DNA of 61,499 nt from an uncultured Thermoplasmatales archaeon. GTDB lineage: Archaea > Thermoplasmatota > E2 > DHVEG-1. The stretch is from assembly GCA_964627915.1 (NCBI GenBank), contig CAZVKY010000001.1:6966-68464 (forward strand), in the 5' to 3' direction. The notes beneath the pieces were generated by a model. It had not been told where the DNA came from. It ran no database searches and saw only the letters and a program-made list of their open reading frames with translations. Made by a program: the position numbers and the translations under genes. Below, one piece after another: positions 1 to 61,499 of the stretch (position 1 is the stretch's first letter; the number at the start of each line of letters is the position of its first letter).

Positions 1-156
1 ATTTTCTAGTATTCGTGTCATGCTTCCAGCATCTTCATCCATGATTCCTGATGCAAGTATTAACGGGTTTTGAAAGTGTATGCCTGCTAGTGTGGTGTGT
101 AAATTCACCAGTTCTATCACCAGGGGTGTAAATATTTCTCTGTTATTTAAACCCAT
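1..156 (-). CDS. pyrD: dihydroorotate dehydrogenase, N-terminal fragment (gene runs off the window start)
   Basis: Manual reverse-strand translation from ATG at 154-156: MGLNNREIFTPLVIELVNLHTTLAGIHFQNPLILASGIMDEDAGSMTRILEN. The L-x-G-x-x-F-x-NP-x-x-x-ASG block is typical of class-1 DHODH N-termini. The frame stays open to the window edge. Not in the ORF track because it is under 60 aa. Confidence 0.55.
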   Translation of the reverse strand, partial: MGLNNREIFTPLVIELVNLHTTLAGIHFQNPLILASGIMDEDAGSMTRILEN

Positions 157-234
157 TTTACATAAAAAAATCAGTTCTTTTGGTTGCTTACGAAAAATAC
201 ATTAAAAAAGAATTGGTATCCCTACATTGAAAAA

Positions 235-1119
235 ATGTATTCGGTTACGACTTGGTTTGGGATTTTTCTTTATCAGAACAATGAACTTGTTGATTCTGTG
301 CTGTTTTCTCATGATGTAACACGGCTTAGTGAGAGATTTATTTGTCTTTATCATAATGAGGTATTGCCTGAAGAAATAACGGTTATTGGAAAAAACACAG
401 TTGTTGGTGAATATCGGTTGTCATCGATTGGAAAGTATCGACCCAGGGATCCTTTCTTTGAGCAAATCAACATCAATTGTGAAGATTTTGGTTTTTCTTT
501 GGATGTATTGCAGAAAGCTCTGGTACAAACTTCTCATCAGTTGGTTTTTGCAGATCTTAAAAGAAAGGACTATCAGATTGTTCAGATGATAAATAGTATT
601 GATGAATTAGTTCAAATTTCGAATTTGTTAAAAGAGCGTTTGGATTGCTGGTTGGTTTTTCCAACAGATACAAACGATGTGCAGCCGGTAACAGATCTTA
701 TTAATCAGGTTGATGAAAAAATACATCAACTTGAGGAATCAATTACTGTTGAAATCACGCAGTTAGCTCCGAATACAACCGAGTTGATTGGTCCGCTTCT
801 CTCTGCTCGTTTGCTTGCTGTTGCAGGAACAATGCATCGGCTTGCTTGTTTTCCAGCTTCCTCCATTCAGTTATTAGGTGCTGAAAAAGCATTTTTCCGA
901 TTTAAAAAAGAAGGTGGTAACCCACCAAAGCATGGAGTTATTTTTCAGCATCCATTGATTAATCAGTCCCCCCGCAAACTCAGAGGTCGTATCGCTCGTA
1001 TGTTAGCTGCTAAGATTATGTTAGCCGCTCGAGCAGATGTGTTTACAAAACGGGATATATCTTCAACATTGAAACAATCCTTACAGGAGGGTATTAGGGA
1101 GATAAAAAAAAATCAGTAA
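235..1119 (+). CDS. nop5: Nop56/58 (Nop5) C/D box sRNP core protein
   Basis: C-terminal Nop domain: GPLLSARLLAVAGTMHRLACFPASSIQLLGAEKAFFRFKKEGGNPPKHGVIFQHPLI...RGRIARMLAAKIMLAARADVF. ATG at 235 (MYSVTTWFGIFLY) preferred over the TTG at 184 used by the track. Confidence 0.85.
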   Translation: MYSVTTWFGIFLYQNNELVDSVLFSHDVTRLSERFICLYHNEVLPEEITVIGKNTVVGEYRLSSIGKYRPRDPFFEQININCEDFGFSLDVLQKALVQTSHQLVFADLKRKDYQIVQMINSIDELVQISNLLKERLDCWLVFPTDTNDVQPVTDLINQVDEKIHQLEESITVEITQLAPNTTELIGPLLSARLLAVAGTMHRLACFPASSIQLLGAEKAFFRFKKEGGNPPKHGVIFQHPLINQSPRKLRGRIARMLAAKIMLAARADVFTKRDISSTLKQSLQEGIREIKKNQ

Positions 1120-1189
1120 AGCTTTAATGAGGATTGTTTTTATTGACCTGTAAAACATTATATGTTTTGATTGGAAGGAGAAGTCATCT

Positions 1190-2710
1190 ATGAGTGATAT
1201 AAAATCGGTGTTTCGAGATATCGGTGCTATTTTTATTATGATTGGTTTTGTTTCATTGATTGCTGTTATTATCCCTCTTGTTTTCCATGAGTATGGTGCA
1301 GATGCTGCATTTGATGCGATTTCCCCGTTGTTGATTACATCCGGGATTTTTTTTCTTTTTGGCGTTCCATTATATTATGTTTTTCGAAAGGCTGATCCAG
1401 CTGATTTTAAAAGTGCGATGGTTACTGCTGCATTGGGCTGGTTGTTCATCTCATTGATTAGTAGTATCCCGTTTTTATTGATTCCTTTTAATACATCAAA
1501 TTTAATGCAGATGGATTTTTTATCAGCTTTTTTTGAATCGATGTCTGGCTGGACAGGAACGGGTCTTACCATGATTGATAATGAAGCATTGCTCCCCTAT
1601 ACATTGCAGTTTTGGCGGACGTTTATTCAGTGGGTTGGTGGTGTTGGAGTGATCGTGTTAACGCTTTCTATTCTTGCTCGTCCTGGAACGGGTTCCTATG
1701 TGTTATATAAGGGTGAGGCTCGTGATCAAAAGACACATCCATCTGTTGTTTCAACGGTTCGTACTATTTGGTGGATTTATGCATTGTATACCGTTATTGG
1801 TATAGTTGCGTTAATCATTGTTGGCATGGTTACTTCTGATGGGATGGATGTGTGGCAATCGGTTAATCATGCGATGACTGGTCTGGGAACGGGTGGTTTT
1901 TCAGTAACTGATGATAGTATTGCTCCTTTTGGGATAGCTAGTCAGCTTGTTATTATTGTGTTAATGGTTTTTGGAGCTGTTGCTTTTTCTGCTCATTATG
2001 AGTTGTTAAATGGTCGTTTTAAAAAATTTTTTTCAGATGCACAGTTGAAAACCATGATTATTCTTATTGTGTTTGGTGTTGTGGTGTTAAGTGTGCTTCT
2101 TTCGCTTGGATCTGTGTTTTCTTCAGATATGTTTCTTCATATGATTGGCCCAAGTGGATTTCAGTTTATTTCAGCGTTAACGTGCACGGGTTTTGCATCA
2201 GTTACCAATCTTGCGCAGTGGTCTGAGTCAGCGAAACTCTTGTTATCGGTTGCTATGGTAATCGGTGGAGCTGCTGGTTCAACCGCTGGTGGTATTAAAT
2301 TATTTAGAGCTATATTGTTGTATAAAGGAGTTGGCTGGCGGATTAAACAAGCGATTTCTACGCCAAGACGAGTTTTTGTTCATAAGCTTGGGGAGAAATC
2401 ATTGTCAAAAGATGTTGCTATTGATTTGATAAATGAGGCAGCGATTATTTCATTTATGTGGGTGATTATTCTGTTATTTGGGGTGTTTGTTCTTTCTCTT
2501 ATTTTTCCCTCAGAAACACTTGGAACGGTTATTTTTGAGGTTTGTTCTGCTCAGGGAAATGTTGGGTTAACTGCTGGTTTAACCACTATTGACATGGATC
2601 CTGTTTCTAAAATCATGTTGATTATTAATATGTGGGTGGGACGATTAGAGATAATACCAATTATTGTATTGTTTCGTTCATTGTTTGGTATTCGAAAAAA
2701 TTTAATTTAA
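1190..2710 (+). CDS. trkH: TrkH/KtrB-family potassium uptake membrane protein
   Basis: 506 aa polytopic protein with repeated pore-loop-like motifs (SGWTGTGLT, TGLGTGGFS, CTGFASV, AQGNVGLTAGL) characteristic of Trk/Ktr/HKT transporters. Confidence 0.85.
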   Translation: MSDIKSVFRDIGAIFIMIGFVSLIAVIIPLVFHEYGADAAFDAISPLLITSGIFFLFGVPLYYVFRKADPADFKSAMVTAALGWLFISLISSIPFLLIPFNTSNLMQMDFLSAFFESMSGWTGTGLTMIDNEALLPYTLQFWRTFIQWVGGVGVIVLTLSILARPGTGSYVLYKGEARDQKTHPSVVSTVRTIWWIYALYTVIGIVALIIVGMVTSDGMDVWQSVNHAMTGLGTGGFSVTDDSIAPFGIASQLVIIVLMVFGAVAFSAHYELLNGRFKKFFSDAQLKTMIILIVFGVVVLSVLLSLGSVFSSDMFLHMIGPSGFQFISALTCTGFASVTNLAQWSESAKLLLSVAMVIGGAAGSTAGGIKLFRAILLYKGVGWRIKQAISTPRRVFVHKLGEKSLSKDVAIDLINEAAIISFMWVIILLFGVFVLSLIFPSETLGTVIFEVCSAQGNVGLTAGLTTIDMDPVSKIMLIINMWVGRLEIIPIIVLFRSLFGIRKNLI

Positions 2711-2722
2711 AAAAGAGGGAAC

Positions 2723-2995
2723 CTATTGATTTTCCTGTTGTTTTAGAAGGATGAATTGGTCATCTTTGAATTTTTTGATGTATTCCTCTATTTTGCTAAT
2801 AGCAGTTAATAGGTTTATTGCTTCTTCATCATCAGGTGAAGATGGAACTGTTGAATCAGGGTTTGCTTCTCTTTTTTTATGGAAATCTGTTTTTTGATAT
2901 TCTTCATGAAGTATTTCCTTTGCTTGTTTTAGTATGCGGATCTTGTCATTAACGGTCTGAATGGTTTCTGGCATTTTTTTTCTTTCCTCCATCAT
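2723..2995 (-). CDS. hypothetical small acidic coiled-coil protein
   Basis: 90 aa ORF filling the gap between flanking genes. No recognisable motif. Confidence 0.4.
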   Translation of the reverse strand: MMEERKKMPETIQTVNDKIRILKQAKEILHEEYQKTDFHKKREANPDSTVPSSPDDEEAINLLTAISKIEEYIKKFKDDQFILLKQQENQ

Positions 2996-3064
2996 TAATT
3001 GAATTAGTTACGTTAATCTCAGTGGGTTATTATCCTTGGTATTCATAAAGTTTTATGTGATACT

Positions 3065-3484
3065 TCAGAGCTTAAGTTCAGCTAGGCCTGTTTTATCTGA
3101 AATGGTTCTGGTTGCTACTATTTTTGTTTTTAAGAGAGCTATTTCATTTGTTATTGCTACTGTTCCATTGATAAGATGACCGCCCTTTGTTTGTTTTTGT
3201 TCATCACCGATGACGGTGTGTGCATGAATATGAACTGTTTCTTCATTATTGATGATGTTACCGGAGAGGCTGAGTAGTTCATATATGCCTTGAAAGGTTT
3301 GTTTTGTGTAATCATTTTTTTGTTTGAAATAACCAAGTGTTGGGTTTTTGATTTGACCGATACCAGAAAGTATAATTGCTGTGGTTAGATTATGTTTTTT
3401 TGAGAGTTTTTGGAGTGATTGAAGAATGTTTTCTCCAGGATACAATCGAAAGATGATGATATCGTTTTTTTCTTTTGATTTCAT
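3065..3484 (-). CDS. PPC/DUF296-domain protein
   Basis: FRLYPGENILQSLQKLSKKHNLTTAIILSGIGQIKNPTLGYF...HIHAHTVIGDEQ..GGHLINGTV pattern typical of DUF296/PPC proteins. Start set at MKSKEKND (ATG 3482-3484), because the 3523 start would leave only 3 nt to the divergent udg gene. Confidence 0.6.
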   Translation of the reverse strand: MKSKEKNDIIIFRLYPGENILQSLQKLSKKHNLTTAIILSGIGQIKNPTLGYFKQKNDYTKQTFQGIYELLSLSGNIINNEETVHIHAHTVIGDEQKQTKGGHLINGTVAITNEIALLKTKIVATRTISDKTGLAELKL

Positions 3485-3526
3485 GAGAAAAATGATATCT
3501 GGTAAAGACATATAAAGATACATGAA

Positions 3527-4144
3527 ATGGAGAGTGGTATCATGTCAAAAGAATCTGAGCTAAATGAAGTAAAGAAAAGAATTATTTCGTGTACAAAATG
3601 TGATCTTTCTAAAACTCGTACGCATCCTGTTGTTGGAGAGGGATCAAGTGATGCTACGATTATGTTTATCGGTGAGGCACCTGGGTTTCATGAAGATAAA
3701 AAAGGTCAGCCCTTTGTGGGCAGAGCTGGAAAGATTCTTGATGAGCTTTTGTCTTCGATTGATTTAAATCGATCGGATGTGTTTATCGTTAATATTTTGA
3801 AATGCCGACCGCCCAATAATCGAAATCCTCAAAAAAATGAGATTCTTGCGTGTACAGAATATCTTGATCGGCAAATTGAAATTATTCAACCAAGTATTCT
3901 GGTACCATTAGGTAATTTTGCTTGTACCTATATTTTTGAAAAATTTGGTATCTCATATGATAAAATTAGCCGTATTCATGGGGAAATCTTTCAGAGGAAT
4001 ACATTGCTTGGATCTCTGTATATTATTCCGATGTATCATCCTGCGGTTTCAACCTATAATCCTCAGAAGAAATCAACGCTTCTTACCGATATGGAATCAT
4101 TACGATCTATTGAGAAGAAACTACTAGTCAAAAACCCCTCATAG
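3527..4144 (+). CDS. udg: uracil-DNA glycosylase, family 4
   Basis: CTKCDLSKTRTHPVVGEG...IMFIGEAPGFHEDKKGQPFVGRAGKILD...VNILKCRPPNNRNP...HPA: family-4 UDG motifs including the Fe-S cysteines. Alternative start MSKES at 3542. Confidence 0.85.
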   Translation: MESGIMSKESELNEVKKRIISCTKCDLSKTRTHPVVGEGSSDATIMFIGEAPGFHEDKKGQPFVGRAGKILDELLSSIDLNRSDVFIVNILKCRPPNNRNPQKNEILACTEYLDRQIEIIQPSILVPLGNFACTYIFEKFGISYDKISRIHGEIFQRNTLLGSLYIIPMYHPAVSTYNPQKKSTLLTDMESLRSIEKKLLVKNPS

Positions 4145-4199
4145 ATCACCGTAAATATTTTTTGTAGCTCGTGAATTTTTTTTTAAAGGTCATGATAAC

Positions 4200-5345
4200 A
4201 TGGAAAAAAGAACAAGAGGTATTCAAAAAGCACCACTTGTTGATTTGTTCTCATCAGTAGATTTTCCTCGGGATATGGTTTCATTAGGTCAGGGAATCCC
4301 GTTTTTTGGTCCACCAATCGAGGTGATTAATACGATTGCAGATGGAATAAAAAGACCAAGTGCTTATCGATATACTGCTGATGCAGGGGTATTAACGCTT
4401 AGAAAAAAGATTGCTCAAAAACTTTTTCGGCAGCATGCGTTATCGTTTGATCCAAATCATCAAGTGGTGGTAACGGTAGGGGCGAATCAAGCATTTATGA
4501 ACGCCATCCTTTCTGTTACTAATACGGGTGATGAAATTATTTTGTTTCGACCGACATATTTTAATTATGTGATGGGTGTTCAGCTTGCAGGTTGTATTCC
4601 GATTATTTGTGAAACTGATGAGAATTTTCATCCTCGGATTCAGGATTTACAAAAAAAACTCAGCGAGAAGACAAAAGCAGTTGTTACCATTTCACCAAAT
4701 AATCCAACTGGTGCAGTGTATACTGCTGATGAATTAAAAAAGATTAATGAGTTCTGCGCGTCACATGATTTGTTTCATATCTCTGATGAAGTCTATGAAT
4801 ATTTTGTTTATGATGATGTTATTCATAGGACTCCATTGGTTTTTGATGCTGATTTAGATCATACGATTTCGTTGTTTTCTTTTTCGAAAGCTTTTGGGAT
4901 GTCTGGACTGCGGGTTGGATACATGATGGTTCCTCAGCAGATATATGATGATGTACTGAAAGTTCAGGATACTATTGGGATTTGTGCCCCTGCGCTTTCT
5001 CAGATGGCTGCAGAAGCAGCGATTCAGATGGATGATCGTTATGTTTCTCGTTTTCTGCCAGTGTTTCAAAAAAATCGGGAAATGATGAGGAATCTGTTGA
5101 GCCATCAATCAAAGGTGAAATGCAGTATGCTTAATGGGGCATACTATGTTTTTTTATCGTATAATGGTACTCTTCCATCATGGGAGGTATCCAAACAATT
5201 AGTTGAGGAGTATAAAGTGATGGTTCTTCCGGGATCTGTTTTTGATATGGAGTATTCATTACGAGTATCTTATGGGAATTTAAAAACAAAGGATTTTGAA
5301 AAGGGTTTATATCGGCTGGTAGATGGATTAAATGATATCCTTTAA
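4200..5345 (+). CDS. class I/II pyridoxal-phosphate-dependent aminotransferase
   Basis: SPNNPTGAVY and SFSKAFGMSGLRVGY (PLP-lysine motif). 381 aa. Confidence 0.85.
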   Translation: MEKRTRGIQKAPLVDLFSSVDFPRDMVSLGQGIPFFGPPIEVINTIADGIKRPSAYRYTADAGVLTLRKKIAQKLFRQHALSFDPNHQVVVTVGANQAFMNAILSVTNTGDEIILFRPTYFNYVMGVQLAGCIPIICETDENFHPRIQDLQKKLSEKTKAVVTISPNNPTGAVYTADELKKINEFCASHDLFHISDEVYEYFVYDDVIHRTPLVFDADLDHTISLFSFSKAFGMSGLRVGYMMVPQQIYDDVLKVQDTIGICAPALSQMAAEAAIQMDDRYVSRFLPVFQKNREMMRNLLSHQSKVKCSMLNGAYYVFLSYNGTLPSWEVSKQLVEEYKVMVLPGSVFDMEYSLRVSYGNLKTKDFEKGLYRLVDGLNDIL

Positions 5346-5672
5346 GCAGTTGTTTTTTTCTTTCAATGAACTTATGATGAAATCATCGAATTGTTGCTTA
5401 TCAAATGGTTTTAATAAAAAGTTTTTTTTATCTGTAGTATCCGTTATCTGCGCAGAAGTTAAGCTAGGGTAGATGGGAAAATACCCTGTTTTATCTTCAT
5501 CTGGTATAGTGGTATGAAGGAGCAATAGTGAGATGGATTGATCATTTCTGAGTTGCTCCAAAGCCTCTCTAGAAGTATCAACTGTTTTTACGTTGATGTC
5601 AGTATTGGTATGGTATGATTCAATTTTTTTATGTATTTCTGGATCATCATCTACAATCATGACTGTTTTCAT
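5328..5672 (-). CDS. stand-alone response-regulator receiver-like domain (atypical)
   Basis: MKTVMIVDDDPE...SLLLLHTTIPDED...FLLKPF matches the CheY-like fold landmarks. Start placed at ATG 5670-5672 (MKTVMIVDDD) because the 40-aa upstream extension in the track has no receiver features. 3' end overlaps the convergent aminotransferase by 18 nt. Confidence 0.65.
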   Translation of the reverse strand: MKTVMIVDDDPEIHKKIESYHTNTDINVKTVDTSREALEQLRNDQSISLLLLHTTIPDEDKTGYFPIYPSLTSAQITDTTDKKNFLLKPFDKQQFDDFIISSLKEKNNCLKDII

Positions 5673-6080
5673 TTTCCTCAGAGTAGTGATAAACAGTTTA
5701 TTGTATTTGTTTTTTTCCTTTAGAAATCCTAGTATGTCCAAAAGGAGGGAAGAAGGGGCTAGATGGGTGTAAGAAGAGGTGATTAAGAACATTGTTTCCA
5801 GCCCCTTGCAGATTATTCATCCTAATCTTATCAAATATTCTATTAAGCAAGGTATATAAAACGTGGTTGTAAAAATATCACATTGCTATTTTTATATCAA
5901 AAATAATATTTGAGGGATAAAAAGGGTAGTATTTTTCTTCTCATTTTTGTTAAGTTATATGATTATTTTCTTCTATGATTGTTACCTACGTATTTAGATG
6001 CATATGCGATTACACTAAATGATTATATATTGTGATAATATCTTATTGTTAACAAAAAAGTTAGGAAGGATGGAGAAAAC

Positions 6081-6506
6081 ATGGAAGAATTATTGAAAAA
6101 ATTTGGAAGCTGGTTATTTCTTGTAGGAATTTTAGTCGCCGTTGTTGTAGGTATTGTTTTTGCAGCAAATCCAACGTGGATGACGAATTATTCTGGTACG
6201 ATTTCTACGGTGCTTGCTGTACTTGGTTTTGTGGTTGGTGTACTCTCGTTTTTTGCGTTGGGTAGTATTACTCAGGAACGGGTCCCTACGTTTCTTATAG
6301 CAGCTTTGATGCTAGTGGGTATTGGTGCAGCATTAAACACTGATTTCTTTGCTCAGATTAATTATATCGGTGCTTATTTTACCAATATTGCCGCGATGAT
6401 AGCTGTTTTTGTAGCTCCTGCTGCTGGAATCCTTGCTATTCGAGCCATTTGGGACACTGGAAAAACTGAGGAAATTGAAAAAGTAATACCTAAGATTCCA
6501 AAGTAA
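6081..6506 (+). CDS. hypothetical integral membrane protein (about 4 TM)
   Basis: 141 aa, four hydrophobic segments. GGAG-containing purine stretch (aggaaggatggag) upstream of the ATG, and a hairpin plus T-tract immediately downstream. Confidence 0.6.
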   Translation: MEELLKKFGSWLFLVGILVAVVVGIVFAANPTWMTNYSGTISTVLAVLGFVVGVLSFFALGSITQERVPTFLIAALMLVGIGAALNTDFFAQINYIGAYFTNIAAMIAVFVAPAAGILAIRAIWDTGKTEEIEKVIPKIPK

Positions 6507-6537
6507 GAAAGCAATTGCTTTCTTTTTTCTTTTTTTT
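6507..6537 (+). terminator. hairpin plus oligo-T terminator-like element
   Basis: Perfect palindrome gaaagcaa/ttgctttc (6507-6522) directly after the stop codon, followed by tttttt-c-tttttttt. Confidence 0.5.
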
Positions 6538-6547
6538 ATCTAATGTG

Positions 6548-6655
6548 TTATAATCCACCATTAATCAAGTTTAGTACCCATTTATAAAAACTGATTATGG
6601 TCATGGTGAATAATCCACCAATAAATCCAATGATCATTATAGAGAGTGCATTCAT
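6548..6655 (-). CDS. candidate 35-aa hydrophobic micro-protein
   Basis: Manual translation: MNALSIMIIGFIGGLFTMTIISFYKWVLNLINGGL*. AGGAG about 8 nt upstream of the ATG and a TTTAAAA box further upstream. Below the track length cut-off. Confidence 0.3.
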   Translation of the reverse strand: MNALSIMIIGFIGGLFTMTIISFYKWVLNLINGGL

Positions 6656-6681
6656 TTCTTTTTAACTCCTTTGAATTCAAT

Positions 6682-6703
6682 GTCAACCCTTTGCTGGGTT
6701 GAC
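6682..6703. promoter_or_regulatory. 22-bp perfect palindrome (gtcaaccc-tttgct-gggttgac), operator or 5' hairpin candidate
   Basis: 8-bp perfect inverted repeat with a 6-nt spacer, between a TATA-like TTTAAAA box and the micro-ORF start on the minus strand. Confidence 0.3.
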
Positions 6704-6956
6704 GAATTTTAAATACAATATTATATTTATACTTTTAAATATATAAATTCTTTGTAGAAAAATATCATCCATCATCAAATATCATCCAATTTAGAGAAAT
6801 CGAAAGACATATAATCAACAAGGTGTATATGGAAAATGGGGTGATTCGGATGCAAAAAACCTTACTCGATTTTATTAACGAGGATGCTAAGTCAGAGATA
6901 CTACAAAATCATTAAAGAAGGAATGAAAGAGATTACACTATTCGATCAATGGTTCT

Positions 6957-7571
6957 TCATAGCTTTATTGATTTATTTTGCCAGAGCTTGTAGATGGCAA
7001 TGCTTAATATCGCTGCAAAACAGATAAAACAGATTATAGCTATGTACAGAAAAAGTGGATCTTGATAGATCAGTGTTACATTTTCTCTTCCTTGTTCGAG
7101 AAGTATTTTTCCATTTTCTGGAAAAGCGGTTCCATTTGGGGATGATGGAAGACTTGATTTGTTACCCTCTATGATATCAGTAGCATCCATGGTTCCTAGT
7201 TGATTGTAATCGGCCGTGGATATAATGGTTCCCTTTGCCCAGAGAAATATTTGTGTAATCGCTGCAAATAATGCCACAAAGGAGGTAGTGAACAATACCA
7301 CGATTTTTGTATTTTCAGGATGAAGAAGACTTTCCCCTTTCCAGGATAATTTGTAATAAACCCATTTATGCCCTGGCCGTTGTTTCTTTTTGACAAGGCC
7401 AGTATCAATTAGTTTTTTGAGATGTTCATGAAGCGTTGCTTTGTTTAATTTAGTATTAGTACTTAATTCAGTAAGATTCATCTGTTTTCCATCAAGGGTC
7501 TTGATAATGTTTAATCGTGTTTCTGATGCTAATGCTTTGAATGCTTCTTTGTTAAGAGTGACCTTTGGCAT
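6957..7571 (-). CDS. membrane-tethered ArsR-family winged-helix transcription regulator
   Basis: N-terminus FKALASETRLNIIKTLDGKQMNLTELSTNTKLNKATLHEHLKKLIDTGLV is ArsR/wHTH-like. Two hydrophobic segments follow (IVVLFTTSFVALFAAITQIFLWA and LFLYIAIICFICFAAILSIAIY), flanking an intervening polar loop of roughly 60 aa. Confidence 0.7.
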   Translation of the reverse strand: MPKVTLNKEAFKALASETRLNIIKTLDGKQMNLTELSTNTKLNKATLHEHLKKLIDTGLVKKKQRPGHKWVYYKLSWKGESLLHPENTKIVVLFTTSFVALFAAITQIFLWAKGTIISTADYNQLGTMDATDIIEGNKSSLPSSPNGTAFPENGKILLEQGRENVTLIYQDPLFLYIAIICFICFAAILSIAIYKLWQNKSIKL

Positions 7572-7606
7572 AGCAACATCTTGAATTCGATTGACTTTAA
7601 AAATGT

Positions 7607-7855
7607 TTATTGTATTTTGAAGATGTTTGCTAGTTCATCAAATATTGTTTTTTTCAATAGGTGATACATTATCTGATTTTTTTTTAGAATACCCATCCAA
7701 AGGTAAGTGTAAACAACCATAAGTAAAGCAAACTCTGTATCACATATTTTATCTTCCATTCTCTCATCCTGACCAGATATATTTTTCAAATTACTTCTAT
7801 AATAAAGATAACTGTCATTATTTCGTTTTGAAAAATTTCCGGTAAGAAGTGTCAA
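7607..7855 (-). CDS. hypothetical protein
   Basis: 82 aa ORF only, no motif. Confidence 0.25.
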   Translation of the reverse strand: MTLLTGNFSKRNNDSYLYYRSNLKNISGQDERMEDKICDTEFALLMVVYTYLWMGILKKNQIMYHLLKKTIFDELANIFKIQ

Positions 7856-7900
7856 TGAAATCTTAAATATGATAATGAATAGAATAATGAGCCGGTAGAG

Positions 7901-8110
7901 ATGGAAAAGGCAATTAAATTAAAAGTAATGAAGTGGATAACTCAGCAATTACAGAATGGAAAAAAGGATTTTGATATCATTGATTGTGCTTCAGATATAG
8001 GGTTAGATCCATTCAATTCTAATGATATACAAATGGTAGATGATGTTTTCCAATGGAATACTGATCAGTTGGACAACTTTTTTTTGAAATCAGTTGATAA
8101 AAACACCTAA
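7901..8110 (+). CDS. hypothetical small acidic protein
   Basis: 69 aa ORF with an ATG start in otherwise unassigned space. Confidence 0.35.
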   Translation: MEKAIKLKVMKWITQQLQNGKKDFDIIDCASDIGLDPFNSNDIQMVDDVFQWNTDQLDNFFLKSVDKNT

Positions 8111-8198
8111 AATGAAAAAAAGAAGTTTTTCTTTTTTTCTCTTAAGTTCAATTTTCTCGCAACTTATTTATCACAGTGTTTCATTATCAATTTTTGTT

Positions 8199-8720
8199 AT
8201 GGATAAACAACAATTAGCAGAAATGTTGAAGGATTGTGGTGCTATTCAATTTGGTCATTTTGTGTTAACTTCTGGAGCGGTCAGTGATTATTATATCGAT
8301 ATTAAAAAGGCAAGTACAGATCCAAATACCCTTCGTGAAGTAGCAAAAAATATGGCTGAATATGCTCAAGGTTATGATTTTTTAGCTGGAATGGAGCTTG
8401 GTGCGGTACCATTGGTCGTTGCATTATCTTTAGAAACAGATATACCCTATGTGATCGTTCGCAAAGAAAAGAGAGCACATGGTACCGGGAAACAGATCGA
8501 GGGTGGAATTGTAGAAAACAAAAAAGTATTGATCGTTGAGGATGTAACCACAAGCGGTGGATCAGTGATAAAAACCATAACCGCCTTAAGAAGAGCAAAT
8601 GCTACGGTTGATACGGCTATAGTGGTAGTTGATCGTGAGGGTGGTGCTAGAGAAAAGATTCAACAGCTTGATGTTGATTTTGTGCCCTTGCTTACGGTTA
8701 GTGATATTATTAAAAAATAA
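8199..8720 (+). CDS. pyrE: orotate phosphoribosyltransferase
   Basis: MDKQQLAEMLKDCGAIQFGHFVLTSGAVSDYYIDIKK...VLIVEDVTTSGGS (PRPP-binding loop). Start moved to the ATG at 8199. The upstream 35 aa in the track are low-complexity. Confidence 0.85.
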   Translation: MDKQQLAEMLKDCGAIQFGHFVLTSGAVSDYYIDIKKASTDPNTLREVAKNMAEYAQGYDFLAGMELGAVPLVVALSLETDIPYVIVRKEKRAHGTGKQIEGGIVENKKVLIVEDVTTSGGSVIKTITALRRANATVDTAIVVVDREGGAREKIQQLDVDFVPLLTVSDIIKK

Positions 8721-8765
8721 TCTTATTTTAAAAAAAATAGGTATTGGGGAGAAGTGGATTAAAAA

Positions 8766-10097
8766 ATGAATGTATTAGTTGTTGGCGGTGGCGCCAGAGA
8801 ACATGTGATGTGTGATGCAGTACATCGATCAAACAAGGTAGCCTTGTTTAGTGTCATGAAAAACATTAACCCTGGGATTGAATCACTTGCTGGATCTGTG
8901 TTACAGCAAAAGGAAACAATGATAGATCCAATCGTAGGCTTTGCGGATGAAAAAGATATTGATTTAGTTCTGATTGGTCCGGAGGCGCCGTTGCAGGCTG
9001 GGTTAACCGATGCGCTGCAAAAGCAAGGAATCATGGTTTGTGCACCTACTCAAGCGGCAGCCCGGATTGAAACTGATAAAGAATGGATGAGAAAGATCCT
9101 TAAAAAATATGAGATTGCTGGGCAAATAAAATGGTCAACGTTTACGGATGTAGACAAAGCGATTTCCTTTGTGAATCGTTTAGATGGTGAGGTTGCGTTA
9201 AAACCTATTGGGTTGACTGGTGGAAAAGGGGTGAGGGTAGCTGGTGATCATTTTCAGAATATTGATGGAGCAAGATCGTATATTAAGAGTATTTTTGATG
9301 ATGAGATTGGTGGTCAATCCAAAGTGTTAGTTGAGGAAAAAGCCGTTGGTGAAGAGTTTACTATTCAGGCGTTTTCAGATGGAAAAACCATTCTACCATT
9401 ACCTGCCGTTCAGGATCATAAACGATTATTGCCCGGTGATAAAGGACCTAATACTGGTGGGATGGGTTCTTATTCAGATAAAAATGGTTTGCTTCCATTT
9501 CTTTCAAAAAGCGAATATGAACAGGCAGCTACCATCCTACAGAATGTAGTTGAGGCTCTTTCTAAAGAACAATGCTCCTATGTTGGCCCTATTTATGGAC
9601 AGTTTATGTTAACTAGTGATGGACCGAAAATCATTGAGATTAATGCTCGTTTTGGCGATCCTGAGGCCATGAATGTGCTTCCTTTATTAGATTCGGATTT
9701 TGTTTCTCTTTGTCAGGCTATGGTGAATGGTGAAGTGGAGAAACGTAAACTACGGTTGAGGCAGATGGCTACGGTCTGTAAATATGTTGTTCCTGAAGGA
9801 TATGGGCGGAAAAGCATGGCTGATGAAAAGATTATGGTTGATGAACAACAAATACGTAAGAATGGATCGCAGTTGTTTTATGCTTCGGTTAATAAATCAA
9901 ATGATTATGTGACTACCACATCATCTCGATCTCTTGCAGTGGTAGGCTTGGGAGATGATATTGCAACGGCTGAACATCGATGTGAGCAAAGTCTTCACTA
10001 TGTGAGCGGAGATCATATGTTTATTCGTCATGATGTAGGAACAGCAGCATTGATTCAGAAACGTATTGATCATATGAAACAACTTCATGGGCTGTAA
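8766..10097 (+). CDS. purD: phosphoribosylamine-glycine ligase
   Basis: MNVLVVGGGAREH...GPEAPL...ATP-grasp core (LKPIGLTGGKGV, EEKAVGEEFTIQAF, GPNTGGMGSY, IEINARFGDPE). Confidence 0.9.
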   Translation: MNVLVVGGGAREHVMCDAVHRSNKVALFSVMKNINPGIESLAGSVLQQKETMIDPIVGFADEKDIDLVLIGPEAPLQAGLTDALQKQGIMVCAPTQAAARIETDKEWMRKILKKYEIAGQIKWSTFTDVDKAISFVNRLDGEVALKPIGLTGGKGVRVAGDHFQNIDGARSYIKSIFDDEIGGQSKVLVEEKAVGEEFTIQAFSDGKTILPLPAVQDHKRLLPGDKGPNTGGMGSYSDKNGLLPFLSKSEYEQAATILQNVVEALSKEQCSYVGPIYGQFMLTSDGPKIIEINARFGDPEAMNVLPLLDSDFVSLCQAMVNGEVEKRKLRLRQMATVCKYVVPEGYGRKSMADEKIMVDEQQIRKNGSQLFYASVNKSNDYVTTTSSRSLAVVGLGDDIATAEHRCEQSLHYVSGDHMFIRHDVGTAALIQKRIDHMKQLHGL

Positions 10098-10103
10098 ACA
10101 ATT

Positions 10104-10877
10104 ATGAAACAAAATATTTTTACTTATTTAATTGGAACAGCAGGATCTGGGAAATCAACATTGACATCAATTTGTAAACGATGGATGGATCTTCAGGGAA
10201 TCGATTCTATTATCCTTAATCTTGATCCAGGCGCGGAAAATCTTCCCTATGATCCAGATATTGATATACGAGATTGGATTTCGCTTTCTGAGATCATGGA
10301 TACTCATAAGCTAGGGCCAAATGGGGCTCAAATTGCTTGTGCGGATATGTTGGCATTGAATACCACCGATATCAAAGAAAGCCTTGATCAATTTAAAAGC
10401 GATTATGTTTTTGTTGATACTCCAGGTCAATTAGAATTATTTGTTTTCCGTGAATCAGGAAAATATATTATTGATTCGCTGCAACCTAATCGCTCTGTTG
10501 TTGCTTATCTGATAGATCAGAATTTAGCTAAAAACCCTCATTTTTTTGTATCACAATTGTTATTATCGTTGACGACTAATTTTCGTTTAGCTGTTCCTCA
10601 GGTTAATTTGTTAAGTAAATCAGATCTGTTGGATCCTTCTGAGATTGACCAATTGGTTTCTTGGGCGCAGGATCCAGATGGTTTAGAGTTTGCTCTTTCA
10701 AATCAGAAGCCATCTATCTATAGGGAGATGAATGAGGAAATCATTCGATTGGTTTCTCATTTTCAAAGCTATGGTCCGTTGATTCCCACTGGTAAAGAGG
10801 ATTATTTGGGTGTTGATGACTTATATACCATGGTTCAGTTGCTTTTTCAAGGTGGAGAGGATGTGCGTCCTGATTAA
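10104..10877 (+). CDS. GPN-loop GTPase
   Basis: P-loop GTAGSGKST, GPN motif KLGPNGA, DTPGQLELF, LSKSDL. Confidence 0.85.
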   Translation: MKQNIFTYLIGTAGSGKSTLTSICKRWMDLQGIDSIILNLDPGAENLPYDPDIDIRDWISLSEIMDTHKLGPNGAQIACADMLALNTTDIKESLDQFKSDYVFVDTPGQLELFVFRESGKYIIDSLQPNRSVVAYLIDQNLAKNPHFFVSQLLLSLTTNFRLAVPQVNLLSKSDLLDPSEIDQLVSWAQDPDGLEFALSNQKPSIYREMNEEIIRLVSHFQSYGPLIPTGKEDYLGVDDLYTMVQLLFQGGEDVRPD

Positions 10878-10890
10878 AAAATTAATTTTT

Positions 10891-11202
10891 TTATGTTAAC
10901 ATGTTTTGTTTGACCGGAACAATATCAAATATAATTTCTAAAAGTTCTAACACTGATTGGAGTATTGTTAAAACGAATTGTAGTATCGCTTTTAATAATT
11001 CTAATAACCAATCAGGAGGACCATTCAAGTCTAAATCCAACAGATTCACATTTTCTATTTTTTCCTCGATGCCTATTTTTGCTTCTTCGATTTTATTTGT
11101 CTTTGTTATATACTTTGAATTTTCAGTTGGAACTGCTGTTGCAGCTGATATCATTAACAATGCCACACTTGCTGCAATTATGGTTAGAATATATTTCTTC
11201 AC
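10891..11202 (-). CDS. small secreted protein (signal peptide plus amphipathic helical C-terminus)
   Basis: MKKYILTIIAASVALLMISAATA|VPTEN classical signal peptide. C-terminal LLELLKAILQFVLTILQSVLELLEIIF. Antisense + strand ORFs here are low-complexity. Confidence 0.5.
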   Translation of the reverse strand: MKKYILTIIAASVALLMISAATAVPTENSKYITKTNKIEEAKIGIEEKIENVNLLDLDLNGPPDWLLELLKAILQFVLTILQSVLELLEIIFDIVPVKQNMLT

Positions 11203-11516
11203 AAAACTTCACCCATTTCGTATTATTCTTCTTATTATAAATATTTATTGCTGATTTGATTTTAATATCATTGTTTTTACAGTAATCTACAAGATGTTTG
11301 CACTTTTTTGAAAGACAATGAGAAAATGTAAGTCGAGAAGAACTTGTTAATACTCCTAAGTTTTAATGGTCAATGGCAAAAAGTGCAAAAGTATTGATAA
11401 TAAAATATAAAAGTATTAAGGCTTTGGATTTATGATTAGGTTTAATTATCGAAAAACTATAAAAAATAAATTAAAGCATATATTATTTTAAACATTCATA
11501 AAATATATTTTTTTCT

Positions 11517-13475
11517 TTACTTTGATTGAATAGTGATTTTTTTAGTCATGAGCTCAAGAGGCCGATGTCTGAGAGGAATAACAAGAATTTTTGACTGTAT
11601 CGTTGATTTTTCTGAATAAAACTGTGGAGCATGAAAAGAAACGAGAGTTCCAATTCTTATCTGGGGAATTCTAAGAGGAGAAAAAAACAAAAAAAGTGCT
11701 TTTTCTTGAAGGTGCAATGAAGAATAAAGAGAAACATTAAATGTTTCTTTTTGATGGATTGTGTCAGGAGCTAAAACATATCGGTTTATACTATGTTTTT
11801 CTTCAGTGATAGAAACAAATATGATCTCTTTACTTGTTTGATTTTTGGTATGAACGGTGAGATTTATTTTGTATCGACCTGCAGCAAGGTTTTGAGTATC
11901 CCACGTGCATAATGTACTATTTGTTACGGGTTGTATACCTTGATTGAAATAAATCCATGGGTGCTGATCAGTATCAATGGATGAGATAAGTTGATAGCTG
12001 CAGGTATAATGATGAAACTGTTTTCCATTTGCGGTTCCAATGATATCTATTTCTGTTGTTTGTATTGGTGATATGGGTTTGAGTGAGGCATTTGGCAATG
12101 TTTCGGTTGTTATGTTTGTGGAAATCTCAATTTTGCCATATCCTTGGGTGGTGAGATTATATCCAATGTCTTTGGCATGTGATCGTAAAGCCATTTTTAC
12201 TTCATATGCTGACCAGCTTGGATTTTGATTAAGCAGTAATGCGCAGTATCCAGCGACATAGGGACAAGCCATACTGGTGCCACTTAAGGTCTCATAAATG
12301 TGGTTCAACCAGGTGCTTTTTATATGAACTCCTGGTGCAACGACATCGGGTTTAACCAGTGAAAGACGATATGATCCCCTTGAACTAAAAGGTGCGATTA
12401 TATTTTCTGATGAGGTTGCCCCAACTGCAATTACATCTTGTGCAATGGCTGGTGATGATATTGTGTTTTGTTCTGGACCTTGATTTCCTGCAGCAGAAAC
12501 CACTATGATTCCCATGGAAACAGCGTTTTGGGCTGCTTGACTGAGCATATCATCACTGGTTCCTTCTGGATCACCTGCACTAATTGAGATGATATTTACA
12601 TGATCGGAGATGTTACCATCATTGTTTGGATCTATTGCTCGTTCAAATGCTTGCAAAAAAGCGGAGGTATGTCCTGTTCCTTCCTCGTTGAGTACTTTAT
12701 ATGAATAATAATATGAATCTGGAGCAACACCCATAAATGGATCATAGGCTGATCTCGTTTCGTTTCCAACTGCAATACCGGCACAATGAGTGCCATGGCC
12801 ATGATCATCCATTGGATCTGAATCATTGTTTACAAAATCATACCCTCCTAAGTATTGTTTATTTAATGCAGGGTGGGTGTAATCCACACCAGTATCGAAA
12901 AAAGCAATGGTTGTTGAGCTGTCGGCTAGGCTAGCATGGGAATCTATTTCTGATTCAGTTCTATTTGATGATGAATCAGGTGCAGATATATCAAGATTAG
13001 TTACACTTATTTCTTTATCCCTTGTGATTCTTTTTACTAGTGGAAGTTTTTCAATGTTTTCTGCGATTTGAGCATTAATTCCTTTTAAAACAATGGCATT
13101 GAGAATAAGATTATATTGTCTGGTAAATAGTAGTTTTTTATCGCTATACATGGATTGAATATTTTGTTTTACGTTTTGTTGAATCATTGAAATATTTTGT
13201 TTGATTTGTTGGAATAGCTGTGTTTGGTTTAAACTAGTAAGCTGAATGGAACGGTTTTGTTGAGCCTCTAAGAGTTTTTGAATCCCATTTTTTTCGGTTA
13301 ATTCAATGATGTATGTGGATTCTTCTTGATTTTCGTATTGTACTGTTAACGAAATAGCATTCATTATGGATGCATTGGAAAAAAGGATACTGAACACTAT
13401 ACCTATCAAAAGAATATGAACAATTCGTTTTGAGAAAGATGTAATATAACGAGATTTGTGTAATAATGTCTGCAT
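11517..13475 (-). CDS. secreted subtilisin-like serine protease (peptidase S8) with I9-type propeptide
   Basis: Catalytic triad motifs FFDTGVDYTHP (D), HGHGTHCAGIA (H), SGTSMACPYVAG (S). N-terminal signal anchor, and a roughly 200-aa C-terminal extension. Confidence 0.9.
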   Translation of the reverse strand: MQTLLHKSRYITSFSKRIVHILLIGIVFSILFSNASIMNAISLTVQYENQEESTYIIELTEKNGIQKLLEAQQNRSIQLTSLNQTQLFQQIKQNISMIQQNVKQNIQSMYSDKKLLFTRQYNLILNAIVLKGINAQIAENIEKLPLVKRITRDKEISVTNLDISAPDSSSNRTESEIDSHASLADSSTTIAFFDTGVDYTHPALNKQYLGGYDFVNNDSDPMDDHGHGTHCAGIAVGNETRSAYDPFMGVAPDSYYYSYKVLNEEGTGHTSAFLQAFERAIDPNNDGNISDHVNIISISAGDPEGTSDDMLSQAAQNAVSMGIIVVSAAGNQGPEQNTISSPAIAQDVIAVGATSSENIIAPFSSRGSYRLSLVKPDVVAPGVHIKSTWLNHIYETLSGTSMACPYVAGYCALLLNQNPSWSAYEVKMALRSHAKDIGYNLTTQGYGKIEISTNITTETLPNASLKPISPIQTTEIDIIGTANGKQFHHYTCSYQLISSIDTDQHPWIYFNQGIQPVTNSTLCTWDTQNLAAGRYKINLTVHTKNQTSKEIIFVSITEEKHSINRYVLAPDTIHQKETFNVSLYSSLHLQEKALFLFFSPLRIPQIRIGTLVSFHAPQFYSEKSTIQSKILVIPLRHRPLELMTKKITIQSK

Positions 13476-13504
13476 CTATAGTAACTGGGCGTTATAACTA
13501 CTTA

Positions 13505-14446
13505 TTAATCTTGCTTTACGATTCTTGCCGCAGTGTTACCAGAGGAGAGTAATACTACTCTTGATTTTGGTTTTTCATTGATGAGTTCATACCCTATTTT
13601 TTCTGCTAATTTTTTGCTGAATGTTTGTATGGTTTTATGGGATGGCATGTTTTCTAATGTTAATCGTTTTCGTGAGTCACCAACTAGAACAAATCCTTTA
13701 GGTTCAACGAAATCGGGATTGGCTTTTTGGATAAGACGGGCATAGGAATCAATAGCAGAATCGGTCATGTTCCATTTTTGCACAAGGGTATGTCGAATAA
13801 CAGTGCGAGTGTCTAATGAGGGAAGCAAGTCTATTGTTTGATTAAGTTTTTCCCAACCGTTTTTGATGATGGGATTGCAGAGTTTTTTGTATGTCTCTTT
13901 TGTTGGAGCTACTAAAGAGATGTAGAGTTGTTTGGGAAGGGGGCTAAGGTGTTCCAATACTTCGGGGGTGGTTCCATTGGTGACAAGAAAAGTGGTCATA
14001 TTCTTTTGATGACAAGCTTCAAAAAAATCACCTAATTTTGGGTAGAGTGTTGGTTCTCCAGATAATGAACAAGCAACCATATTTGGGGTATTTGCTTCCT
14101 TCCATTTTTTCATATCGCATCGATCATCACCTTTGAATCCGGTGATTAATTGTTGTTGAGCTTTGATGATTCCTTCAAGGATTTCTTGAGGGTCATCTGA
14201 TTCTTCGAGATGTTCTTCGGTGAATCCCTGGTACCGCCAGCAGAAAAGACAATTTTGAGTACAGTGATTGATTGTTGGAGCCATTTGCAGGCAACGATGG
14301 GATTGTATACCGTAGAAATCCTGTTTATAACAATGTCTTTTATGGATCAGGCTTTGTTTTAACCAATGGCAGAGTTTCACCCCGGAATGATTGCCGACAA
14401 TAGAATAGTGTTGTTTTTCCAAGCGTTTTTTAATTTTTGATTCCAT
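13505..14446 (-). CDS. taw1: tRNA 4-demethylwyosine synthase (Taw1/TYW1-type radical SAM)
   Basis: KLCHWLKQSL...RCLQMAPT..CTQNCLFCWR (radical SAM CxxxCxxC plus upstream Cys cluster), SLSGEPTLYP. Size and layout match archaeal Taw1. Confidence 0.8.
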   Translation of the reverse strand: MESKIKKRLEKQHYSIVGNHSGVKLCHWLKQSLIHKRHCYKQDFYGIQSHRCLQMAPTINHCTQNCLFCWRYQGFTEEHLEESDDPQEILEGIIKAQQQLITGFKGDDRCDMKKWKEANTPNMVACSLSGEPTLYPKLGDFFEACHQKNMTTFLVTNGTTPEVLEHLSPLPKQLYISLVAPTKETYKKLCNPIIKNGWEKLNQTIDLLPSLDTRTVIRHTLVQKWNMTDSAIDSYARLIQKANPDFVEPKGFVLVGDSRKRLTLENMPSHKTIQTFSKKLAEKIGYELINEKPKSRVVLLSSGNTAARIVKQD

Positions 14447-14539
14447 GTAAATACCTGTTTTTTTATCTTTTTATGGTGAATCTCATGAATATGGTCCTTT
14501 ATAAGTGTATATGGGCTTTTGATTATTACTCTGAAAGAA

Positions 14540-15334
14540 TTATATTTTGTTTGGTAATTGATGCTGTAAGCATAATTTTTTAATGAGTTCATTTACTGAT
14601 TTCGTATATTGTTCAGATGGACGAATGGCATCAGTGTATAGATAGTTATATGTTGTTTGCAAATGAGGATAATAATGTTGAATAAGATTAAAAAAGGCAG
14701 TTTTTTGATATCCTTTGAGTTCTAGATAGGTATGAATGAAATAATCTGCTCTGTGTTTTTTTGCTTTTTTGATGAGTGTTTCAATGTGATTTTTTGTATC
14801 GGTGATACCTGGTATGATGGGAATCATTGCTACACCCGTTTTTGCGTGGGAGGTGAGTTGTTGCATGGTTTCTAATCGTGATAGTGGTGATGGGGTTTTT
14901 CCTTCAAAAAGATGCCAGATGTGTTCATCATTGGAAAGAATACTAAATGTAATCCAGACATTATTCATTTTTTTTAAAATATCAAGATCTCGGAGAATTA
15001 AGGTTGATTTGGTTAGAATATGGACTGGAACCTGTTTTTTTTGTAAGATTTGTAAAAGAGACCGGGTTATTTCATATTTTTTTTCAATCGATTGATAGGG
15101 ATCATGCACCGATCCGATGATGATTCGTCCTTTTTTATGATGAGGTAATTCTTTTTTGAGTAATTCACTAGCGTTTTTGGTAATATAAATGGTATGATCA
15201 AAAGCGGAATCACAATAGGAACATCCAAACTCACAATGTTGATAGGGATCAATGGTATACTTCCCATGAAAAAGCGCATCATCCCGAGTGATGGTTTTAA
15301 TAAGACTGTTTTGCTGGATGCATTTATAGGTCAT
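14540..15334 (-). CDS. radical SAM protein (SPL/photolyase-like family)
   Basis: IDPYQHCEFGCSYCDS motif near the N-terminus. 264 aa. Confidence 0.75.
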   Translation of the reverse strand: MTYKCIQQNSLIKTITRDDALFHGKYTIDPYQHCEFGCSYCDSAFDHTIYITKNASELLKKELPHHKKGRIIIGSVHDPYQSIEKKYEITRSLLQILQKKQVPVHILTKSTLILRDLDILKKMNNVWITFSILSNDEHIWHLFEGKTPSPLSRLETMQQLTSHAKTGVAMIPIIPGITDTKNHIETLIKKAKKHRADYFIHTYLELKGYQKTAFFNLIQHYYPHLQTTYNYLYTDAIRPSEQYTKSVNELIKKLCLQHQLPNKI

Positions 15335-15336
15335 TC

Positions 15337-17073
15337 TTACATTTCCTCTGGAGCAGAAATCCCAAGAATATCAAGTCCATTGTGTAGCACGATTTTGGTG
15401 GCTAATACTAAATGCAATCGGGCTTGTTTTCGATTATTGTCTTTTTCAGTGATTACCGGGCAATCTCGATAAAATTGATTGAATAGTGAAGCTACTTCAT
15501 ATACATATGAACAAAGCTGATGAGGTCTATATTGTTCACAAGCAATTCGAATAAGTTCAGGAAGTTCAGCAAGTTTCATAGCTAGATTCTGTTCAGCTTT
15601 CTCTGTGAGTACCTCATATCCTGAAAAATTTTTATTAATTCCTTCAGCTTTTTGTTTTGCTAAGATACCTGAGGCTCGTGCATGTGCATATTGAATAAAG
15701 GGTGCTGCGTTTCCATCAAAACTCAGTGCTTCCTTCCATTTAAACACGATGTCTTTTTCTGGTTGAACTTTGATAATATTATAGCGTAATGCGCCTGTTC
15801 CTACGATTTTGGCAATATGGTTCATTTGCTGATCATTGAGTTCTTTTCCTCTTCGTTTTTTTACTTCTTCATAAGCCCGTTTGATGCATTCCTGGATAAG
15901 ATCATCAAGAGAGACCATTCGTCCTTTCCGAGTTGACATTTTTCCACCGGGAAGGGAGACAAAGGAATAAAAAACAGGATGTGGGAGATGTGTTTCTCCA
16001 ATTAATTCAAGACCAATGGCTACTTGTTTCGATTCAAGTTTATGATCCTCTCCTAAAATATTGACAAGTTTATCTGCATGTTGTGCTTTCCATGCATGAT
16101 AGGCAATGTCTCTAGTTGCATAAAGAGATGTCCCATCTTTCCGGGTGAAGAAAAACTTGGTGTTTCTTCCTTTGATACCATGGGATGCTAAATCAAGATA
16201 GTATGCACCATCTTCATCTGAACAAATCGGTGTTTTTTTTAAGGAGTTAATGATTTTTTCTACGGATTTATCTTTGACAAAGGTGGATTCAGGTATATAT
16301 CTATCAATACTGATGTTGATAGTCTGTAAGCTTTGCTTCATTCCTTTAAGTACCGGTTCATATGCGTTGTGGATTTGTTCTAATACTTGTTGGTTACCTT
16401 GTTCACTTTCTTGAACTAACATGCCGATTTCTTGTTGAATGTTCTTATCTTGTTCCATGAGTTTATTTGCTTCTTGATAGAATCCTACCGCGTGATGATC
16501 TGGTTTGTCGATTGCTGGTTTTGGAATTTCGCCTGTATCAAGTTGATTCATACCCCAGGCAAGAATAGCTACTTGTTTGCCCATATCATCTACATAGAAT
16601 TGTGATTCTGTTTCATAACCGGCGGCAGTGAATAATCTGGTAATGGTATCTCCAATGATTGGATTTCTGGCTCGACCAACATGAAGTGGTCCATTTGGAT
16701 TTGCGGAGGTATGTTCAACAATGACTTTTTTCTTTTTAGAAGGAAGAGTTCCATAGGTTTCTTTTTTCTTTAAAATTAAAGAGAGTGTTTGTTGAATGAT
16801 TAAGCTTTGGTTAAGATAAAAATTAAGATAACCATTTGATACCTCTGTTTTTTTGATGAAGGTGTCCTTTTTGATTTCTTTTTGTATTTCTTCAGCTGTT
16901 TGCTGGGGTGATTTTTTACTAAGAGAACATAATTGAAAACAGGGAAATGCAAATGTTCCTTTTCCTTCAGGTGGGCGTTCAAGTAGTATGGTGGTTGGAT
17001 AATTTTTTTCCTTTAGGACATGTTGAAGAACTGTTGCAATCCTCTTTTTTGCTTCGACAAGTGGATAAGGCAT
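15337..17073 (-). CDS. argS: arginine-tRNA ligase
   Basis: SANPNGPLHVGRARN (HIGH-like), MSTRKG (KMSKS-like), C-terminal DALR anticodon-binding region. Confidence 0.9.
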   Translation of the reverse strand: MPYPLVEAKKRIATVLQHVLKEKNYPTTILLERPPEGKGTFAFPCFQLCSLSKKSPQQTAEEIQKEIKKDTFIKKTEVSNGYLNFYLNQSLIIQQTLSLILKKKETYGTLPSKKKKVIVEHTSANPNGPLHVGRARNPIIGDTITRLFTAAGYETESQFYVDDMGKQVAILAWGMNQLDTGEIPKPAIDKPDHHAVGFYQEANKLMEQDKNIQQEIGMLVQESEQGNQQVLEQIHNAYEPVLKGMKQSLQTINISIDRYIPESTFVKDKSVEKIINSLKKTPICSDEDGAYYLDLASHGIKGRNTKFFFTRKDGTSLYATRDIAYHAWKAQHADKLVNILGEDHKLESKQVAIGLELIGETHLPHPVFYSFVSLPGGKMSTRKGRMVSLDDLIQECIKRAYEEVKKRRGKELNDQQMNHIAKIVGTGALRYNIIKVQPEKDIVFKWKEALSFDGNAAPFIQYAHARASGILAKQKAEGINKNFSGYEVLTEKAEQNLAMKLAELPELIRIACEQYRPHQLCSYVYEVASLFNQFYRDCPVITEKDNNRKQARLHLVLATKIVLHNGLDILGISAPEEM

Positions 17074-17266
17074 GGGTTGCTAGAATTAGGATGGTCCTTA
17101 AATTTTTTTGTATTTATCGATAATTACTACATGTTTTTTTTGGCCAAAAACTTTTTTTATGAGGGTGTTATAGGTTTACTGGGGTTAGACATTGGGTAAA
17201 AACCCTTATAAATACCATGTCTATTTCCCCTTCTCTAATAAATAGATATCGAAAAGGTTGTGGACA

Positions 17267-17773
17267 ATGGCACGAAAACCAGGTAGTATGTACAGACAAA
17301 TCAGAGGTCAAGCATCAACGCGTAAAGAATACATGGGCGGAATTCCAAATTCGCGTATTACTCAGTTTGTGTTGGGGAATAAAACAGATGATTTCCCAGT
17401 TACCTTACATCTTATTGCTAATGAACAATGTCAAATTCGGCATGCAGCACTTGAATCTGCTCGTATTGCTGCAAATAGAACTATGGAAAAAAAAGCTGGA
17501 TTAGGTAATTATCGAATGAAGATTCGGGTGTATCCTCATGTTGTGCTTAGGGAAAATAAACAGGCCACAGGTGCTGGCGCTGATCGTGTTTCCCAAGGGA
17601 TGCGTGCTTCATTTGGTAAGATTGTTTCTATCGCTGCTCGTTTGAAACGAAATCAAGTAGTGATTGATGTTGAAACTACTGAAAAAAACATTAAACATGC
17701 AAAGAGTGCATTGCGAAAAGCAGGGATGAAACTTCCATCACCATGTAGCGTTGTCATGGATGAATCATCCTAA
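17267..17773 (+). CDS. rpl10e: 50S ribosomal protein uL16 (L10e)
   Basis: MARKPGSMYRQIRGQASTRKEYMGGIP..RI is the L10e N-terminus. ATG at 17267 preferred over the TTG at 17258. Confidence 0.9.
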   Translation: MARKPGSMYRQIRGQASTRKEYMGGIPNSRITQFVLGNKTDDFPVTLHLIANEQCQIRHAALESARIAANRTMEKKAGLGNYRMKIRVYPHVVLRENKQATGAGADRVSQGMRASFGKIVSIAARLKRNQVVIDVETTEKNIKHAKSALRKAGMKLPSPCSVVMDESS

Positions 17774-17824
17774 TCAATTTTTTTTATTCTTTTTATTTGT
17801 CAACTAGTACTTTTTGTATTGCTT

Positions 17825-19204
17825 TTAGAAATATTTGACAAACCATGGGAACAATACAATAAAAAGGATGATTAATGAAATAAAGATGGTGACATTGCGA
17901 ACGATGTTTTCTCTTTTTTCTTCTGAGATTGTTGCTTTCATTCGTTTGACTATTCCGCGTATTGCATCTGAGAACAGAAATCCGCCATCAAGAGGGATCA
18001 TTGGTAACACATTAAACATGCCCACTACAAGATTCAACCAGAAAATCCAGTATAAGGCATTAGTAATACCCCAAAAGAGATTGCTTGGAAGAAGAGATAA
18101 TGGACCCTCAATTATGTACCCTTGTGTGAATGGTGCGACTAAGGGGTTATATCCTGCCATGTAACCAAAGAAGGGAAGCGCATAGACTAGGAGGAGGCCA
18201 TCTGGAAAATCGGAGGTAAAGGGATGTTGAAGATATCCAATGAATTTTGAAACGTTATAAATATTGAGTCCAATACCGAGAAAACTATCATTTTTATCTG
18301 AAACATTTTTTGAGAACTGGGATTTATCAGCTAATGTGACCGTGGTAGTTATATTTTTATAGTCATGAAGATAAGTGATAGGAATCGTTTGGTTTACAGC
18401 AGTGTTATTTATAATGATGAGAAATGTGGAAACATTTTCAACTTCAGTATTATTTAGTGTTTTGAGGATGTCTCCAGCTTGCAATCCAATGTCATCAGCT
18501 GGGCTTTGATCGACAACATAAGGAATATGGTATCCATCTATCGGTTGAACCGCGGCCATAAAACCAAAAGAGAAAATGATCATGACAATGATAGCAACAG
18601 TAAAATTTGACATGGGGCCTGCGGCATACACACGCATTCGGTTACTAATTTTTGTTTCTTTGAGTTGGTCTTCATCTGGTTCACAGAATGCTCCGAGTGG
18701 AATGATGAGATATAAAACTCCAAGTGATTTTACTTTTAACGAATGAGCAAAGGTAAGGATTCCATGGGAAAATTCATGCACAATTACAGCGATGATTAAT
18801 CCAATAAGGATGTAAACTAAAAATTCTAAAGGGAGAATGGGGTTTAAACCAGGGATTACTAATCCGAATTCAATGCCGGGGAGTTCTTGTTGTTGTTGAG
18901 GAGTAAATTCCAGAACCGTCCAAGTATTTAACGCAAGAAGAAAGATCATGAAAAACATCATGAGAAAACAAAAAATGACTCCAACGGTTCCATAGCCTTT
19001 CCAAAATCGTTTTTTATTGGCTATTTTTCGTAGACTATTTACTCCTTTTTTTGTTCGAAGGAGTAAGGCTGGACCATAAAATGAAATGTTATATTTTTCA
19101 AATAATCCTTTTTTATAAAGAAATATTACTCCTATAATATATCCTGCAAGGATAATTGCAATCAAGAGAAGTATGTCTATGGTACTCATAATGCGATGAT
19201 GCAA
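17825..19204 (-). CDS. site-2 protease family (M50) intramembrane metalloprotease with PDZ-like insert
   Basis: HEFSHG (HExxH) and NVLPMIPLDGG (NxxPxxxLDG). Polytopic. Alternative start MSTID at 19189. Confidence 0.85.
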   Translation of the reverse strand: MHHRIMSTIDILLLIAIILAGYIIGVIFLYKKGLFEKYNISFYGPALLLRTKKGVNSLRKIANKKRFWKGYGTVGVIFCFLMMFFMIFLLALNTWTVLEFTPQQQQELPGIEFGLVIPGLNPILPLEFLVYILIGLIIAVIVHEFSHGILTFAHSLKVKSLGVLYLIIPLGAFCEPDEDQLKETKISNRMRVYAAGPMSNFTVAIIVMIIFSFGFMAAVQPIDGYHIPYVVDQSPADDIGLQAGDILKTLNNTEVENVSTFLIIINNTAVNQTIPITYLHDYKNITTTVTLADKSQFSKNVSDKNDSFLGIGLNIYNVSKFIGYLQHPFTSDFPDGLLLVYALPFFGYMAGYNPLVAPFTQGYIIEGPLSLLPSNLFWGITNALYWIFWLNLVVGMFNVLPMIPLDGGFLFSDAIRGIVKRMKATISEEKRENIVRNVTIFISLIILFIVLFPWFVKYF

Positions 19205-19276
19205 TAGGTTCCGATTTATATATCTAACTATGGAAACTCAGTTTTAATTTATCATTATTAAAGATAAAAATTATAT

Positions 19277-20584
19277 TTAATCTATATCCATTTTATACAT
19301 TACTAAGCCGGAAAGCATTTTTGGAAGAAAATAGGTTGATTTCTGTGGCATGTGTTCCCCAGCTTCAGCGATATCTTTTAATTCATCGATTTTTGTTGCA
19401 TTCATTAAAAACGAGAAATCATAGTTTCCTTCATCAACAGAGCGCAATGCTTCTTCATCATCTCTGGTGTATTTTACATGATCTTCTAATGATTCATTGG
19501 TGATTCCAAGAATGTTTTCAATGATGATTTTATGAAGAATTGATACGTCGAGAGTACGCCATGTTTTTGATCGATGATGAGCTAGTTCATCCATAATTGT
19601 TTCATCTTTTAATCGCAGAACGTAAAACATATCCTTAAAATAAAGCACAAAGCTATGTTCATTTGTTGTTTCCAGCTGGTTTTTTATGCTATTGGTAAGA
19701 CTAAAGTAACTTTCTGCTGGTTTGCGTTTATGTTCTTTGATGTCAAAATAAGTGCTTAGCTCTTTGAGGAATCGTTCTCGTTCTAGTTTTTCCATATGCA
19801 TGAGACGATGGGTGGGAAGAATGGCTAATCCTTCATCAAACATGTTAGCTAAAATCACTAATCGATAATTAAACGGTGCCTCATCTGAAGGATTCTGTGT
19901 TTTCATTTCTTCAGCAAAATTGAGGGCGGTTTGATATCGGTGGTGGCCATCAGCGATAAATAAATTTTCATCCTGTAGTTTTTCCTGTATCTTTGAAATA
20001 ACTGTTTTATCTTTAAGTCGCCATATAGAGTGAGTGAACTGATCATATCCAGTGACCTGGATGTAAGGGTCTTCTGTAAGCGTTTTTTCTATAGTGTTCT
20101 GTATGCTATCTTCTTCATCTATGTAGAGAAGTTGTATTGGTTCAAGATTTGCATGGCATGCTCTCATCAGGTTCAATCGATCTGCTTTCGGTTTGGACAA
20201 TGTTTTTTCATGAGCTTTTACTTTTTCATAGGTGGGATCAAGTTTCAAAAGAACGAAAAACCCACTCATTGTTTTTTGTTGTTCCTCAATCTTATATTGG
20301 ATTTTATAGGGGAAAATTGCAGGTTCTTTTGAGGGAATGATAATTGATTCTTGTAACCATTTTTCAAATGCTTCTTTTGCTCTAGTATAACGATTGTTAC
20401 CCTCGGTATCATCATCGTTTTGTTTTCCAAGGATAAGACGAACAAAGTTATAGGGGCTTTTTTCATAAAGACTATTCTGCATGTCTGGAGAAATAATATC
20501 ATATGGGGGGGACATTACTTCATCTAAAGAATCAAATTTTTCTGCATTGTAGGTTATGCCTTTGAGTGGCTTGACTTGAACCAT
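19277..20584 (-). CDS. DUF1015-family protein
   Basis: MVQVKPLKGITYN...MSPPYDIISP...IADGHHRYQTAL pattern characteristic of DUF1015. Confidence 0.75.
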   Translation of the reverse strand: MVQVKPLKGITYNAEKFDSLDEVMSPPYDIISPDMQNSLYEKSPYNFVRLILGKQNDDDTEGNNRYTRAKEAFEKWLQESIIIPSKEPAIFPYKIQYKIEEQQKTMSGFFVLLKLDPTYEKVKAHEKTLSKPKADRLNLMRACHANLEPIQLLYIDEEDSIQNTIEKTLTEDPYIQVTGYDQFTHSIWRLKDKTVISKIQEKLQDENLFIADGHHRYQTALNFAEEMKTQNPSDEAPFNYRLVILANMFDEGLAILPTHRLMHMEKLERERFLKELSTYFDIKEHKRKPAESYFSLTNSIKNQLETTNEHSFVLYFKDMFYVLRLKDETIMDELAHHRSKTWRTLDVSILHKIIIENILGITNESLEDHVKYTRDDEEALRSVDEGNYDFSFLMNATKIDELKDIAEAGEHMPQKSTYFLPKMLSGLVMYKMDID

Positions 20585-20717
20585 TGTTTCATTTCCTCCG
20601 GATAAGATTATTATTGGTATTTGAATGGGTAATAAAAATCTTGCTCCTTGCCATATGTGATTGATGTAGTTACCAATGTTTTAATACTGGATTGAAATAT
20701 GCTCGAATGAAAGAAAT

Positions 20718-21974
20718 ATGGAAACATTTGATGATGACAAACTTATCCAGCGATTCGATGTTCTTTTTCATTCGCATCCACTGTGCGATCATTGTCTTGG
20801 TCGATTTGCTGCCAAAATAGGCCATGGATTAACCAATAAGAAACGAGGAAAAATAATTAGGAAGAAACTTGCTATTGAAAAGAAAATCGATCCGTTGGAT
20901 TGCTGGCTTTGCGAGGGCCTTGTTGTAGAAATAAATCATTTTGTTAGATTGGCTGAACAAAAAAGTAGTTCATTTGAATTTGATACATTCCTAGTGGGCA
21001 CTCATATTGATGAAGATATCATCGATAAGCAGAATCAACTGCAGGAAATCACTGGTTCAGATATTGCTGAATCAATTAAAACTGATCTCAGTAGAAATAT
21101 TGGGAAGAAAATTGAGCAACATAGTGAGAAAACCGTTGATTTTCAGCATCCAGAGATCATGATTATCATTGATACCATGTTTGATGTTATCCACCTTCAG
21201 ATTAAATCATTGTATGTTTTCGGCAGATATAATAAGTTTCAACGTGGTATTCCTCAGACGAAATGGTTCTGCAGAAGTTGTAAGGGAAAAGGATGTCGAA
21301 ATTGTGATTATTCGGGAAAATTATATGAAGATAGCGTAGAGGAACTCATTGCTGGACCACTTCTTGCAGCAACGGGTGCAACAGATGAATCATTTCATGG
21401 TGCTGGACGTGAGGATATCGATGTGCGCATGCTTGGTTCAGGAAGACCTTTTGTCATAGAGTTAAAAAATCCTCAAAAAAGAAACATTGAATATCATGAA
21501 CTGACACATCAAATTAATGAGACTAATGAGAATAAAATCGGGGTAAATGATCTTCGATGTGCTGATAAACGAGAGGTTGCTGCAATTAAACAAGGTCATT
21601 ATCCTAAAGTATATCAGGTTCAGATTGCAGGTGAAAAACCATTTGTGAAAGAAAAACTTAAAAAGGTAGCGCTGTCATTACGGGGTAAAACAATACAACA
21701 ATTTACCCCAACACGTGTAGCTCGGCGTCGTGCACTGAAAACGAGACAACGTCAGATATATGCTTGTGAAGTTAAACTAATAGATGAAGCTATGGCAATC
21801 TTTGTTATTGAAGCAGAGGCTGGAACGTATATAAAGGAATTGGTAACTGGTGATGAAGGCAATACCAATCCTAATATAAGTGACCTCTTGCAAAACAAGT
21901 GTACGGTTGTTGCTTTGGACGTCATAAAAATAAAAGGGGATGAGAAGACATGGTTAAACGATCAAAAGGATTAA
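20718..21974 (+). CDS. pus10: tRNA pseudouridine(54/55) synthase Pus10
   Basis: N-terminal Zn-ribbon cysteines (CDHCLGR, CWLCEG), THUMP-like middle, catalytic GREDIDVRMLGSGRPFVIE. Confidence 0.8.
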   Translation: METFDDDKLIQRFDVLFHSHPLCDHCLGRFAAKIGHGLTNKKRGKIIRKKLAIEKKIDPLDCWLCEGLVVEINHFVRLAEQKSSSFEFDTFLVGTHIDEDIIDKQNQLQEITGSDIAESIKTDLSRNIGKKIEQHSEKTVDFQHPEIMIIIDTMFDVIHLQIKSLYVFGRYNKFQRGIPQTKWFCRSCKGKGCRNCDYSGKLYEDSVEELIAGPLLAATGATDESFHGAGREDIDVRMLGSGRPFVIELKNPQKRNIEYHELTHQINETNENKIGVNDLRCADKREVAAIKQGHYPKVYQVQIAGEKPFVKEKLKKVALSLRGKTIQQFTPTRVARRRALKTRQRQIYACEVKLIDEAMAIFVIEAEAGTYIKELVTGDEGNTNPNISDLLQNKCTVVALDVIKIKGDEKTWLNDQKD

Positions 21975-22240
21975 GAAGCAAAAGTAGACAGATATTACGG
22001 AAGATCCCTCGTTCACGAGGTTTTTCCTCAATTAGTAGATCATTACATCAGTTTGATGTTGGTGAATCAGTAAACATTGTTATTGATCCTTCAACACATA
22101 AAGGGATGCCTCATATTCGATTTCATGGTTATACCGGTCGGATTGCAGGAAGACAAGGAAAAGCATATCTTGTTACTATAACAGTTGGAAAAAAACGCAA
22201 AACATTAGTTATCAGACCAGAACATTTGCGGAGCGGATAA
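21950..22240 (+). CDS. rpl21e: 50S ribosomal protein eL21
   Basis: MVKRSKGLRSKSRQILRK...FHGYTGRIAG. Start overlaps the pus10 3' end by 25 nt. Confidence 0.9.
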   Translation: MVKRSKGLRSKSRQILRKIPRSRGFSSISRSLHQFDVGESVNIVIDPSTHKGMPHIRFHGYTGRIAGRQGKAYLVTITVGKKRKTLVIRPEHLRSG

Positions 22241-22243
22241 GTC

Positions 22244-22582
22244 ATGAGTGCTGAGGATGATGCAAAATTGGTTTCCCTTGCGGAAGTGAAAAATATTTTA
22301 AAGAAAGTTGAAAAAAACCGTAAGGATCTCCTTTATGAACAACGTATCGCCTTGGAACATGCTCAAATGTTTGCAAAATTACCCGCTAATAAAACTAAAG
22401 AATTAATTGATGAATTAATGGATATTGAACCGATTAGAGAAGTTCATGCCTATAAAATCGCTGATATTCTTCCCACCACTGAAGATGATGTGAAAACCAT
22501 TTTTGCTAAAGAACGGGTCTCATTGAAAGAAGAAGAGATGAAAAAAATCGTTAAAACAGTTCACAAATATTATATTGAATGA
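22244..22582 (+). CDS. rpoF: DNA-directed RNA polymerase subunit F (Rpo4)
   Basis: 112 aa, SLAEVKNILKK...LYEQRIALEHAQMF...AYKIADILP pattern. Sits in the conserved archaeal L21e-RpoF-DUF655-KsgA order. Confidence 0.75.
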   Translation: MSAEDDAKLVSLAEVKNILKKVEKNRKDLLYEQRIALEHAQMFAKLPANKTKELIDELMDIEPIREVHAYKIADILPTTEDDVKTIFAKERVSLKEEEMKKIVKTVHKYYIE

Positions 22583-23168
22583 GAGGAGGGATGATCCGGT
22601 GGAGGAATATGTTTTTGTTTTAGATTATTTACCAAAAGGACGGGGTGATGTTCCATCTCATCGTCGCTACCCTATTGTTTATGGTATTGGTGAAAAACAA
22701 TTTACGTTACTTGAACTAGTGCCAAAGGATAATGCTCAGATTTCTATAGGTGATCGAATTTATGTGGGAAAAAATGCTAGAAAACGGGAAAAAATCAAAA
22801 AAATAAAAGGACGTACCTCTTATCAGGATTTAACTTCCACGGCTCATGGCGAGATGCCCTATGTTGTTGAGGATATCGTGAAACACAGGGAGTCTTATTT
22901 TGTGCAATTTTTTAATAATGCACCCGCGATTTCTACTCGTTATCATGTTCTTGAATTACTTCCAGGTCTTGGAAAAAAGATGATGCATGATATTCTTAAA
23001 GAGCGGAGAAAACAAAAATTTACTAGTTTTAAGAATATGATTGATCGTATTGATTTTCTACGTGATCCAGCAAAACTTGTTGCAAAACGGATTACTTTAG
23101 AACTTACTGATCCTGATCAAAAATATCGATTGTTTACAAGACCACCGATTTCAAAGGATCAATATTAA
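22575..23168 (+). CDS. DUF655-family putative RNA-binding protein
   Basis: EEYVFVLDYLPKG N-terminus typical of DUF655. No in-frame ATG, so the start is TTG 22575 or GTG 22599. Confidence 0.7.
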   Translation: MNERRDDPVEEYVFVLDYLPKGRGDVPSHRRYPIVYGIGEKQFTLLELVPKDNAQISIGDRIYVGKNARKREKIKKIKGRTSYQDLTSTAHGEMPYVVEDIVKHRESYFVQFFNNAPAISTRYHVLELLPGLGKKMMHDILKERRKQKFTSFKNMIDRIDFLRDPAKLVAKRITLELTDPDQKYRLFTRPPISKDQY

Positions 23169-23184
23169 TCTATTTTTTTGATTT

Positions 23185-23946
23185 ATGTCAAAAACAAAAC
23201 TTGGACAACATTTCTTAATTGATGCTCGTGTTGCACAACGACAGATTCAGTATGCACGGCTTTCAGACAATGATTTAGTACTGGAGGTAGGTCCAGGCAA
23301 AGGTGTTCTCACTCGTTTGCTAGCAGATAAAGCTAAACAGGTATTTGCTGTTGAAAAGGACAAAAAGTTATATCAGATGCTAAAAAAAACCATGCCTTCA
23401 AATGTTACCTTACTTCATCATGATATTTTATATATTGATGAGTGTGAGCCTGGTTTTTTTTCTTTTAATAAAGTGGTTGCAAACCTACCATATCAGATTT
23501 CATCTCCATTTACATTTTGGTTACTCACGAAATCTTTTGAAAAAGCGGTTTTGATGTATCAAAATGAATTTGCTCAACGTATGGTAGCACAAGCAGGATC
23601 AAAAACGTATTCTCGGTTATCTGTTGCGATATATTATTTTGCTCATTGTAGCATTCTTGAAACCGTTTCTAGGCATTGTTTTAATCCAGAACCAGAAGTG
23701 GATTCCTGTATTGTTGAACTTATTCCAAGGTCTCATCCTCCGTTTCAAGTCACTGATGAATCGTTTTTCTTTGATTTGGTCACACAATTATTTAATCATA
23801 GGCGGAAACAGATAAAAACCACTATTAAGCAAATCTATGATCAATCCATTGATGATTTTTCATTTGCAACAGAGAGAGTAGAACAATTGTCTCCGGAACA
23901 GCTTGGGAGATTAAGTGATTTGCTCTTCAGACGGTTATCTAGATAA
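23185..23946 (+). CDS. ksgA: 16S rRNA (adenine-N6,N6)-dimethyltransferase KsgA/Dim1
   Basis: LGQHFLID..., SAM motif LEVGPGKGVLT, NLPYQISSP. Confidence 0.9.
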   Translation: MSKTKLGQHFLIDARVAQRQIQYARLSDNDLVLEVGPGKGVLTRLLADKAKQVFAVEKDKKLYQMLKKTMPSNVTLLHHDILYIDECEPGFFSFNKVVANLPYQISSPFTFWLLTKSFEKAVLMYQNEFAQRMVAQAGSKTYSRLSVAIYYFAHCSILETVSRHCFNPEPEVDSCIVELIPRSHPPFQVTDESFFFDLVTQLFNHRRKQIKTTIKQIYDQSIDDFSFATERVEQLSPEQLGRLSDLLFRRLSR

Positions 23947-24095
23947 AAAAGCTCAAAATATTATTTTTTTAATAACACTTATTAAGAAGATTTTGATTGT
24001 TAACATTTGAATGGTTTTATTACGGCACTGTTTTCACCGTTTCCAGCCGTTTAAACCAGGAAATGGTAGATAAAAGTTCATAGGATGGTTGATCC

Positions 24096-24317
24096 ATGGG
24101 ATTATCTCTACCATTAAAAAAAATCAAAAAAAAGAGTTGGTTCTGGTTTTTTGTTTTCGCTTTTGTTTTTGTGTTATCTATTGATGTTTGGAATTGGAAT
24201 CAGACAGCGTTGATTTTATTTGGTTTTCCATTTTATATTATGAGACTTATTCTGCTTACAATGTTTTTGACACCATTGTTTTTTGTTTTTATTAGTTCTA
24301 TGTGGGGGGATCAGTAA
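24096..24317 (+). CDS. small two-TM membrane protein (DUF3311-like partner of the symporter)
   Basis: 73 aa, two hydrophobic helices. Stop TAA overlaps the symporter ATG (TAATG at 24315-24319). Confidence 0.55.
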   Translation: MGLSLPLKKIKKKSWFWFFVFAFVFVLSIDVWNWNQTALILFGFPFYIMRLILLTMFLTPLFFVFISSMWGDQ

Positions 24318-25741
24318 TGTTATTTCTATTGTTTACTGTGTGCTATTTCATTATTCTCTTATCACTTGGAATTTTAGCTCAGAAAAGAACAGCTAAGTCA
24401 CCCGAGGAATATTTTCTTGCAGGGAGAAGTTTTGGCTCAACCATCTTATTTTTTTCTTTGATTGCCACAAATTTTTCAGCATTTACCTTTCTTGGTTTTG
24501 CTGGAAAAGCATATACTTCTGGATTTGGGCAGTACGGGATTATGGCTTTTGGTACCAGTTTTATGGCGATTATGTTCTTTGTTATTGGAAGAAAGGTTTG
24601 GAAGCTGGGTAAAAACAAAGGTTATATTACTCCTGCGGAACTTGTTGGTGGACGGTTTAACAGTTGGAAATTACAGCTCCTTTTCATGAGCATTTTAGTT
24701 CTTTTTACCATTCCATATTTAGCTACTCAGGCCATTGGTGCTGGATTGTTGCTTGAATATGTGACCAATGGCATTGTGTTGTGGAAGATGGGTGCAGTAA
24801 TCACTATGGTCATCATCATGTTGTATGTGTTGTTTGGAGGGATGCGAGGATCGGGTTGGACTGATGTATTACAGGGATGTATCATGATCTTTGCATTGGT
24901 TCTTGCTGTTTTCTGGATTGCACAGGGTTTAGGTGGAGTGCAACAAGCTAATCTTTTATCTTTTCAGCAAAATCCTGATCTGTTTTCTCGACCTGGTCCA
25001 ACTGGTTTTTTTTCTCCTCAGATCTGGTTTTCATTTATGTTACTCTGGTTATTTGCTGATCCGATGTTTCCTCAGATTTTTTCAAGGTTTTACACCGCTA
25101 AGAATCAGCGATCGTTGAAACATGCGATGATTCTTTATCCACTGGTGGTATCCATCTTATTTCTGATGCCTGTTCTTGTTGGGATCTGGGCTCATGGTGC
25201 TCAAATACCTATTGCAGCAGATGAGGTTGATATGGTGTTACCGATGATGGTTCAGACTTATGCACCTTCAGCTGTCTTTTTCTTTGTGATGATTGGTGCC
25301 CTTGCGGCATTAATGTCTACCGCTGATTCTCAATTACTTTCTCTTTCTACGATGTTAGCTCGAGATATTCCTTTTAAAAAATGGAAATGGATTTCTCAGG
25401 TGGGTATTGGTCGTGTTTTTGTTGTTATTCTTTCTTTATTCGCTATGTTTTTTGTAATTGCAGGATATGATCCATCTGTTGGTATAATGTCTACCTTAGT
25501 GAGCACCACATTTTCTGGTTTAGCGGTTCTCTGCCCCGTGGTTATTGCGGTGCTATATTGGTCAAAAGTAACTGAAATTGGGTGTATACTTGCGTTGTTA
25601 AGCGGTGAATGTTCTGTCTTTGTTTTTCAACATTTTTCATTTTCACCATTGGGTTTTCTTCCCGCTTTGTGGGGTGTTAGTATTGCTACAACCGTTCTTG
25701 TTCTAACGAGTATTGTTTTAAAGTTCTATAAGAGAGAATAG
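24317..25741 (+). CDS. sodium:solute symporter family transporter
   Basis: Polytopic protein of about 474 aa, EEYFLAGRS near the N-terminus, GGMRGSGWTDVLQG motif typical of SSF transporters. Confidence 0.85.
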   Translation: MLFLLFTVCYFIILLSLGILAQKRTAKSPEEYFLAGRSFGSTILFFSLIATNFSAFTFLGFAGKAYTSGFGQYGIMAFGTSFMAIMFFVIGRKVWKLGKNKGYITPAELVGGRFNSWKLQLLFMSILVLFTIPYLATQAIGAGLLLEYVTNGIVLWKMGAVITMVIIMLYVLFGGMRGSGWTDVLQGCIMIFALVLAVFWIAQGLGGVQQANLLSFQQNPDLFSRPGPTGFFSPQIWFSFMLLWLFADPMFPQIFSRFYTAKNQRSLKHAMILYPLVVSILFLMPVLVGIWAHGAQIPIAADEVDMVLPMMVQTYAPSAVFFFVMIGALAALMSTADSQLLSLSTMLARDIPFKKWKWISQVGIGRVFVVILSLFAMFFVIAGYDPSVGIMSTLVSTTFSGLAVLCPVVIAVLYWSKVTEIGCILALLSGECSVFVFQHFSFSPLGFLPALWGVSIATTVLVLTSIVLKFYKRE

Positions 25742-25787
25742 CAGTAATGTCACTGATTTTTAAAAAGAATGAAATCCAAGAATTGAT

Positions 25788-26498
25788 TTAAGGTGTTACT
25801 ATAACAAAATAATTATCTGGTATTGTTTTTGAAATAATGAATGCTTCCTTTAAATCCTTTATCTTTAGTTTTGCTTTTTTGAGATCTGAAATGAATTCGT
25901 CTTTTGTATAGAGATGATAAAAACGGGGAACATTTAACTGATGTTGCCGCCAATACAATATGATATCTCCTTCTTCCAACATATTGTTTTGTTTTGCAGA
26001 AATTATTTTTTTCTGAAATCGTGGTTGGTTCCGAGCCCAAACACTAATAAGAGCTTTCCCTCCTTTTTTAAGGATTCTTTTTAGTTCCATTAGTGATTTG
26101 ATTCGTAATTGTTTTGTTCTAATATTGTGAAGTGCTGCAATGTAAAGAGCTGTATCAATTGAATCTGAATTAAGAGGTATATGGGTAAGACTTGCCTGAA
26201 AAAGAGTCGTATTTGTTATCTGGTTTCGATTGAGTTTTTGTCTGGTTATCGTTAAGAGTTTTCTTGAGAGATCAATTCCGATAGCTTGATTGCAATTATT
26301 TGCTAAAGGGATTAAATGTCTTCCATTTCCACATCCAAGATCCACAGCACTGGTCTGATGGTTTGTTTTTTTGATGAAATCAATACAATGCGGCCAGGTT
26401 TTATTGCGAGTGCAATCAAAGCTTTCTGCGATAGCATCCCATGTTTTTTGCTCAGTTCGAAAATCCGGTGTTTTTTGCATGTTGGTCAAAACCATCAT
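25788..26498 (-). CDS. class I SAM-dependent methyltransferase (Trm9-like by N-terminal block)
   Basis: Motif I VDLGCGNGRH. WDAIAESFDCTRNKTWP resembles, from memory, the F-x-x-TR-x-K-x-WP block of Trm9/ALKBH8-type tRNA methyltransferases. Confidence 0.7.
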   Translation of the reverse strand: MMVLTNMQKTPDFRTEQKTWDAIAESFDCTRNKTWPHCIDFIKKTNHQTSAVDLGCGNGRHLIPLANNCNQAIGIDLSRKLLTITRQKLNRNQITNTTLFQASLTHIPLNSDSIDTALYIAALHNIRTKQLRIKSLMELKRILKKGGKALISVWARNQPRFQKKIISAKQNNMLEEGDIILYWRQHQLNVPRFYHLYTKDEFISDLKKAKLKIKDLKEAFIISKTIPDNYFVIVTP

Positions 26499-26579
26499 GA
26501 TTCTATGATGTTTTATATGTTTGTAAACGAAATTAATAGAATAGTTTTTATATTGATGTGTCTACATTACTTATAGGAA

Positions 26580-28085
26580 GTGATGATCACAGTGGATAAA
26601 CGATTACTCATCCTCATTGGCTTACTCATTATCCTCATTGGATCAACAATCATTATTCTTCTTCCCTCTGATCCATCTACTATTGATACAGATAATGATG
26701 GGATTATGAATGATAAGGATGAATTTCCAAATGATTCATCTGAATGGAATGATACAGATAATGATGGTGTTGGTGATAATCAGGATAAATTCCCCTTTGA
26801 TCCCGCTGCAAGTATGGACTCTGATGATGATGGATATCCTGATAAATGGAATGAAGGAAAAGATGCAAATGATAGCACCTCAAATCCACCATTGATTAAG
26901 GATGATCTTCCCTTTGATCCAACTGAGTATCAGGATTCTGATGGTGATGGATTTGGTGATAATAGTGATGTTTTTCCTTATGATCCCTCAGAGTGGAAAG
27001 ATTCTGATGGAGATGGCATTGGTGATAATGCTGATCAAAATCCACTGGTAAATCTTTCATTGGAAATTATGATTGATAAATGTCTTTTCTCAAAGCATGT
27101 AGATATTCTTCCTTGGGCTCAAATCTATTTTGAGTTTACTGTTAATGGTGAAGAGACTATTATTTTTGATAACAATCAAAATTACTGGAGAATGTGGAAA
27201 AACCAGCAAACATCTGTTGATGTTGTTTTTCAATATGATATTCCTGATGATACAACAAGACCATTTACGGATATTGAAATTAAAATGTTTGATTATGATC
27301 TTTTTTTAGAAGATGATCTCATTGATATTAATGAAACATCTGGTGAATCCTCTGTTGTCATTCGCTTGAATCATGCAACAAATGAAATCCAAGGAACCGG
27401 TGTATCAGAAGGTGAAAAAGGAAAGATTTGGTATACCATAACAAAAGGATCTGAGGTTGAACCAACAAATATTACCATTGATAAAACATATGAATTTCGT
27501 TTTAACAATAAAAAATATGAGGTTTCATTAAACATTCCAAATCAAAAATATATGTGGTATCAGAATCGGTTAACGAATCGTAGTCCTCAGCAGTTAAATA
27601 ACAAGCAGGCGATGGCTGATTTTGTTACTAAAAATGATGTAGTGATCACTCAACTTGCAGAAAAATTAGATTCAATAGCTTTAAATGAAGGTTTCACAGA
27701 AATTCAACGGCTTAATTTTATGCTTAATTTTGTTCAGTATGTGGTTGATTATCAGGATGATAATAGTACTGCAGGTTGTGAAGAATATTGGCGGTATCCT
27801 ATTGAGACATTAGTTGAACAACGGGGTGATTGTGAGGATAGCACGTTGCTGTTTGCTTCCATCATGGAAAACGTTGATGTTGATAGTGTATTATTGTTTT
27901 ATGTGCTTGATGATACAAATGGTCATCTTGCTACAGGGATCCAGAGTGATGAAAATATTTCTGGAACAGTTATTGATTATAAACAAAAAAGTTATTATTA
28001 TTGTGAAACGACCTCAGTTGGTTTTGCTGTAGGTGAAAAACCGTCTGAAATACCTGATGATCCAGAAACAATCATCCCATTATAG
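26580..28085 (+). CDS. membrane-anchored TSP type-3 repeat protein with C-terminal transglutaminase-like core
   Basis: N-terminal TM, five DxDxDGxxDxxD calcium-binding repeats, and a C-terminal RGDCEDSTLLFASIM ... NGHLATGI ... YYCETT (Cys-His-acid arrangement). Confidence 0.75.
   Translation: MMITVDKRLLILIGLLIILIGSTIIILLPSDPSTIDTDNDGIMNDKDEFPNDSSEWNDTDNDGVGDNQDKFPFDPAASMDSDDDGYPDKWNEGKDANDSTSNPPLIKDDLPFDPTEYQDSDGDGFGDNSDVFPYDPSEWKDSDGDGIGDNADQNPLVNLSLEIMIDKCLFSKHVDILPWAQIYFEFTVNGEETIIFDNNQNYWRMWKNQQTSVDVVFQYDIPDDTTRPFTDIEIKMFDYDLFLEDDLIDINETSGESSVVIRLNHATNEIQGTGVSEGEKGKIWYTITKGSEVEPTNITIDKTYEFRFNNKKYEVSLNIPNQKYMWYQNRLTNRSPQQLNNKQAMADFVTKNDVVITQLAEKLDSIALNEGFTEIQRLNFMLNFVQYVVDYQDDNSTAGCEEYWRYPIETLVEQRGDCEDSTLLFASIMENVDVDSVLLFYVLDDTNGHLATGIQSDENISGTVIDYKQKSYYYCETTSVGFAVGEKPSEIPDDPETIIPL
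26685..27044 (+). repeat. in-frame coding repeats (5 thrombospondin type-3-like Asp-rich units)
   Basis: DTDNDGIMNDKDEFPND / DTDNDGVGDNQDKFPFD / DSDDDGYPDK / DSDGDGFGDNSDVFPYD / DSDGDGIGDNADQNP. GAT-rich DNA opens spurious ORFs on both strands. Confidence 0.8.
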
Positions 28086-28093
28086 ATATTTTT

Positions 28094-30916
28094 TTATTCA
28101 ACATAGATTGCGGGTCTAAGCGGTGCAGCAAATGATGCTTTTTGTTGTGGATCATAACGATCTTTATCGGTTGCATCATAGAGTTCAATGTCACAGTCAA
28201 ACAATTCTTTTAAGAAGGGAATGGTTTGTTTTAGATATTGATGTTCATTAATATCTGTTTGATATCGTTTTTTATCATGGTCTTGAAGTTTGGTGATTTC
28301 TTTTGGTAGTTTTCCTACATATTTGGATACTTGTTTTCCTTGGCGTCGGAGGTGCTCATTTTTCATGATATCTTTCATTAATCTGCCAACGTTAACTGAT
28401 CCATCTTTTGCCATGTCAATTGCTTTCAGCAGTATTTCTTTTTTCCAAGCTGGTGAAATATAATAACAGATTTTTTTCGGTGTCATTCTGGTGACTTTTA
28501 ATATTTCCTGTGTATCCTGAACAAGTTGTGACAACAAATATTCACCGACTTCATCTTTTTCAGAAATCTCTGTTGCATCAAAGCTGGGATACTCCATTGT
28601 TGAGACAAAGCTATCTTGTGTTTGATGCCATAATTCTTCTGCAATATGGGGTGTTACAGGGGTCATTAATCGAATCCAGTTTTCGGTGAACCAATGAATG
28701 ATTTTTTTATTTCCTCCTCCCCGTTTTCGATACCATTGTAGGGTTTTATACATTTCAAAATAAATCTCGTTTGCGGCGACACGAAGATTATAGGAATCAT
28801 ATTGAGTAGTGATATGATGAATATGTCTGTTCATTTTGCTTTTTAGCCAATGATCAAGATTTGAGTTCGGTTCTTTGTCTAACTGTCTGAGTCGTTGAAT
28901 AAACTGAAAAAGATTGATAATTCGTTTTTTATATTTAGTAACTGCAGCACTATCCCATTCAATATCGACAAATGGTGAACCCACATGAGTGTAATACAGG
29001 CGCATGGCATCGATTCCATAGATGTTTGCTGCTTCAGCGACATGTTCAGCTCCGCCTTTTGATTTACTGATTTTTTCTTTTCCTTTTTGAGTAACCCACC
29101 AGTGAACAAAGATTCCTTGTGGTCGATTTTTTTCTGGAAGTACAGCAACATGATTCATGATGAACACTGGGAAATGAACGGTTTTATGTTCTTTTCCTCC
29201 TAAATTGATATCAACGGGATACCAATAGTGAAAATCATCTTGGATTTCCTTCCAAATACGATTAGTTGGCTCTCCTTGATTTAGAAACACATAATCAAAG
29301 AATGCCTCAGTCATTTCTTCTGGTTTTATTTTGTTTTCATTAACATATTTTGATATAATATAATAAGCAGGGTAAAGGGTTGAATCTGAAATTGGTTCAA
29401 CAATCCAACCTTCTTTAAAGGGGAATTTGGTGCCCAGCCATGATCCTTTTCGAATGCATGCTCGATCATCAAACCAATCCAGGATGCCGGGGAGTTCTTC
29501 TTTGTATTCTTCAGGGGATATGTTCATGGTTTTAACATGTTCTTTTGATTCAGTGGTTAACTTCTTATCACTATATTTGATAAACCATTGATCTGGTATT
29601 TGTTTGATAACAACTTGTTCTCCACATCGACAGATAACGTCTTCGGAGAATTCTCTGAGAAGTGTGGCATCATTTTGTTGAATGAGCTTATTTTTTACTT
29701 GATCTTTGATCTCAGAGACCTTTATACCAGCGTATTCACCACATTTTTCATTTAAAATACCCGTATGAAATTCTTTTTTGTAGACCAGGTCTGTTGCTTC
29801 TTCTAGTTTTGCGGTTTCGTGTTGTGAGGAAATATTCATGTCTTCACAGATTTTTCGAGCAGGGTTCTCACCGAGATCCTTTACCGTAATGATAGTGATA
29901 GGATCGATATCTTGTTTTGTTTCTATAAGTGCAATGTAATCATAGGGTGCATGAGCTGGAACAGACATCACAATTCCAGTAGCAATGTTTGGATCAGCGA
30001 AAGGTCCAGAAAGAAGAGGTATAGTGCGATTAAGCAGGGGTATATGACATGTTTTTCCAATGAGATCTTTTCCATTTATGGTTTCCGTGGTGATTGATAC
30101 ATGATCCTGTTGATGGGTGAGTTTTTCTGCTCCTTCTTTTGAGGTTATCCAGGTTTCATCATTAACAGTAATTTTTACATAGGTGACATCTGGGTTAATC
30201 CAAATATTGGTAACACCAAAAATGGTTTCTGGTCGAAGAGTGGCAGTGGGTAGGATTGTTCCATCATCTAATCTGAATTTGATTACTGTGAATTCAAGGA
30301 TTTCTGCATTTCCTCCGCTGGAGATATCTGTTTCTGATTTGTCAACAGCTACTGGTCCACATCTTGTGCAAAATGGTGCGAAATGGGGTTTCTGGATGAG
30401 AAGATTTTTTTGGTGAAGTTTATGGAATTGCCATTGAATGAATTTTTTATATCCTTCTGAAATAGTACTCATAATCCTGGAGTAATCGATTAAAAAACCA
30501 AATTTTTTCCAGTAATCTTCAACATAAACAGAGGCAAAATAGCGTACTACTTCCTTGGGATCAGTGAGAGAATTGATACAGTCATCGCTGCACCCGTAGT
30601 CTCTTAATATTTTGATGGTTGCTGGATCCTTTCGTTCAACTTTTTTTGAAAAACCAATAGATGGTATACCAGATGCATGAAAACCAGCTGGAAAAAGCAC
30701 ATCGTAACCCTTCATTCGTTTATATCTGGCGATAATATCACAATAGGTGAATCCCCGCATATGTCCAACATGAAGATAACCGGAAACACCGGGATAAGCA
30801 AAATGGATGAAACATTTTTTATCAGTTTTTTTTGAGGCTTTGTATATTTCGTTTTTAAACCATGCATCCTGCCATTTTTGTTCTGTGGAAACATAGTCAT
30901 ATGTTGTTTCTGACAT
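28094..30916 (-). CDS. leuS: leucine-tRNA ligase
   Basis: HVGHMRG (HIGH), KISKSKG (KMSKS), CP1 editing insert. Start moved to MSETTYDYVSTEQKWQDAW (ATG 30914-30916). Confidence 0.9.
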   Translation of the reverse strand: MSETTYDYVSTEQKWQDAWFKNEIYKASKKTDKKCFIHFAYPGVSGYLHVGHMRGFTYCDIIARYKRMKGYDVLFPAGFHASGIPSIGFSKKVERKDPATIKILRDYGCSDDCINSLTDPKEVVRYFASVYVEDYWKKFGFLIDYSRIMSTISEGYKKFIQWQFHKLHQKNLLIQKPHFAPFCTRCGPVAVDKSETDISSGGNAEILEFTVIKFRLDDGTILPTATLRPETIFGVTNIWINPDVTYVKITVNDETWITSKEGAEKLTHQQDHVSITTETINGKDLIGKTCHIPLLNRTIPLLSGPFADPNIATGIVMSVPAHAPYDYIALIETKQDIDPITIITVKDLGENPARKICEDMNISSQHETAKLEEATDLVYKKEFHTGILNEKCGEYAGIKVSEIKDQVKNKLIQQNDATLLREFSEDVICRCGEQVVIKQIPDQWFIKYSDKKLTTESKEHVKTMNISPEEYKEELPGILDWFDDRACIRKGSWLGTKFPFKEGWIVEPISDSTLYPAYYIISKYVNENKIKPEEMTEAFFDYVFLNQGEPTNRIWKEIQDDFHYWYPVDINLGGKEHKTVHFPVFIMNHVAVLPEKNRPQGIFVHWWVTQKGKEKISKSKGGAEHVAEAANIYGIDAMRLYYTHVGSPFVDIEWDSAAVTKYKKRIINLFQFIQRLRQLDKEPNSNLDHWLKSKMNRHIHHITTQYDSYNLRVAANEIYFEMYKTLQWYRKRGGGNKKIIHWFTENWIRLMTPVTPHIAEELWHQTQDSFVSTMEYPSFDATEISEKDEVGEYLLSQLVQDTQEILKVTRMTPKKICYYISPAWKKEILLKAIDMAKDGSVNVGRLMKDIMKNEHLRRQGKQVSKYVGKLPKEITKLQDHDKKRYQTDINEHQYLKQTIPFLKELFDCDIELYDATDKDRYDPQQKASFAAPLRPAIYVE

Positions 30917-31110
30917 CGTTTGTTCCGTCGTGGGAATCTCTGTTGCTTTATATAATGCTTTTTGATTGTAATTGAGTAATCGCATCTTTTGATCTCAACT
31001 TTTTTAGAAAAATAGAACCATATTATATTAATTTAACAATAAAATATATATCAAAAAAGCGTATTGGGTTTTCTCAACAAATAAAAAAATATGAATGAGA
31101 TGACGCTACC

Positions 31111-31590
31111 GTGAAACGATTACACGTTTTTTTAAAGAACAATAATGCAGTTTCTGAGGAATTTACCGCTCTTCCTGCATTAGCGATGGTGATGATAGGA
31201 ATCACTCTTTTTTTAATTATTCTTTCTAGTAGTTACACAAGTCTTGAAAACCAAACGAATCAAGTTGAACAAATCAAACAAGCAGAGTATATCTCATCTC
31301 AACTGTTGAACCCAACCGCTCCATTTATTTCATCTAAAGGCAGTTTCAACCTAGAATGTTTTCAGCAAAACAGTGGAAAAAAATATGTGACATTGTTACA
31401 AAAATCCATGAACCAGGTCTCACTTAATTTTACTACAAAGCTTTCATTTCAAAATTCATCTTTTTATTTTCCCAATCCTCCACCAACTAATCATCAAAAT
31501 ATCCTTGGCTATTCAACAGCAATAACCCTTGATCTAAATGAGGTGTATACCTGTCCAGGAATGATTACCATTATTATGTGGGAGAGATAA
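31111..31590 (+). CDS. hypothetical N-terminally anchored protein P1 (pilin-like head)
   Basis: GTG start. MKRLHVFLKNNNAVSEEFTALPALAMVMIGITLFLIIL, then a polar Q/N/S-rich domain. Ends MITIIMWER*. Confidence 0.6.
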   Translation: MKRLHVFLKNNNAVSEEFTALPALAMVMIGITLFLIILSSSYTSLENQTNQVEQIKQAEYISSQLLNPTAPFISSKGSFNLECFQQNSGKKYVTLLQKSMNQVSLNFTTKLSFQNSSFYFPNPPPTNHQNILGYSTAITLDLNEVYTCPGMITIIMWER

Positions 31591-31598
31591 ACCATATC

Positions 31599-32939
31599 AT
31601 GAAAAGAAAACAAAAGAAAAAACAAAGGAAAAAATTCTGGTCAAATACACAAGCGTTATCAGTAATGTATGATGCAGTGTTGTTTCTTGTATTAGTTTCG
31701 CTATCTGGTATCATTCTTTTTCCTGCTTTACAACCTCAGATTCTTTCTGATGTAACAATTGAGGAATTAAATGAGAAAAAAGTCGATGATATTCACCATA
31801 TGATGCTGTGTTCTATGCCGGAACAATGTCAGTATTCAGTTGCTGGCAATCTTATAGATGAGGCCGCTATTTCATTAGGCATTAATACCACTCAGGAGGA
31901 GGGATTATATCAGACAATAATTAATCGAGTTATTGGCCATGAGCTGCATCATTCTACCTTTGCTCAGCTGATTGTAGAAAACCTAGCAGTTCAATGGCAG
32001 TTTTCCCTGTTTAATCAGAGTGTTAATCAGCTGAACATGCTCACAAGTGAATATAGCAGTGCTTTGACAGAGGAAATTCAATCATTTTTAGATGAACAGT
32101 TATCGCAGCGGTATCATTATCAGTTCAACGCACAATGGTATCCTATTACTGGAATATCATTCGGGGGTTCCTTAAGTGCAGGTGAAACCCCACCGGAGAC
32201 GAATTATTTCATCTCAAAGAAAACAGTTTCAATGCCGTTTCCGCCAGCACTGAGTTGGGATGATAAAACTGTTGTATTCTCAGAATATTGGATAGAATCC
32301 ATGTTCTTAGATTTATTTATTGAAAAACAACAACAGTTAGATAATATATCTATGATTACACAAAAAATTCATAATCAGACCAATTTAGTAAATGATTCCC
32401 AGTTCTTTAAACAACATCTTTCAGAGAATCTCACTAATCTTTTTATTGATTTTACTGTTGATGGTATTTACCTGACAAATAATTCTCTTTTTTTCTCTGG
32501 AGTTATATCATTATTGATAGATGAATTATTCTCATCGCTATTTGCCTTAATCCATGATGTCGCTGATGAAACGATACAAACAGTTATCGGGGATGGAATA
32601 GCGCAGGTTGAATCGTTTTTTACTGAGATAAATGCAACTAGTCTAATTCAACCCATAGAAGATAGAATAGTTAGTGAAATAAGCATGTTTATCTCAGATG
32701 CGTTGAATACCTCGTTTTCATCTATTGATTCTGCTCTTCATCAGTTAAAAGAGCAGATTAAGCAATTCATCGCTGAAGAACTCTTTCGATTATTTCAACC
32801 AATTGCACTGCAATGTGCAACAATGATTATTGATCATGAACTATCATTAGTAGAAAGTATAAACACGATTTCTTCTTACATCGCTGATCAGTTTTCTATT
32901 TCCCAGGCAACGATGACATTAACGATTTGGGAGAAATAA
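31599..32939 (+). CDS. hypothetical N-terminally anchored protein P2
   Basis: ATG 9 nt after the P1 stop. MKRKQKKKQRKKFWSNTQALSVMYDAVLFLVLVSLSGIILF. Ends MTLTIWEK*. Confidence 0.6.
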   Translation: MKRKQKKKQRKKFWSNTQALSVMYDAVLFLVLVSLSGIILFPALQPQILSDVTIEELNEKKVDDIHHMMLCSMPEQCQYSVAGNLIDEAAISLGINTTQEEGLYQTIINRVIGHELHHSTFAQLIVENLAVQWQFSLFNQSVNQLNMLTSEYSSALTEEIQSFLDEQLSQRYHYQFNAQWYPITGISFGGSLSAGETPPETNYFISKKTVSMPFPPALSWDDKTVVFSEYWIESMFLDLFIEKQQQLDNISMITQKIHNQTNLVNDSQFFKQHLSENLTNLFIDFTVDGIYLTNNSLFFSGVISLLIDELFSSLFALIHDVADETIQTVIGDGIAQVESFFTEINATSLIQPIEDRIVSEISMFISDALNTSFSSIDSALHQLKEQIKQFIAEELFRLFQPIALQCATMIIDHELSLVESINTISSYIADQFSISQATMTLTIWEK

Positions 32940-35668
32940 TGATGTCTAATAGAATTTGTTTCATTAGAAACACTGATGCTCGGATACCTTTTGCCATCAT
33001 TGGTGTATTTCTCCTTCTGGGTAGCAGCATGGTAAGTCTTGTGTTCTCAGAGATGCAACGAGATCAAGTAATTAGTTTTAGTGAAACATCTGATACTGAT
33101 CTTCTTGCTTCATTTGTTTATGATGCTGAATCCGATATCAGTAGAATTGTAAATATGATTGGGATTCGATCATTAGCAAAAATAGCTAAAAACCCGGTGA
33201 TTGACCCAGTTGGAAATGATAGTGCAGCAGTAGTGAATAAAAATCGGTTGAAACAACAACTCGTGTCAGAATTAAATGCTTACTTGATTAGTAATTATTA
33301 TGATAATGCTTTTCATAATAGTAATTATGCTCTTAATGTTGTCATTCCAGAAAATAAATCATACCCTCTTCAGTCAACACAACAGATTAGGATTTCTCCT
33401 GTTGAAATGAAACTAAAAAGAGGGATGAATCTACCCTTTTTAGGGCCAATGGATCAGCAAATGGTTCCTACGTATTGGCGTGTATCTTTTGATCTTCCGG
33501 TGATTATTTCAACACCGTTTTCATCATCACAAAACCTTGTTTTAAATCAAACCTTGCAGATTTCAACAGTGATTAATGTTCGTTACCCATTATTAGTTCA
33601 TTTGGTTGATGAATATCAGCAGACTATTGATGGATTAGGGCCAATGTGGACAACAACGACATTGTTGTCAAATGTGTATTCGTTAGCCCGAGGATATAAA
33701 CATTATCAATCAGGTAAACCCTTGAATGTGGTGGCAAACAAGCATCTAGCACCAATAGTGAATGCTGGTTTATTGCTTGAGGAAAGTCTAGTCTTTGGAA
33801 GTGTGGATCCTGGTTTTCTTATAGAGTTTATTAATCAGCTGCAACAATCAATCCGAAAAAAAGATGGGGTTACTTCTCTTAATCAGTGTAATAGCCTTGT
33901 TGATAATATGTTTTCAATAGATGTTTCTGATTTTTCTGAAATCCCTATTGATGGTGATGAACCGGGTAATATTTCAGCTTCTCCTCCAATAGTAAATATT
34001 TCTTGGATTGCTGAACAGCCATTGTATTGGTATCCAATAGTAACTCTGCTGTTTTCTAGTGATACTGGAGAAATAATAACAGAAATGTTAGATAATCCTA
34101 CTGCTGATGATATTCAGGATTGTATTAATTCACAATTAAAAAATGGATCTATTTTTAAAGAAATAGTGCGAAAAGATCCAATGAGAAATAGTTCAACTCA
34201 ACAAATTGTCAGAGATATTATTGAAACAACGTATAGCTCTGTGTTTTCCTCTGTTGTTCAAAAACAGAATACCCCAAGTATCACCTTGGGAGATCATGAT
34301 GGGTATCCTATTGATAACGGCTCAAGCTCTTGGGTGTTTGATAAACATATTCTTAAAGAAACAAAGGGAAAACCAGGGAAAGGATCAATTCAACCAGGGT
34401 CAACATTGTATACTGAGTGGTATGATGTGATCTGGAAACGGGATCATATTTGGAGTAAAAAAGAAATCATCCATCAAGGAAATGAAACCATTACTAATTG
34501 GGAATCAATAAAGGTTACAGATAAAAAAACTGAAGAAGATGTAATGATTATGATTCGTCTTAATTATTATGGTAACAACGATACGATCTGTGATGTTTTT
34601 TACCCGTTTGCGGATGATTTTGATTCTAATTTAGCGGATACTATTGAAATCTATAACATTACGGTGTTTCAACCATCTATTTCAAATCTTCTTCAATCAT
34701 ATCCTGGTTCATATCATCAACAAGCAATACTTGGATCTATCCCTGATTGGGTTGAACAAAAAATATGGGAAAAATGTGATCAACATCTGAAAAACATTAG
34801 TCAGATCACCCTTGATGAAAACATCACTATTTCCAATTATCCAGATCCCGTTCAATTGTTAACTGCTGTCAGAGCTGATCTGTTATCAAAATATGCTCAG
34901 AGAAAACCAGATATTTTAAAGGAATCTTCATATGTAAATGGCTCCTGTTTTCATAGTGTCGGATGGAATGCGGTCTGGTCTGTTACAGAATGGTATGTGA
35001 ATACCGTTCAGGATGATATACATCGGGTGGTTACACAGTTGATTGAATCAGTTGAATCAACCATGGATACATCTGTTGCTTCCGTTGATGATGTTTCTGG
35101 AACTGATGTAAAACAAGCATTGAGTGCACAGAGTCTTGGATCAATGGATGATATGATCGCTATTCCATTAGGCTATGATCTTGATCTTTTCTTAAATGAG
35201 AATTCGAATTATTCTCATCATGAAACCCTTCGACTTGCAGTGGATCATCAGCCTAATTATTTAAATCCATTCGAAAAACAAACAATTGATGATTCTGAAA
35301 AGTATTTTATAAAAATTGAAAATATCTGCACGCTTGGTTCAACTGGTCTTCCATTGTTACCACCTACACCAACGACGCCTTGGATAATAACCCTTAACAT
35401 ATGGATCATTCGGGTGAGCGGTCATTATGCTGAATTTAGCGTTTCTGATTGTAATCAGGAAACCATTTTTCATCCACTTATGGGACATGTGCCCCTTGTG
35501 TATTGTAGAAAGGATGCTCCAGTCTATGATGATCAGGGAACACTGATTGGATATAATAGACCGTTATCGTTTTCATTGGACCTTGTTGCTTGTAGTGTTG
35601 TCCCCTCCTGGGGGATGATGGTTGGAGATATTGAAGGTGGTCTTATTGAAACTCATGGTGGCTCATAA
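32939..35668 (+). CDS. hypothetical large N-terminally anchored, sequon-rich protein P3 (909 aa)
   Basis: ATG overlaps the P2 stop (TAATG). MMSNRICFIRNTDARIPFAIIGVFLLLGSSMVSLVF. Many N-x-S/T sites and no catalytic motif recognised. Confidence 0.65.
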   Translation: MMSNRICFIRNTDARIPFAIIGVFLLLGSSMVSLVFSEMQRDQVISFSETSDTDLLASFVYDAESDISRIVNMIGIRSLAKIAKNPVIDPVGNDSAAVVNKNRLKQQLVSELNAYLISNYYDNAFHNSNYALNVVIPENKSYPLQSTQQIRISPVEMKLKRGMNLPFLGPMDQQMVPTYWRVSFDLPVIISTPFSSSQNLVLNQTLQISTVINVRYPLLVHLVDEYQQTIDGLGPMWTTTTLLSNVYSLARGYKHYQSGKPLNVVANKHLAPIVNAGLLLEESLVFGSVDPGFLIEFINQLQQSIRKKDGVTSLNQCNSLVDNMFSIDVSDFSEIPIDGDEPGNISASPPIVNISWIAEQPLYWYPIVTLLFSSDTGEIITEMLDNPTADDIQDCINSQLKNGSIFKEIVRKDPMRNSSTQQIVRDIIETTYSSVFSSVVQKQNTPSITLGDHDGYPIDNGSSSWVFDKHILKETKGKPGKGSIQPGSTLYTEWYDVIWKRDHIWSKKEIIHQGNETITNWESIKVTDKKTEEDVMIMIRLNYYGNNDTICDVFYPFADDFDSNLADTIEIYNITVFQPSISNLLQSYPGSYHQQAILGSIPDWVEQKIWEKCDQHLKNISQITLDENITISNYPDPVQLLTAVRADLLSKYAQRKPDILKESSYVNGSCFHSVGWNAVWSVTEWYVNTVQDDIHRVVTQLIESVESTMDTSVASVDDVSGTDVKQALSAQSLGSMDDMIAIPLGYDLDLFLNENSNYSHHETLRLAVDHQPNYLNPFEKQTIDDSEKYFIKIENICTLGSTGLPLLPPTPTTPWIITLNIWIIRVSGHYAEFSVSDCNQETIFHPLMGHVPLVYCRKDAPVYDDQGTLIGYNRPLSFSLDLVACSVVPSWGMMVGDIEGGLIETHGGS

Positions 35669-35681
35669 AAAAGAAGATGGT

Positions 35682-36050
35682 TTAGCGTTGGATGTTGTCA
35701 TCTTGTTGATGATATGGTGGACTTACAATACAGTAAAATCCTAATGGTTCTTTGCCTGTGTTTTCAATATATTGAATACTGTTTTTTGGAATAAGAATCA
35801 CCTGTTGTTTGCTGACTGCTTCTTGATCATTATCAATATGCATGATCCCTTTGCCTTTGATGATGATGTAGAGTTCAGTAGAATGTGTTAATCGGTGTGG
35901 AATTGATTTTTTATATGAAGAAAGTTCGGCATACGCTAGACTATAAGGCAAGGAATAACTAGTGTTTTTATGAGGATGAAAAAGCTCAGTAAGTTTCGTG
36001 TTATCTTGAACTGGAAAGAATTCTTGTTCGTTGATATCTTTGATAATCAT
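35682..36050 (-). CDS. cupin-domain protein
   Basis: 122 aa. HPHKNT...HRLTHSTELYIIIKGKG...ENTG two-motif cupin pattern. Confidence 0.7.
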   Translation of the reverse strand: MIIKDINEQEFFPVQDNTKLTELFHPHKNTSYSLPYSLAYAELSSYKKSIPHRLTHSTELYIIIKGKGIMHIDNDQEAVSKQQVILIPKNSIQYIENTGKEPLGFYCIVSPPYHQQDDNIQR

Positions 36051-36065
36051 AGTTGTAATCTTAAT

Positions 36066-38099
36066 TTATGTTTTTTCATTTAGTATTTGCCGTAATGGAA
36101 TATAGGCAAGAAGAAGTGCAATAAATGCCCAGATGAGAATACCTGGCCACCAGGGAGCATAAGTAAACAAGGATAGATTGATACCGATGACTACAAGAAT
36201 AGCAATGGCCACGCCCATCAGCGCTTCTCCTGCGACAAGACCAGCAGTAAATAGTAATCCAGTGCGGATTGTTTTTTCTTGTGGTTTGATATCGGTTTGT
36301 TTGATGGCTAGTTCCCAATCACTTATTTGTTCCTCCTCTGATGTTCCATAGCGTTTTTGTAGATAGCTATCCGTGAAATGTCGGATGATTCCACCTGAAA
36401 AAATAGGTATTGATAAGGTAAAAGGTAAATAAATACCAATAGCTACTGGCAGCACGGGTAGATCTATCAGGATGAGCACTACCGCAAGAACCATACCGGC
36501 TATGACATAAGGCCAGAGCATTTCACCACCGAGTACTCCTTGCACGATTCCTTTCATGAGAAAGGCTTGTGGTGCAGGTAATTGCCGACTTCCAATAGTG
36601 AATGCTTCATGAAGGACACCGATGACCAGACCAATTACTGATGATATCGCAAGGACACCAAGGGTCATGGAGATTTGAAGTTTTCGTGGAGTTGCTCCTA
36701 GCATTTGTCCGCAGGCCATGGATTGAAGTAGGTCTCCAGAGATGGATCCGCCAATACAGATAACTGCTGAGATAAATACAACGATAGCCATTCCTGCTGG
36801 TCCGGTAACACCAAAACTAAGCATGATTAAACTAACCACCAGTAATACTGCAACGGTGACTCCGGAGATTGGACAGTTTGAGGATCCAACGAGCCCCGTG
36901 AGATAGCCAGCGAGAGCACTGGCTAGAAAAGCAAAGCCTATGGTGATAACGGCCATTATGAGTGAGATAGCGATAAGTTCTGATAACCAAATGTAGAGTA
37001 AAAAGATAGGGATGATCATTAAGACGATGAAGGTAAAGACAAGTTTGTATCGAACGTCTTGTTCTGTTCGTTTTTTATTTGGGTTTTCACCTCCTTTTAA
37101 TCCCATGATGGCTTCTTTCACACTATCCACTAGGTTGTAACGAATGGACCAGATCGCCCATAATCCACCAACAAGCATTGCACCAACTCCAAGGTAACGG
37201 ATTTGATTTCCCCAGATTTGGAAAAATCCCCAGATATATGTTCCGAGTTCTAGGTTTCCATGCCCCATGGCAAGGGCATCGGATAGTTGAGCTTGGGTGC
37301 TTGGACTTGGTAAACCAGTGGCTAAAGCTACAAGTGGAGCGATGATACTCCATCCGATGAGTCCTCCAACGAGAACGTAGGATGAAATTTTTGGTCCAAT
37401 GATCCATCCAACTCCAAGTAGTGCTGGTGAAGTGGTTACTCCGCCATAAACCCATCCCTGATTGTTTTTTCCCCCAATGGAAAATGTTCCTATTGAGGTG
37501 ATATATTCTATAGTTCCCCGAAAGATATTAAGCGATAGTTCTCCAAATTTATATAAAGCTGCAACAAAGGCTCCTACAAGTAACCATTTGCCACTAATCT
37601 CATTTGTTTTTTTGTCTGCTTGTTCTCCACCTACTGTCGTGGTAAGAACTGCAGCAACAGCAACTCCTTCTGGGAATGGTAAATCGGTTTTTACGACTAA
37701 TGCTCTCCGGAGGGGCACCATCCATAGCACGCCGAGTAATCCACCGAGTAATGAGATGATACTTGTTTCAAGATAATGAATTTCTGTCCAGGTGCCAAGA
37801 AGCACAAGGGCAGGTATGGTAAAGATGACTCCTGCTGCAATGCATTCTCCTGCTGAAGCACCCATCGTTGCTAGATTGACTTCAAGAATGGTGCCTTTGA
37901 ATGGCTTTAACAATGCTACTGCCATTACGGCTCCTGGGATGATAGCAGAGACAGTCATTCCTGCATAGAGTCCAAGATATGCATTTGCTGCCCCAAGAAT
38001 AATGGCGAGCAATACTCCAACGATAACTGCTTTAAAGGTGAGCTCCGGAATGATTTTTTCTGAGGGGATAAATGAGTGAAAGTTTTCCCGAGAAGTCAT
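36066..38099 (-). CDS. OPT-family oligopeptide transporter
   Basis: 677 aa polytopic protein. N-terminal ELTFKAVIVGVLLAIILGAANAYLGLYAGMTVSA is typical of the OPT superfamily. Confidence 0.85.
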   Translation of the reverse strand: MTSRENFHSFIPSEKIIPELTFKAVIVGVLLAIILGAANAYLGLYAGMTVSAIIPGAVMAVALLKPFKGTILEVNLATMGASAGECIAAGVIFTIPALVLLGTWTEIHYLETSIISLLGGLLGVLWMVPLRRALVVKTDLPFPEGVAVAAVLTTTVGGEQADKKTNEISGKWLLVGAFVAALYKFGELSLNIFRGTIEYITSIGTFSIGGKNNQGWVYGGVTTSPALLGVGWIIGPKISSYVLVGGLIGWSIIAPLVALATGLPSPSTQAQLSDALAMGHGNLELGTYIWGFFQIWGNQIRYLGVGAMLVGGLWAIWSIRYNLVDSVKEAIMGLKGGENPNKKRTEQDVRYKLVFTFIVLMIIPIFLLYIWLSELIAISLIMAVITIGFAFLASALAGYLTGLVGSSNCPISGVTVAVLLVVSLIMLSFGVTGPAGMAIVVFISAVICIGGSISGDLLQSMACGQMLGATPRKLQISMTLGVLAISSVIGLVIGVLHEAFTIGSRQLPAPQAFLMKGIVQGVLGGEMLWPYVIAGMVLAVVLILIDLPVLPVAIGIYLPFTLSIPIFSGGIIRHFTDSYLQKRYGTSEEEQISDWELAIKQTDIKPQEKTIRTGLLFTAGLVAGEALMGVAIAILVVIGINLSLFTYAPWWPGILIWAFIALLLAYIPLRQILNEKT

Positions 38100-38366
38100 C
38101 AGTAATAATATATGCCCATCTTATTATTAAAATGTAATGTTTTTATAAAAATAAGTGCTATTTTTAAAGATATGAAAAGCATTAAATAGTGAACTTATCT
38201 TCCCTTTGTTAATCATTTATGTGGGGAGAGCAATTCGTTATGTTTCAAGAAAAAGAAGAACAACTACTTCGTTTTGGAAAGCTAGAATTAGTTGATAAAG
38301 AAATCTATTTTATTGCGTTTAATAGAAGAGATACGTAATGAAACTTTATTCTCCATTCTTTATTTT

Positions 38367-38564
38367 TTAAATAATGGTTGCAAAAATATTTTGCAAAAAG
38401 TCGAAAACACCGACTAGATCAAGCCCAATCATGATACCGAAAAATAAGAGCAATGCCACTAAAACTTTGATCGCAAATTTGATAATTTTCCAGGACACTA
38501 TGAGAACAAGAATAATGATTAAGAATAAAGCCCAAAGTGGTAGAGTTAATCCAAATAATTCCAT
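38367..38564 (-). CDS. small two-TM membrane protein
   Basis: 65 aa, two hydrophobic helices. The antisense + ORF looks spurious. Confidence 0.45.
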   Translation of the reverse strand: MELFGLTLPLWALFLIIILVLIVSWKIIKFAIKVLVALLLFFGIMIGLDLVGVFDFLQNIFATII

Positions 38565-38681
38565 TGCTTTTTTCCTCTCTTCAACGTATAAGCCTATAAT
38601 AGGTTGTTTTTTTATAATGATTGTGTTTTTTTAAAGGATGTCATCAAAACCTTCTAAAATAGCAGTTAGTTATGTGATATT

Positions 38682-40949
38682 GTGCATATTCAACATGCGT
38701 ATATTGAGCCAAATGCGGTAGAATTTCGCGAGTATCAAATTAACATTGCTTCCTCAGCTGAGAAGGAAAATTCGTTAGTGGTGCTACCAACAGGATTGGG
38801 AAAAACAATTATCGCTCTTTTTCTAATTGCAAAAAAATTAAAGAACAAAGAAAAAAAGATATTGTTTCTTGCGCCAACAAAACCATTGGTGACTCAACAT
38901 GCAAAAACCCTGACTACATTTTTAACGATTCCAGAAAATGAAATCTCAATTTTTACTGGTGAGGTTTCACCTGAAAAACGAAAAAAACAATGGACTAATT
39001 CCCGTGTAATTATTTCTACTCCTCAAGTCATTGAAAATGATTTGCTTTCTCATCGAATTTCATTAGCTGATGTTTCTTTTCTTATTTTTGATGAAGCTCA
39101 TCATGCCACGGGGAAATACGCCTATGTTTTTATCGCGGAAATGTATCAAAAACAATCTACTTCTCATCATATTCTTGGGATAACGGCTTCACCTGGTCGG
39201 GAAATGGATAAAATCCTTGATGTTTGCGCTAACCTATTTATTAAAAACGTGGAGATTCGAACCAAGTATGATGCTGATGTGAAACCCTATGTTCATGATC
39301 TTCATATGTCCTGGGAACAGGTTTCGGTTCCTGCTGATTTTTCTTATGCGATTAAACTTTTTAACAAAGCATTGAAGAAAAGATTGAATTTTCTTCATGA
39401 TTTACAACTTATTGAGTCATCTTCATTAACAAGAATTTCAAAGAAGAAATTAATTGATGCACAAAAAACGATTCAAACCGAGATTAGATCTCGCTCAAAT
39501 CCCCCTAAAACATTGTATCAAGCTGCTGCGATGCAAAGTGAAGCATTAAAACTTCTTTATGGGAAAGAATTATTGGAAACCCAGGGTGTTGACTCTGTTA
39601 AACGTTATTTTCATCGCATCAGAAAGGAAGCAGGAACAAAAACTGGGAGTAAATCAGCAAAGAATCTGATGACTGATACCACCGTCATTGAAATGCTAGC
39701 TTATCTAAATACCATGAGAAGTGAACATCCAAAACTGGGAAAAGTAAAAGATATTGTTACTAGTCAGTTAGAAGATTCACCTTCTTCAAAAATTATTATT
39801 TTCACTCATTTTCGGGATACTGCAGCAATGGTAACTGAGATGTTATCATCAGTTCAGGGAGTTAGCCCAGTTCGTTTTGTTGGTCAAAGTGGAAAAGGTG
39901 ATGATAAGGGATTAACGCAAAAACAACAAACCCAGATCGTTTCAGATTTTAAAGAAGGCAAGTATAATGTGCTCATTGCGACCAGTGTAGCTGAAGAGGG
40001 CCTAGATATTCCTTCCACGGATTTAGTTGTTTTCTATGAACCTATTCCCTCTGAAATAAGAAATATACAACGGAGAGGACGGACCGCTCGGAAAATGCCA
40101 GGTAGTATTATCATTCTTATTACCAAGGGCACTGCTGATGAAGGCTATTTTTGGGCATCAAAACGTCGAGAAAAACAGATGAGAAATGATCTTGAATTAT
40201 TACGATCAAAACTAGATAAAGAATTTGAATCAGCTCAGCGAATGAAACAAAAAAAAGAAAAAAAACCTCAACGAAGTCTTCGTGAATATGAACCAAAAAA
40301 ATCAAAAGTGATTATTGCAGTTGATCATCGAGAATATCGTTCTTCTGTTGTCCGTCGACTTGCACGGAAAGGTGTAGCGGTTGCTGCAAAACAATTGGAT
40401 GTAGCTGATTATGTGCTTTCCTCTCGAATTGGTGTTGAACGAAAACAAGTTGATGATTTTTTGAATTCTTTAATCAATGGCAAATTGTTTCGACAGGTTC
40501 AGCAGTTACGGCAAGCATATGCTCGACCATTGATGATTATTGAAGGAACTGGGTTATTAACTAAGAGAAATATTAATCATCATGCTATTTTTGGTAGTTT
40601 TATTTCTATTATTGTTGATTATGGTGTCTCTATTATTACCACTGAAAATGCTGCTGATACCGCTGATTTATTATATGTTACAGCAAAGCGTGAACAACGA
40701 AAAAAAAACAAGGATGTAGCAATAAGAGGAGACAAACCGGTGCTTTCCCCATCTCAACAGCAACAGTTCATAGTGGAGGGTTTTCCTCAAGTCTCTTCAG
40801 TAATCGCAAAGAGATTACTTTATCATTTTGGCAATATCCGATCGATTGTGAATGCATCTGAACAGGAATTACAGGAGGTAAATGGTGTAGGCAAAAAGAT
40901 CGCTGGGGCTATTTTTGAAATGTTAAATAAAGAATATGGAGAGGAGTAA
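38682..40949 (+). CDS. hef: Hef helicase-nuclease (long euryarchaeal form: SF2 helicase + ERCC4 nuclease + HhH2)
   Basis: LPTGLGKT (Walker A), IFDEAHHA (DEAH), QRRGRTAR (motif VI), C-terminal VDHRE...GVERK nuclease motif and a terminal HhH pair. Confidence 0.85.
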   Translation: MHIQHAYIEPNAVEFREYQINIASSAEKENSLVVLPTGLGKTIIALFLIAKKLKNKEKKILFLAPTKPLVTQHAKTLTTFLTIPENEISIFTGEVSPEKRKKQWTNSRVIISTPQVIENDLLSHRISLADVSFLIFDEAHHATGKYAYVFIAEMYQKQSTSHHILGITASPGREMDKILDVCANLFIKNVEIRTKYDADVKPYVHDLHMSWEQVSVPADFSYAIKLFNKALKKRLNFLHDLQLIESSSLTRISKKKLIDAQKTIQTEIRSRSNPPKTLYQAAAMQSEALKLLYGKELLETQGVDSVKRYFHRIRKEAGTKTGSKSAKNLMTDTTVIEMLAYLNTMRSEHPKLGKVKDIVTSQLEDSPSSKIIIFTHFRDTAAMVTEMLSSVQGVSPVRFVGQSGKGDDKGLTQKQQTQIVSDFKEGKYNVLIATSVAEEGLDIPSTDLVVFYEPIPSEIRNIQRRGRTARKMPGSIIILITKGTADEGYFWASKRREKQMRNDLELLRSKLDKEFESAQRMKQKKEKKPQRSLREYEPKKSKVIIAVDHREYRSSVVRRLARKGVAVAAKQLDVADYVLSSRIGVERKQVDDFLNSLINGKLFRQVQQLRQAYARPLMIIEGTGLLTKRNINHHAIFGSFISIIVDYGVSIITTENAADTADLLYVTAKREQRKKNKDVAIRGDKPVLSPSQQQQFIVEGFPQVSSVIAKRLLYHFGNIRSIVNASEQELQEVNGVGKKIAGAIFEMLNKEYGEE

Positions 40950-41019
40950 TCGGTCCCAAACGTTTTTATCATAACGTGTGATACAGTGCTCGATTTATTT
41001 AAAAAACAGGTGATGATCC

Positions 41020-41271
41020 ATGGCAGATGAAATCATAGCTCAAATATGTGATGGATTAGATATGCTTAATGAAGATACATCTATTCCCCGTAACATTAGA
41101 CGTGGTGCTGAAGAAATTAAATCCTTATTGTTAAAAGAGGCTGATCCTCTTGATGTTCGTGTAGCGTCAGCTACCTCTCGTTTGGATGAATTAGCAAATG
41201 ATCCAAATATTCCTTTGCATGGAAGAACGCTTATTTGGAATATCATGAGTCGTCTAGAGGAATTAGCATAA
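41020..41271 (+). CDS. UPF0147-family small protein
   Basis: 83 aa. DTSIPRNIRRGAEE...DPNIPLHGRTLIWNI matches my recollection of archaeal UPF0147. Confidence 0.7.
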   Translation: MADEIIAQICDGLDMLNEDTSIPRNIRRGAEEIKSLLLKEADPLDVRVASATSRLDELANDPNIPLHGRTLIWNIMSRLEELA

Positions 41272-41353
41272 TTTTTCAGTCGTTACATCACATCAAAAGA
41301 TACTTATATGGTGTTATCTAAGTGAACAGTAGAAATTATTGAATAAAAGGTTG

Positions 41354-42229
41354 ATGAGTGATATGATTCGTATAGGACCAGCAGGAATTCCGCTTTCGTG
41401 TAAAGGCCGGACGAATAGAGATGGGTTAATGTATACCCGGGAGATTTTGGATTTAAATGTCATGGAAGTGCAATTTGTCCGTGGATTATATGTTATGGAG
41501 GAGGAAGAAGCAATTTTTATGCGGGAGTATTCCCAAGAACATGATGTGGAACTTCATGTTCATGCTCCCTATTATATCAATCTTGCGAGTGATGATGAAG
41601 TGGAGTTGAGTTTTGAAAAAGCAAAAAGTTCTGCTGTTCTTGCTGATATGATGGGAGCAAACACCGTGATTCTTCATCCAGGATATTATGGGGATAAAAC
41701 AAACGAGGAAACCCTTGATAAAATTGTCAGTAATACAAAAAAACTGGTTTCCCTGCTAAAGAAGGAGGGCCTCTCTGTTAATATTGGACTTGAGACCATG
41801 GGGAAACAGAAAGTTTTTGGGAGTCTTGATGAAATTGTTTCTGTTTGCCAGAAGGTTAAAGAGATTGTTCCAGTGATTGATGTTGGTCATATTCATGCTC
41901 GTGGAGATGGTTGTTTGAAATCAAAAGAAGATTTTCAAGAGGTTTTTGATACCTTAGAGAAATTAAACCTTAATCATTATTTGATTCATGTCACTGGTGT
42001 ATTGTATGAACAGGGAAATGAACAATATCATCTTCCTATTAAAAAGGGTGATATGCCATTAAGCCCATTGATTGATGTTATTTTGGATAATAAATATAAT
42101 GTATCACTTGTTTCTGAATCACCATTACTTGAACATGATGCGGTATATATGCGGTTGCAGGTTGAAAAAGCGATTATGAAACGAACTGGTGGGGATGAAG
42201 CAGATTATCGGGATCTTTCGGGGATCTAA
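41354..42229 (+). CDS. endonuclease IV-like TIM-barrel (AP endonuclease 2 / xylose isomerase-like fold)
   Basis: IGPAGIP..., HAPYYINLAS, VILHPGYY, GLETMG, DVGHIHA. Metal-ligand spacing like Nfo. ATG at 41354 preferred over TTG 41339. Confidence 0.7.
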   Translation: MSDMIRIGPAGIPLSCKGRTNRDGLMYTREILDLNVMEVQFVRGLYVMEEEEAIFMREYSQEHDVELHVHAPYYINLASDDEVELSFEKAKSSAVLADMMGANTVILHPGYYGDKTNEETLDKIVSNTKKLVSLLKKEGLSVNIGLETMGKQKVFGSLDEIVSVCQKVKEIVPVIDVGHIHARGDGCLKSKEDFQEVFDTLEKLNLNHYLIHVTGVLYEQGNEQYHLPIKKGDMPLSPLIDVILDNKYNVSLVSESPLLEHDAVYMRLQVEKAIMKRTGGDEADYRDLSGI

Positions 42230-42804
42230 TGAAGCATCAAATGAAAAATGACGCCGTTTTTTCAGAGTCAGTTCAGTATATTCAACGGAAAGTTCAGGAT
42301 ATTTTAAAAACGGTTTCTCAAGAGGATGTTGATCAGGTAAAAAAACTGTTTTTTAAAGCAAATCATGTTTTTGTGTATGGTGCAGGAAGATCAGGTCTGG
42401 TTGCCAAAGCATTTGCTATTCGGTTGGTTCATCTTGGTTTTCAAGCATTTGTCGTTGGTGAAACAATTACTATCCCGGTTCAAGAAGGTGATTTAGTGAT
42501 TATTGTTTCTGGTTCTGGTGAAACCATTCCTGCGGTGATGACTGCTGAAATTGCTCATAATTTAAAGGCGAAAGTGGTTTCAATCACCGGTAAGAAGGAT
42601 TCAGATATTGATCAGTTTGCTGATATTACCTTGTTTGTTTCAGCTGGTTGTAATGAAGAACAAAGAAAACGGTGTGCACCGTTGGGGACATTGTTTGAGG
42701 CGAGTGTTTGGATTTTATTGGATGGTCTCATCGCTGATTTGTTAGATAGTAAAAATGAGACAGAGGAAACCATGCGCAAACGTCATGCTACTCTTCAAGG
42801 ATGA
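42229..42804 (+). CDS. 6-phospho-3-hexuloisomerase (SIS domain)
   Basis: VFVYGAGRSGLVAKAFAIRLVHLGF...VIIVSGSGET. Start overlaps the upstream stop (TAATG). Confidence 0.75.
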   Translation: MKHQMKNDAVFSESVQYIQRKVQDILKTVSQEDVDQVKKLFFKANHVFVYGAGRSGLVAKAFAIRLVHLGFQAFVVGETITIPVQEGDLVIIVSGSGETIPAVMTAEIAHNLKAKVVSITGKKDSDIDQFADITLFVSAGCNEEQRKRCAPLGTLFEASVWILLDGLIADLLDSKNETEETMRKRHATLQG

Positions 42805-42825
42805 AAATGATAAGAAAGATGTTTT

Positions 42826-43092
42826 TTAATTATTGGCGATATTGTTTTCGCTAACCATAAAATCTTCTATTTCCCGAATTTCTTTAGTAAATGAGGCTAC
42901 ATCGATTAATTCGATTTCCTCCTCATCATCTTCCATGAGGTTGAGTTCACGGTATCGTTGTCGTAATGATTCCTGAAGTCCTCGGTAAAAAACATCTTGT
43001 GCTGAAAGACCAAGTTTTTTGAGAAGATTCTTTTTTTCCTTTGGTATATCGATTACTATTTTGTCATTATCCATTAGAGAAAACTCCACCAT
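42826..43092 (-). CDS. hypothetical small acidic protein
   Basis: 88 aa ORF. A possible ribbon-helix-helix-like N-terminus (VIDIPKEKKNLLKKLGL) is only a guess. Confidence 0.45.
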   Translation of the reverse strand: MVEFSLMDNDKIVIDIPKEKKNLLKKLGLSAQDVFYRGLQESLRQRYRELNLMEDDEEEIELIDVASFTKEIREIEDFMVSENNIANN

Positions 43093-43257
43093 TTTTTTTA
43101 ATTACTATTGAAAATGATATGTAATTTAAATACTTTTGTATAGATAAAGATTGCATAGCTTTTCGATGTTGAAATCATCAATGTAAAAAAGAAGAAAAAT
43201 CAAATCTATTCAGTTTTCAATAAAGATAATATAGAGGACTTTTCATTTGGTCTAGTT

Positions 43258-44523
43258 GTGTTTGAAATACCTCGTGGAACAAGGGATTTTTCTCCCAGTC
43301 AAATGAATCAGCGTAGATTTGTTGAAAGCAAAATTCGTAGTGTTTTTGAATCCTATGGTTATACTGAGATTCAGACCCCTACTTTTGAGCATCTTGATTT
43401 ATTCACTGAGAAATCTGGTGATCAGATTTTAGATGAACTATACTCCTTTACTGATAAAGGAGGAAGAAATCTAGCGTTACGTCCGGAGTTAACTGCTCCG
43501 GTTATTCGTTTTTATGTGAATAAGCTTCAGATGGAACCAAAGCCATTGAAATTGTTTTATTTTGGTAATTGTTTCCGTTATGATCGGCCTCAGAAAGGAA
43601 GGTATCGAGAGTTCATGCAAGCAGGGTGTGAACTTATTGGAACAGGTCAACCTGAAGCAATCGCAGAATTGATTAGTATGGCTTCGGCACTGATCTCCTC
43701 GGTGGGTTTACATAATATCAATCTTCATATTGGAGATTTATCTTTGCTGAAACAAGTCTTTCTTTATTTTTCAATTTCAGATGAAACTCAATCATTATTG
43801 ATTCCTGCTATTGACAAGGAAGAGTTTGATGAGGTTGAAACAATTCTAATTACGGCAGGATTACCCCAAGAAAAAATTACTGCTTTTCTTAATATTCTTC
43901 GATCAGATGATCTTGATAAGATCAAAAAAATGTTAGAAACGGATGCTCAAGCAGAAAAGATCATTGATCGGTTACAAAAGGTTATGTCTTTTTTAAAAGA
44001 ATCCTTTCAATTGACTAATGTCAGCTTGAATCTGGGGATCGTTCGTGGGTTAGATTATTATACGGGTATTGTTTTTGAAATTGAAGCACCTGCTCTTGGA
44101 GCTGAAAAACAGATTTGTGGTGGAGGGGAATACCGTCTTATCAATCTTTTTGGTGGAAGAGATACGCCTACAGCTGGGTTTGCTTTGGGTTTTGATCGAA
44201 CTATTTTAGCAATGCAACTTGAGAAAATTGATTTTCCATCTGAATTTCTTGATTATTTTATTATCCCGGTTGATGATGATCTTATATCTGATGCCATTTC
44301 AATTGCTCAACGCCTGCGAAATAAGCAGTATAACGTTGATATTGATTTAAAACGCCGTGGCATTGGAAAAGCCTTGAAATATGCAAATTATCGAAATGCT
44401 AAAGAGGTCCTTCTTCTGGGTCCTGATGAAAAACAACAACAAGCAGTGATTATTCGAAACATGAATTCTGGTGAGCAAAGATTGGTTTTCTTATCTGATT
44501 TTTTTAAGAAAGAGGACCAATAG
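43258..44523 (+). CDS. hisS: histidine-tRNA ligase
   Basis: GTG start. PRGTRDF, LRPELTAP, CFRYDRPQKGRYREFMQAGCELIG (class II motif 2), GGGEY..L. Confidence 0.9.
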   Translation: MFEIPRGTRDFSPSQMNQRRFVESKIRSVFESYGYTEIQTPTFEHLDLFTEKSGDQILDELYSFTDKGGRNLALRPELTAPVIRFYVNKLQMEPKPLKLFYFGNCFRYDRPQKGRYREFMQAGCELIGTGQPEAIAELISMASALISSVGLHNINLHIGDLSLLKQVFLYFSISDETQSLLIPAIDKEEFDEVETILITAGLPQEKITAFLNILRSDDLDKIKKMLETDAQAEKIIDRLQKVMSFLKESFQLTNVSLNLGIVRGLDYYTGIVFEIEAPALGAEKQICGGGEYRLINLFGGRDTPTAGFALGFDRTILAMQLEKIDFPSEFLDYFIIPVDDDLISDAISIAQRLRNKQYNVDIDLKRRGIGKALKYANYRNAKEVLLLGPDEKQQQAVIIRNMNSGEQRLVFLSDFFKKEDQ

Positions 44524-44607
44524 TTTTATATCTGATAAAATCACAGAATAAGATAAAGATATTGTTTTTGATGATTGGTGAATTAATTGAGTAAAGAAAA
44601 GAAGCAT

Positions 44608-45135
44608 ATGATGTATTTGATTGATACTTCTGCGATTCTTTCTGGAAAACCATTTTATAATCAATCAATTTCTTTGATGACCACCCCATTGATTGCTCAT
44701 GAGTTTTCCCCTGGCGGAAAAGATTTTGCTCTTTTTCAACTCTTGAAACAAAAGGGATTAATCATTCGTTCACCTCTTAAGGATTCACAGAAAAAAGTTT
44801 TTGAATTAGTAAAAAAACAGGGTGAACGTTCTCGTTTATCAGATGCGGATTGTGAACTTCTAGCTCTTGCCTATGAGATTAAAAATGAAAACACCTACCA
44901 ACCTATTATTCTTACAGATGATTACGCCATGCAGAATATGGCTGATTTTTTAGATATTTCATTTCAATCATTAAGTCAAAAAGGAATTACAAAAAGGTTT
45001 AAATGGCAATCTCGATGTCGTGGATGCGGTCGAATAGTTGATTCACAGATGAAAGAATGCCCCATCTGCGGCTCTGACCTTGTTCAAGTCGTGGTGAAAA
45101 AAGAACCGGTGAAAAAACAGAAACGTGATCAATAA
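44608..45135 (+). CDS. nob1: Nob1-type endonuclease (PIN domain + C-terminal zinc ribbon)
   Basis: MMYLIDTSAI (PIN acidic residue), LTDDYAMQN, CRGCGR...CPICGS zinc ribbon. Confidence 0.75.
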   Translation: MMYLIDTSAILSGKPFYNQSISLMTTPLIAHEFSPGGKDFALFQLLKQKGLIIRSPLKDSQKKVFELVKKQGERSRLSDADCELLALAYEIKNENTYQPIILTDDYAMQNMADFLDISFQSLSQKGITKRFKWQSRCRGCGRIVDSQMKECPICGSDLVQVVVKKEPVKKQKRDQ

Positions 45136-45992
45136 TGGCAGTTGAAGATCTTAAAAAATCATTGATAAAGTTTTGGCGAAGCGATGATGAAAAAATCTCT
45201 TTTATTCGAGATATTTTAGTAGCTATTTTTGTGGTCACCATTATTCTAATGTTACTTTGGGGATATACTGGTCAGTGGTTAGCTGCTCCCATGGTTGCTA
45301 TTGAATCCGGCAGCATGATGCATCTTGATGAACCATTTGGTCGGATTGGAACCATTGATGCAGGAGATATGGTTCTTTTAGTTGATGTTGGCAGTAAAGC
45401 TGATATTGTTACCAGAGGAAGTTCATTAGGTGGTGAAATGGCTAAGGGAGCTGGTGGTTATCAATCCTATGGTGATTATGGTGATGTGATCATTTATCGA
45501 AAATATGGTCGAACTGATGAGGATCAAATCATTCATCGAGCGATCTGCTGGGTTTCGGTTGATCATGATGGAAATCAAACCACATATACTGTTACAGAAT
45601 ATGGATTATATGATGTAAAAGCAATTAATATTCCATCTATTGGATTGAGTAATTATAAACCATCCCATGAAGGCTATATTACAAAGGGTGATAATCCCCG
45701 TACCAATGATCGATGTGATCAAGCAGGTGGTATATGTAGTGAACCTATTCTTGTCTCCTGGGTAACAGGTAAAGCCCGTGGGGAGCTTCCCTGGGTGGGA
45801 ACCGTGAATTTGTTGTTTAATGATATCCTCAATGGCGCTTTCTGGGATGCTTCAGTGCAACCAACCGTGTATAATGTACCTGAGGATTGTATTATCTGTT
45901 TAGTGATTTTGATCATCATCTTGGTATCTATTCCAATTTCTCTAGATGCATATGAGTATCTGCAAAATAAAAAACAGCAAAAGCAGATTTAA
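45135..45992 (+). CDS. signal peptidase I, archaeal/ER (Sec11, S26B) type
   Basis: N-terminal TM, IESGSMMH (catalytic Ser box), IIHRAI (His box), C-terminal TM. ATG overlaps the nob1 stop (TAATG). Confidence 0.75.
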   Translation: MAVEDLKKSLIKFWRSDDEKISFIRDILVAIFVVTIILMLLWGYTGQWLAAPMVAIESGSMMHLDEPFGRIGTIDAGDMVLLVDVGSKADIVTRGSSLGGEMAKGAGGYQSYGDYGDVIIYRKYGRTDEDQIIHRAICWVSVDHDGNQTTYTVTEYGLYDVKAINIPSIGLSNYKPSHEGYITKGDNPRTNDRCDQAGGICSEPILVSWVTGKARGELPWVGTVNLLFNDILNGAFWDASVQPTVYNVPEDCIICLVILIIILVSIPISLDAYEYLQNKKQQKQI

Positions 45993-45999
45993 CGGGTTT

Positions 46000-46713
46000 T
46001 TATTCGTTGTTATACCAAGGAGGATACGAGGAATAAGGAAGTGGATCCTGTATCTCTGCTTCTTTGAATCCTTTTAATCGTAAAAGACAGGAATCACAGT
46101 GTCCGCATGCTTTTTTTTCTCCATTGTAGCATGACCATGTTTTTTCAAAGGGAACATCTAGTTTGTTTCCTTTTTGCACGATTTCCTTTTTTGAGAGATG
46201 TAATAGAGGAGTCTTAATGGTGACCGGGTTACCTTCTACGGATCGTTTTGTGGCTAAATTAGCAAGCTGTTGATATGCTTTTATATATTCAGGTCGACAG
46301 TCGGGATATCCGGAATAATCAGATGCAGTTACACCAATAAAAATAGCATCTGCTTTTTTTGTTTCAGCATATGATAATGCTATTGATAAAAAAATGGTGT
46401 TTCGTGCGGGAACATAGGTTGAAGGAATAATGTTACCAATGCCTTCTACAGATTCTGGTTTAGGTATTGATTCATTTGTTTTTTTTAAAAGAGATGATCC
46501 ACCAAAGAGATCAAGAGATAAGTCAAAGAAGAGATGTTCATTTACGGATAAGGTTTGTGCAATCCTTTTTGCTGCCTGTATTTCTTTTTGATGTTGTTGA
46601 CCATATCGAAAAGAGAGCGCATAACAATTAATGAAACCCTCTTGTTTGGCCATATAAGCACTCACTGATGAATCCAGGCCGCCTGAGAGGAGAAGAACTG
46701 CGTTTTGAGCCAT
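46000..46713 (-). CDS. queC: 7-cyano-7-deazaguanine (preQ0) synthase
   Basis: MAQNAVLLLSGGLDSSV PP-loop, C-terminal CGHCDSCLLR zinc motif. Start set at ATG 46711-46713. Confidence 0.9.
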   Translation of the reverse strand: MAQNAVLLLSGGLDSSVSAYMAKQEGFINCYALSFRYGQQHQKEIQAAKRIAQTLSVNEHLFFDLSLDLFGGSSLLKKTNESIPKPESVEGIGNIIPSTYVPARNTIFLSIALSYAETKKADAIFIGVTASDYSGYPDCRPEYIKAYQQLANLATKRSVEGNPVTIKTPLLHLSKKEIVQKGNKLDVPFEKTWSCYNGEKKACGHCDSCLLRLKGFKEAEIQDPLPYSSYPPWYNNE

Positions 46714-46726
46714 TTTTTCATTCAAC

Positions 46727-47215
46727 CTATTTATTAATATCTTTTTGTACTCGTGCTCCTTGTCCGTATCCTTCATCCACTCCTATTTCTATTGATGTAA
46801 TATTTTTTTCTGGTTTAAGTTGATCAATAAAAGTATTTAAGATGTATAGCGCAAGATTTTCAGCTGATGTGGATGGAATTGGAAGAAGTACGCAATCACT
46901 TAATGGAAATACATATGTTTTCCCCAGTGAATGAACCGTGATATCTGAATTTTCCTGAGTAATCGTAACGACGGTACTTTCAGTAGGGATGAGGATTTTA
47001 TGGTCTAAGGTGTTTGCAATCTTTCGTAGTATTTGTTTAATCACGGAGAAATCTGCGATAATTCCTTTTTCATCTGGTTTTCCAAAAATTTTACTTTGGA
47101 TGGCATAGGTATGACCATGTAACCGTCCACATTTTTCATATTCAGGGATGATGTGAGCTGAGGAAAACCGAAGATGAGCGTTCCATCCGTTAACAGCGAT
47201 ATATGATCTATTCAT
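46727..47215 (-). CDS. queD: 6-carboxy-5,6,7,8-tetrahydropterin synthase
   Basis: FSSAHIIPEYEKCGRLHGHTY motif (PTPS/QueD). 162 aa. Confidence 0.85.
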   Translation of the reverse strand: MNRSYIAVNGWNAHLRFSSAHIIPEYEKCGRLHGHTYAIQSKIFGKPDEKGIIADFSVIKQILRKIANTLDHKILIPTESTVVTITQENSDITVHSLGKTYVFPLSDCVLLPIPSTSAENLALYILNTFIDQLKPEKNITSIEIGVDEGYGQGARVQKDINK

Positions 47216-47398
47216 GATAATCCCAAATAAATCTGCTTTCTTTTAAAAGCGAAGAATTGCGGGCTGTATTTTAATTTTTGGTCAGTTCGGCAAACAAATT
47301 CTTGAATAGAGATTAAAAAATGAGGGAAATTGCTTTGTTTTCAAGGAAACAATTATAATAGGGTGAACGGTTATCCCTTACGGAAGGGTTGATTGAAT

Positions 47399-47830
47399 AT
47401 GGTGGACATTCTTTCATTATTGATAGGTTTTGGCATCGGCGTAGTTGTTGTTGCTATTGCTATTGAATTTGGAACGAAAAAAACAACAACTGAATCACCA
47501 TCCTCTCGACGCACGGTTGAATGGGATATTTCAGAAGTTGATAATCCTAAGATTATGGCTGAGTATCTTGGAGATGTCCAGATTCCAGCTCAATCCAAGG
47601 TTTTGGTTAATCGATTTAAGGATAAGGATCGTTTCAATGGATTAAATGTAAAACAAAGTAATCATATCGCTGGGAATTATATCCTTGGTGATGATCGAGC
47701 ATTGATTTTATCTGGTCCTATGAAAAAAGATGAACTTGGTTTTTGGACGATTGAAAAAGAAATTGTTGAATCACTTCATCGTGATTTTGATAAGAACTGG
47801 CAGACAGCACAGCGATTAAACGATGAGTAA
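47399..47830 (+). CDS. hypothetical N-terminally anchored protein
   Basis: TM helix ILSLLIGFGIGVVVVAIAIEF, then a soluble domain of about 110 aa with no motif I can name. Confidence 0.5.
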   Translation: MVDILSLLIGFGIGVVVVAIAIEFGTKKTTTESPSSRRTVEWDISEVDNPKIMAEYLGDVQIPAQSKVLVNRFKDKDRFNGLNVKQSNHIAGNYILGDDRALILSGPMKKDELGFWTIEKEIVESLHRDFDKNWQTAQRLNDE

Positions 47831-47841
47831 GGGATGCTATC

Positions 47842-49137
47842 ATGAGCATTCTCATCAACAATGGATTGATACTTACTCAAAATGATCAACGAGATATTTT
47901 CCAAGGTTCTATTTATATAGAAGATTCAACGATTGCTGAGATCTCAAAGAAACCATTGACTGTTGAAGCAGATCTGAACATTGATGCTAGCAAAAAACTG
48001 GTGCTTCCGGGTCTAATTAATACGCATACGCATGTTCCGATGACATTGCTTCGTGGATATGGGGATGATATGGCATTGCAGGAATGGCTTGAAAAAAGGA
48101 TCTGGCCCGTGGAAGCAAAGCTTACTAGTGATAAAGTAGCAGTGGCATCAAAACTAGCGTTTCTTGAGATGATTTCTTCTGGAACCACCCTGTTTCAGGA
48201 TATGTATTTTTTTGAGGATACCATTGCCAAGATTGCTGAACAGATGGGAATGAGAGCAGCACTTGGTTTTGCCTTCATTGATCATGGAACCCCTGAATAC
48301 AATGCAACTGAGCTTTTTCCTGCTTGTAAACGTTTTATTAATCATTGGAAAAATCATGAGTTGATTACTCCTGTGATTGCACCTCATGGAACCTACACCT
48401 GTAGCACGGAGACCTTAGAAAAAATCCGAGATCTTTCTGATTCATCTGATGTTTCAGTGCATACGCATTGTGCAGAAACTAGAGATGAAGTGTATAATGT
48501 TCAGAAAACTTTTGGGAAAAGACCAGTTGAACAATTACAATCCGTGGGTTTACTAAATAACCGGATGAGTTTAGCGCATTGTGGTTGGATAACAAAAAAT
48601 GAGATCCGGGTTATGAAAAATTCTGGTGTCTCGGTTTCTCATTGTCCTGTGAGCAATATGAAGATTGCCACGGGTGGATATGCTCCAGTTCCAGAGTTAC
48701 TTGATGCAGGTGTATCGGTTAGTCTAGGGACAGATGGAGCCGCTAGTAATAATACATTAGATATGTTTGATACGATGAAAATGACTGCACTTGTACATAA
48801 GCAGCATCGTTGGGATTCAAAGGTTCTTCCAGCACAAACCGTGTTTGATTTAGCAACTCGTGGGGGTGCAAAAACGCTTGGTATGGAGCAGGATCTTGGT
48901 TCTCTTGAGGTGGGAAAAAAAGCTGATCTGATCCTCATTGATTTGCTGAAACCTCATTTGACACCCTGTCATGATCCTATTTCACAGGTGATATATGCAG
49001 CAAATGGTGGTGATGTATGTACAACTATCATCCATGGAACACCATTGTATGTTGATTATCATTTTCAGCAGTATGATGTCAAAAACATTATTGAGAATGC
49101 TAGTAAGGCAGCAAAGAATTTAATTAGCACTTCTTAA
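47842..49137 (+). CDS. mtaD: 5-methylthioadenosine/S-adenosylhomocysteine deaminase-type amidohydrolase
   Basis: GLINTHTHVPMTLLRGYGDDMALQEWL, HCAET, SLGTDGAASNN: metal-ligand pattern of MtaD/guanine-deaminase-like amidohydrolases. Confidence 0.8.
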   Translation: MSILINNGLILTQNDQRDIFQGSIYIEDSTIAEISKKPLTVEADLNIDASKKLVLPGLINTHTHVPMTLLRGYGDDMALQEWLEKRIWPVEAKLTSDKVAVASKLAFLEMISSGTTLFQDMYFFEDTIAKIAEQMGMRAALGFAFIDHGTPEYNATELFPACKRFINHWKNHELITPVIAPHGTYTCSTETLEKIRDLSDSSDVSVHTHCAETRDEVYNVQKTFGKRPVEQLQSVGLLNNRMSLAHCGWITKNEIRVMKNSGVSVSHCPVSNMKIATGGYAPVPELLDAGVSVSLGTDGAASNNTLDMFDTMKMTALVHKQHRWDSKVLPAQTVFDLATRGGAKTLGMEQDLGSLEVGKKADLILIDLLKPHLTPCHDPISQVIYAANGGDVCTTIIHGTPLYVDYHFQQYDVKNIIENASKAAKNLISTS

Positions 49138-49158
49138 TGAGGGCATAAGTGGCCAAAT

Positions 49159-50448
49159 ATGACATCAACTTCTATTTTTATTAGTCTGTCTGGTGTGTTG
49201 ATTGCTTTTGCTGCGATCGTGTTGATGATACGTAAACGGTATAATTTTGGGCTTTCTTTGATTGTTGGTTCTGGGATCGTAGCCATTTTTTCCTTAGCAG
49301 TTGCTCGTCCTGAGACTATTGGAAAGGCAGTGATTCAAGCGTTGATTTATAATGTTGATACCTCCTCTTTTCAATTTCAGACCATTGAATTGGCTGTTCT
49401 GATGACTCTTATCTATATGTTGGCTTCTTTAATGCAGGATACTGGTGCGATTGCTAAATTGATTGATAGTCTTCGTTCTTTTTTTTCAAAAGGAGGTACT
49501 ATTGGTCTTATTCCTGCTATTTATGGGTTGATGCCTGTTCCGGGTGGTGCTTTGTTTTCTGCTCCCATTGTGGATGAGGAGGGGGAAAAATTTGGTTTGA
49601 AGACGAATCAAAAAAACTATTTTAATATCTGGTTTCGTCATATCTGGTTTCCCGTGTATCCAATTTCTTCCACGATTTTGATTATGGCTGATTTAGCAAA
49701 TATCAATATGTATCATCTTATTCTGGCTAATTTGGTTGCTTTTTTTAGTATGATTCTTATTGGTTTTGTTTTTTTAAGACGGGTGAGTAAACTATGGAAA
49801 TTAAATAAAAATAATAATACTGATGAAAAGGTGATAAAACGTGATAGTAAGGGTTTTCTTTATCTATTGCCGCCAGTAGTTCCTTTGGTTTTCTCTGTGC
49901 TGACCTATGCGGGTTTTATTGATTTGTTTCCAGCATTTATTATTGGAGTGATCGTAAGCATTGCTTTGTTGTATGTTCTTTCTGATGTGGGTTTTTCTCA
50001 GTATAAACTATTTTGTAAGAATGCTTTGACCTGGAAACTTGCTGTAGTTATCATTGGTATCATGTTATTTAGAGAGATTTTTTCTGTTTCTGGAGCGAAT
50101 CAAGCTATTTTTTCTTTGCTTCAATTACTTCCTATCCCTATTCTTATCATTATCATTCTTTTTCCTTTTGTTCTTGGTGTGCTCACTGGTTATCTTCTCA
50201 GTGGGATTACACTTTCATATATCCTTGTTGAACCATGGTTTCATGTGATGTCAATGGATATTGTTGGAATTGTGAGTATTCTTTTTATGAGTGGATTTAT
50301 TGGCTATCTTATTTCTCCGATTCATCTATGTAACGTGTTAAGCAGTGAATATCTTAAAACAGATACCACTCGAATGTATAATCTATTGATTCCATCTGCT
50401 GTCGTTCTTCTTTTTATTCATATCATATTTGTTATTTTATTGTATTGA
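49159..50448 (+). CDS. DUF401-family polytopic membrane protein
   Basis: 429 aa, about 10-12 TM. MPVPGGALFSAP block recalled from DUF401. Confidence 0.65.
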   Translation: MTSTSIFISLSGVLIAFAAIVLMIRKRYNFGLSLIVGSGIVAIFSLAVARPETIGKAVIQALIYNVDTSSFQFQTIELAVLMTLIYMLASLMQDTGAIAKLIDSLRSFFSKGGTIGLIPAIYGLMPVPGGALFSAPIVDEEGEKFGLKTNQKNYFNIWFRHIWFPVYPISSTILIMADLANINMYHLILANLVAFFSMILIGFVFLRRVSKLWKLNKNNNTDEKVIKRDSKGFLYLLPPVVPLVFSVLTYAGFIDLFPAFIIGVIVSIALLYVLSDVGFSQYKLFCKNALTWKLAVVIIGIMLFREIFSVSGANQAIFSLLQLLPIPILIIIILFPFVLGVLTGYLLSGITLSYILVEPWFHVMSMDIVGIVSILFMSGFIGYLISPIHLCNVLSSEYLKTDTTRMYNLLIPSAVVLLFIHIIFVILLY

Positions 50449-50454
50449 TGGTTA

Positions 50455-52101
50455 GTGAATAAGATTTTTAAAAGCAAAACACCTTCAACAGTTGCTATGA
50501 ATCAATCCCAGTTTGTAGATCAGATTCAAAATCCCGCCACTTATGGGTATGATGCTTCAACAGATCTAGAGATGATTCAAACTCATATTTCATTTGTTAT
50601 TTTGGTTGATGACTATGCGTTTAAGATCAAACAACCAGTTGATTTTGGGTTTCTTGATTTTTCAACGCTAGAGAAAAGAAAATGGTATTGTAAGGAGGAA
50701 ATCCGGTTAAATAGACGGTTATGCCCTGATATTTATGACTCTGTGGTATCCTTTACAGAGACTGATGATGAAAAACTAACTATTAACGGAAATGGAAAAA
50801 TTGTTGAATATGCGGTGAAAATGCATCGATTTGATCAAAACAAGTTAATGAATGAATTATTAAAAAAAGAAAAGGTTACCAAAACTCACATTGAAAATAT
50901 CGCTGATATCTTAGTAGATTTCTATGAGTCACAATCTTTCTCTGAAACAATAAATGAGTATGGTTCTGTTGAATCAGTGAAACAAAACGTTATGGAAAAC
51001 TTTGAGCAAACAGCATCAGTTATCGATGTAACTATTTCAAAGGAGACGTATAATTTTATAAAACAAACAAATAAAGAATTTTTTAAGTATCATCACTCTG
51101 TTTTAGATCATCGGAAGAAGAATAAATATATCTTTGATTGTCATGGTGATTTACATTCAGGAAATATTGTGATTGATGAAGATGGTATCTGTATTTTTGA
51201 TTGTATTGAATTCAATAAACGCTTCCGATATATTGATGTTGCATCTGATATTGGTTTTTTAGCCATGGATTTGGATGTTAATAATCATCCCTTTCTTTCG
51301 AGTCATCTCATTCTGGATTATGTGGAGAAAAGTCATGATAACAGTTTGTTTGATGTGTTGAATTTTTATAAATCATATCGAGCCTATGTCCGAGGAAAAG
51401 TAATTGGTTTTCAGCTTGCTGATGAACAAATCACTCAAGAGAAACGACAGTCAATTATTGCTACTGCCAAAAAATATTTTGCATTAGCTGAGTATTTCAC
51501 AAGGTTATTTCATCTTCAATATACGAAAGATCAACCAGTGTTGTTTCTGATTAGTGGTTTAACAGGAACAGGTAAATCAACATTTGCATCAAAACTTGCC
51601 GTGGATTATCATGCGACTTCATTAAACACGGATATTATTCGAAAGGATCTGGCTGGTATTGACCGTTTCGAACGGCATCATGATGAACCAGACAGCGGCT
51701 TATATGCTCCAGAACGAGTGAAAGAAACCTATGAAAAACTCCTGGAACGAGCAGAAGGGTTGTTACAACAAAATGATTCAGTTGTTCTTGATGCAACGTT
51801 TCAAAAACGATGTTACCGTGAACAAGCAGAAAAACTTGCAGAGGAAAACAATGCTTTTTTTATCCCCATTGAATGTATCTGCCCGGAAAATATCGCTGCT
51901 CAATGGTTACAGGAGCGATTAAAACAGAAAACAGTTTCAGATGGTCGATGGGAGATTTATCAACAACAGAAAAAAACCTTTGAATCATTTAATGAACAGG
52001 AGAATCATATCATTATTGATATGGCAAATGATGATTATGACTATCGATTACAAAAATTTGAAGAGATATTATCATGGATGTATCATGGTGAGAAACCATG
52101 A
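50455..52101 (+). CDS. fusion of aminoglycoside-phosphotransferase-like kinase domain and P-loop kinase/ATPase domain
   Basis: CHGDLHSGNIVI...IFDCIEF (Brenner/DxD kinase motifs), then SGLTGTGKST Walker A. GTG start. Confidence 0.7.
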   Translation: MNKIFKSKTPSTVAMNQSQFVDQIQNPATYGYDASTDLEMIQTHISFVILVDDYAFKIKQPVDFGFLDFSTLEKRKWYCKEEIRLNRRLCPDIYDSVVSFTETDDEKLTINGNGKIVEYAVKMHRFDQNKLMNELLKKEKVTKTHIENIADILVDFYESQSFSETINEYGSVESVKQNVMENFEQTASVIDVTISKETYNFIKQTNKEFFKYHHSVLDHRKKNKYIFDCHGDLHSGNIVIDEDGICIFDCIEFNKRFRYIDVASDIGFLAMDLDVNNHPFLSSHLILDYVEKSHDNSLFDVLNFYKSYRAYVRGKVIGFQLADEQITQEKRQSIIATAKKYFALAEYFTRLFHLQYTKDQPVLFLISGLTGTGKSTFASKLAVDYHATSLNTDIIRKDLAGIDRFERHHDEPDSGLYAPERVKETYEKLLERAEGLLQQNDSVVLDATFQKRCYREQAEKLAEENNAFFIPIECICPENIAAQWLQERLKQKTVSDGRWEIYQQQKKTFESFNEQENHIIIDMANDDYDYRLQKFEEILSWMYHGEKP

Positions 52102-53123
52102 ATATTTCTGGGTATTCTCTTGTTTTTGATGAGGTGCTAAAAAAGATAAAGAAACATAATTGGGAACGTATCCTCCTTCAAATCCCGGAGGGCATTAAAC
52201 ATAAAGCATTTGAGATTTCAGATTATATCGAACAACAAACCGGGGCAGACTGTTTTATTCATATTGATCCCTGTTATGGATCATGTGATTTGATTCCTAC
52301 TGATTATGTAACATCATTAATGGCGGATGCAGTCATTCAACTGGGTCATCTTCCCATCCCCTCAGTATCACAGAACAAGACGATTCCCTATTTTTTTGTC
52401 AATGTCTTATCCAATCAACAGGTCCTTGAAATCGTGAAAAAAGCACTCACAGATATTGAAGGAAAAAACATTGGCCTTGTTACCACGGCCCAACATATTC
52501 ATCTATTGGATGATATGGTCTCAGTAGTAAAAAAACATGGTTTTAACCCAATTGTTTCTAATGGTGATAATCGAATTTTTACCAAAGGTCAAATCCTTGG
52601 CTGTAACTTTTCTGTAGGAAAAACATCCAAAGATATTGTTGATTCCTTTTTGTTTGTAGGAAGTGGATTATTTCATCCTATCGGGCTTCTTCTGTCTGTG
52701 AAAAAACCTGTTGTGGTTGCTGATCCCTATACTAAGCAGGTGAAAAAAGAGGAATTACTGGATTTAAAAGATACCATTCTTCGGCAACGATATGGTGCTA
52801 TTGCCCATGCGCAAAGTGCTCAATCATTTGGAGTTTTAATTGGTTTGAAACCAGGTCAGATGAGAAGAGAATTAGCTGAAAGCATTCATAGGATGCTTTT
52901 GAAAAACAAAAAACAGGCTCATTTGTTAACCGTTACTCATATAAATCCATCATATCTTGAAGGTTTTTTATCTATTGATTGTTTTGTTTCAACATTATGC
53001 CCACGGGTTGCTATTGATGATTATGTGCAATATAAAACACCAATTATTACCCCGGTTGAATTAGAAATTGTACTAGGAAAACGATCCTGGGATGAGTATG
53101 TATTTGATGAAATCATTGCTTGA
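52098..53123 (+). CDS. dph2: 2-(3-amino-3-carboxypropyl)histidine synthase (diphthamide synthesis)
   Basis: ILLQIPEGIK..., conserved Cys spacing (CYGSCD, LGCNF, CPR). ATGA overlap with the upstream gene. Confidence 0.8.
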   Translation: MNISGYSLVFDEVLKKIKKHNWERILLQIPEGIKHKAFEISDYIEQQTGADCFIHIDPCYGSCDLIPTDYVTSLMADAVIQLGHLPIPSVSQNKTIPYFFVNVLSNQQVLEIVKKALTDIEGKNIGLVTTAQHIHLLDDMVSVVKKHGFNPIVSNGDNRIFTKGQILGCNFSVGKTSKDIVDSFLFVGSGLFHPIGLLLSVKKPVVVADPYTKQVKKEELLDLKDTILRQRYGAIAHAQSAQSFGVLIGLKPGQMRRELAESIHRMLLKNKKQAHLLTVTHINPSYLEGFLSIDCFVSTLCPRVAIDDYVQYKTPIITPVELEIVLGKRSWDEYVFDEIIA

Positions 53124-53138
53124 ATACAAAAAATGAAG

Positions 53139-53213
53139 TGGGCGAGGCCAGATTCGAACTGGCGACCTCCCGGTTATCAGCCGGGTGCTCCAACCAAGCT
53201 AAGCTACACGCCC
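53139..53213 (-). tRNA. tRNA-Ile (anticodon GAU)
   Basis: Manual cloverleaf: GGGCGUG/UA/GCUU-AGCUUGGUUG-GAGC/A/CCCGG-CUGAUAA-CCGGG/AGGUC/GCCAG-UUCGAAU-CUGGC/CUCGCCC/A. No encoded CCA. Confidence 0.85.
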
Positions 53214-53240
53214 CTATGCCATCCACGTAACACACTTTTC

Positions 53241-53249
53241 CTATAAAAA
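53241..53249 (-). promoter_or_regulatory. TATA-box candidate for tRNA-Ile
   Basis: Minus-strand TTTTTATAG lies about 28-36 nt upstream of the tRNA 5' end, the expected archaeal spacing. Confidence 0.35.
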
Positions 53250-53330
53250 CTTAAGTTCAACCATGATCATTTTCGTTGAAAAGGTTTTTATGAGTGATTT
53301 TATTCCTGCTTAAAAAAAAGGTGTAAAACA

Positions 53331-53939
53331 ATGGCTAAAACTACTGCAAAAACAAGTGTGACAACATCAGAGGCATTACTTCCGGCTGAACCGGCGGCTC
53401 TTGGACTCATTGGTTTAGCTGTTGCAGCCTTTGTTATTGGATCAGGTTATCTTGGGTTGACTTCAGGTATTGATAAATTATTGATGGTTCCCTGGATATT
53501 GTTTTTTGGAGCAAGTGCTCAGTTAGTGGCTGGAATAATGGAATTTAAACGAAATAATATCTTTGGTGCTACTGTATTTACCACATATGCAATGACCATG
53601 TATGCAATTGCTTTTACCCTATTGTTTAGTATCTTTGGTGGGGTAACTTTTGATATTGCTCATTATGCATTTGGTCTTATTACAATTCTCATTTTTAGTC
53701 TCATTGCCACGGTTGCTTCGCTGATGACAAATAAAGTGCTTTTTAGTATTCTCGTTGTTGTTGATATCGCAGTTGTCGGATTAATCCCCCATTATCTAAC
53801 TGGTGCGTCCTCAATTGTTGGTGGTATCTTTTTAATGGCAACATCAGTGTTATCATTTTATGCTGCAGCATCCGTTCTTATCAACACCATGGCAGGTAAA
53901 ACTATTTTTCCATTGGGAGGACCCATATGGAAACCATAA
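53331..53939 (+). CDS. GPR1/FUN34/YaaH (SatP) family acetate/succinate channel
   Basis: LPAEPAALGLIGLAVAAF (NPAPLGL-like signature), six TM, 202 aa. Confidence 0.8.
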   Translation: MAKTTAKTSVTTSEALLPAEPAALGLIGLAVAAFVIGSGYLGLTSGIDKLLMVPWILFFGASAQLVAGIMEFKRNNIFGATVFTTYAMTMYAIAFTLLFSIFGGVTFDIAHYAFGLITILIFSLIATVASLMTNKVLFSILVVVDIAVVGLIPHYLTGASSIVGGIFLMATSVLSFYAAASVLINTMAGKTIFPLGGPIWKP

Positions 53940-53991
53940 ACTATTTCAAATGATATTTTTTTCTCTTTCTCAATTTATTCTTTTTCATCTT

Positions 53992-54064
53992 GGGCCCGTG
54001 GGGTAGCTTGGTATCCTTCTACCTCGGGGAGGTAGTAACCCGAGTTCAAATCTCGGCGGGCCCA
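53992..54064 (+). tRNA. tRNA-Pro (anticodon GGG by 7-nt loop numbering; atypical C33)
   Basis: GGGCCCG/.../CUACC-UCGGGGA-GGUAG/UAAC/CCGAG-UUCAAAU-CUCGG/CGGGCCC/A. Acceptor and D arm look like archaeal tRNA-Pro. No encoded CCA. Confidence 0.8.
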
Positions 54065-54088
54065 TCAATGGTTTCTCTCAAGTGATTT

Positions 54089-54122
54089 AGTTAGATGGTT
54101 AACGTTGTATCTAACTTTTTTT
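54089..54122 (+). terminator. hairpin plus T-tract after tRNA-Pro
   Basis: agttagat (54089-54096) pairs with atctaact (54109-54116), 12-nt loop, followed by ttttttt. Confidence 0.4.
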
Positions 54123-54163
54123 AAGATGCAAATAGCTATAAAAAGTGATAACTCTATAAATGA

Positions 54164-54538
54164 ATGCTTATGAGAAACAGTGTCAAATATTTTTTGTTCA
54201 TGTTAGATGAACTTCTTGCTGCTGCAGGTGTTCTAATAGTGCTTTTTTATTTTGATGTTCCTTTTGAAATAATTAGTAGTGTAATTGTTTTACTAGTAGT
54301 TTTACTTGTCTTTGTCAGTTATGTATTTCTTCCTCAGTTAAAACAACCCGTGACCGGAAGTGAAGGATTAATTGGGTCAAAAGCAGTGGCATTGGAATCA
54401 TTTGATGATGGGGGGAGAGTTTTTGTTCATGGTGAACAGTGGAGAGCGGTAACACATGGTAAGTCTGTGAAAAAAGATGATATTGTTTTGGTAACAGAGA
54501 TAAATGGATTGACATTAACAATTGAAAAAATAGATTAA
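54164..54538 (+). CDS. NfeD-family protein (short form: two TM + OB-fold)
   Basis: Two N-terminal TM helices, then GRVFVHGEQWRAVT...DIVLVTEINGLTLTIE OB-like C-terminus. Confidence 0.7.
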   Translation: MLMRNSVKYFLFMLDELLAAAGVLIVLFYFDVPFEIISSVIVLLVVLLVFVSYVFLPQLKQPVTGSEGLIGSKAVALESFDDGGRVFVHGEQWRAVTHGKSVKKDDIVLVTEINGLTLTIEKID

Positions 54539-54554
54539 AAATCTGATTGAAAGC

Positions 54555-55778
<1,224 letters not shown>

Positions 55779-55798
55779 TTAAATGTTTTCTTATTTGA

Positions 55799-56485
55799 AT
55801 GATAAATGAACTCTTATGGATTGGTTTACTTTTGTTGAGTTTCCTCATTGTTATTTTTTCCTATCGGCTTTTTGGAAAGACTGGATTATATGTTTGGACA
55901 GCAATTGTGGTGATTCTTGCTAATATCCAGGTGATGAAAACTGTGGAGATTTTTGGTTTGGTCACTGCTCTGGGCACTGTGATTTATTCTTCATTGTTTT
56001 TAGTGACCGATATTTTAAATGAGAATCATTCAAAGAAGGATGCACAAAAATCTGTTTGGATTGGTTTTTTTGTTTTACTGGTTACTACAGTTATCATGCA
56101 GATAACCTTGTTTTTTGTTCCTCATGAATCTTCGCTTACGATGAGTGAGGATATTGCTGCAGTGTTTTCTGTGCTTCCACGCATTGCTTTTGCAAGTATC
56201 ATAGCGTATTTGATTTCCCAGACTCATGATGTCTGGTTTTTTAATCGGTTAAAGAAAAAACAAAAGAAAAATCAGTTATGGTTGAGAAATAATCTTTCTA
56301 CGATACTCAGTCAGCTGATTGATAATACGGTGTTTACCCTTGTTGCTTTTGTTGGTGTTTTTTCTTGGGGTATTATCATTCAGATTTTTTTTGTTTCCAT
56401 TATCATGAAAGTTGTGGTCGCTTTTTGTGATACACCATTTGTGTATTGGGCTCGAGTGCTTAAACCAAAAAAAATTGATCATTAA
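55799..56485 (+). CDS. yhhQ: YhhQ/DUF165-family queuosine-precursor transporter
   Basis: 228 aa, 6 TM. HDVWFFNRLKK...LWLRNNLSTILSQLIDNTVFTLVAF matches the DUF165 signature as I recall it. Confidence 0.8.
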   Translation: MINELLWIGLLLLSFLIVIFSYRLFGKTGLYVWTAIVVILANIQVMKTVEIFGLVTALGTVIYSSLFLVTDILNENHSKKDAQKSVWIGFFVLLVTTVIMQITLFFVPHESSLTMSEDIAAVFSVLPRIAFASIIAYLISQTHDVWFFNRLKKKQKKNQLWLRNNLSTILSQLIDNTVFTLVAFVGVFSWGIIIQIFFVSIIMKVVVAFCDTPFVYWARVLKPKKIDH

Positions 56486-56580
56486 TAGCATACTTTATTT
56501 GAAAAAAAACAAATATTCGCCATATTTTTATGATAAATTATATAAACAATTGAATTTTTGTTAAAGTTGGAGGAAATATT

Positions 56581-57225
56581 ATGAGAAAAATGATTATTAT
56601 GGGGGTTAGTGTTTTTGTAATCATTGGATTAGCTGGTATGACTTCTGCCCATGTTCCATATATTGAACGCAATGATTATTCTGAGGAACATCCATTTTAT
56701 GTGTGGAAAATGATTGAGAAGTCAAAGGCATTTTATGCCTGGTTAGAAAATACTGATAATAATGTTGGTGATGATATTGATGTGTATAAGATCACCGTGG
56801 GGAACAGACCCGTGAATATCTATGTGGAATTGATTGTGCCGGTGGCCAATGGTTTTTATGAGGATTTTGTTCCTTGGTATGCATTGGTTGGTCCTGGTTT
56901 ACCAGAGTTGAATCAATCATTTCCTTTTGATGTTCCTGAAGGGTGTGGTGGTTTGGTAATGGAAAATGTGTTACCCGGGATGCCACGAGAAACATTTTTT
57001 GAACCTTTTGGTGGAAAATCCTATTATAAAGGCCCTATTTTGGATGTAAATATTTCTCAATCGGGTACCTATTTTATTTATTGCTGGGATCCCTATGAGA
57101 TGGGTGGGGATTATGTTTTGGTTATTGGCAAGGGTGAATTCTTTGGACCTATTGATATCATCAGAGGATTGATTAACACCGTGATTATCCGGCAGGATAA
57201 GGAATTACATGTTCCCTTAATCTAA
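56581..57225 (+). CDS. secreted hypothetical protein (predicted mature N-terminus His)
   Basis: Signal peptide MRKMIIMGVSVFVIIGLAGMTSA|HVPYIE. Internal DDIDVYKITV...VNIYVEL resembles a pre-peptidase C-terminal-like beta motif. Confidence 0.6.
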   Translation: MRKMIIMGVSVFVIIGLAGMTSAHVPYIERNDYSEEHPFYVWKMIEKSKAFYAWLENTDNNVGDDIDVYKITVGNRPVNIYVELIVPVANGFYEDFVPWYALVGPGLPELNQSFPFDVPEGCGGLVMENVLPGMPRETFFEPFGGKSYYKGPILDVNISQSGTYFIYCWDPYEMGGDYVLVIGKGEFFGPIDIIRGLINTVIIRQDKELHVPLI

Positions 57226-57251
57226 GTAAATGAGAGAAGAAAAGAAACAAG

Positions 57252-58082
57252 TTAATACTGGATGTGTTGGGTGAACCAGTTGAGAATGTCCAGATTGTAA
57301 GCTGAAATCCAGATATGTCCTTGCGATGGTTCAATAAGTATTTGTGTTTCAACGGAAGAATTTCTAAGATCTTGATAATAATTGGTTGCACATTGAACGG
57401 AAACGAGTTGATCTTTTTGACCATGGAGAAGAATCGTTGGTGGATGATCTGTGGATAGCTTAAATGAGGTATTCATATCAAATACAGGACCGCGTGAGGT
57501 TAGAGTAATACTATCAGCGTTACATCCTGAATTAACCGCGATGGCATCAAAGAGATGTTCACAGTTTAACGCTAGTCGACTGCACATGAAAGCACCTGAT
57601 GAAAACCCAGCACAGAATAGATGATTGGTGTTTACCTGCAGTTGACTTTCATTCAACCAGGATACGATTGATTGCACATAACGTATATCATTGTTTTCTG
57701 AGTTGTTTGTGGTAAATACATCCCATGCTCGTGGACCGGGTCGAATCGGTCGATTTGATTCAAGCATGATAAGAAAGAAACCATTATCTAATGCTTCAGT
57801 GGCGAAGCTCATCTGGTTTTTGTTCCATTTGTTTAGTCCGATCAACCAAGAAAACGCATGTTGACTTGCTCCATGAAATAAAAAAATAATAGGATATCCT
57901 TCTGCTGATGGTTGCTGTGTTGGTTGTATGTATAGAACGAATCGTCCATAAATAAAAGTGAAATGAACATGATTAAGAGGAGTTGATGTTGGATCTGCTT
58001 GTATGTGTGTTAGCGATGCTTGTTGGAGGGGAAGAATCAAAATAATGAGTATTGCCACTATGATGGAGGATGGTTTTTTCAT
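57252..58082 (-). CDS. secreted alpha/beta-hydrolase esterase (PHB-depolymerase-like family)
   Basis: Signal peptide, LFHGASQ, nucleophile elbow GFSSGAFM, LLHGQKDQLV, SQGH. Confidence 0.7.
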   Translation of the reverse strand: MKKPSSIIVAILIILILPLQQASLTHIQADPTSTPLNHVHFTFIYGRFVLYIQPTQQPSAEGYPIIFLFHGASQHAFSWLIGLNKWNKNQMSFATEALDNGFFLIMLESNRPIRPGPRAWDVFTTNNSENNDIRYVQSIVSWLNESQLQVNTNHLFCAGFSSGAFMCSRLALNCEHLFDAIAVNSGCNADSITLTSRGPVFDMNTSFKLSTDHPPTILLHGQKDQLVSVQCATNYYQDLRNSSVETQILIEPSQGHIWISAYNLDILNWFTQHIQY

Positions 58083-58273
58083 TTATGTTTTCCTTTTATT
58101 ATGAGGTTGTTATCATTTAAATCACTTGGGATGTTTATCGCTTTTTTCTTCAAAGGAAAATGAGTGCGGTATGGTTTTGTTGAATGAAAATGATTCCTGG
58201 TTCTAATACAAAAACAAAGATTTTTTATTGGTGTCATCATTGGGTCCTTAAATGAAAAGATGGTGAATACGCT

Positions 58274-58417
58274 ATGAAAAAATATGCAACTATTGTTTTA
58301 CCCCGAGAACTAAAGCAAGATGCTGTGCAAGATATTCAAAGAATGAAACGAGAAATTGAAGAGAAATATGATCTTGAGATAGAGGTTATCATTGAGGAAG
58401 GAAAACATCGAGAATAA
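58274..58417 (+). CDS. candidate 47-aa micro-protein
   Basis: Manual translation MKKYATIVLPRELKQDAVQDIQRMKREIEEKYDLEIEVIIEEGKHRE*. GGTGA about 8 nt upstream of the ATG. Confidence 0.25.
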   Translation: MKKYATIVLPRELKQDAVQDIQRMKREIEEKYDLEIEVIIEEGKHRE

Positions 58418-58793
58418 TTTTTTATCAAATCTTTTTTTCCATTGATGGTTTGAAAGAATATATCCAAAAATTGTATTAATTTTGATAAGAGCCGTCAATG
58501 AAGACTTATTAAAGAGAAGTAACAGAAAGTGTTGTTCATTGGTGAAACATCGATGACAGATAATAATGAGGATGTATGGTTTATCAATAAAGGTGGCATT
58601 GGGATTTACACAAAAAAAAGTAACCTTGCGTTTCGTTCAATGCAGAATGGTCATAAAATCAAACGGATAAAAAAGAAACCACATATTTTTTATTTTCATG
58701 TTTCTGCATAATTTTTTGATACAAATTTAAGATTTGTTGATGACAAGCTTTTATAAACAAAGAATTGATAGTTGGATGTATAGGTAATGGCTG

Positions 58794-58976
58794 ATGAATT
58801 CATCTCATGATTCAATATTTGCCCTTCCGTTAGCGGTTATTGGGTTTATGCTTATTATTGCTACCGGCATGGATTTGATTCTAGGAAACTATAAAATCCC
58901 TATGGTGGTTTCTTTTATTGGACTTGCTTGTCTTATCTTAGCGATTTATCTACGGAAACGAAAGCTTGGTTCATAA
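58794..58976 (+). CDS. small two-TM membrane protein
   Basis: 60 aa, two hydrophobic segments, basic C-terminus. Confidence 0.35.
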   Translation: MNSSHDSIFALPLAVIGFMLIIATGMDLILGNYKIPMVVSFIGLACLILAIYLRKRKLGS

Positions 58977-59090
58977 TACCTCTTTCTTTCGGTTTTTTTT
59001 TAATCAAATCTTCTCAGATGAATTGTACTATATAGGAGGCAATCTTTCGAAATAAATATATACAAGCATTATATTGTGCTGCGGATACAT

Positions 59091-59894
59091 ATGATACAAA
59101 AACAGAGGATTCTTCCCATCGCATTGATTCTGTTCACCATGCTAATTGTTTTTACTGGTCAGACTATTTCTTTAAATACTGACTCTCATCGTATTCAATT
59201 AACATTGGGGGAGGAATTTATTTATGTGAATGAAAAAATCAACCTGGAAATCATTGAAGATGACACAAACATTACCAATTTGCTTTTTTGGATTCCAACA
59301 AATGCTGATAATATTCAGTCAACGGTGAATAATACCATTATTCCAACGGTAAAAATCGGAGGAAATGTGTATCAGGGAAACATTTCTGATATCAAGCAAG
59401 CCACCATATCATCAAATACGATTGAACTAACATATACGCTACCTGTTAGTATTCAGCAGTTTTCCAAAACATTGTTAAGAAATACTTCAGAGCTAATGAT
59501 TTCCTATGAGAACACTGATATTGCCTCTGCTTCCGCTCTTTCAATGAATTCCTCATATAGTGTTTCTATTCCTACTGAGTCTGATAAGGCATTGTTCAAT
59601 GTGTATACATTGACGTTAACGATTCTGTTGATTATTTTGCTTTTGGTTTCTTTTGTGTATGGTTTACGAAAAAGGAAAAATGGGAAAACAAGAAAAAGAG
59701 CATTTGAATCTGATGAGGTGTTGTCAACAGAGAAAACATTGTTGATGGATGTACTAAAAAAAATTGAGAAATTACATCGATATGAAAAGATGTCTGATGA
59801 TACATATCATAAACTAAAAGGCTATTATAAACAGCAAACTATTGAGATCATGAGTCAACTAGAGGATACTGATTCAAAAATCAAAAAGCAATGA
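59091..59894 (+). CDS. hypothetical single-pass surface protein with cytoplasmic helical tail
   Basis: Signal/anchor ILPIALILFTMLIVFTG, ectodomain with N-x-S/T sites, TM LTLTILLIILLLVSFVYGL, charged C-terminal tail. ATG 59091 preferred to GTG 59076. Confidence 0.55.
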   Translation: MIQKQRILPIALILFTMLIVFTGQTISLNTDSHRIQLTLGEEFIYVNEKINLEIIEDDTNITNLLFWIPTNADNIQSTVNNTIIPTVKIGGNVYQGNISDIKQATISSNTIELTYTLPVSIQQFSKTLLRNTSELMISYENTDIASASALSMNSSYSVSIPTESDKALFNVYTLTLTILLIILLLVSFVYGLRKRKNGKTRKRAFESDEVLSTEKTLLMDVLKKIEKLHRYEKMSDDTYHKLKGYYKQQTIEIMSQLEDTDSKIKKQ

Positions 59895-61316
59895 TTGTTC
59901 TTTTTGTTGATGATTGCTCTCATTAACAGGTTCGTCTTTTTTTGTTATTTCATTTTTTTCTTCATCATTTTGTTGCTTTTGAGTGGTATCAGTTTTTATT
60001 TTTTTGATATGATTTTTTGCTTGTTTCTGAGTCATATCTAAAAGAGTGATTGCTTCTTCATCAGATAGATCAAGGTTTTCTATGAGTTTTAAAGCAAATG
60101 CGTTGTTATGAGTAAAGAGTTTTTTTGTGTAGGGATAAATCAGGTTTTCAGTTTTGTTCAATGAACAGTGATGATAGGTTGAGAGTTTTTGAAGCATATG
60201 TTGTTTTGCAGCACTTAATTGTTTGTTTTGTTTTCCAGCTTTTAACCAACTTGGAAATTGATATTTCGATGGAAAAATTTTTCTTGTTTTTGCAAGGGAG
60301 ACACCAAGACTCATTTTTTCTGATGCATAAGCCCATAAACTATAGTGTTGACGACGAAAAGTTCGCCCGAGGAAAACATCGCTTTGTGACACCGCATCAA
60401 ATGCATGATAACGATCCAAAGGGTTCTTGTAGCTATTAGGTATGTTTTCTGTAATCCAGAAGAGTAGAGAGCGAGGATCTTCATCAACATTTCTAACCTG
60501 TTGCTTGATAGAATCAATATGTTGCTGAGTGAAAATTGTTTTCAGCACATCAAATATAATTGCTCCTCTATCTCGATTGCCAAGCACTGAAACATCATCT
60601 TTTGTAATCTTTGTTTTGTTCACACAAATAGATTGCAAATCCCGCACTGCAGATCGAAGATCTCCATTACATTGTTTACTTATCTGTTGCAGCACTGTTT
60701 GATTTGCACTGATTCCTTCTTTGCTGCAGATGCGTTTGAGCATATGTTGAATTTCATTGGGAAATGGTGGATACCATTTCAGATGCAACGCAAGGGATTT
60801 TAAAACTGCTCCACTGCCTTTGATTAACTGATAGTAGTCATTAACGATGAGGATAATAGGTTGATGTGTTTGTTTGATGGTTTGTATGATCGTGCGTTTA
60901 CCACCGCGATCACTATAATCTGAAGAGGAAGCAGCATTTCCTTTAATGCGTTCATAAAGATTATCTGCTTCATCAAGAATAATCAGTTTTCGACCGCCTG
61001 AAGCAGTCGTAATATATTGTCCCTGATTATCAAAGGTTTGATGAGTTGCTCCAGCAGTGGCAACTGCTTTGATTCGTTGTTCATTTCTGGCATCTGAGGT
61101 ATTTAATTCTATGGGGATCCATTGAAGATCATTTGCAAGAGCATAGGCACAACTGGTCTTTCCAATCCCTGGTTTCCCCGATAATATAACAGCTTTTTTT
61201 TTAGGGATTTGTGTCTGCCATTGTTTAGCCCAGCGGATTAGCTGTTGCACGGTTTTTCTATTGCCAACGATTTGTTTTAATGTGGTTGGTCTGTATTTTT
61301 CAGTCCAATCATCCAT
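59874..61316 (-). CDS. rfcL: replication factor C large subunit
   Basis: WTEKYRPTTLKQIVGN (RFC box II), GKPGIGKTS (Walker A), LDEADNL (DEAD-like), C-terminal charged tail ending QSLLFDF (PIP-box-like). Confidence 0.85.
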   Translation of the reverse strand: MDDWTEKYRPTTLKQIVGNRKTVQQLIRWAKQWQTQIPKKKAVILSGKPGIGKTSCAYALANDLQWIPIELNTSDARNEQRIKAVATAGATHQTFDNQGQYITTASGGRKLIILDEADNLYERIKGNAASSSDYSDRGGKRTIIQTIKQTHQPIILIVNDYYQLIKGSGAVLKSLALHLKWYPPFPNEIQHMLKRICSKEGISANQTVLQQISKQCNGDLRSAVRDLQSICVNKTKITKDDVSVLGNRDRGAIIFDVLKTIFTQQHIDSIKQQVRNVDEDPRSLLFWITENIPNSYKNPLDRYHAFDAVSQSDVFLGRTFRRQHYSLWAYASEKMSLGVSLAKTRKIFPSKYQFPSWLKAGKQNKQLSAAKQHMLQKLSTYHHCSLNKTENLIYPYTKKLFTHNNAFALKLIENLDLSDEEAITLLDMTQKQAKNHIKKIKTDTTQKQQNDEEKNEITKKDEPVNESNHQQKEQSLLFDF

Positions 61317-61430
61317 AATACAGTTGGTTTAAATAACTGAAGACTATTTTAATCATTTGCCAGTTATGAAGCATAATCTTTTTATCCGAAAGCAGTATTC
61401 CCCTGTTAGCATATGATGATGCGAGGATGG

Positions 61431-61499
61431 CCCAGCCTGGCTACGGCGAAGGATTGCTAATCCTTTGGTCTTACGACCACGGGAGTTCAAATCTCCCTC
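61431..61499 (+). tRNA. tRNA-Ser (anticodon GCU), 3' end truncated by the window
   Basis: GCGAGGA/.../AAGGA-UUGCUAA-UCCUU, long variable arm GGUCUUACGACC, T arm GGGAG-UUCAAAU-CUCCC. The acceptor 3' strand runs off the window. Confidence 0.8.

Follow-up and report, generated by a model that had tools for sequence, protein, structure and literature searches.

T4P subclade 4F was described by Makarova, Koonin and Albers (2016; PMC4858521) and TFF subsystem 4F by Sivabalasarma and Albers (2026 preprint; bioRxiv 10.64898/2026.04.22.720090), and the pilB2/C2 regulon adjoining cetZ2 has been reported as well (PMC9856176). It is documented and common in archaea that pilin sets are encoded apart from the ATPase/TadC module; the two follow separate evolutionary courses, and an ATPase/TadC module can work with pilins whose genes lie elsewhere (PMC4858521, section 11). 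The Epd pilus minor pilins of Methanococcus maripaludis and stand-alone class III signal-peptide genes are precedents for archaeal pilin-like genes outside the machinery locus, and several minor pilins are each needed for piliation (PMC4858521; bioRxiv 10.64898/2026.04.22.720090). The haloarchaeal loci compared in this study match the pilB2/C2 regulon beside cetZ2 (PMC9856176) and subclade 4F (PMC4858521). One of them (L078) reads cetZ, DUF7311, T2SSE ATPase, TadC-like, DUF7283, DUF7285, DUF7284 and DUF7286; across 80 such loci, the PilB-type ATPase gene was directly upstream of DUF7285-DUF7284-DUF7286 in 71 and a TadC-like gene in 73.

In this study, we analysed a 61.5-kb stretch of DNA from an uncultured Thermoplasmatales archaeon (the window), in which three consecutive genes, P1, P2 and P3, encode proteins with pilin-like N-termini. 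Judged by homology and gene order, the trio represents, in Thermoplasmatota, a conserved module of DUF7285-like (P1), DUF7284 (P2) and DUF7286 (P3) proteins that is part of the pilin/accessory gene complement of type IV filament (TFF) systems in euryarchaea. The locus is laid out as follows:

30986-31110, + strand: leuS-P1 intergenic region, AT-rich and common to the divergent leuS; presumed trio promoter.
31111-31590, + strand: P1, 159 aa, GTG start, TAA stop at 31588-31590 (from the ORF list).
31580-31584, + strand: GGGAG Shine-Dalgarno-like box in the Trp-Glu codons ending P1, 14 nt before the P2 ATG.
31599-32939, + strand: P2, 446 aa, ATG start, TAA stop at 32937-32939.
32929-32933, + strand: GGGAG Shine-Dalgarno-like box in the Trp-Glu codons ending P2, 5 nt before the P3 ATG.
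32939-35668, + strand: P3, 909 aa, ATG start at 32939-32941.

The tight coupling of the three genes, claimed in an earlier sequence-only reading, was confirmed together with its coordinates: the P2 ATG at 31599 is 8 nt past the P1 stop, and the P2 stop and P3 start overlap in TAATG (32937-32941). Gene calls were available for 11 related loci, and in every one of them the P2-P3 junction is likewise tight (-19 to +4 nt). The GTG of P1 is the sole in-frame start downstream of the preceding stop; P2 has an alternative in-frame GTG at 31578. The GGGAG box at 31580-31584 may have a role in translation. A TATA-like run is located about 60 nt 5' of the P1 start, within the region presumed to hold the trio promoter, and the divergent leuS-P1 layout is kept in L001-L005, L086 and many metagenome loci.

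P3 consists of a leader ending in IRNTDA, followed by RIPFAIIGVFLLLGSS and a large multi-domain ectodomain with a conserved C-terminal domain (LGxTGLPxLPPTPxTPW..N.W). Its match to Pfam PF23957 (E=1.9e-25, 90 bits, above the Pfam cutoff) identifies it as a member of the DUF7286 family; 41 full-length homologues were collected, and a profile search reached 502 representative clusters, Halobacteria among them. P2 has a basic leader ending in SNTQA, followed by LSVMYDAVLFLVLVSLSG, a mixed helical/beta ectodomain and a C-terminal TLTIWEK. By profile it is a DUF7284 member, matching Pfam PF23955 (28.0 bits; cutoff 27) and haloarchaeal DUF7284 at 97.5% probability in hhalign (E=7.5e-12). P1 has the leader MKRLHVFLKNNNA, then VSEEFTALPALAMVMIG, a single hydrophobic helix, a small ectodomain and a C-terminal GMITIIMWER; residues E16, E17, F18, L21, P22, A23, G30 and W157 are invariant in the family alignment (A7). 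Compared with haloarchaeal DUF7285, P1 gave P=3.7e-5 and 71% probability over the full length in hhalign and E=4.8e-4 and 32% probability in a second run, while PF23956 was matched by four of nine P1 family members, all below threshold. P1 also precedes the DUF7284 gene just as DUF7285 does in Halobacteria. P1 is therefore a probable DUF7285 homologue; its profile matches are weak, and its place in the gene order and the end motifs it shares add support.

The resemblance to DUF families of haloarchaeal pilus loci, already noted in the sequence-only reading, was borne out by Pfam for DUF7284 and DUF7286 and by the equal gene order behind ATPase/TadC. The pilB2/C2 locus shares with the window the DUF7285, DUF7284 and DUF7286 genes in identical order and orientation with tight junctions. 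Its N-terminal motifs match those of P1-P3 (R-A/G followed by Q/T-T-E-P, R-A by I/V-S-T-V.D, and R-G/A by R-V-P-F-A-L.G), and so does its C-terminal strand-plus-Trp motif. In contrast, the haloarchaeal operon includes the ATPase, the TadC-like platform, DUF7283 and DUF7311, often with cetZ2 alongside, all of which are missing from the window; haloarchaea have Arg at -2 where the window has N, Q or D, and haloarchaeal DUF7284 has about 300 aa compared with 446 aa in P2.

The common N-terminal module was recovered as described, with a short polar leader, Ala and one hydrophobic helix in each protein. Exactly one strong N-terminal hydrophobic segment was found in P1 (17-45), P2 (17-49) and P3 (14-39), and conservation across the family covers the small residue preceding it as well as those that follow. 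P2 has a second, borderline hydrophobic segment at 297-319. The -1 position was Ala or Gly in all homologues examined. The -2 residues in the window clade are N (P1), Q (P2) and D (P3), none of them basic, and cleavage in this clade is uncertain for that reason. The P1, P2 and P3 homologues of L088, L090 and L092 have R/K-G at -2/-1 before the hydrophobic helix, and those of L089 and L091 have K-A, with one N-A. In L092 the class III sites read NDSRG followed by ISEEF, YDRRG by ISAVQD and HDERG by RVPF, and four of five further pilin-like products read there have K/R-G, the fifth T-G. Because these deeper-branching Thermoplasmatota homologues carry a basic residue and Gly, the view that the N-termini of P1-P3 are derivatives of class III (type IV pilin-like) signal peptides, a likeness already suspected, is supported. 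Read against these homologues, x-A at the class III site is a change in the window clade, in P1, P2 and P3 alike.

The C-terminal motif said to be common to P1 and P2, a hydrophobic strand followed by Trp, is kept across their homologues and occurs also in haloarchaeal DUF7283, DUF7284 and DUF7285. The suggested paralogy of P1 and P2 was weakly supported, by this short motif and by a profile comparison that aligned no more than the N-terminal 53 residues (48% probability). P1, P2 and P3 have 1.9, 2.0 and 1.65 sequons per 100 aa, against mostly 0.1-0.8 in cytoplasmic proteins of the window. The claim of many sequons held in part: compared with shuffles, they are enriched in P2 (9 vs 3.6 +/- 1.7) and P3 (15 vs 8.5 +/- 2.7), whereas P1 is at composition level (3 vs 2.7 +/- 1.4). 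P1-P3 look extracellular, given a single N-terminal helix in each and sequon enrichment in P2 and P3. No enzymatic Pfam or NCBIfam family matched any of the three, in agreement with the absence of catalytic motifs noted before.

A total of 93 Thermoplasmatota loci, covering 1.27 Mb and including some duplicates, carry the P1-P2-P3 module; identity ranges over 26-90%, the order is conserved, and at least three genomic contexts are represented. This recurrence, the order and the tight P2-P3 junction suggest that selection acts on the trio as a unit. A MAST/sarcinarray surface protein usually follows P1-P2-P3 and is the most constant neighbour; the window has no MAST gene. In deeper-branching relatives (P1 identity to the window, 21-35%) the trio lies within an operon of about 10 genes, nearly all of whose pilin-like products have K/R-G. 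As in the window, the P1-P2-P3 order is kept in this extended operon (L088, L090 and L092) and no ATPase/TadC lies nearby, but it adds two Ig-like pilin-like genes, a coiled-coil membrane protein, two further pilin-like genes, the MAST/sarcinarray protein and a DUF7311-like or pilin-like gene, whereas the window keeps the three core genes only. In L089 and L091 it is split into two divergent operons. The earlier reading had noted no such machinery adjacent to the trio, and no ATPase, TadC or prepilin peptidase was seen in the 61.5-kb window or in the 1.27 Mb around the 93 related loci, so that trans-acting machinery is an assumption.

We consider it likely that the trio forms a sub-complex of minor-pilin or adhesin-like type, and that machinery encoded in trans processes and assembles it. 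One translationally coupled transcript would yield P1, P2 and P3 in fixed proportion, and each would enter the membrane by the hydrophobic helix at its N-terminus, leaving the short leader on the cytoplasmic side. The leader would be cleaved after the invariant Ala/Gly, probably by a class III (prepilin) signal peptidase whose gene lies at another site in the genome, and the ectodomains would be N-glycosylated. The N-terminal helices, perhaps with the C-terminal strand-plus-Trp motif, would assemble the three proteins into a minor-pilin-like sub-complex with P3 as its large extracellular adhesin-like head, and a trans-encoded PilB-type ATPase with a TadC platform would drive extrusion or assembly. 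Against a pilin-like reading, P2 and P3 greatly exceed filament-forming pilins in size, no solved pilin or adhesin fold was matched by the models of the two, and the +1 residue of P3 is Arg family-wide, which is atypical for class III substrates. The P2 AF2 model (pLDDT 65) had no fold match in the PDB; that of P3 (pLDDT 79) had none in PDB and BFVD searches, and a PDB sequence search with P3 gave no relative.

The closest analogy for such a sub-complex would be the bacterial minor-pilin/PilY1 or GspHIJK assemblies. PilVWX-PilY1 and GspH-I-J-K are minor-pilin priming or tip complexes of T4P and T2SS, thought to be stoichiometric and not part of the filament body. Like the trio, they comprise co-transcribed pilin-like proteins with N-terminal helices and one very large subunit; however, no likeness was detected in sequence or in fold, the class III leaders of archaea are different, and the trio has no linked machinery genes. 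The Epd pilus involves different protein families, and its locus has its own peptidase, EpdA, and experimental support.

The missing machinery could also mean that P1-P3 are uncleaved, signal-anchored membrane proteins embedded in the envelope as an autonomous, ATPase-independent surface complex. Its partner in relatives would be the archaeosortase-sorted MAST/sarcinarray protein, with the complex serving, for instance, to anchor or organise proteins of the surface; only in Halobacteria would the module have become linked, secondarily, to an ATPase/TadC pair gained by horizontal transfer. The absence of ATPase/TadC hits in the 93 Thermoplasmatota loci, the joint loss of the -2 basic residue from all three proteins in trio-only clades and the constancy of the MAST-domain neighbour favor this account, as does the horizontal gain, and hence hybrid origin, that Makarova et al. 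inferred for the euryarchaeal 4F ATPase/TadC (PMC4858521). We nevertheless regard it as unlikely: the invariable Ala/Gly at -1 and the short basic/polar leader are as expected under continued selection for cleavage, sister clades place the homologues among pilin-like genes with K/R-G class III sites, and archaeal pilin sets are commonly encoded away from machinery.

Loss of the ~10-gene pilus operon, leaving three functionless genes, is very improbable. The window clade does lack the five upstream pilin-like/coiled-coil genes, and the window the MAST gene too; the class III motif is degenerate, and frameshifted or interrupted copies occur in L090 and L144. However, the ORFs are intact and keep their lengths at identities of 26-90%, invariant residues number in the dozens (51 in P3), coupling is conserved, sequons are enriched, and the reduced module recurs in many independent metagenomes in more than one genomic context. 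The sequence-only reading had the trio as its best candidate for an undescribed system. Taken as a new system with no relation to type IV filaments, it would fit the lack of a characterised homologue, of a PDB/BFVD fold match and of machinery nearby. We give this hardly any credence, as it is contradicted by the homology and synteny results: P2 and P3 have Pfam membership, collinearity with haloarchaeal pilB2/C2 loci is conserved, and in relatives the trio sits inside operons encoding proteins with class III signal peptides. Nor is the trio an undescribed system, since its families are in Pfam and the locus type is already in the literature as 4F or pilB2/C2.

DUF7285, DUF7284 and DUF7286 were already catalogued in archaeal type IV pilus clusters and occur here without motor genes. 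The most plausible role of the module would be adhesion or surface recognition.

The P1–P2–P3 trio showed homology and synteny with a haloarchaeal gene set, its order corresponding to DUF7285–DUF7284–DUF7286. The sequence-only reading had described three consecutive, coupled open reading frames on the plus strand of the window, and both the ORF listing and the raw sequence confirmed them:

31111-31590, plus strand: P1, 159 aa; GTG is the sole in-frame start after the upstream stop in both the ORF listing and the raw sequence
31599-32939, plus strand: P2, 446 aa counted from the ATG, with an alternative in-frame GTG at 31578
32939-35668, plus strand: P3, 909 aa
31579-31584 and 32928-32933, plus strand: GGGAG Shine-Dalgarno-like boxes from the Trp-Glu codons (TGG GAG) ending P1 and P2, 14 nt and 5 nt ahead of the next ATG, respectively

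The P2 ATG is located 8 nt past the P1 stop, and the P2 TAA and the P3 ATG overlap in TAATG (32937-32941). The Trp of the C-terminal Trp-Glu of P1 and P2 was retained in the haloarchaeal homologues, and the Glu was not; because these codons form the GGGAG boxes ahead of the next ATG, the Glu may be under constraint at the RNA level. A single strong hydrophobic segment lies near the N-terminus of each protein (P1 17-45, P2 17-49, P3 14-39), and P2 has a second, borderline one. Sequons occurred at 1.9 (P1), 2.0 (P2) and 1.65 (P3) per 100 aa, compared with mostly 0.1-0.8 in cytoplasmic proteins of the window and about 1.8-2.4 in its other predicted secreted proteins. These densities agree with the earlier description of the proteins as sequon-rich. 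P2 (9 sequons vs 3.6 +/- 1.7 in shuffles of its own composition) and P3 (15 vs 8.5 +/- 2.7) also had more than their composition predicts, and P1 did not.

Family membership was assessed against the Pfam gathering cutoff, which is 27 bits for the whole protein for PF23957, PF23955 and PF23956 alike. P3 exceeded it for DUF7286 (PF23957; 90 bits, E=1.9e-25), with three matching stretches of which the C-terminal domain at 802-905 scored best, and the DUF7286 homologue of Haloferax prahovense (locus L078) scored 1012 bits against the same family. P2 passed by little for DUF7284 (PF23955; 28.0 bits, E=2.6e-6); PF23955 was precomputed on 8 of 10 P2 homologues, and hhalign matched the P2 family to haloarchaeal DUF7284 with 97.5% probability (E=7.5e-12). 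P1 had no Pfam match and did not reach the cutoff for DUF7285 (PF23956), for which below-threshold matches were present in four of nine P1-family members (best E=0.0095). Full-length hhalign of the P1 family with haloarchaeal DUF7285 gave P=3.7e-5 and 71% probability, and a smaller alignment gave E=4.8e-4 and 32% probability. Gene position and the N-terminal and C-terminal motifs were all alike, and P1 is probably homologous to DUF7285.

P3 had 41 full-length homologues of about 910 aa, for which all source names given were Thermoplasmatota, Thermoplasmata or Euryarchaeota, and a P3-family profile search returned 502 representative clusters, including Arg-/Ala-rich haloarchaeal DUF7286 proteins of 1000-1100 aa. 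The family carries the N-terminal motif [DN]-x-x-[AG]-[RHY]-[IV]-P-[FY]-[AS]-x-[ILV]-G-x-x-L-[ILV]-x-[GS]-S. P2 homologues begin with [AG]-[LVI]-S-[VAI]-M-x-D-A-[VI]-L-F and end with T-L-T-I-W-E, and P1 homologues begin with [AG]-[VI]-[SA]-E-E-F-[TS]-x-L-P-A-[LM] and end with G-x-[LI]-[TS]-[VI]-[IVM]-x-W. The strand-like end shared by P1 and P2 had been taken as a sign of their paralogy. This motif is real and family-wide, because haloarchaeal DUF7283, DUF7284 and DUF7285 end in the same hydrophobic strand and Trp (...LRVRVWR, ...VRTWSP, ...RRVTWG...); paralogy over the whole length was not borne out, the profile comparison aligning the N-terminal module only. NCBIfam gave nothing meaningful for P1-P3, a literature search on the DUF names found no papers, and a plasmid collection had no tblastn match to either the C-terminal domain of P3 or a haloarchaeal DUF7286 protein. 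A defence-system reading was rejected, PADLOC giving a weak KwaA match on a transmembrane helix (15.7 bits) and two weaker ones.

The haloarchaeal counterpart was examined in 80 loci with DUF7286 genes, retrieved with a haloarchaea-only alignment, and ORFs in this GC-rich DNA were selected by a GC3 filter. The Pfam order in L078 was cetZ (opposite strand), DUF7311, a T2SSE-family ATPase of 660 aa, a TadC-like protein of 591 aa, DUF7283, DUF7285, DUF7284, DUF7286 and DUF5791. Its first two genes are:

L078:2172-3266, minus strand: cetZ, CetZ tubulin-like, adjoining the homologous locus in Haloferax
L078:3929-4390: DUF7311, with which the Haloferax locus starts

Haloarchaeal DUF7311 apparently begins right at its hydrophobic segment. 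By tblastn, the ATPase was found in 71 of the 80 loci and the TadC-like gene in 73, and in nearly all of those the ATPase and then the TadC-like gene were directly upstream and co-directional; the exceptions were mostly contig ends or a few Halorussus-type rearrangements. This locus corresponds to subclade 4F (PMC4858521) or subsystem 4F (bioRxiv 10.64898/2026.04.22.720090), and to the pilB2/pilC2 type IV regulon adjoining cetZ2, reported with its biological role given as unknown (PMC9856176). Compared with 4F, the window holds the pilin-set part only, and the ATPase/TadC linkage is absent. With the P2 and P3 families in Pfam and the 4F locus type described bioinformatically, the trio cannot be called an undescribed system, as had been suggested.

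In Thermoplasmatota, an HMM scan covered 12 loci with gene calls and precomputed Pfam matches, together with 80 metagenome loci. P1-P2-P3 recurred as an ordered unit across these loci as well as in Halobacteria, in agreement with the expected conservation in related archaea, and three arrangements were seen:

(a) window-like: divergent leuS, then P1-P2-P3, usually a fourth gene, then cupin, OPT and Hef genes
(b) this three- or four-gene set in a different neighbourhood, e.g., L087/L161 and L120-L137
(c) extended operon: single in L088, L090 and L092; two divergent operons in L089, L091, L100, L125 and L147

The extended operon opens with a pair of Ig-like pilin-like genes, followed by a gene for a coiled-coil membrane protein and a further pilin-like pair; P1, P2, P3 and the fourth gene come next, and the last gene is either DUF7311-like or pilin-like. 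The genes that accompany the trio in relatives are located as follows:

L088:5752-8334, L090:5545-8203 and L092:3536-6086, with L089 and L091 on the opposite strand: five-gene block ahead of the trio, co-directional or divergent
L001:12775-13401, L003:12744-13409, L088:13039-13683 and L092:10785-11423: fourth gene (sarcinarray/MAST)
L092:11411-11992: DUF7311 gene closing the extended operon, with an R-G class III-type site

The coiled-coil protein of the five-gene block has a C-terminal transmembrane segment. No homologues of this block were found in the window by tblastn, and the match of an extended-operon gene to the ArsR-type regulator ORF at 6957-7571 (E=8e-4) was discarded as transmembrane-segment similarity. 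The product of the fourth gene, which directly follows P3 in most relatives, is a protein with a sarcinarray/MAST domain (NCBIfam TIGR04209/TIGR04204; Pfam PF27849, precomputed). Its Sec signal and its tail, which is PGF- or Heimdall-CTERM-like, make it a likely archaeosortase substrate. The window is without this gene, the P3 stop and the convergent cupin gene lying only 13 nt apart (35669-35681), and it is also absent from L005, L099, L101, L106, L109, L110 and L087. In one metagenomic locus (L144:11692-15109), an insert of about 3.4 kb interrupts the P3 homologue and contains a 438-aa ORF on the minus strand (13682-14998) that carries a P-loop GSGKT and looks like a phage terminase large subunit when its sequence is read; the insert may be a virus-like element integrated in the gene, or an assembly chimera.

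The relatives were informative on the N-termini. The FlaFind-type rule of Szabo et al. 2007 reportedly calls for a short charged leader in which position -2 is basic and position -1 is Gly, Ala or Ser, and then directly for a hydrophobic stretch of about 20 aa. Set against this rule, the window trio has Ala at -1 and the hydrophobic stretch, with N, Q or D at -2, and the P3 family has Arg at +1 throughout, outside the pattern. A basic residue and Gly precede the hydrophobic helix in nearly all pilin-like products of the extended-operon loci, as in the following sites (the slash marks the predicted class III site):

pilin-like genes: KDQRG/IEGLPMKL and SDARG/VLGLPLRM
P1: NDSRG/ISEEFTSLPAM
P2: YDRRG/ISAVQDAVLF
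P3: HDERG/RVPFAVLG
DUF7311-like: AGRRG/AAWIPVRL

Table. Residues at -2/-1 in P1, P2 and P3, in that order, by locus.
L092: RG, RG, RG
L088: RG, KG, KG
L090: RG, RG, RG
L091: KA, KA, KA
L089: NA, KA, KA
L086: RA, TA, SA
L087: SA, SA, DA
L001: NA, HG, SA
L003: YA, FA, TA
L005: SA, HA, KA
window: NA, QA, DA

Position -1 is Ala or Gly in all tabulated loci, and the basic -2 residue is lost jointly in all three proteins where only the three- or four-gene module remains. The resemblance to class III signal peptides seen in the sequence-only reading was supported by the R/K-G sites of P1, P2 and P3 in L088, L090 and L092; judged by these sequences, the trio N-termini are probably class III derivatives. 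The joint loss would reflect co-evolution with the processing step, through altered peptidase specificity or relaxed cleavage.

No assembly machinery was found near the trio in the window and 93 related loci, as the first reading had stated for its neighbourhood. A tblastn search with the haloarchaeal ATPase over the window and 10 loci gave nothing meaningful (best E=3.0), the TadC-like protein likewise had no match there, and PF00437/T2SSE and T2SSF were absent from the precomputed Pfam lists of 12 loci. HMM searches with filters off found an ATPase or TadC in 0 of 93 Thermoplasmatota loci at E<=1, where the TadC HMM was built from haloarchaeal sequences only and a divergent TadC of this fast-diverging family could escape. 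The 93 loci amount to 1.27 Mb and include some duplicates; 39 are at least 15 kb, and the relatives' flanks extend up to 10 kb. Neither pilus machinery nor an A24 peptidase was present among the ten uncertain window ORFs scanned. A 2026 MacSyFinder2 study defines a TFF locus by ATPase, platform, peptidase and pilin, and in these searches neither the ATPase nor the TadC/ArlJ platform was found in the window locus.

Other genes of the window include:

11517-13475, minus strand: large secreted subtilisin-like protease, by sequence reading; 2.3 sequons per 100 aa
17825-19204, minus strand: site-2-type membrane protease, by sequence reading
26580-28085: predicted secreted protein, 501 aa; its Asp-rich repeats are thrombospondin type 3-like, and its C-terminal domain is transglutaminase-like (DUF553 / Peptidase_C93-like)
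36066-38099, minus strand: OPT-family oligopeptide transporter, by sequence reading; its syntenic counterpart in relatives matches PF03169

The two proteases and the OPT transporter, of which only the latter has a family match, suggest a peptide-scavenging sediment member of the Thermoplasmatota. The 501-aa protein adjoins leuS syntenically in relatives and has 1.8 sequons per 100 aa.

Both AF2 models have a helix at the N-terminus. In P3 (pLDDT 79, pTM 0.50) there are also a long helical hairpin, modules of beta-sandwich and of helical type, and a beta domain at the C-terminus. In P2 (pLDDT 65) there are also helical regions, a beta-sheet at 172-226 and the C-terminal strand at 436-445. Foldseek of both models against the PDB gave no match at E<=0.001, with query-normalised TM-scores of at most 0.17, and sequence profiles of the P2 and P3 families against PDB chains gave nothing below E=0.06. 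The two best BFVD matches of P3 were maturation (pilus-binding) proteins of ssRNA phages (TM 0.06-0.08), and another such protein was at rank 28 of its PDB list (8tuw_M1); these matches were treated as noise, because TM-scores were just 0.04-0.08 with an rmsd of about 50 A. Neither a pilin nor an adhesin fold is confirmed for P2 and P3, since no fold match in the PDB or BFVD and no sequence relative in the PDB was obtained.

Considering these results, we propose that the three genes encode a minimal set of pilin-like surface proteins made by coupled translation, which may form a sub-complex of a euryarchaeal type IV filament system with P3 as its large extracellular head. Processing and assembly would depend on genes at other sites for a prepilin peptidase and for an ATPase/TadC pair, and such reliance has been documented for other archaeal pilin sets (PMC4858521; bioRxiv 10.64898/2026.04.22.720090). 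In the main rival reading, the trio would need no machinery of this kind and would be an envelope complex of signal-anchored proteins, joined by the MAST protein in relatives. In its favour, none of the 93 loci yielded an ATPase or TadC; we consider it rather unlikely, at roughly one chance in five. In a wider version, the DUF7285-DUF7284-DUF7286 module, usually with the MAST/sarcinarray protein, would be an ancient self-sufficient surface complex with no dedicated ATPase or platform and perhaps, in the window clade, no prepilin peptidase; it would serve as a pilin-derived envelope anchor or adhesin, secondarily recruited by Halobacteria to a horizontally acquired ATPase/TadC. We give this slightly less credence still. 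If true, the joint loss at -2 would show where pilin-like subunits ceased to be cleaved and became permanently signal-anchored.

That the trio is a product of gene decay is unlikely. The P1 and P3 homologues of a Thermoplasmata MAG (L090:8205-8760 and 10001-13071) each contain a frameshift, the P1 C-terminal motif continuing in another frame and P3 being called as 799 + 240 aa, which could be sequencing error or pseudogenisation. A wholly new system is likewise unlikely. The families are in Pfam, the locus type is described, and it is established for archaea that pilin sets can stand alone and that ATPase/TadC modules are exchanged, so the trio is not categorically new. What seems to be new is that the three families are an invariant collinear core common to Halobacteria and Thermoplasmatota, that this core never adjoins machinery in the sampled Thermoplasmatota loci, and that the window clade appears to have reduced it to three genes with the class III site changed in concert.

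The core survives without ATPase, platform, other pilin-like genes or the MAST protein. Its retention when all else is stripped, together with the joint class III change, suggests that the functional unit is a discrete sub-complex. The trio opens no new category of system, and represents a minimal target for Haloferax genetics and complex structure prediction.
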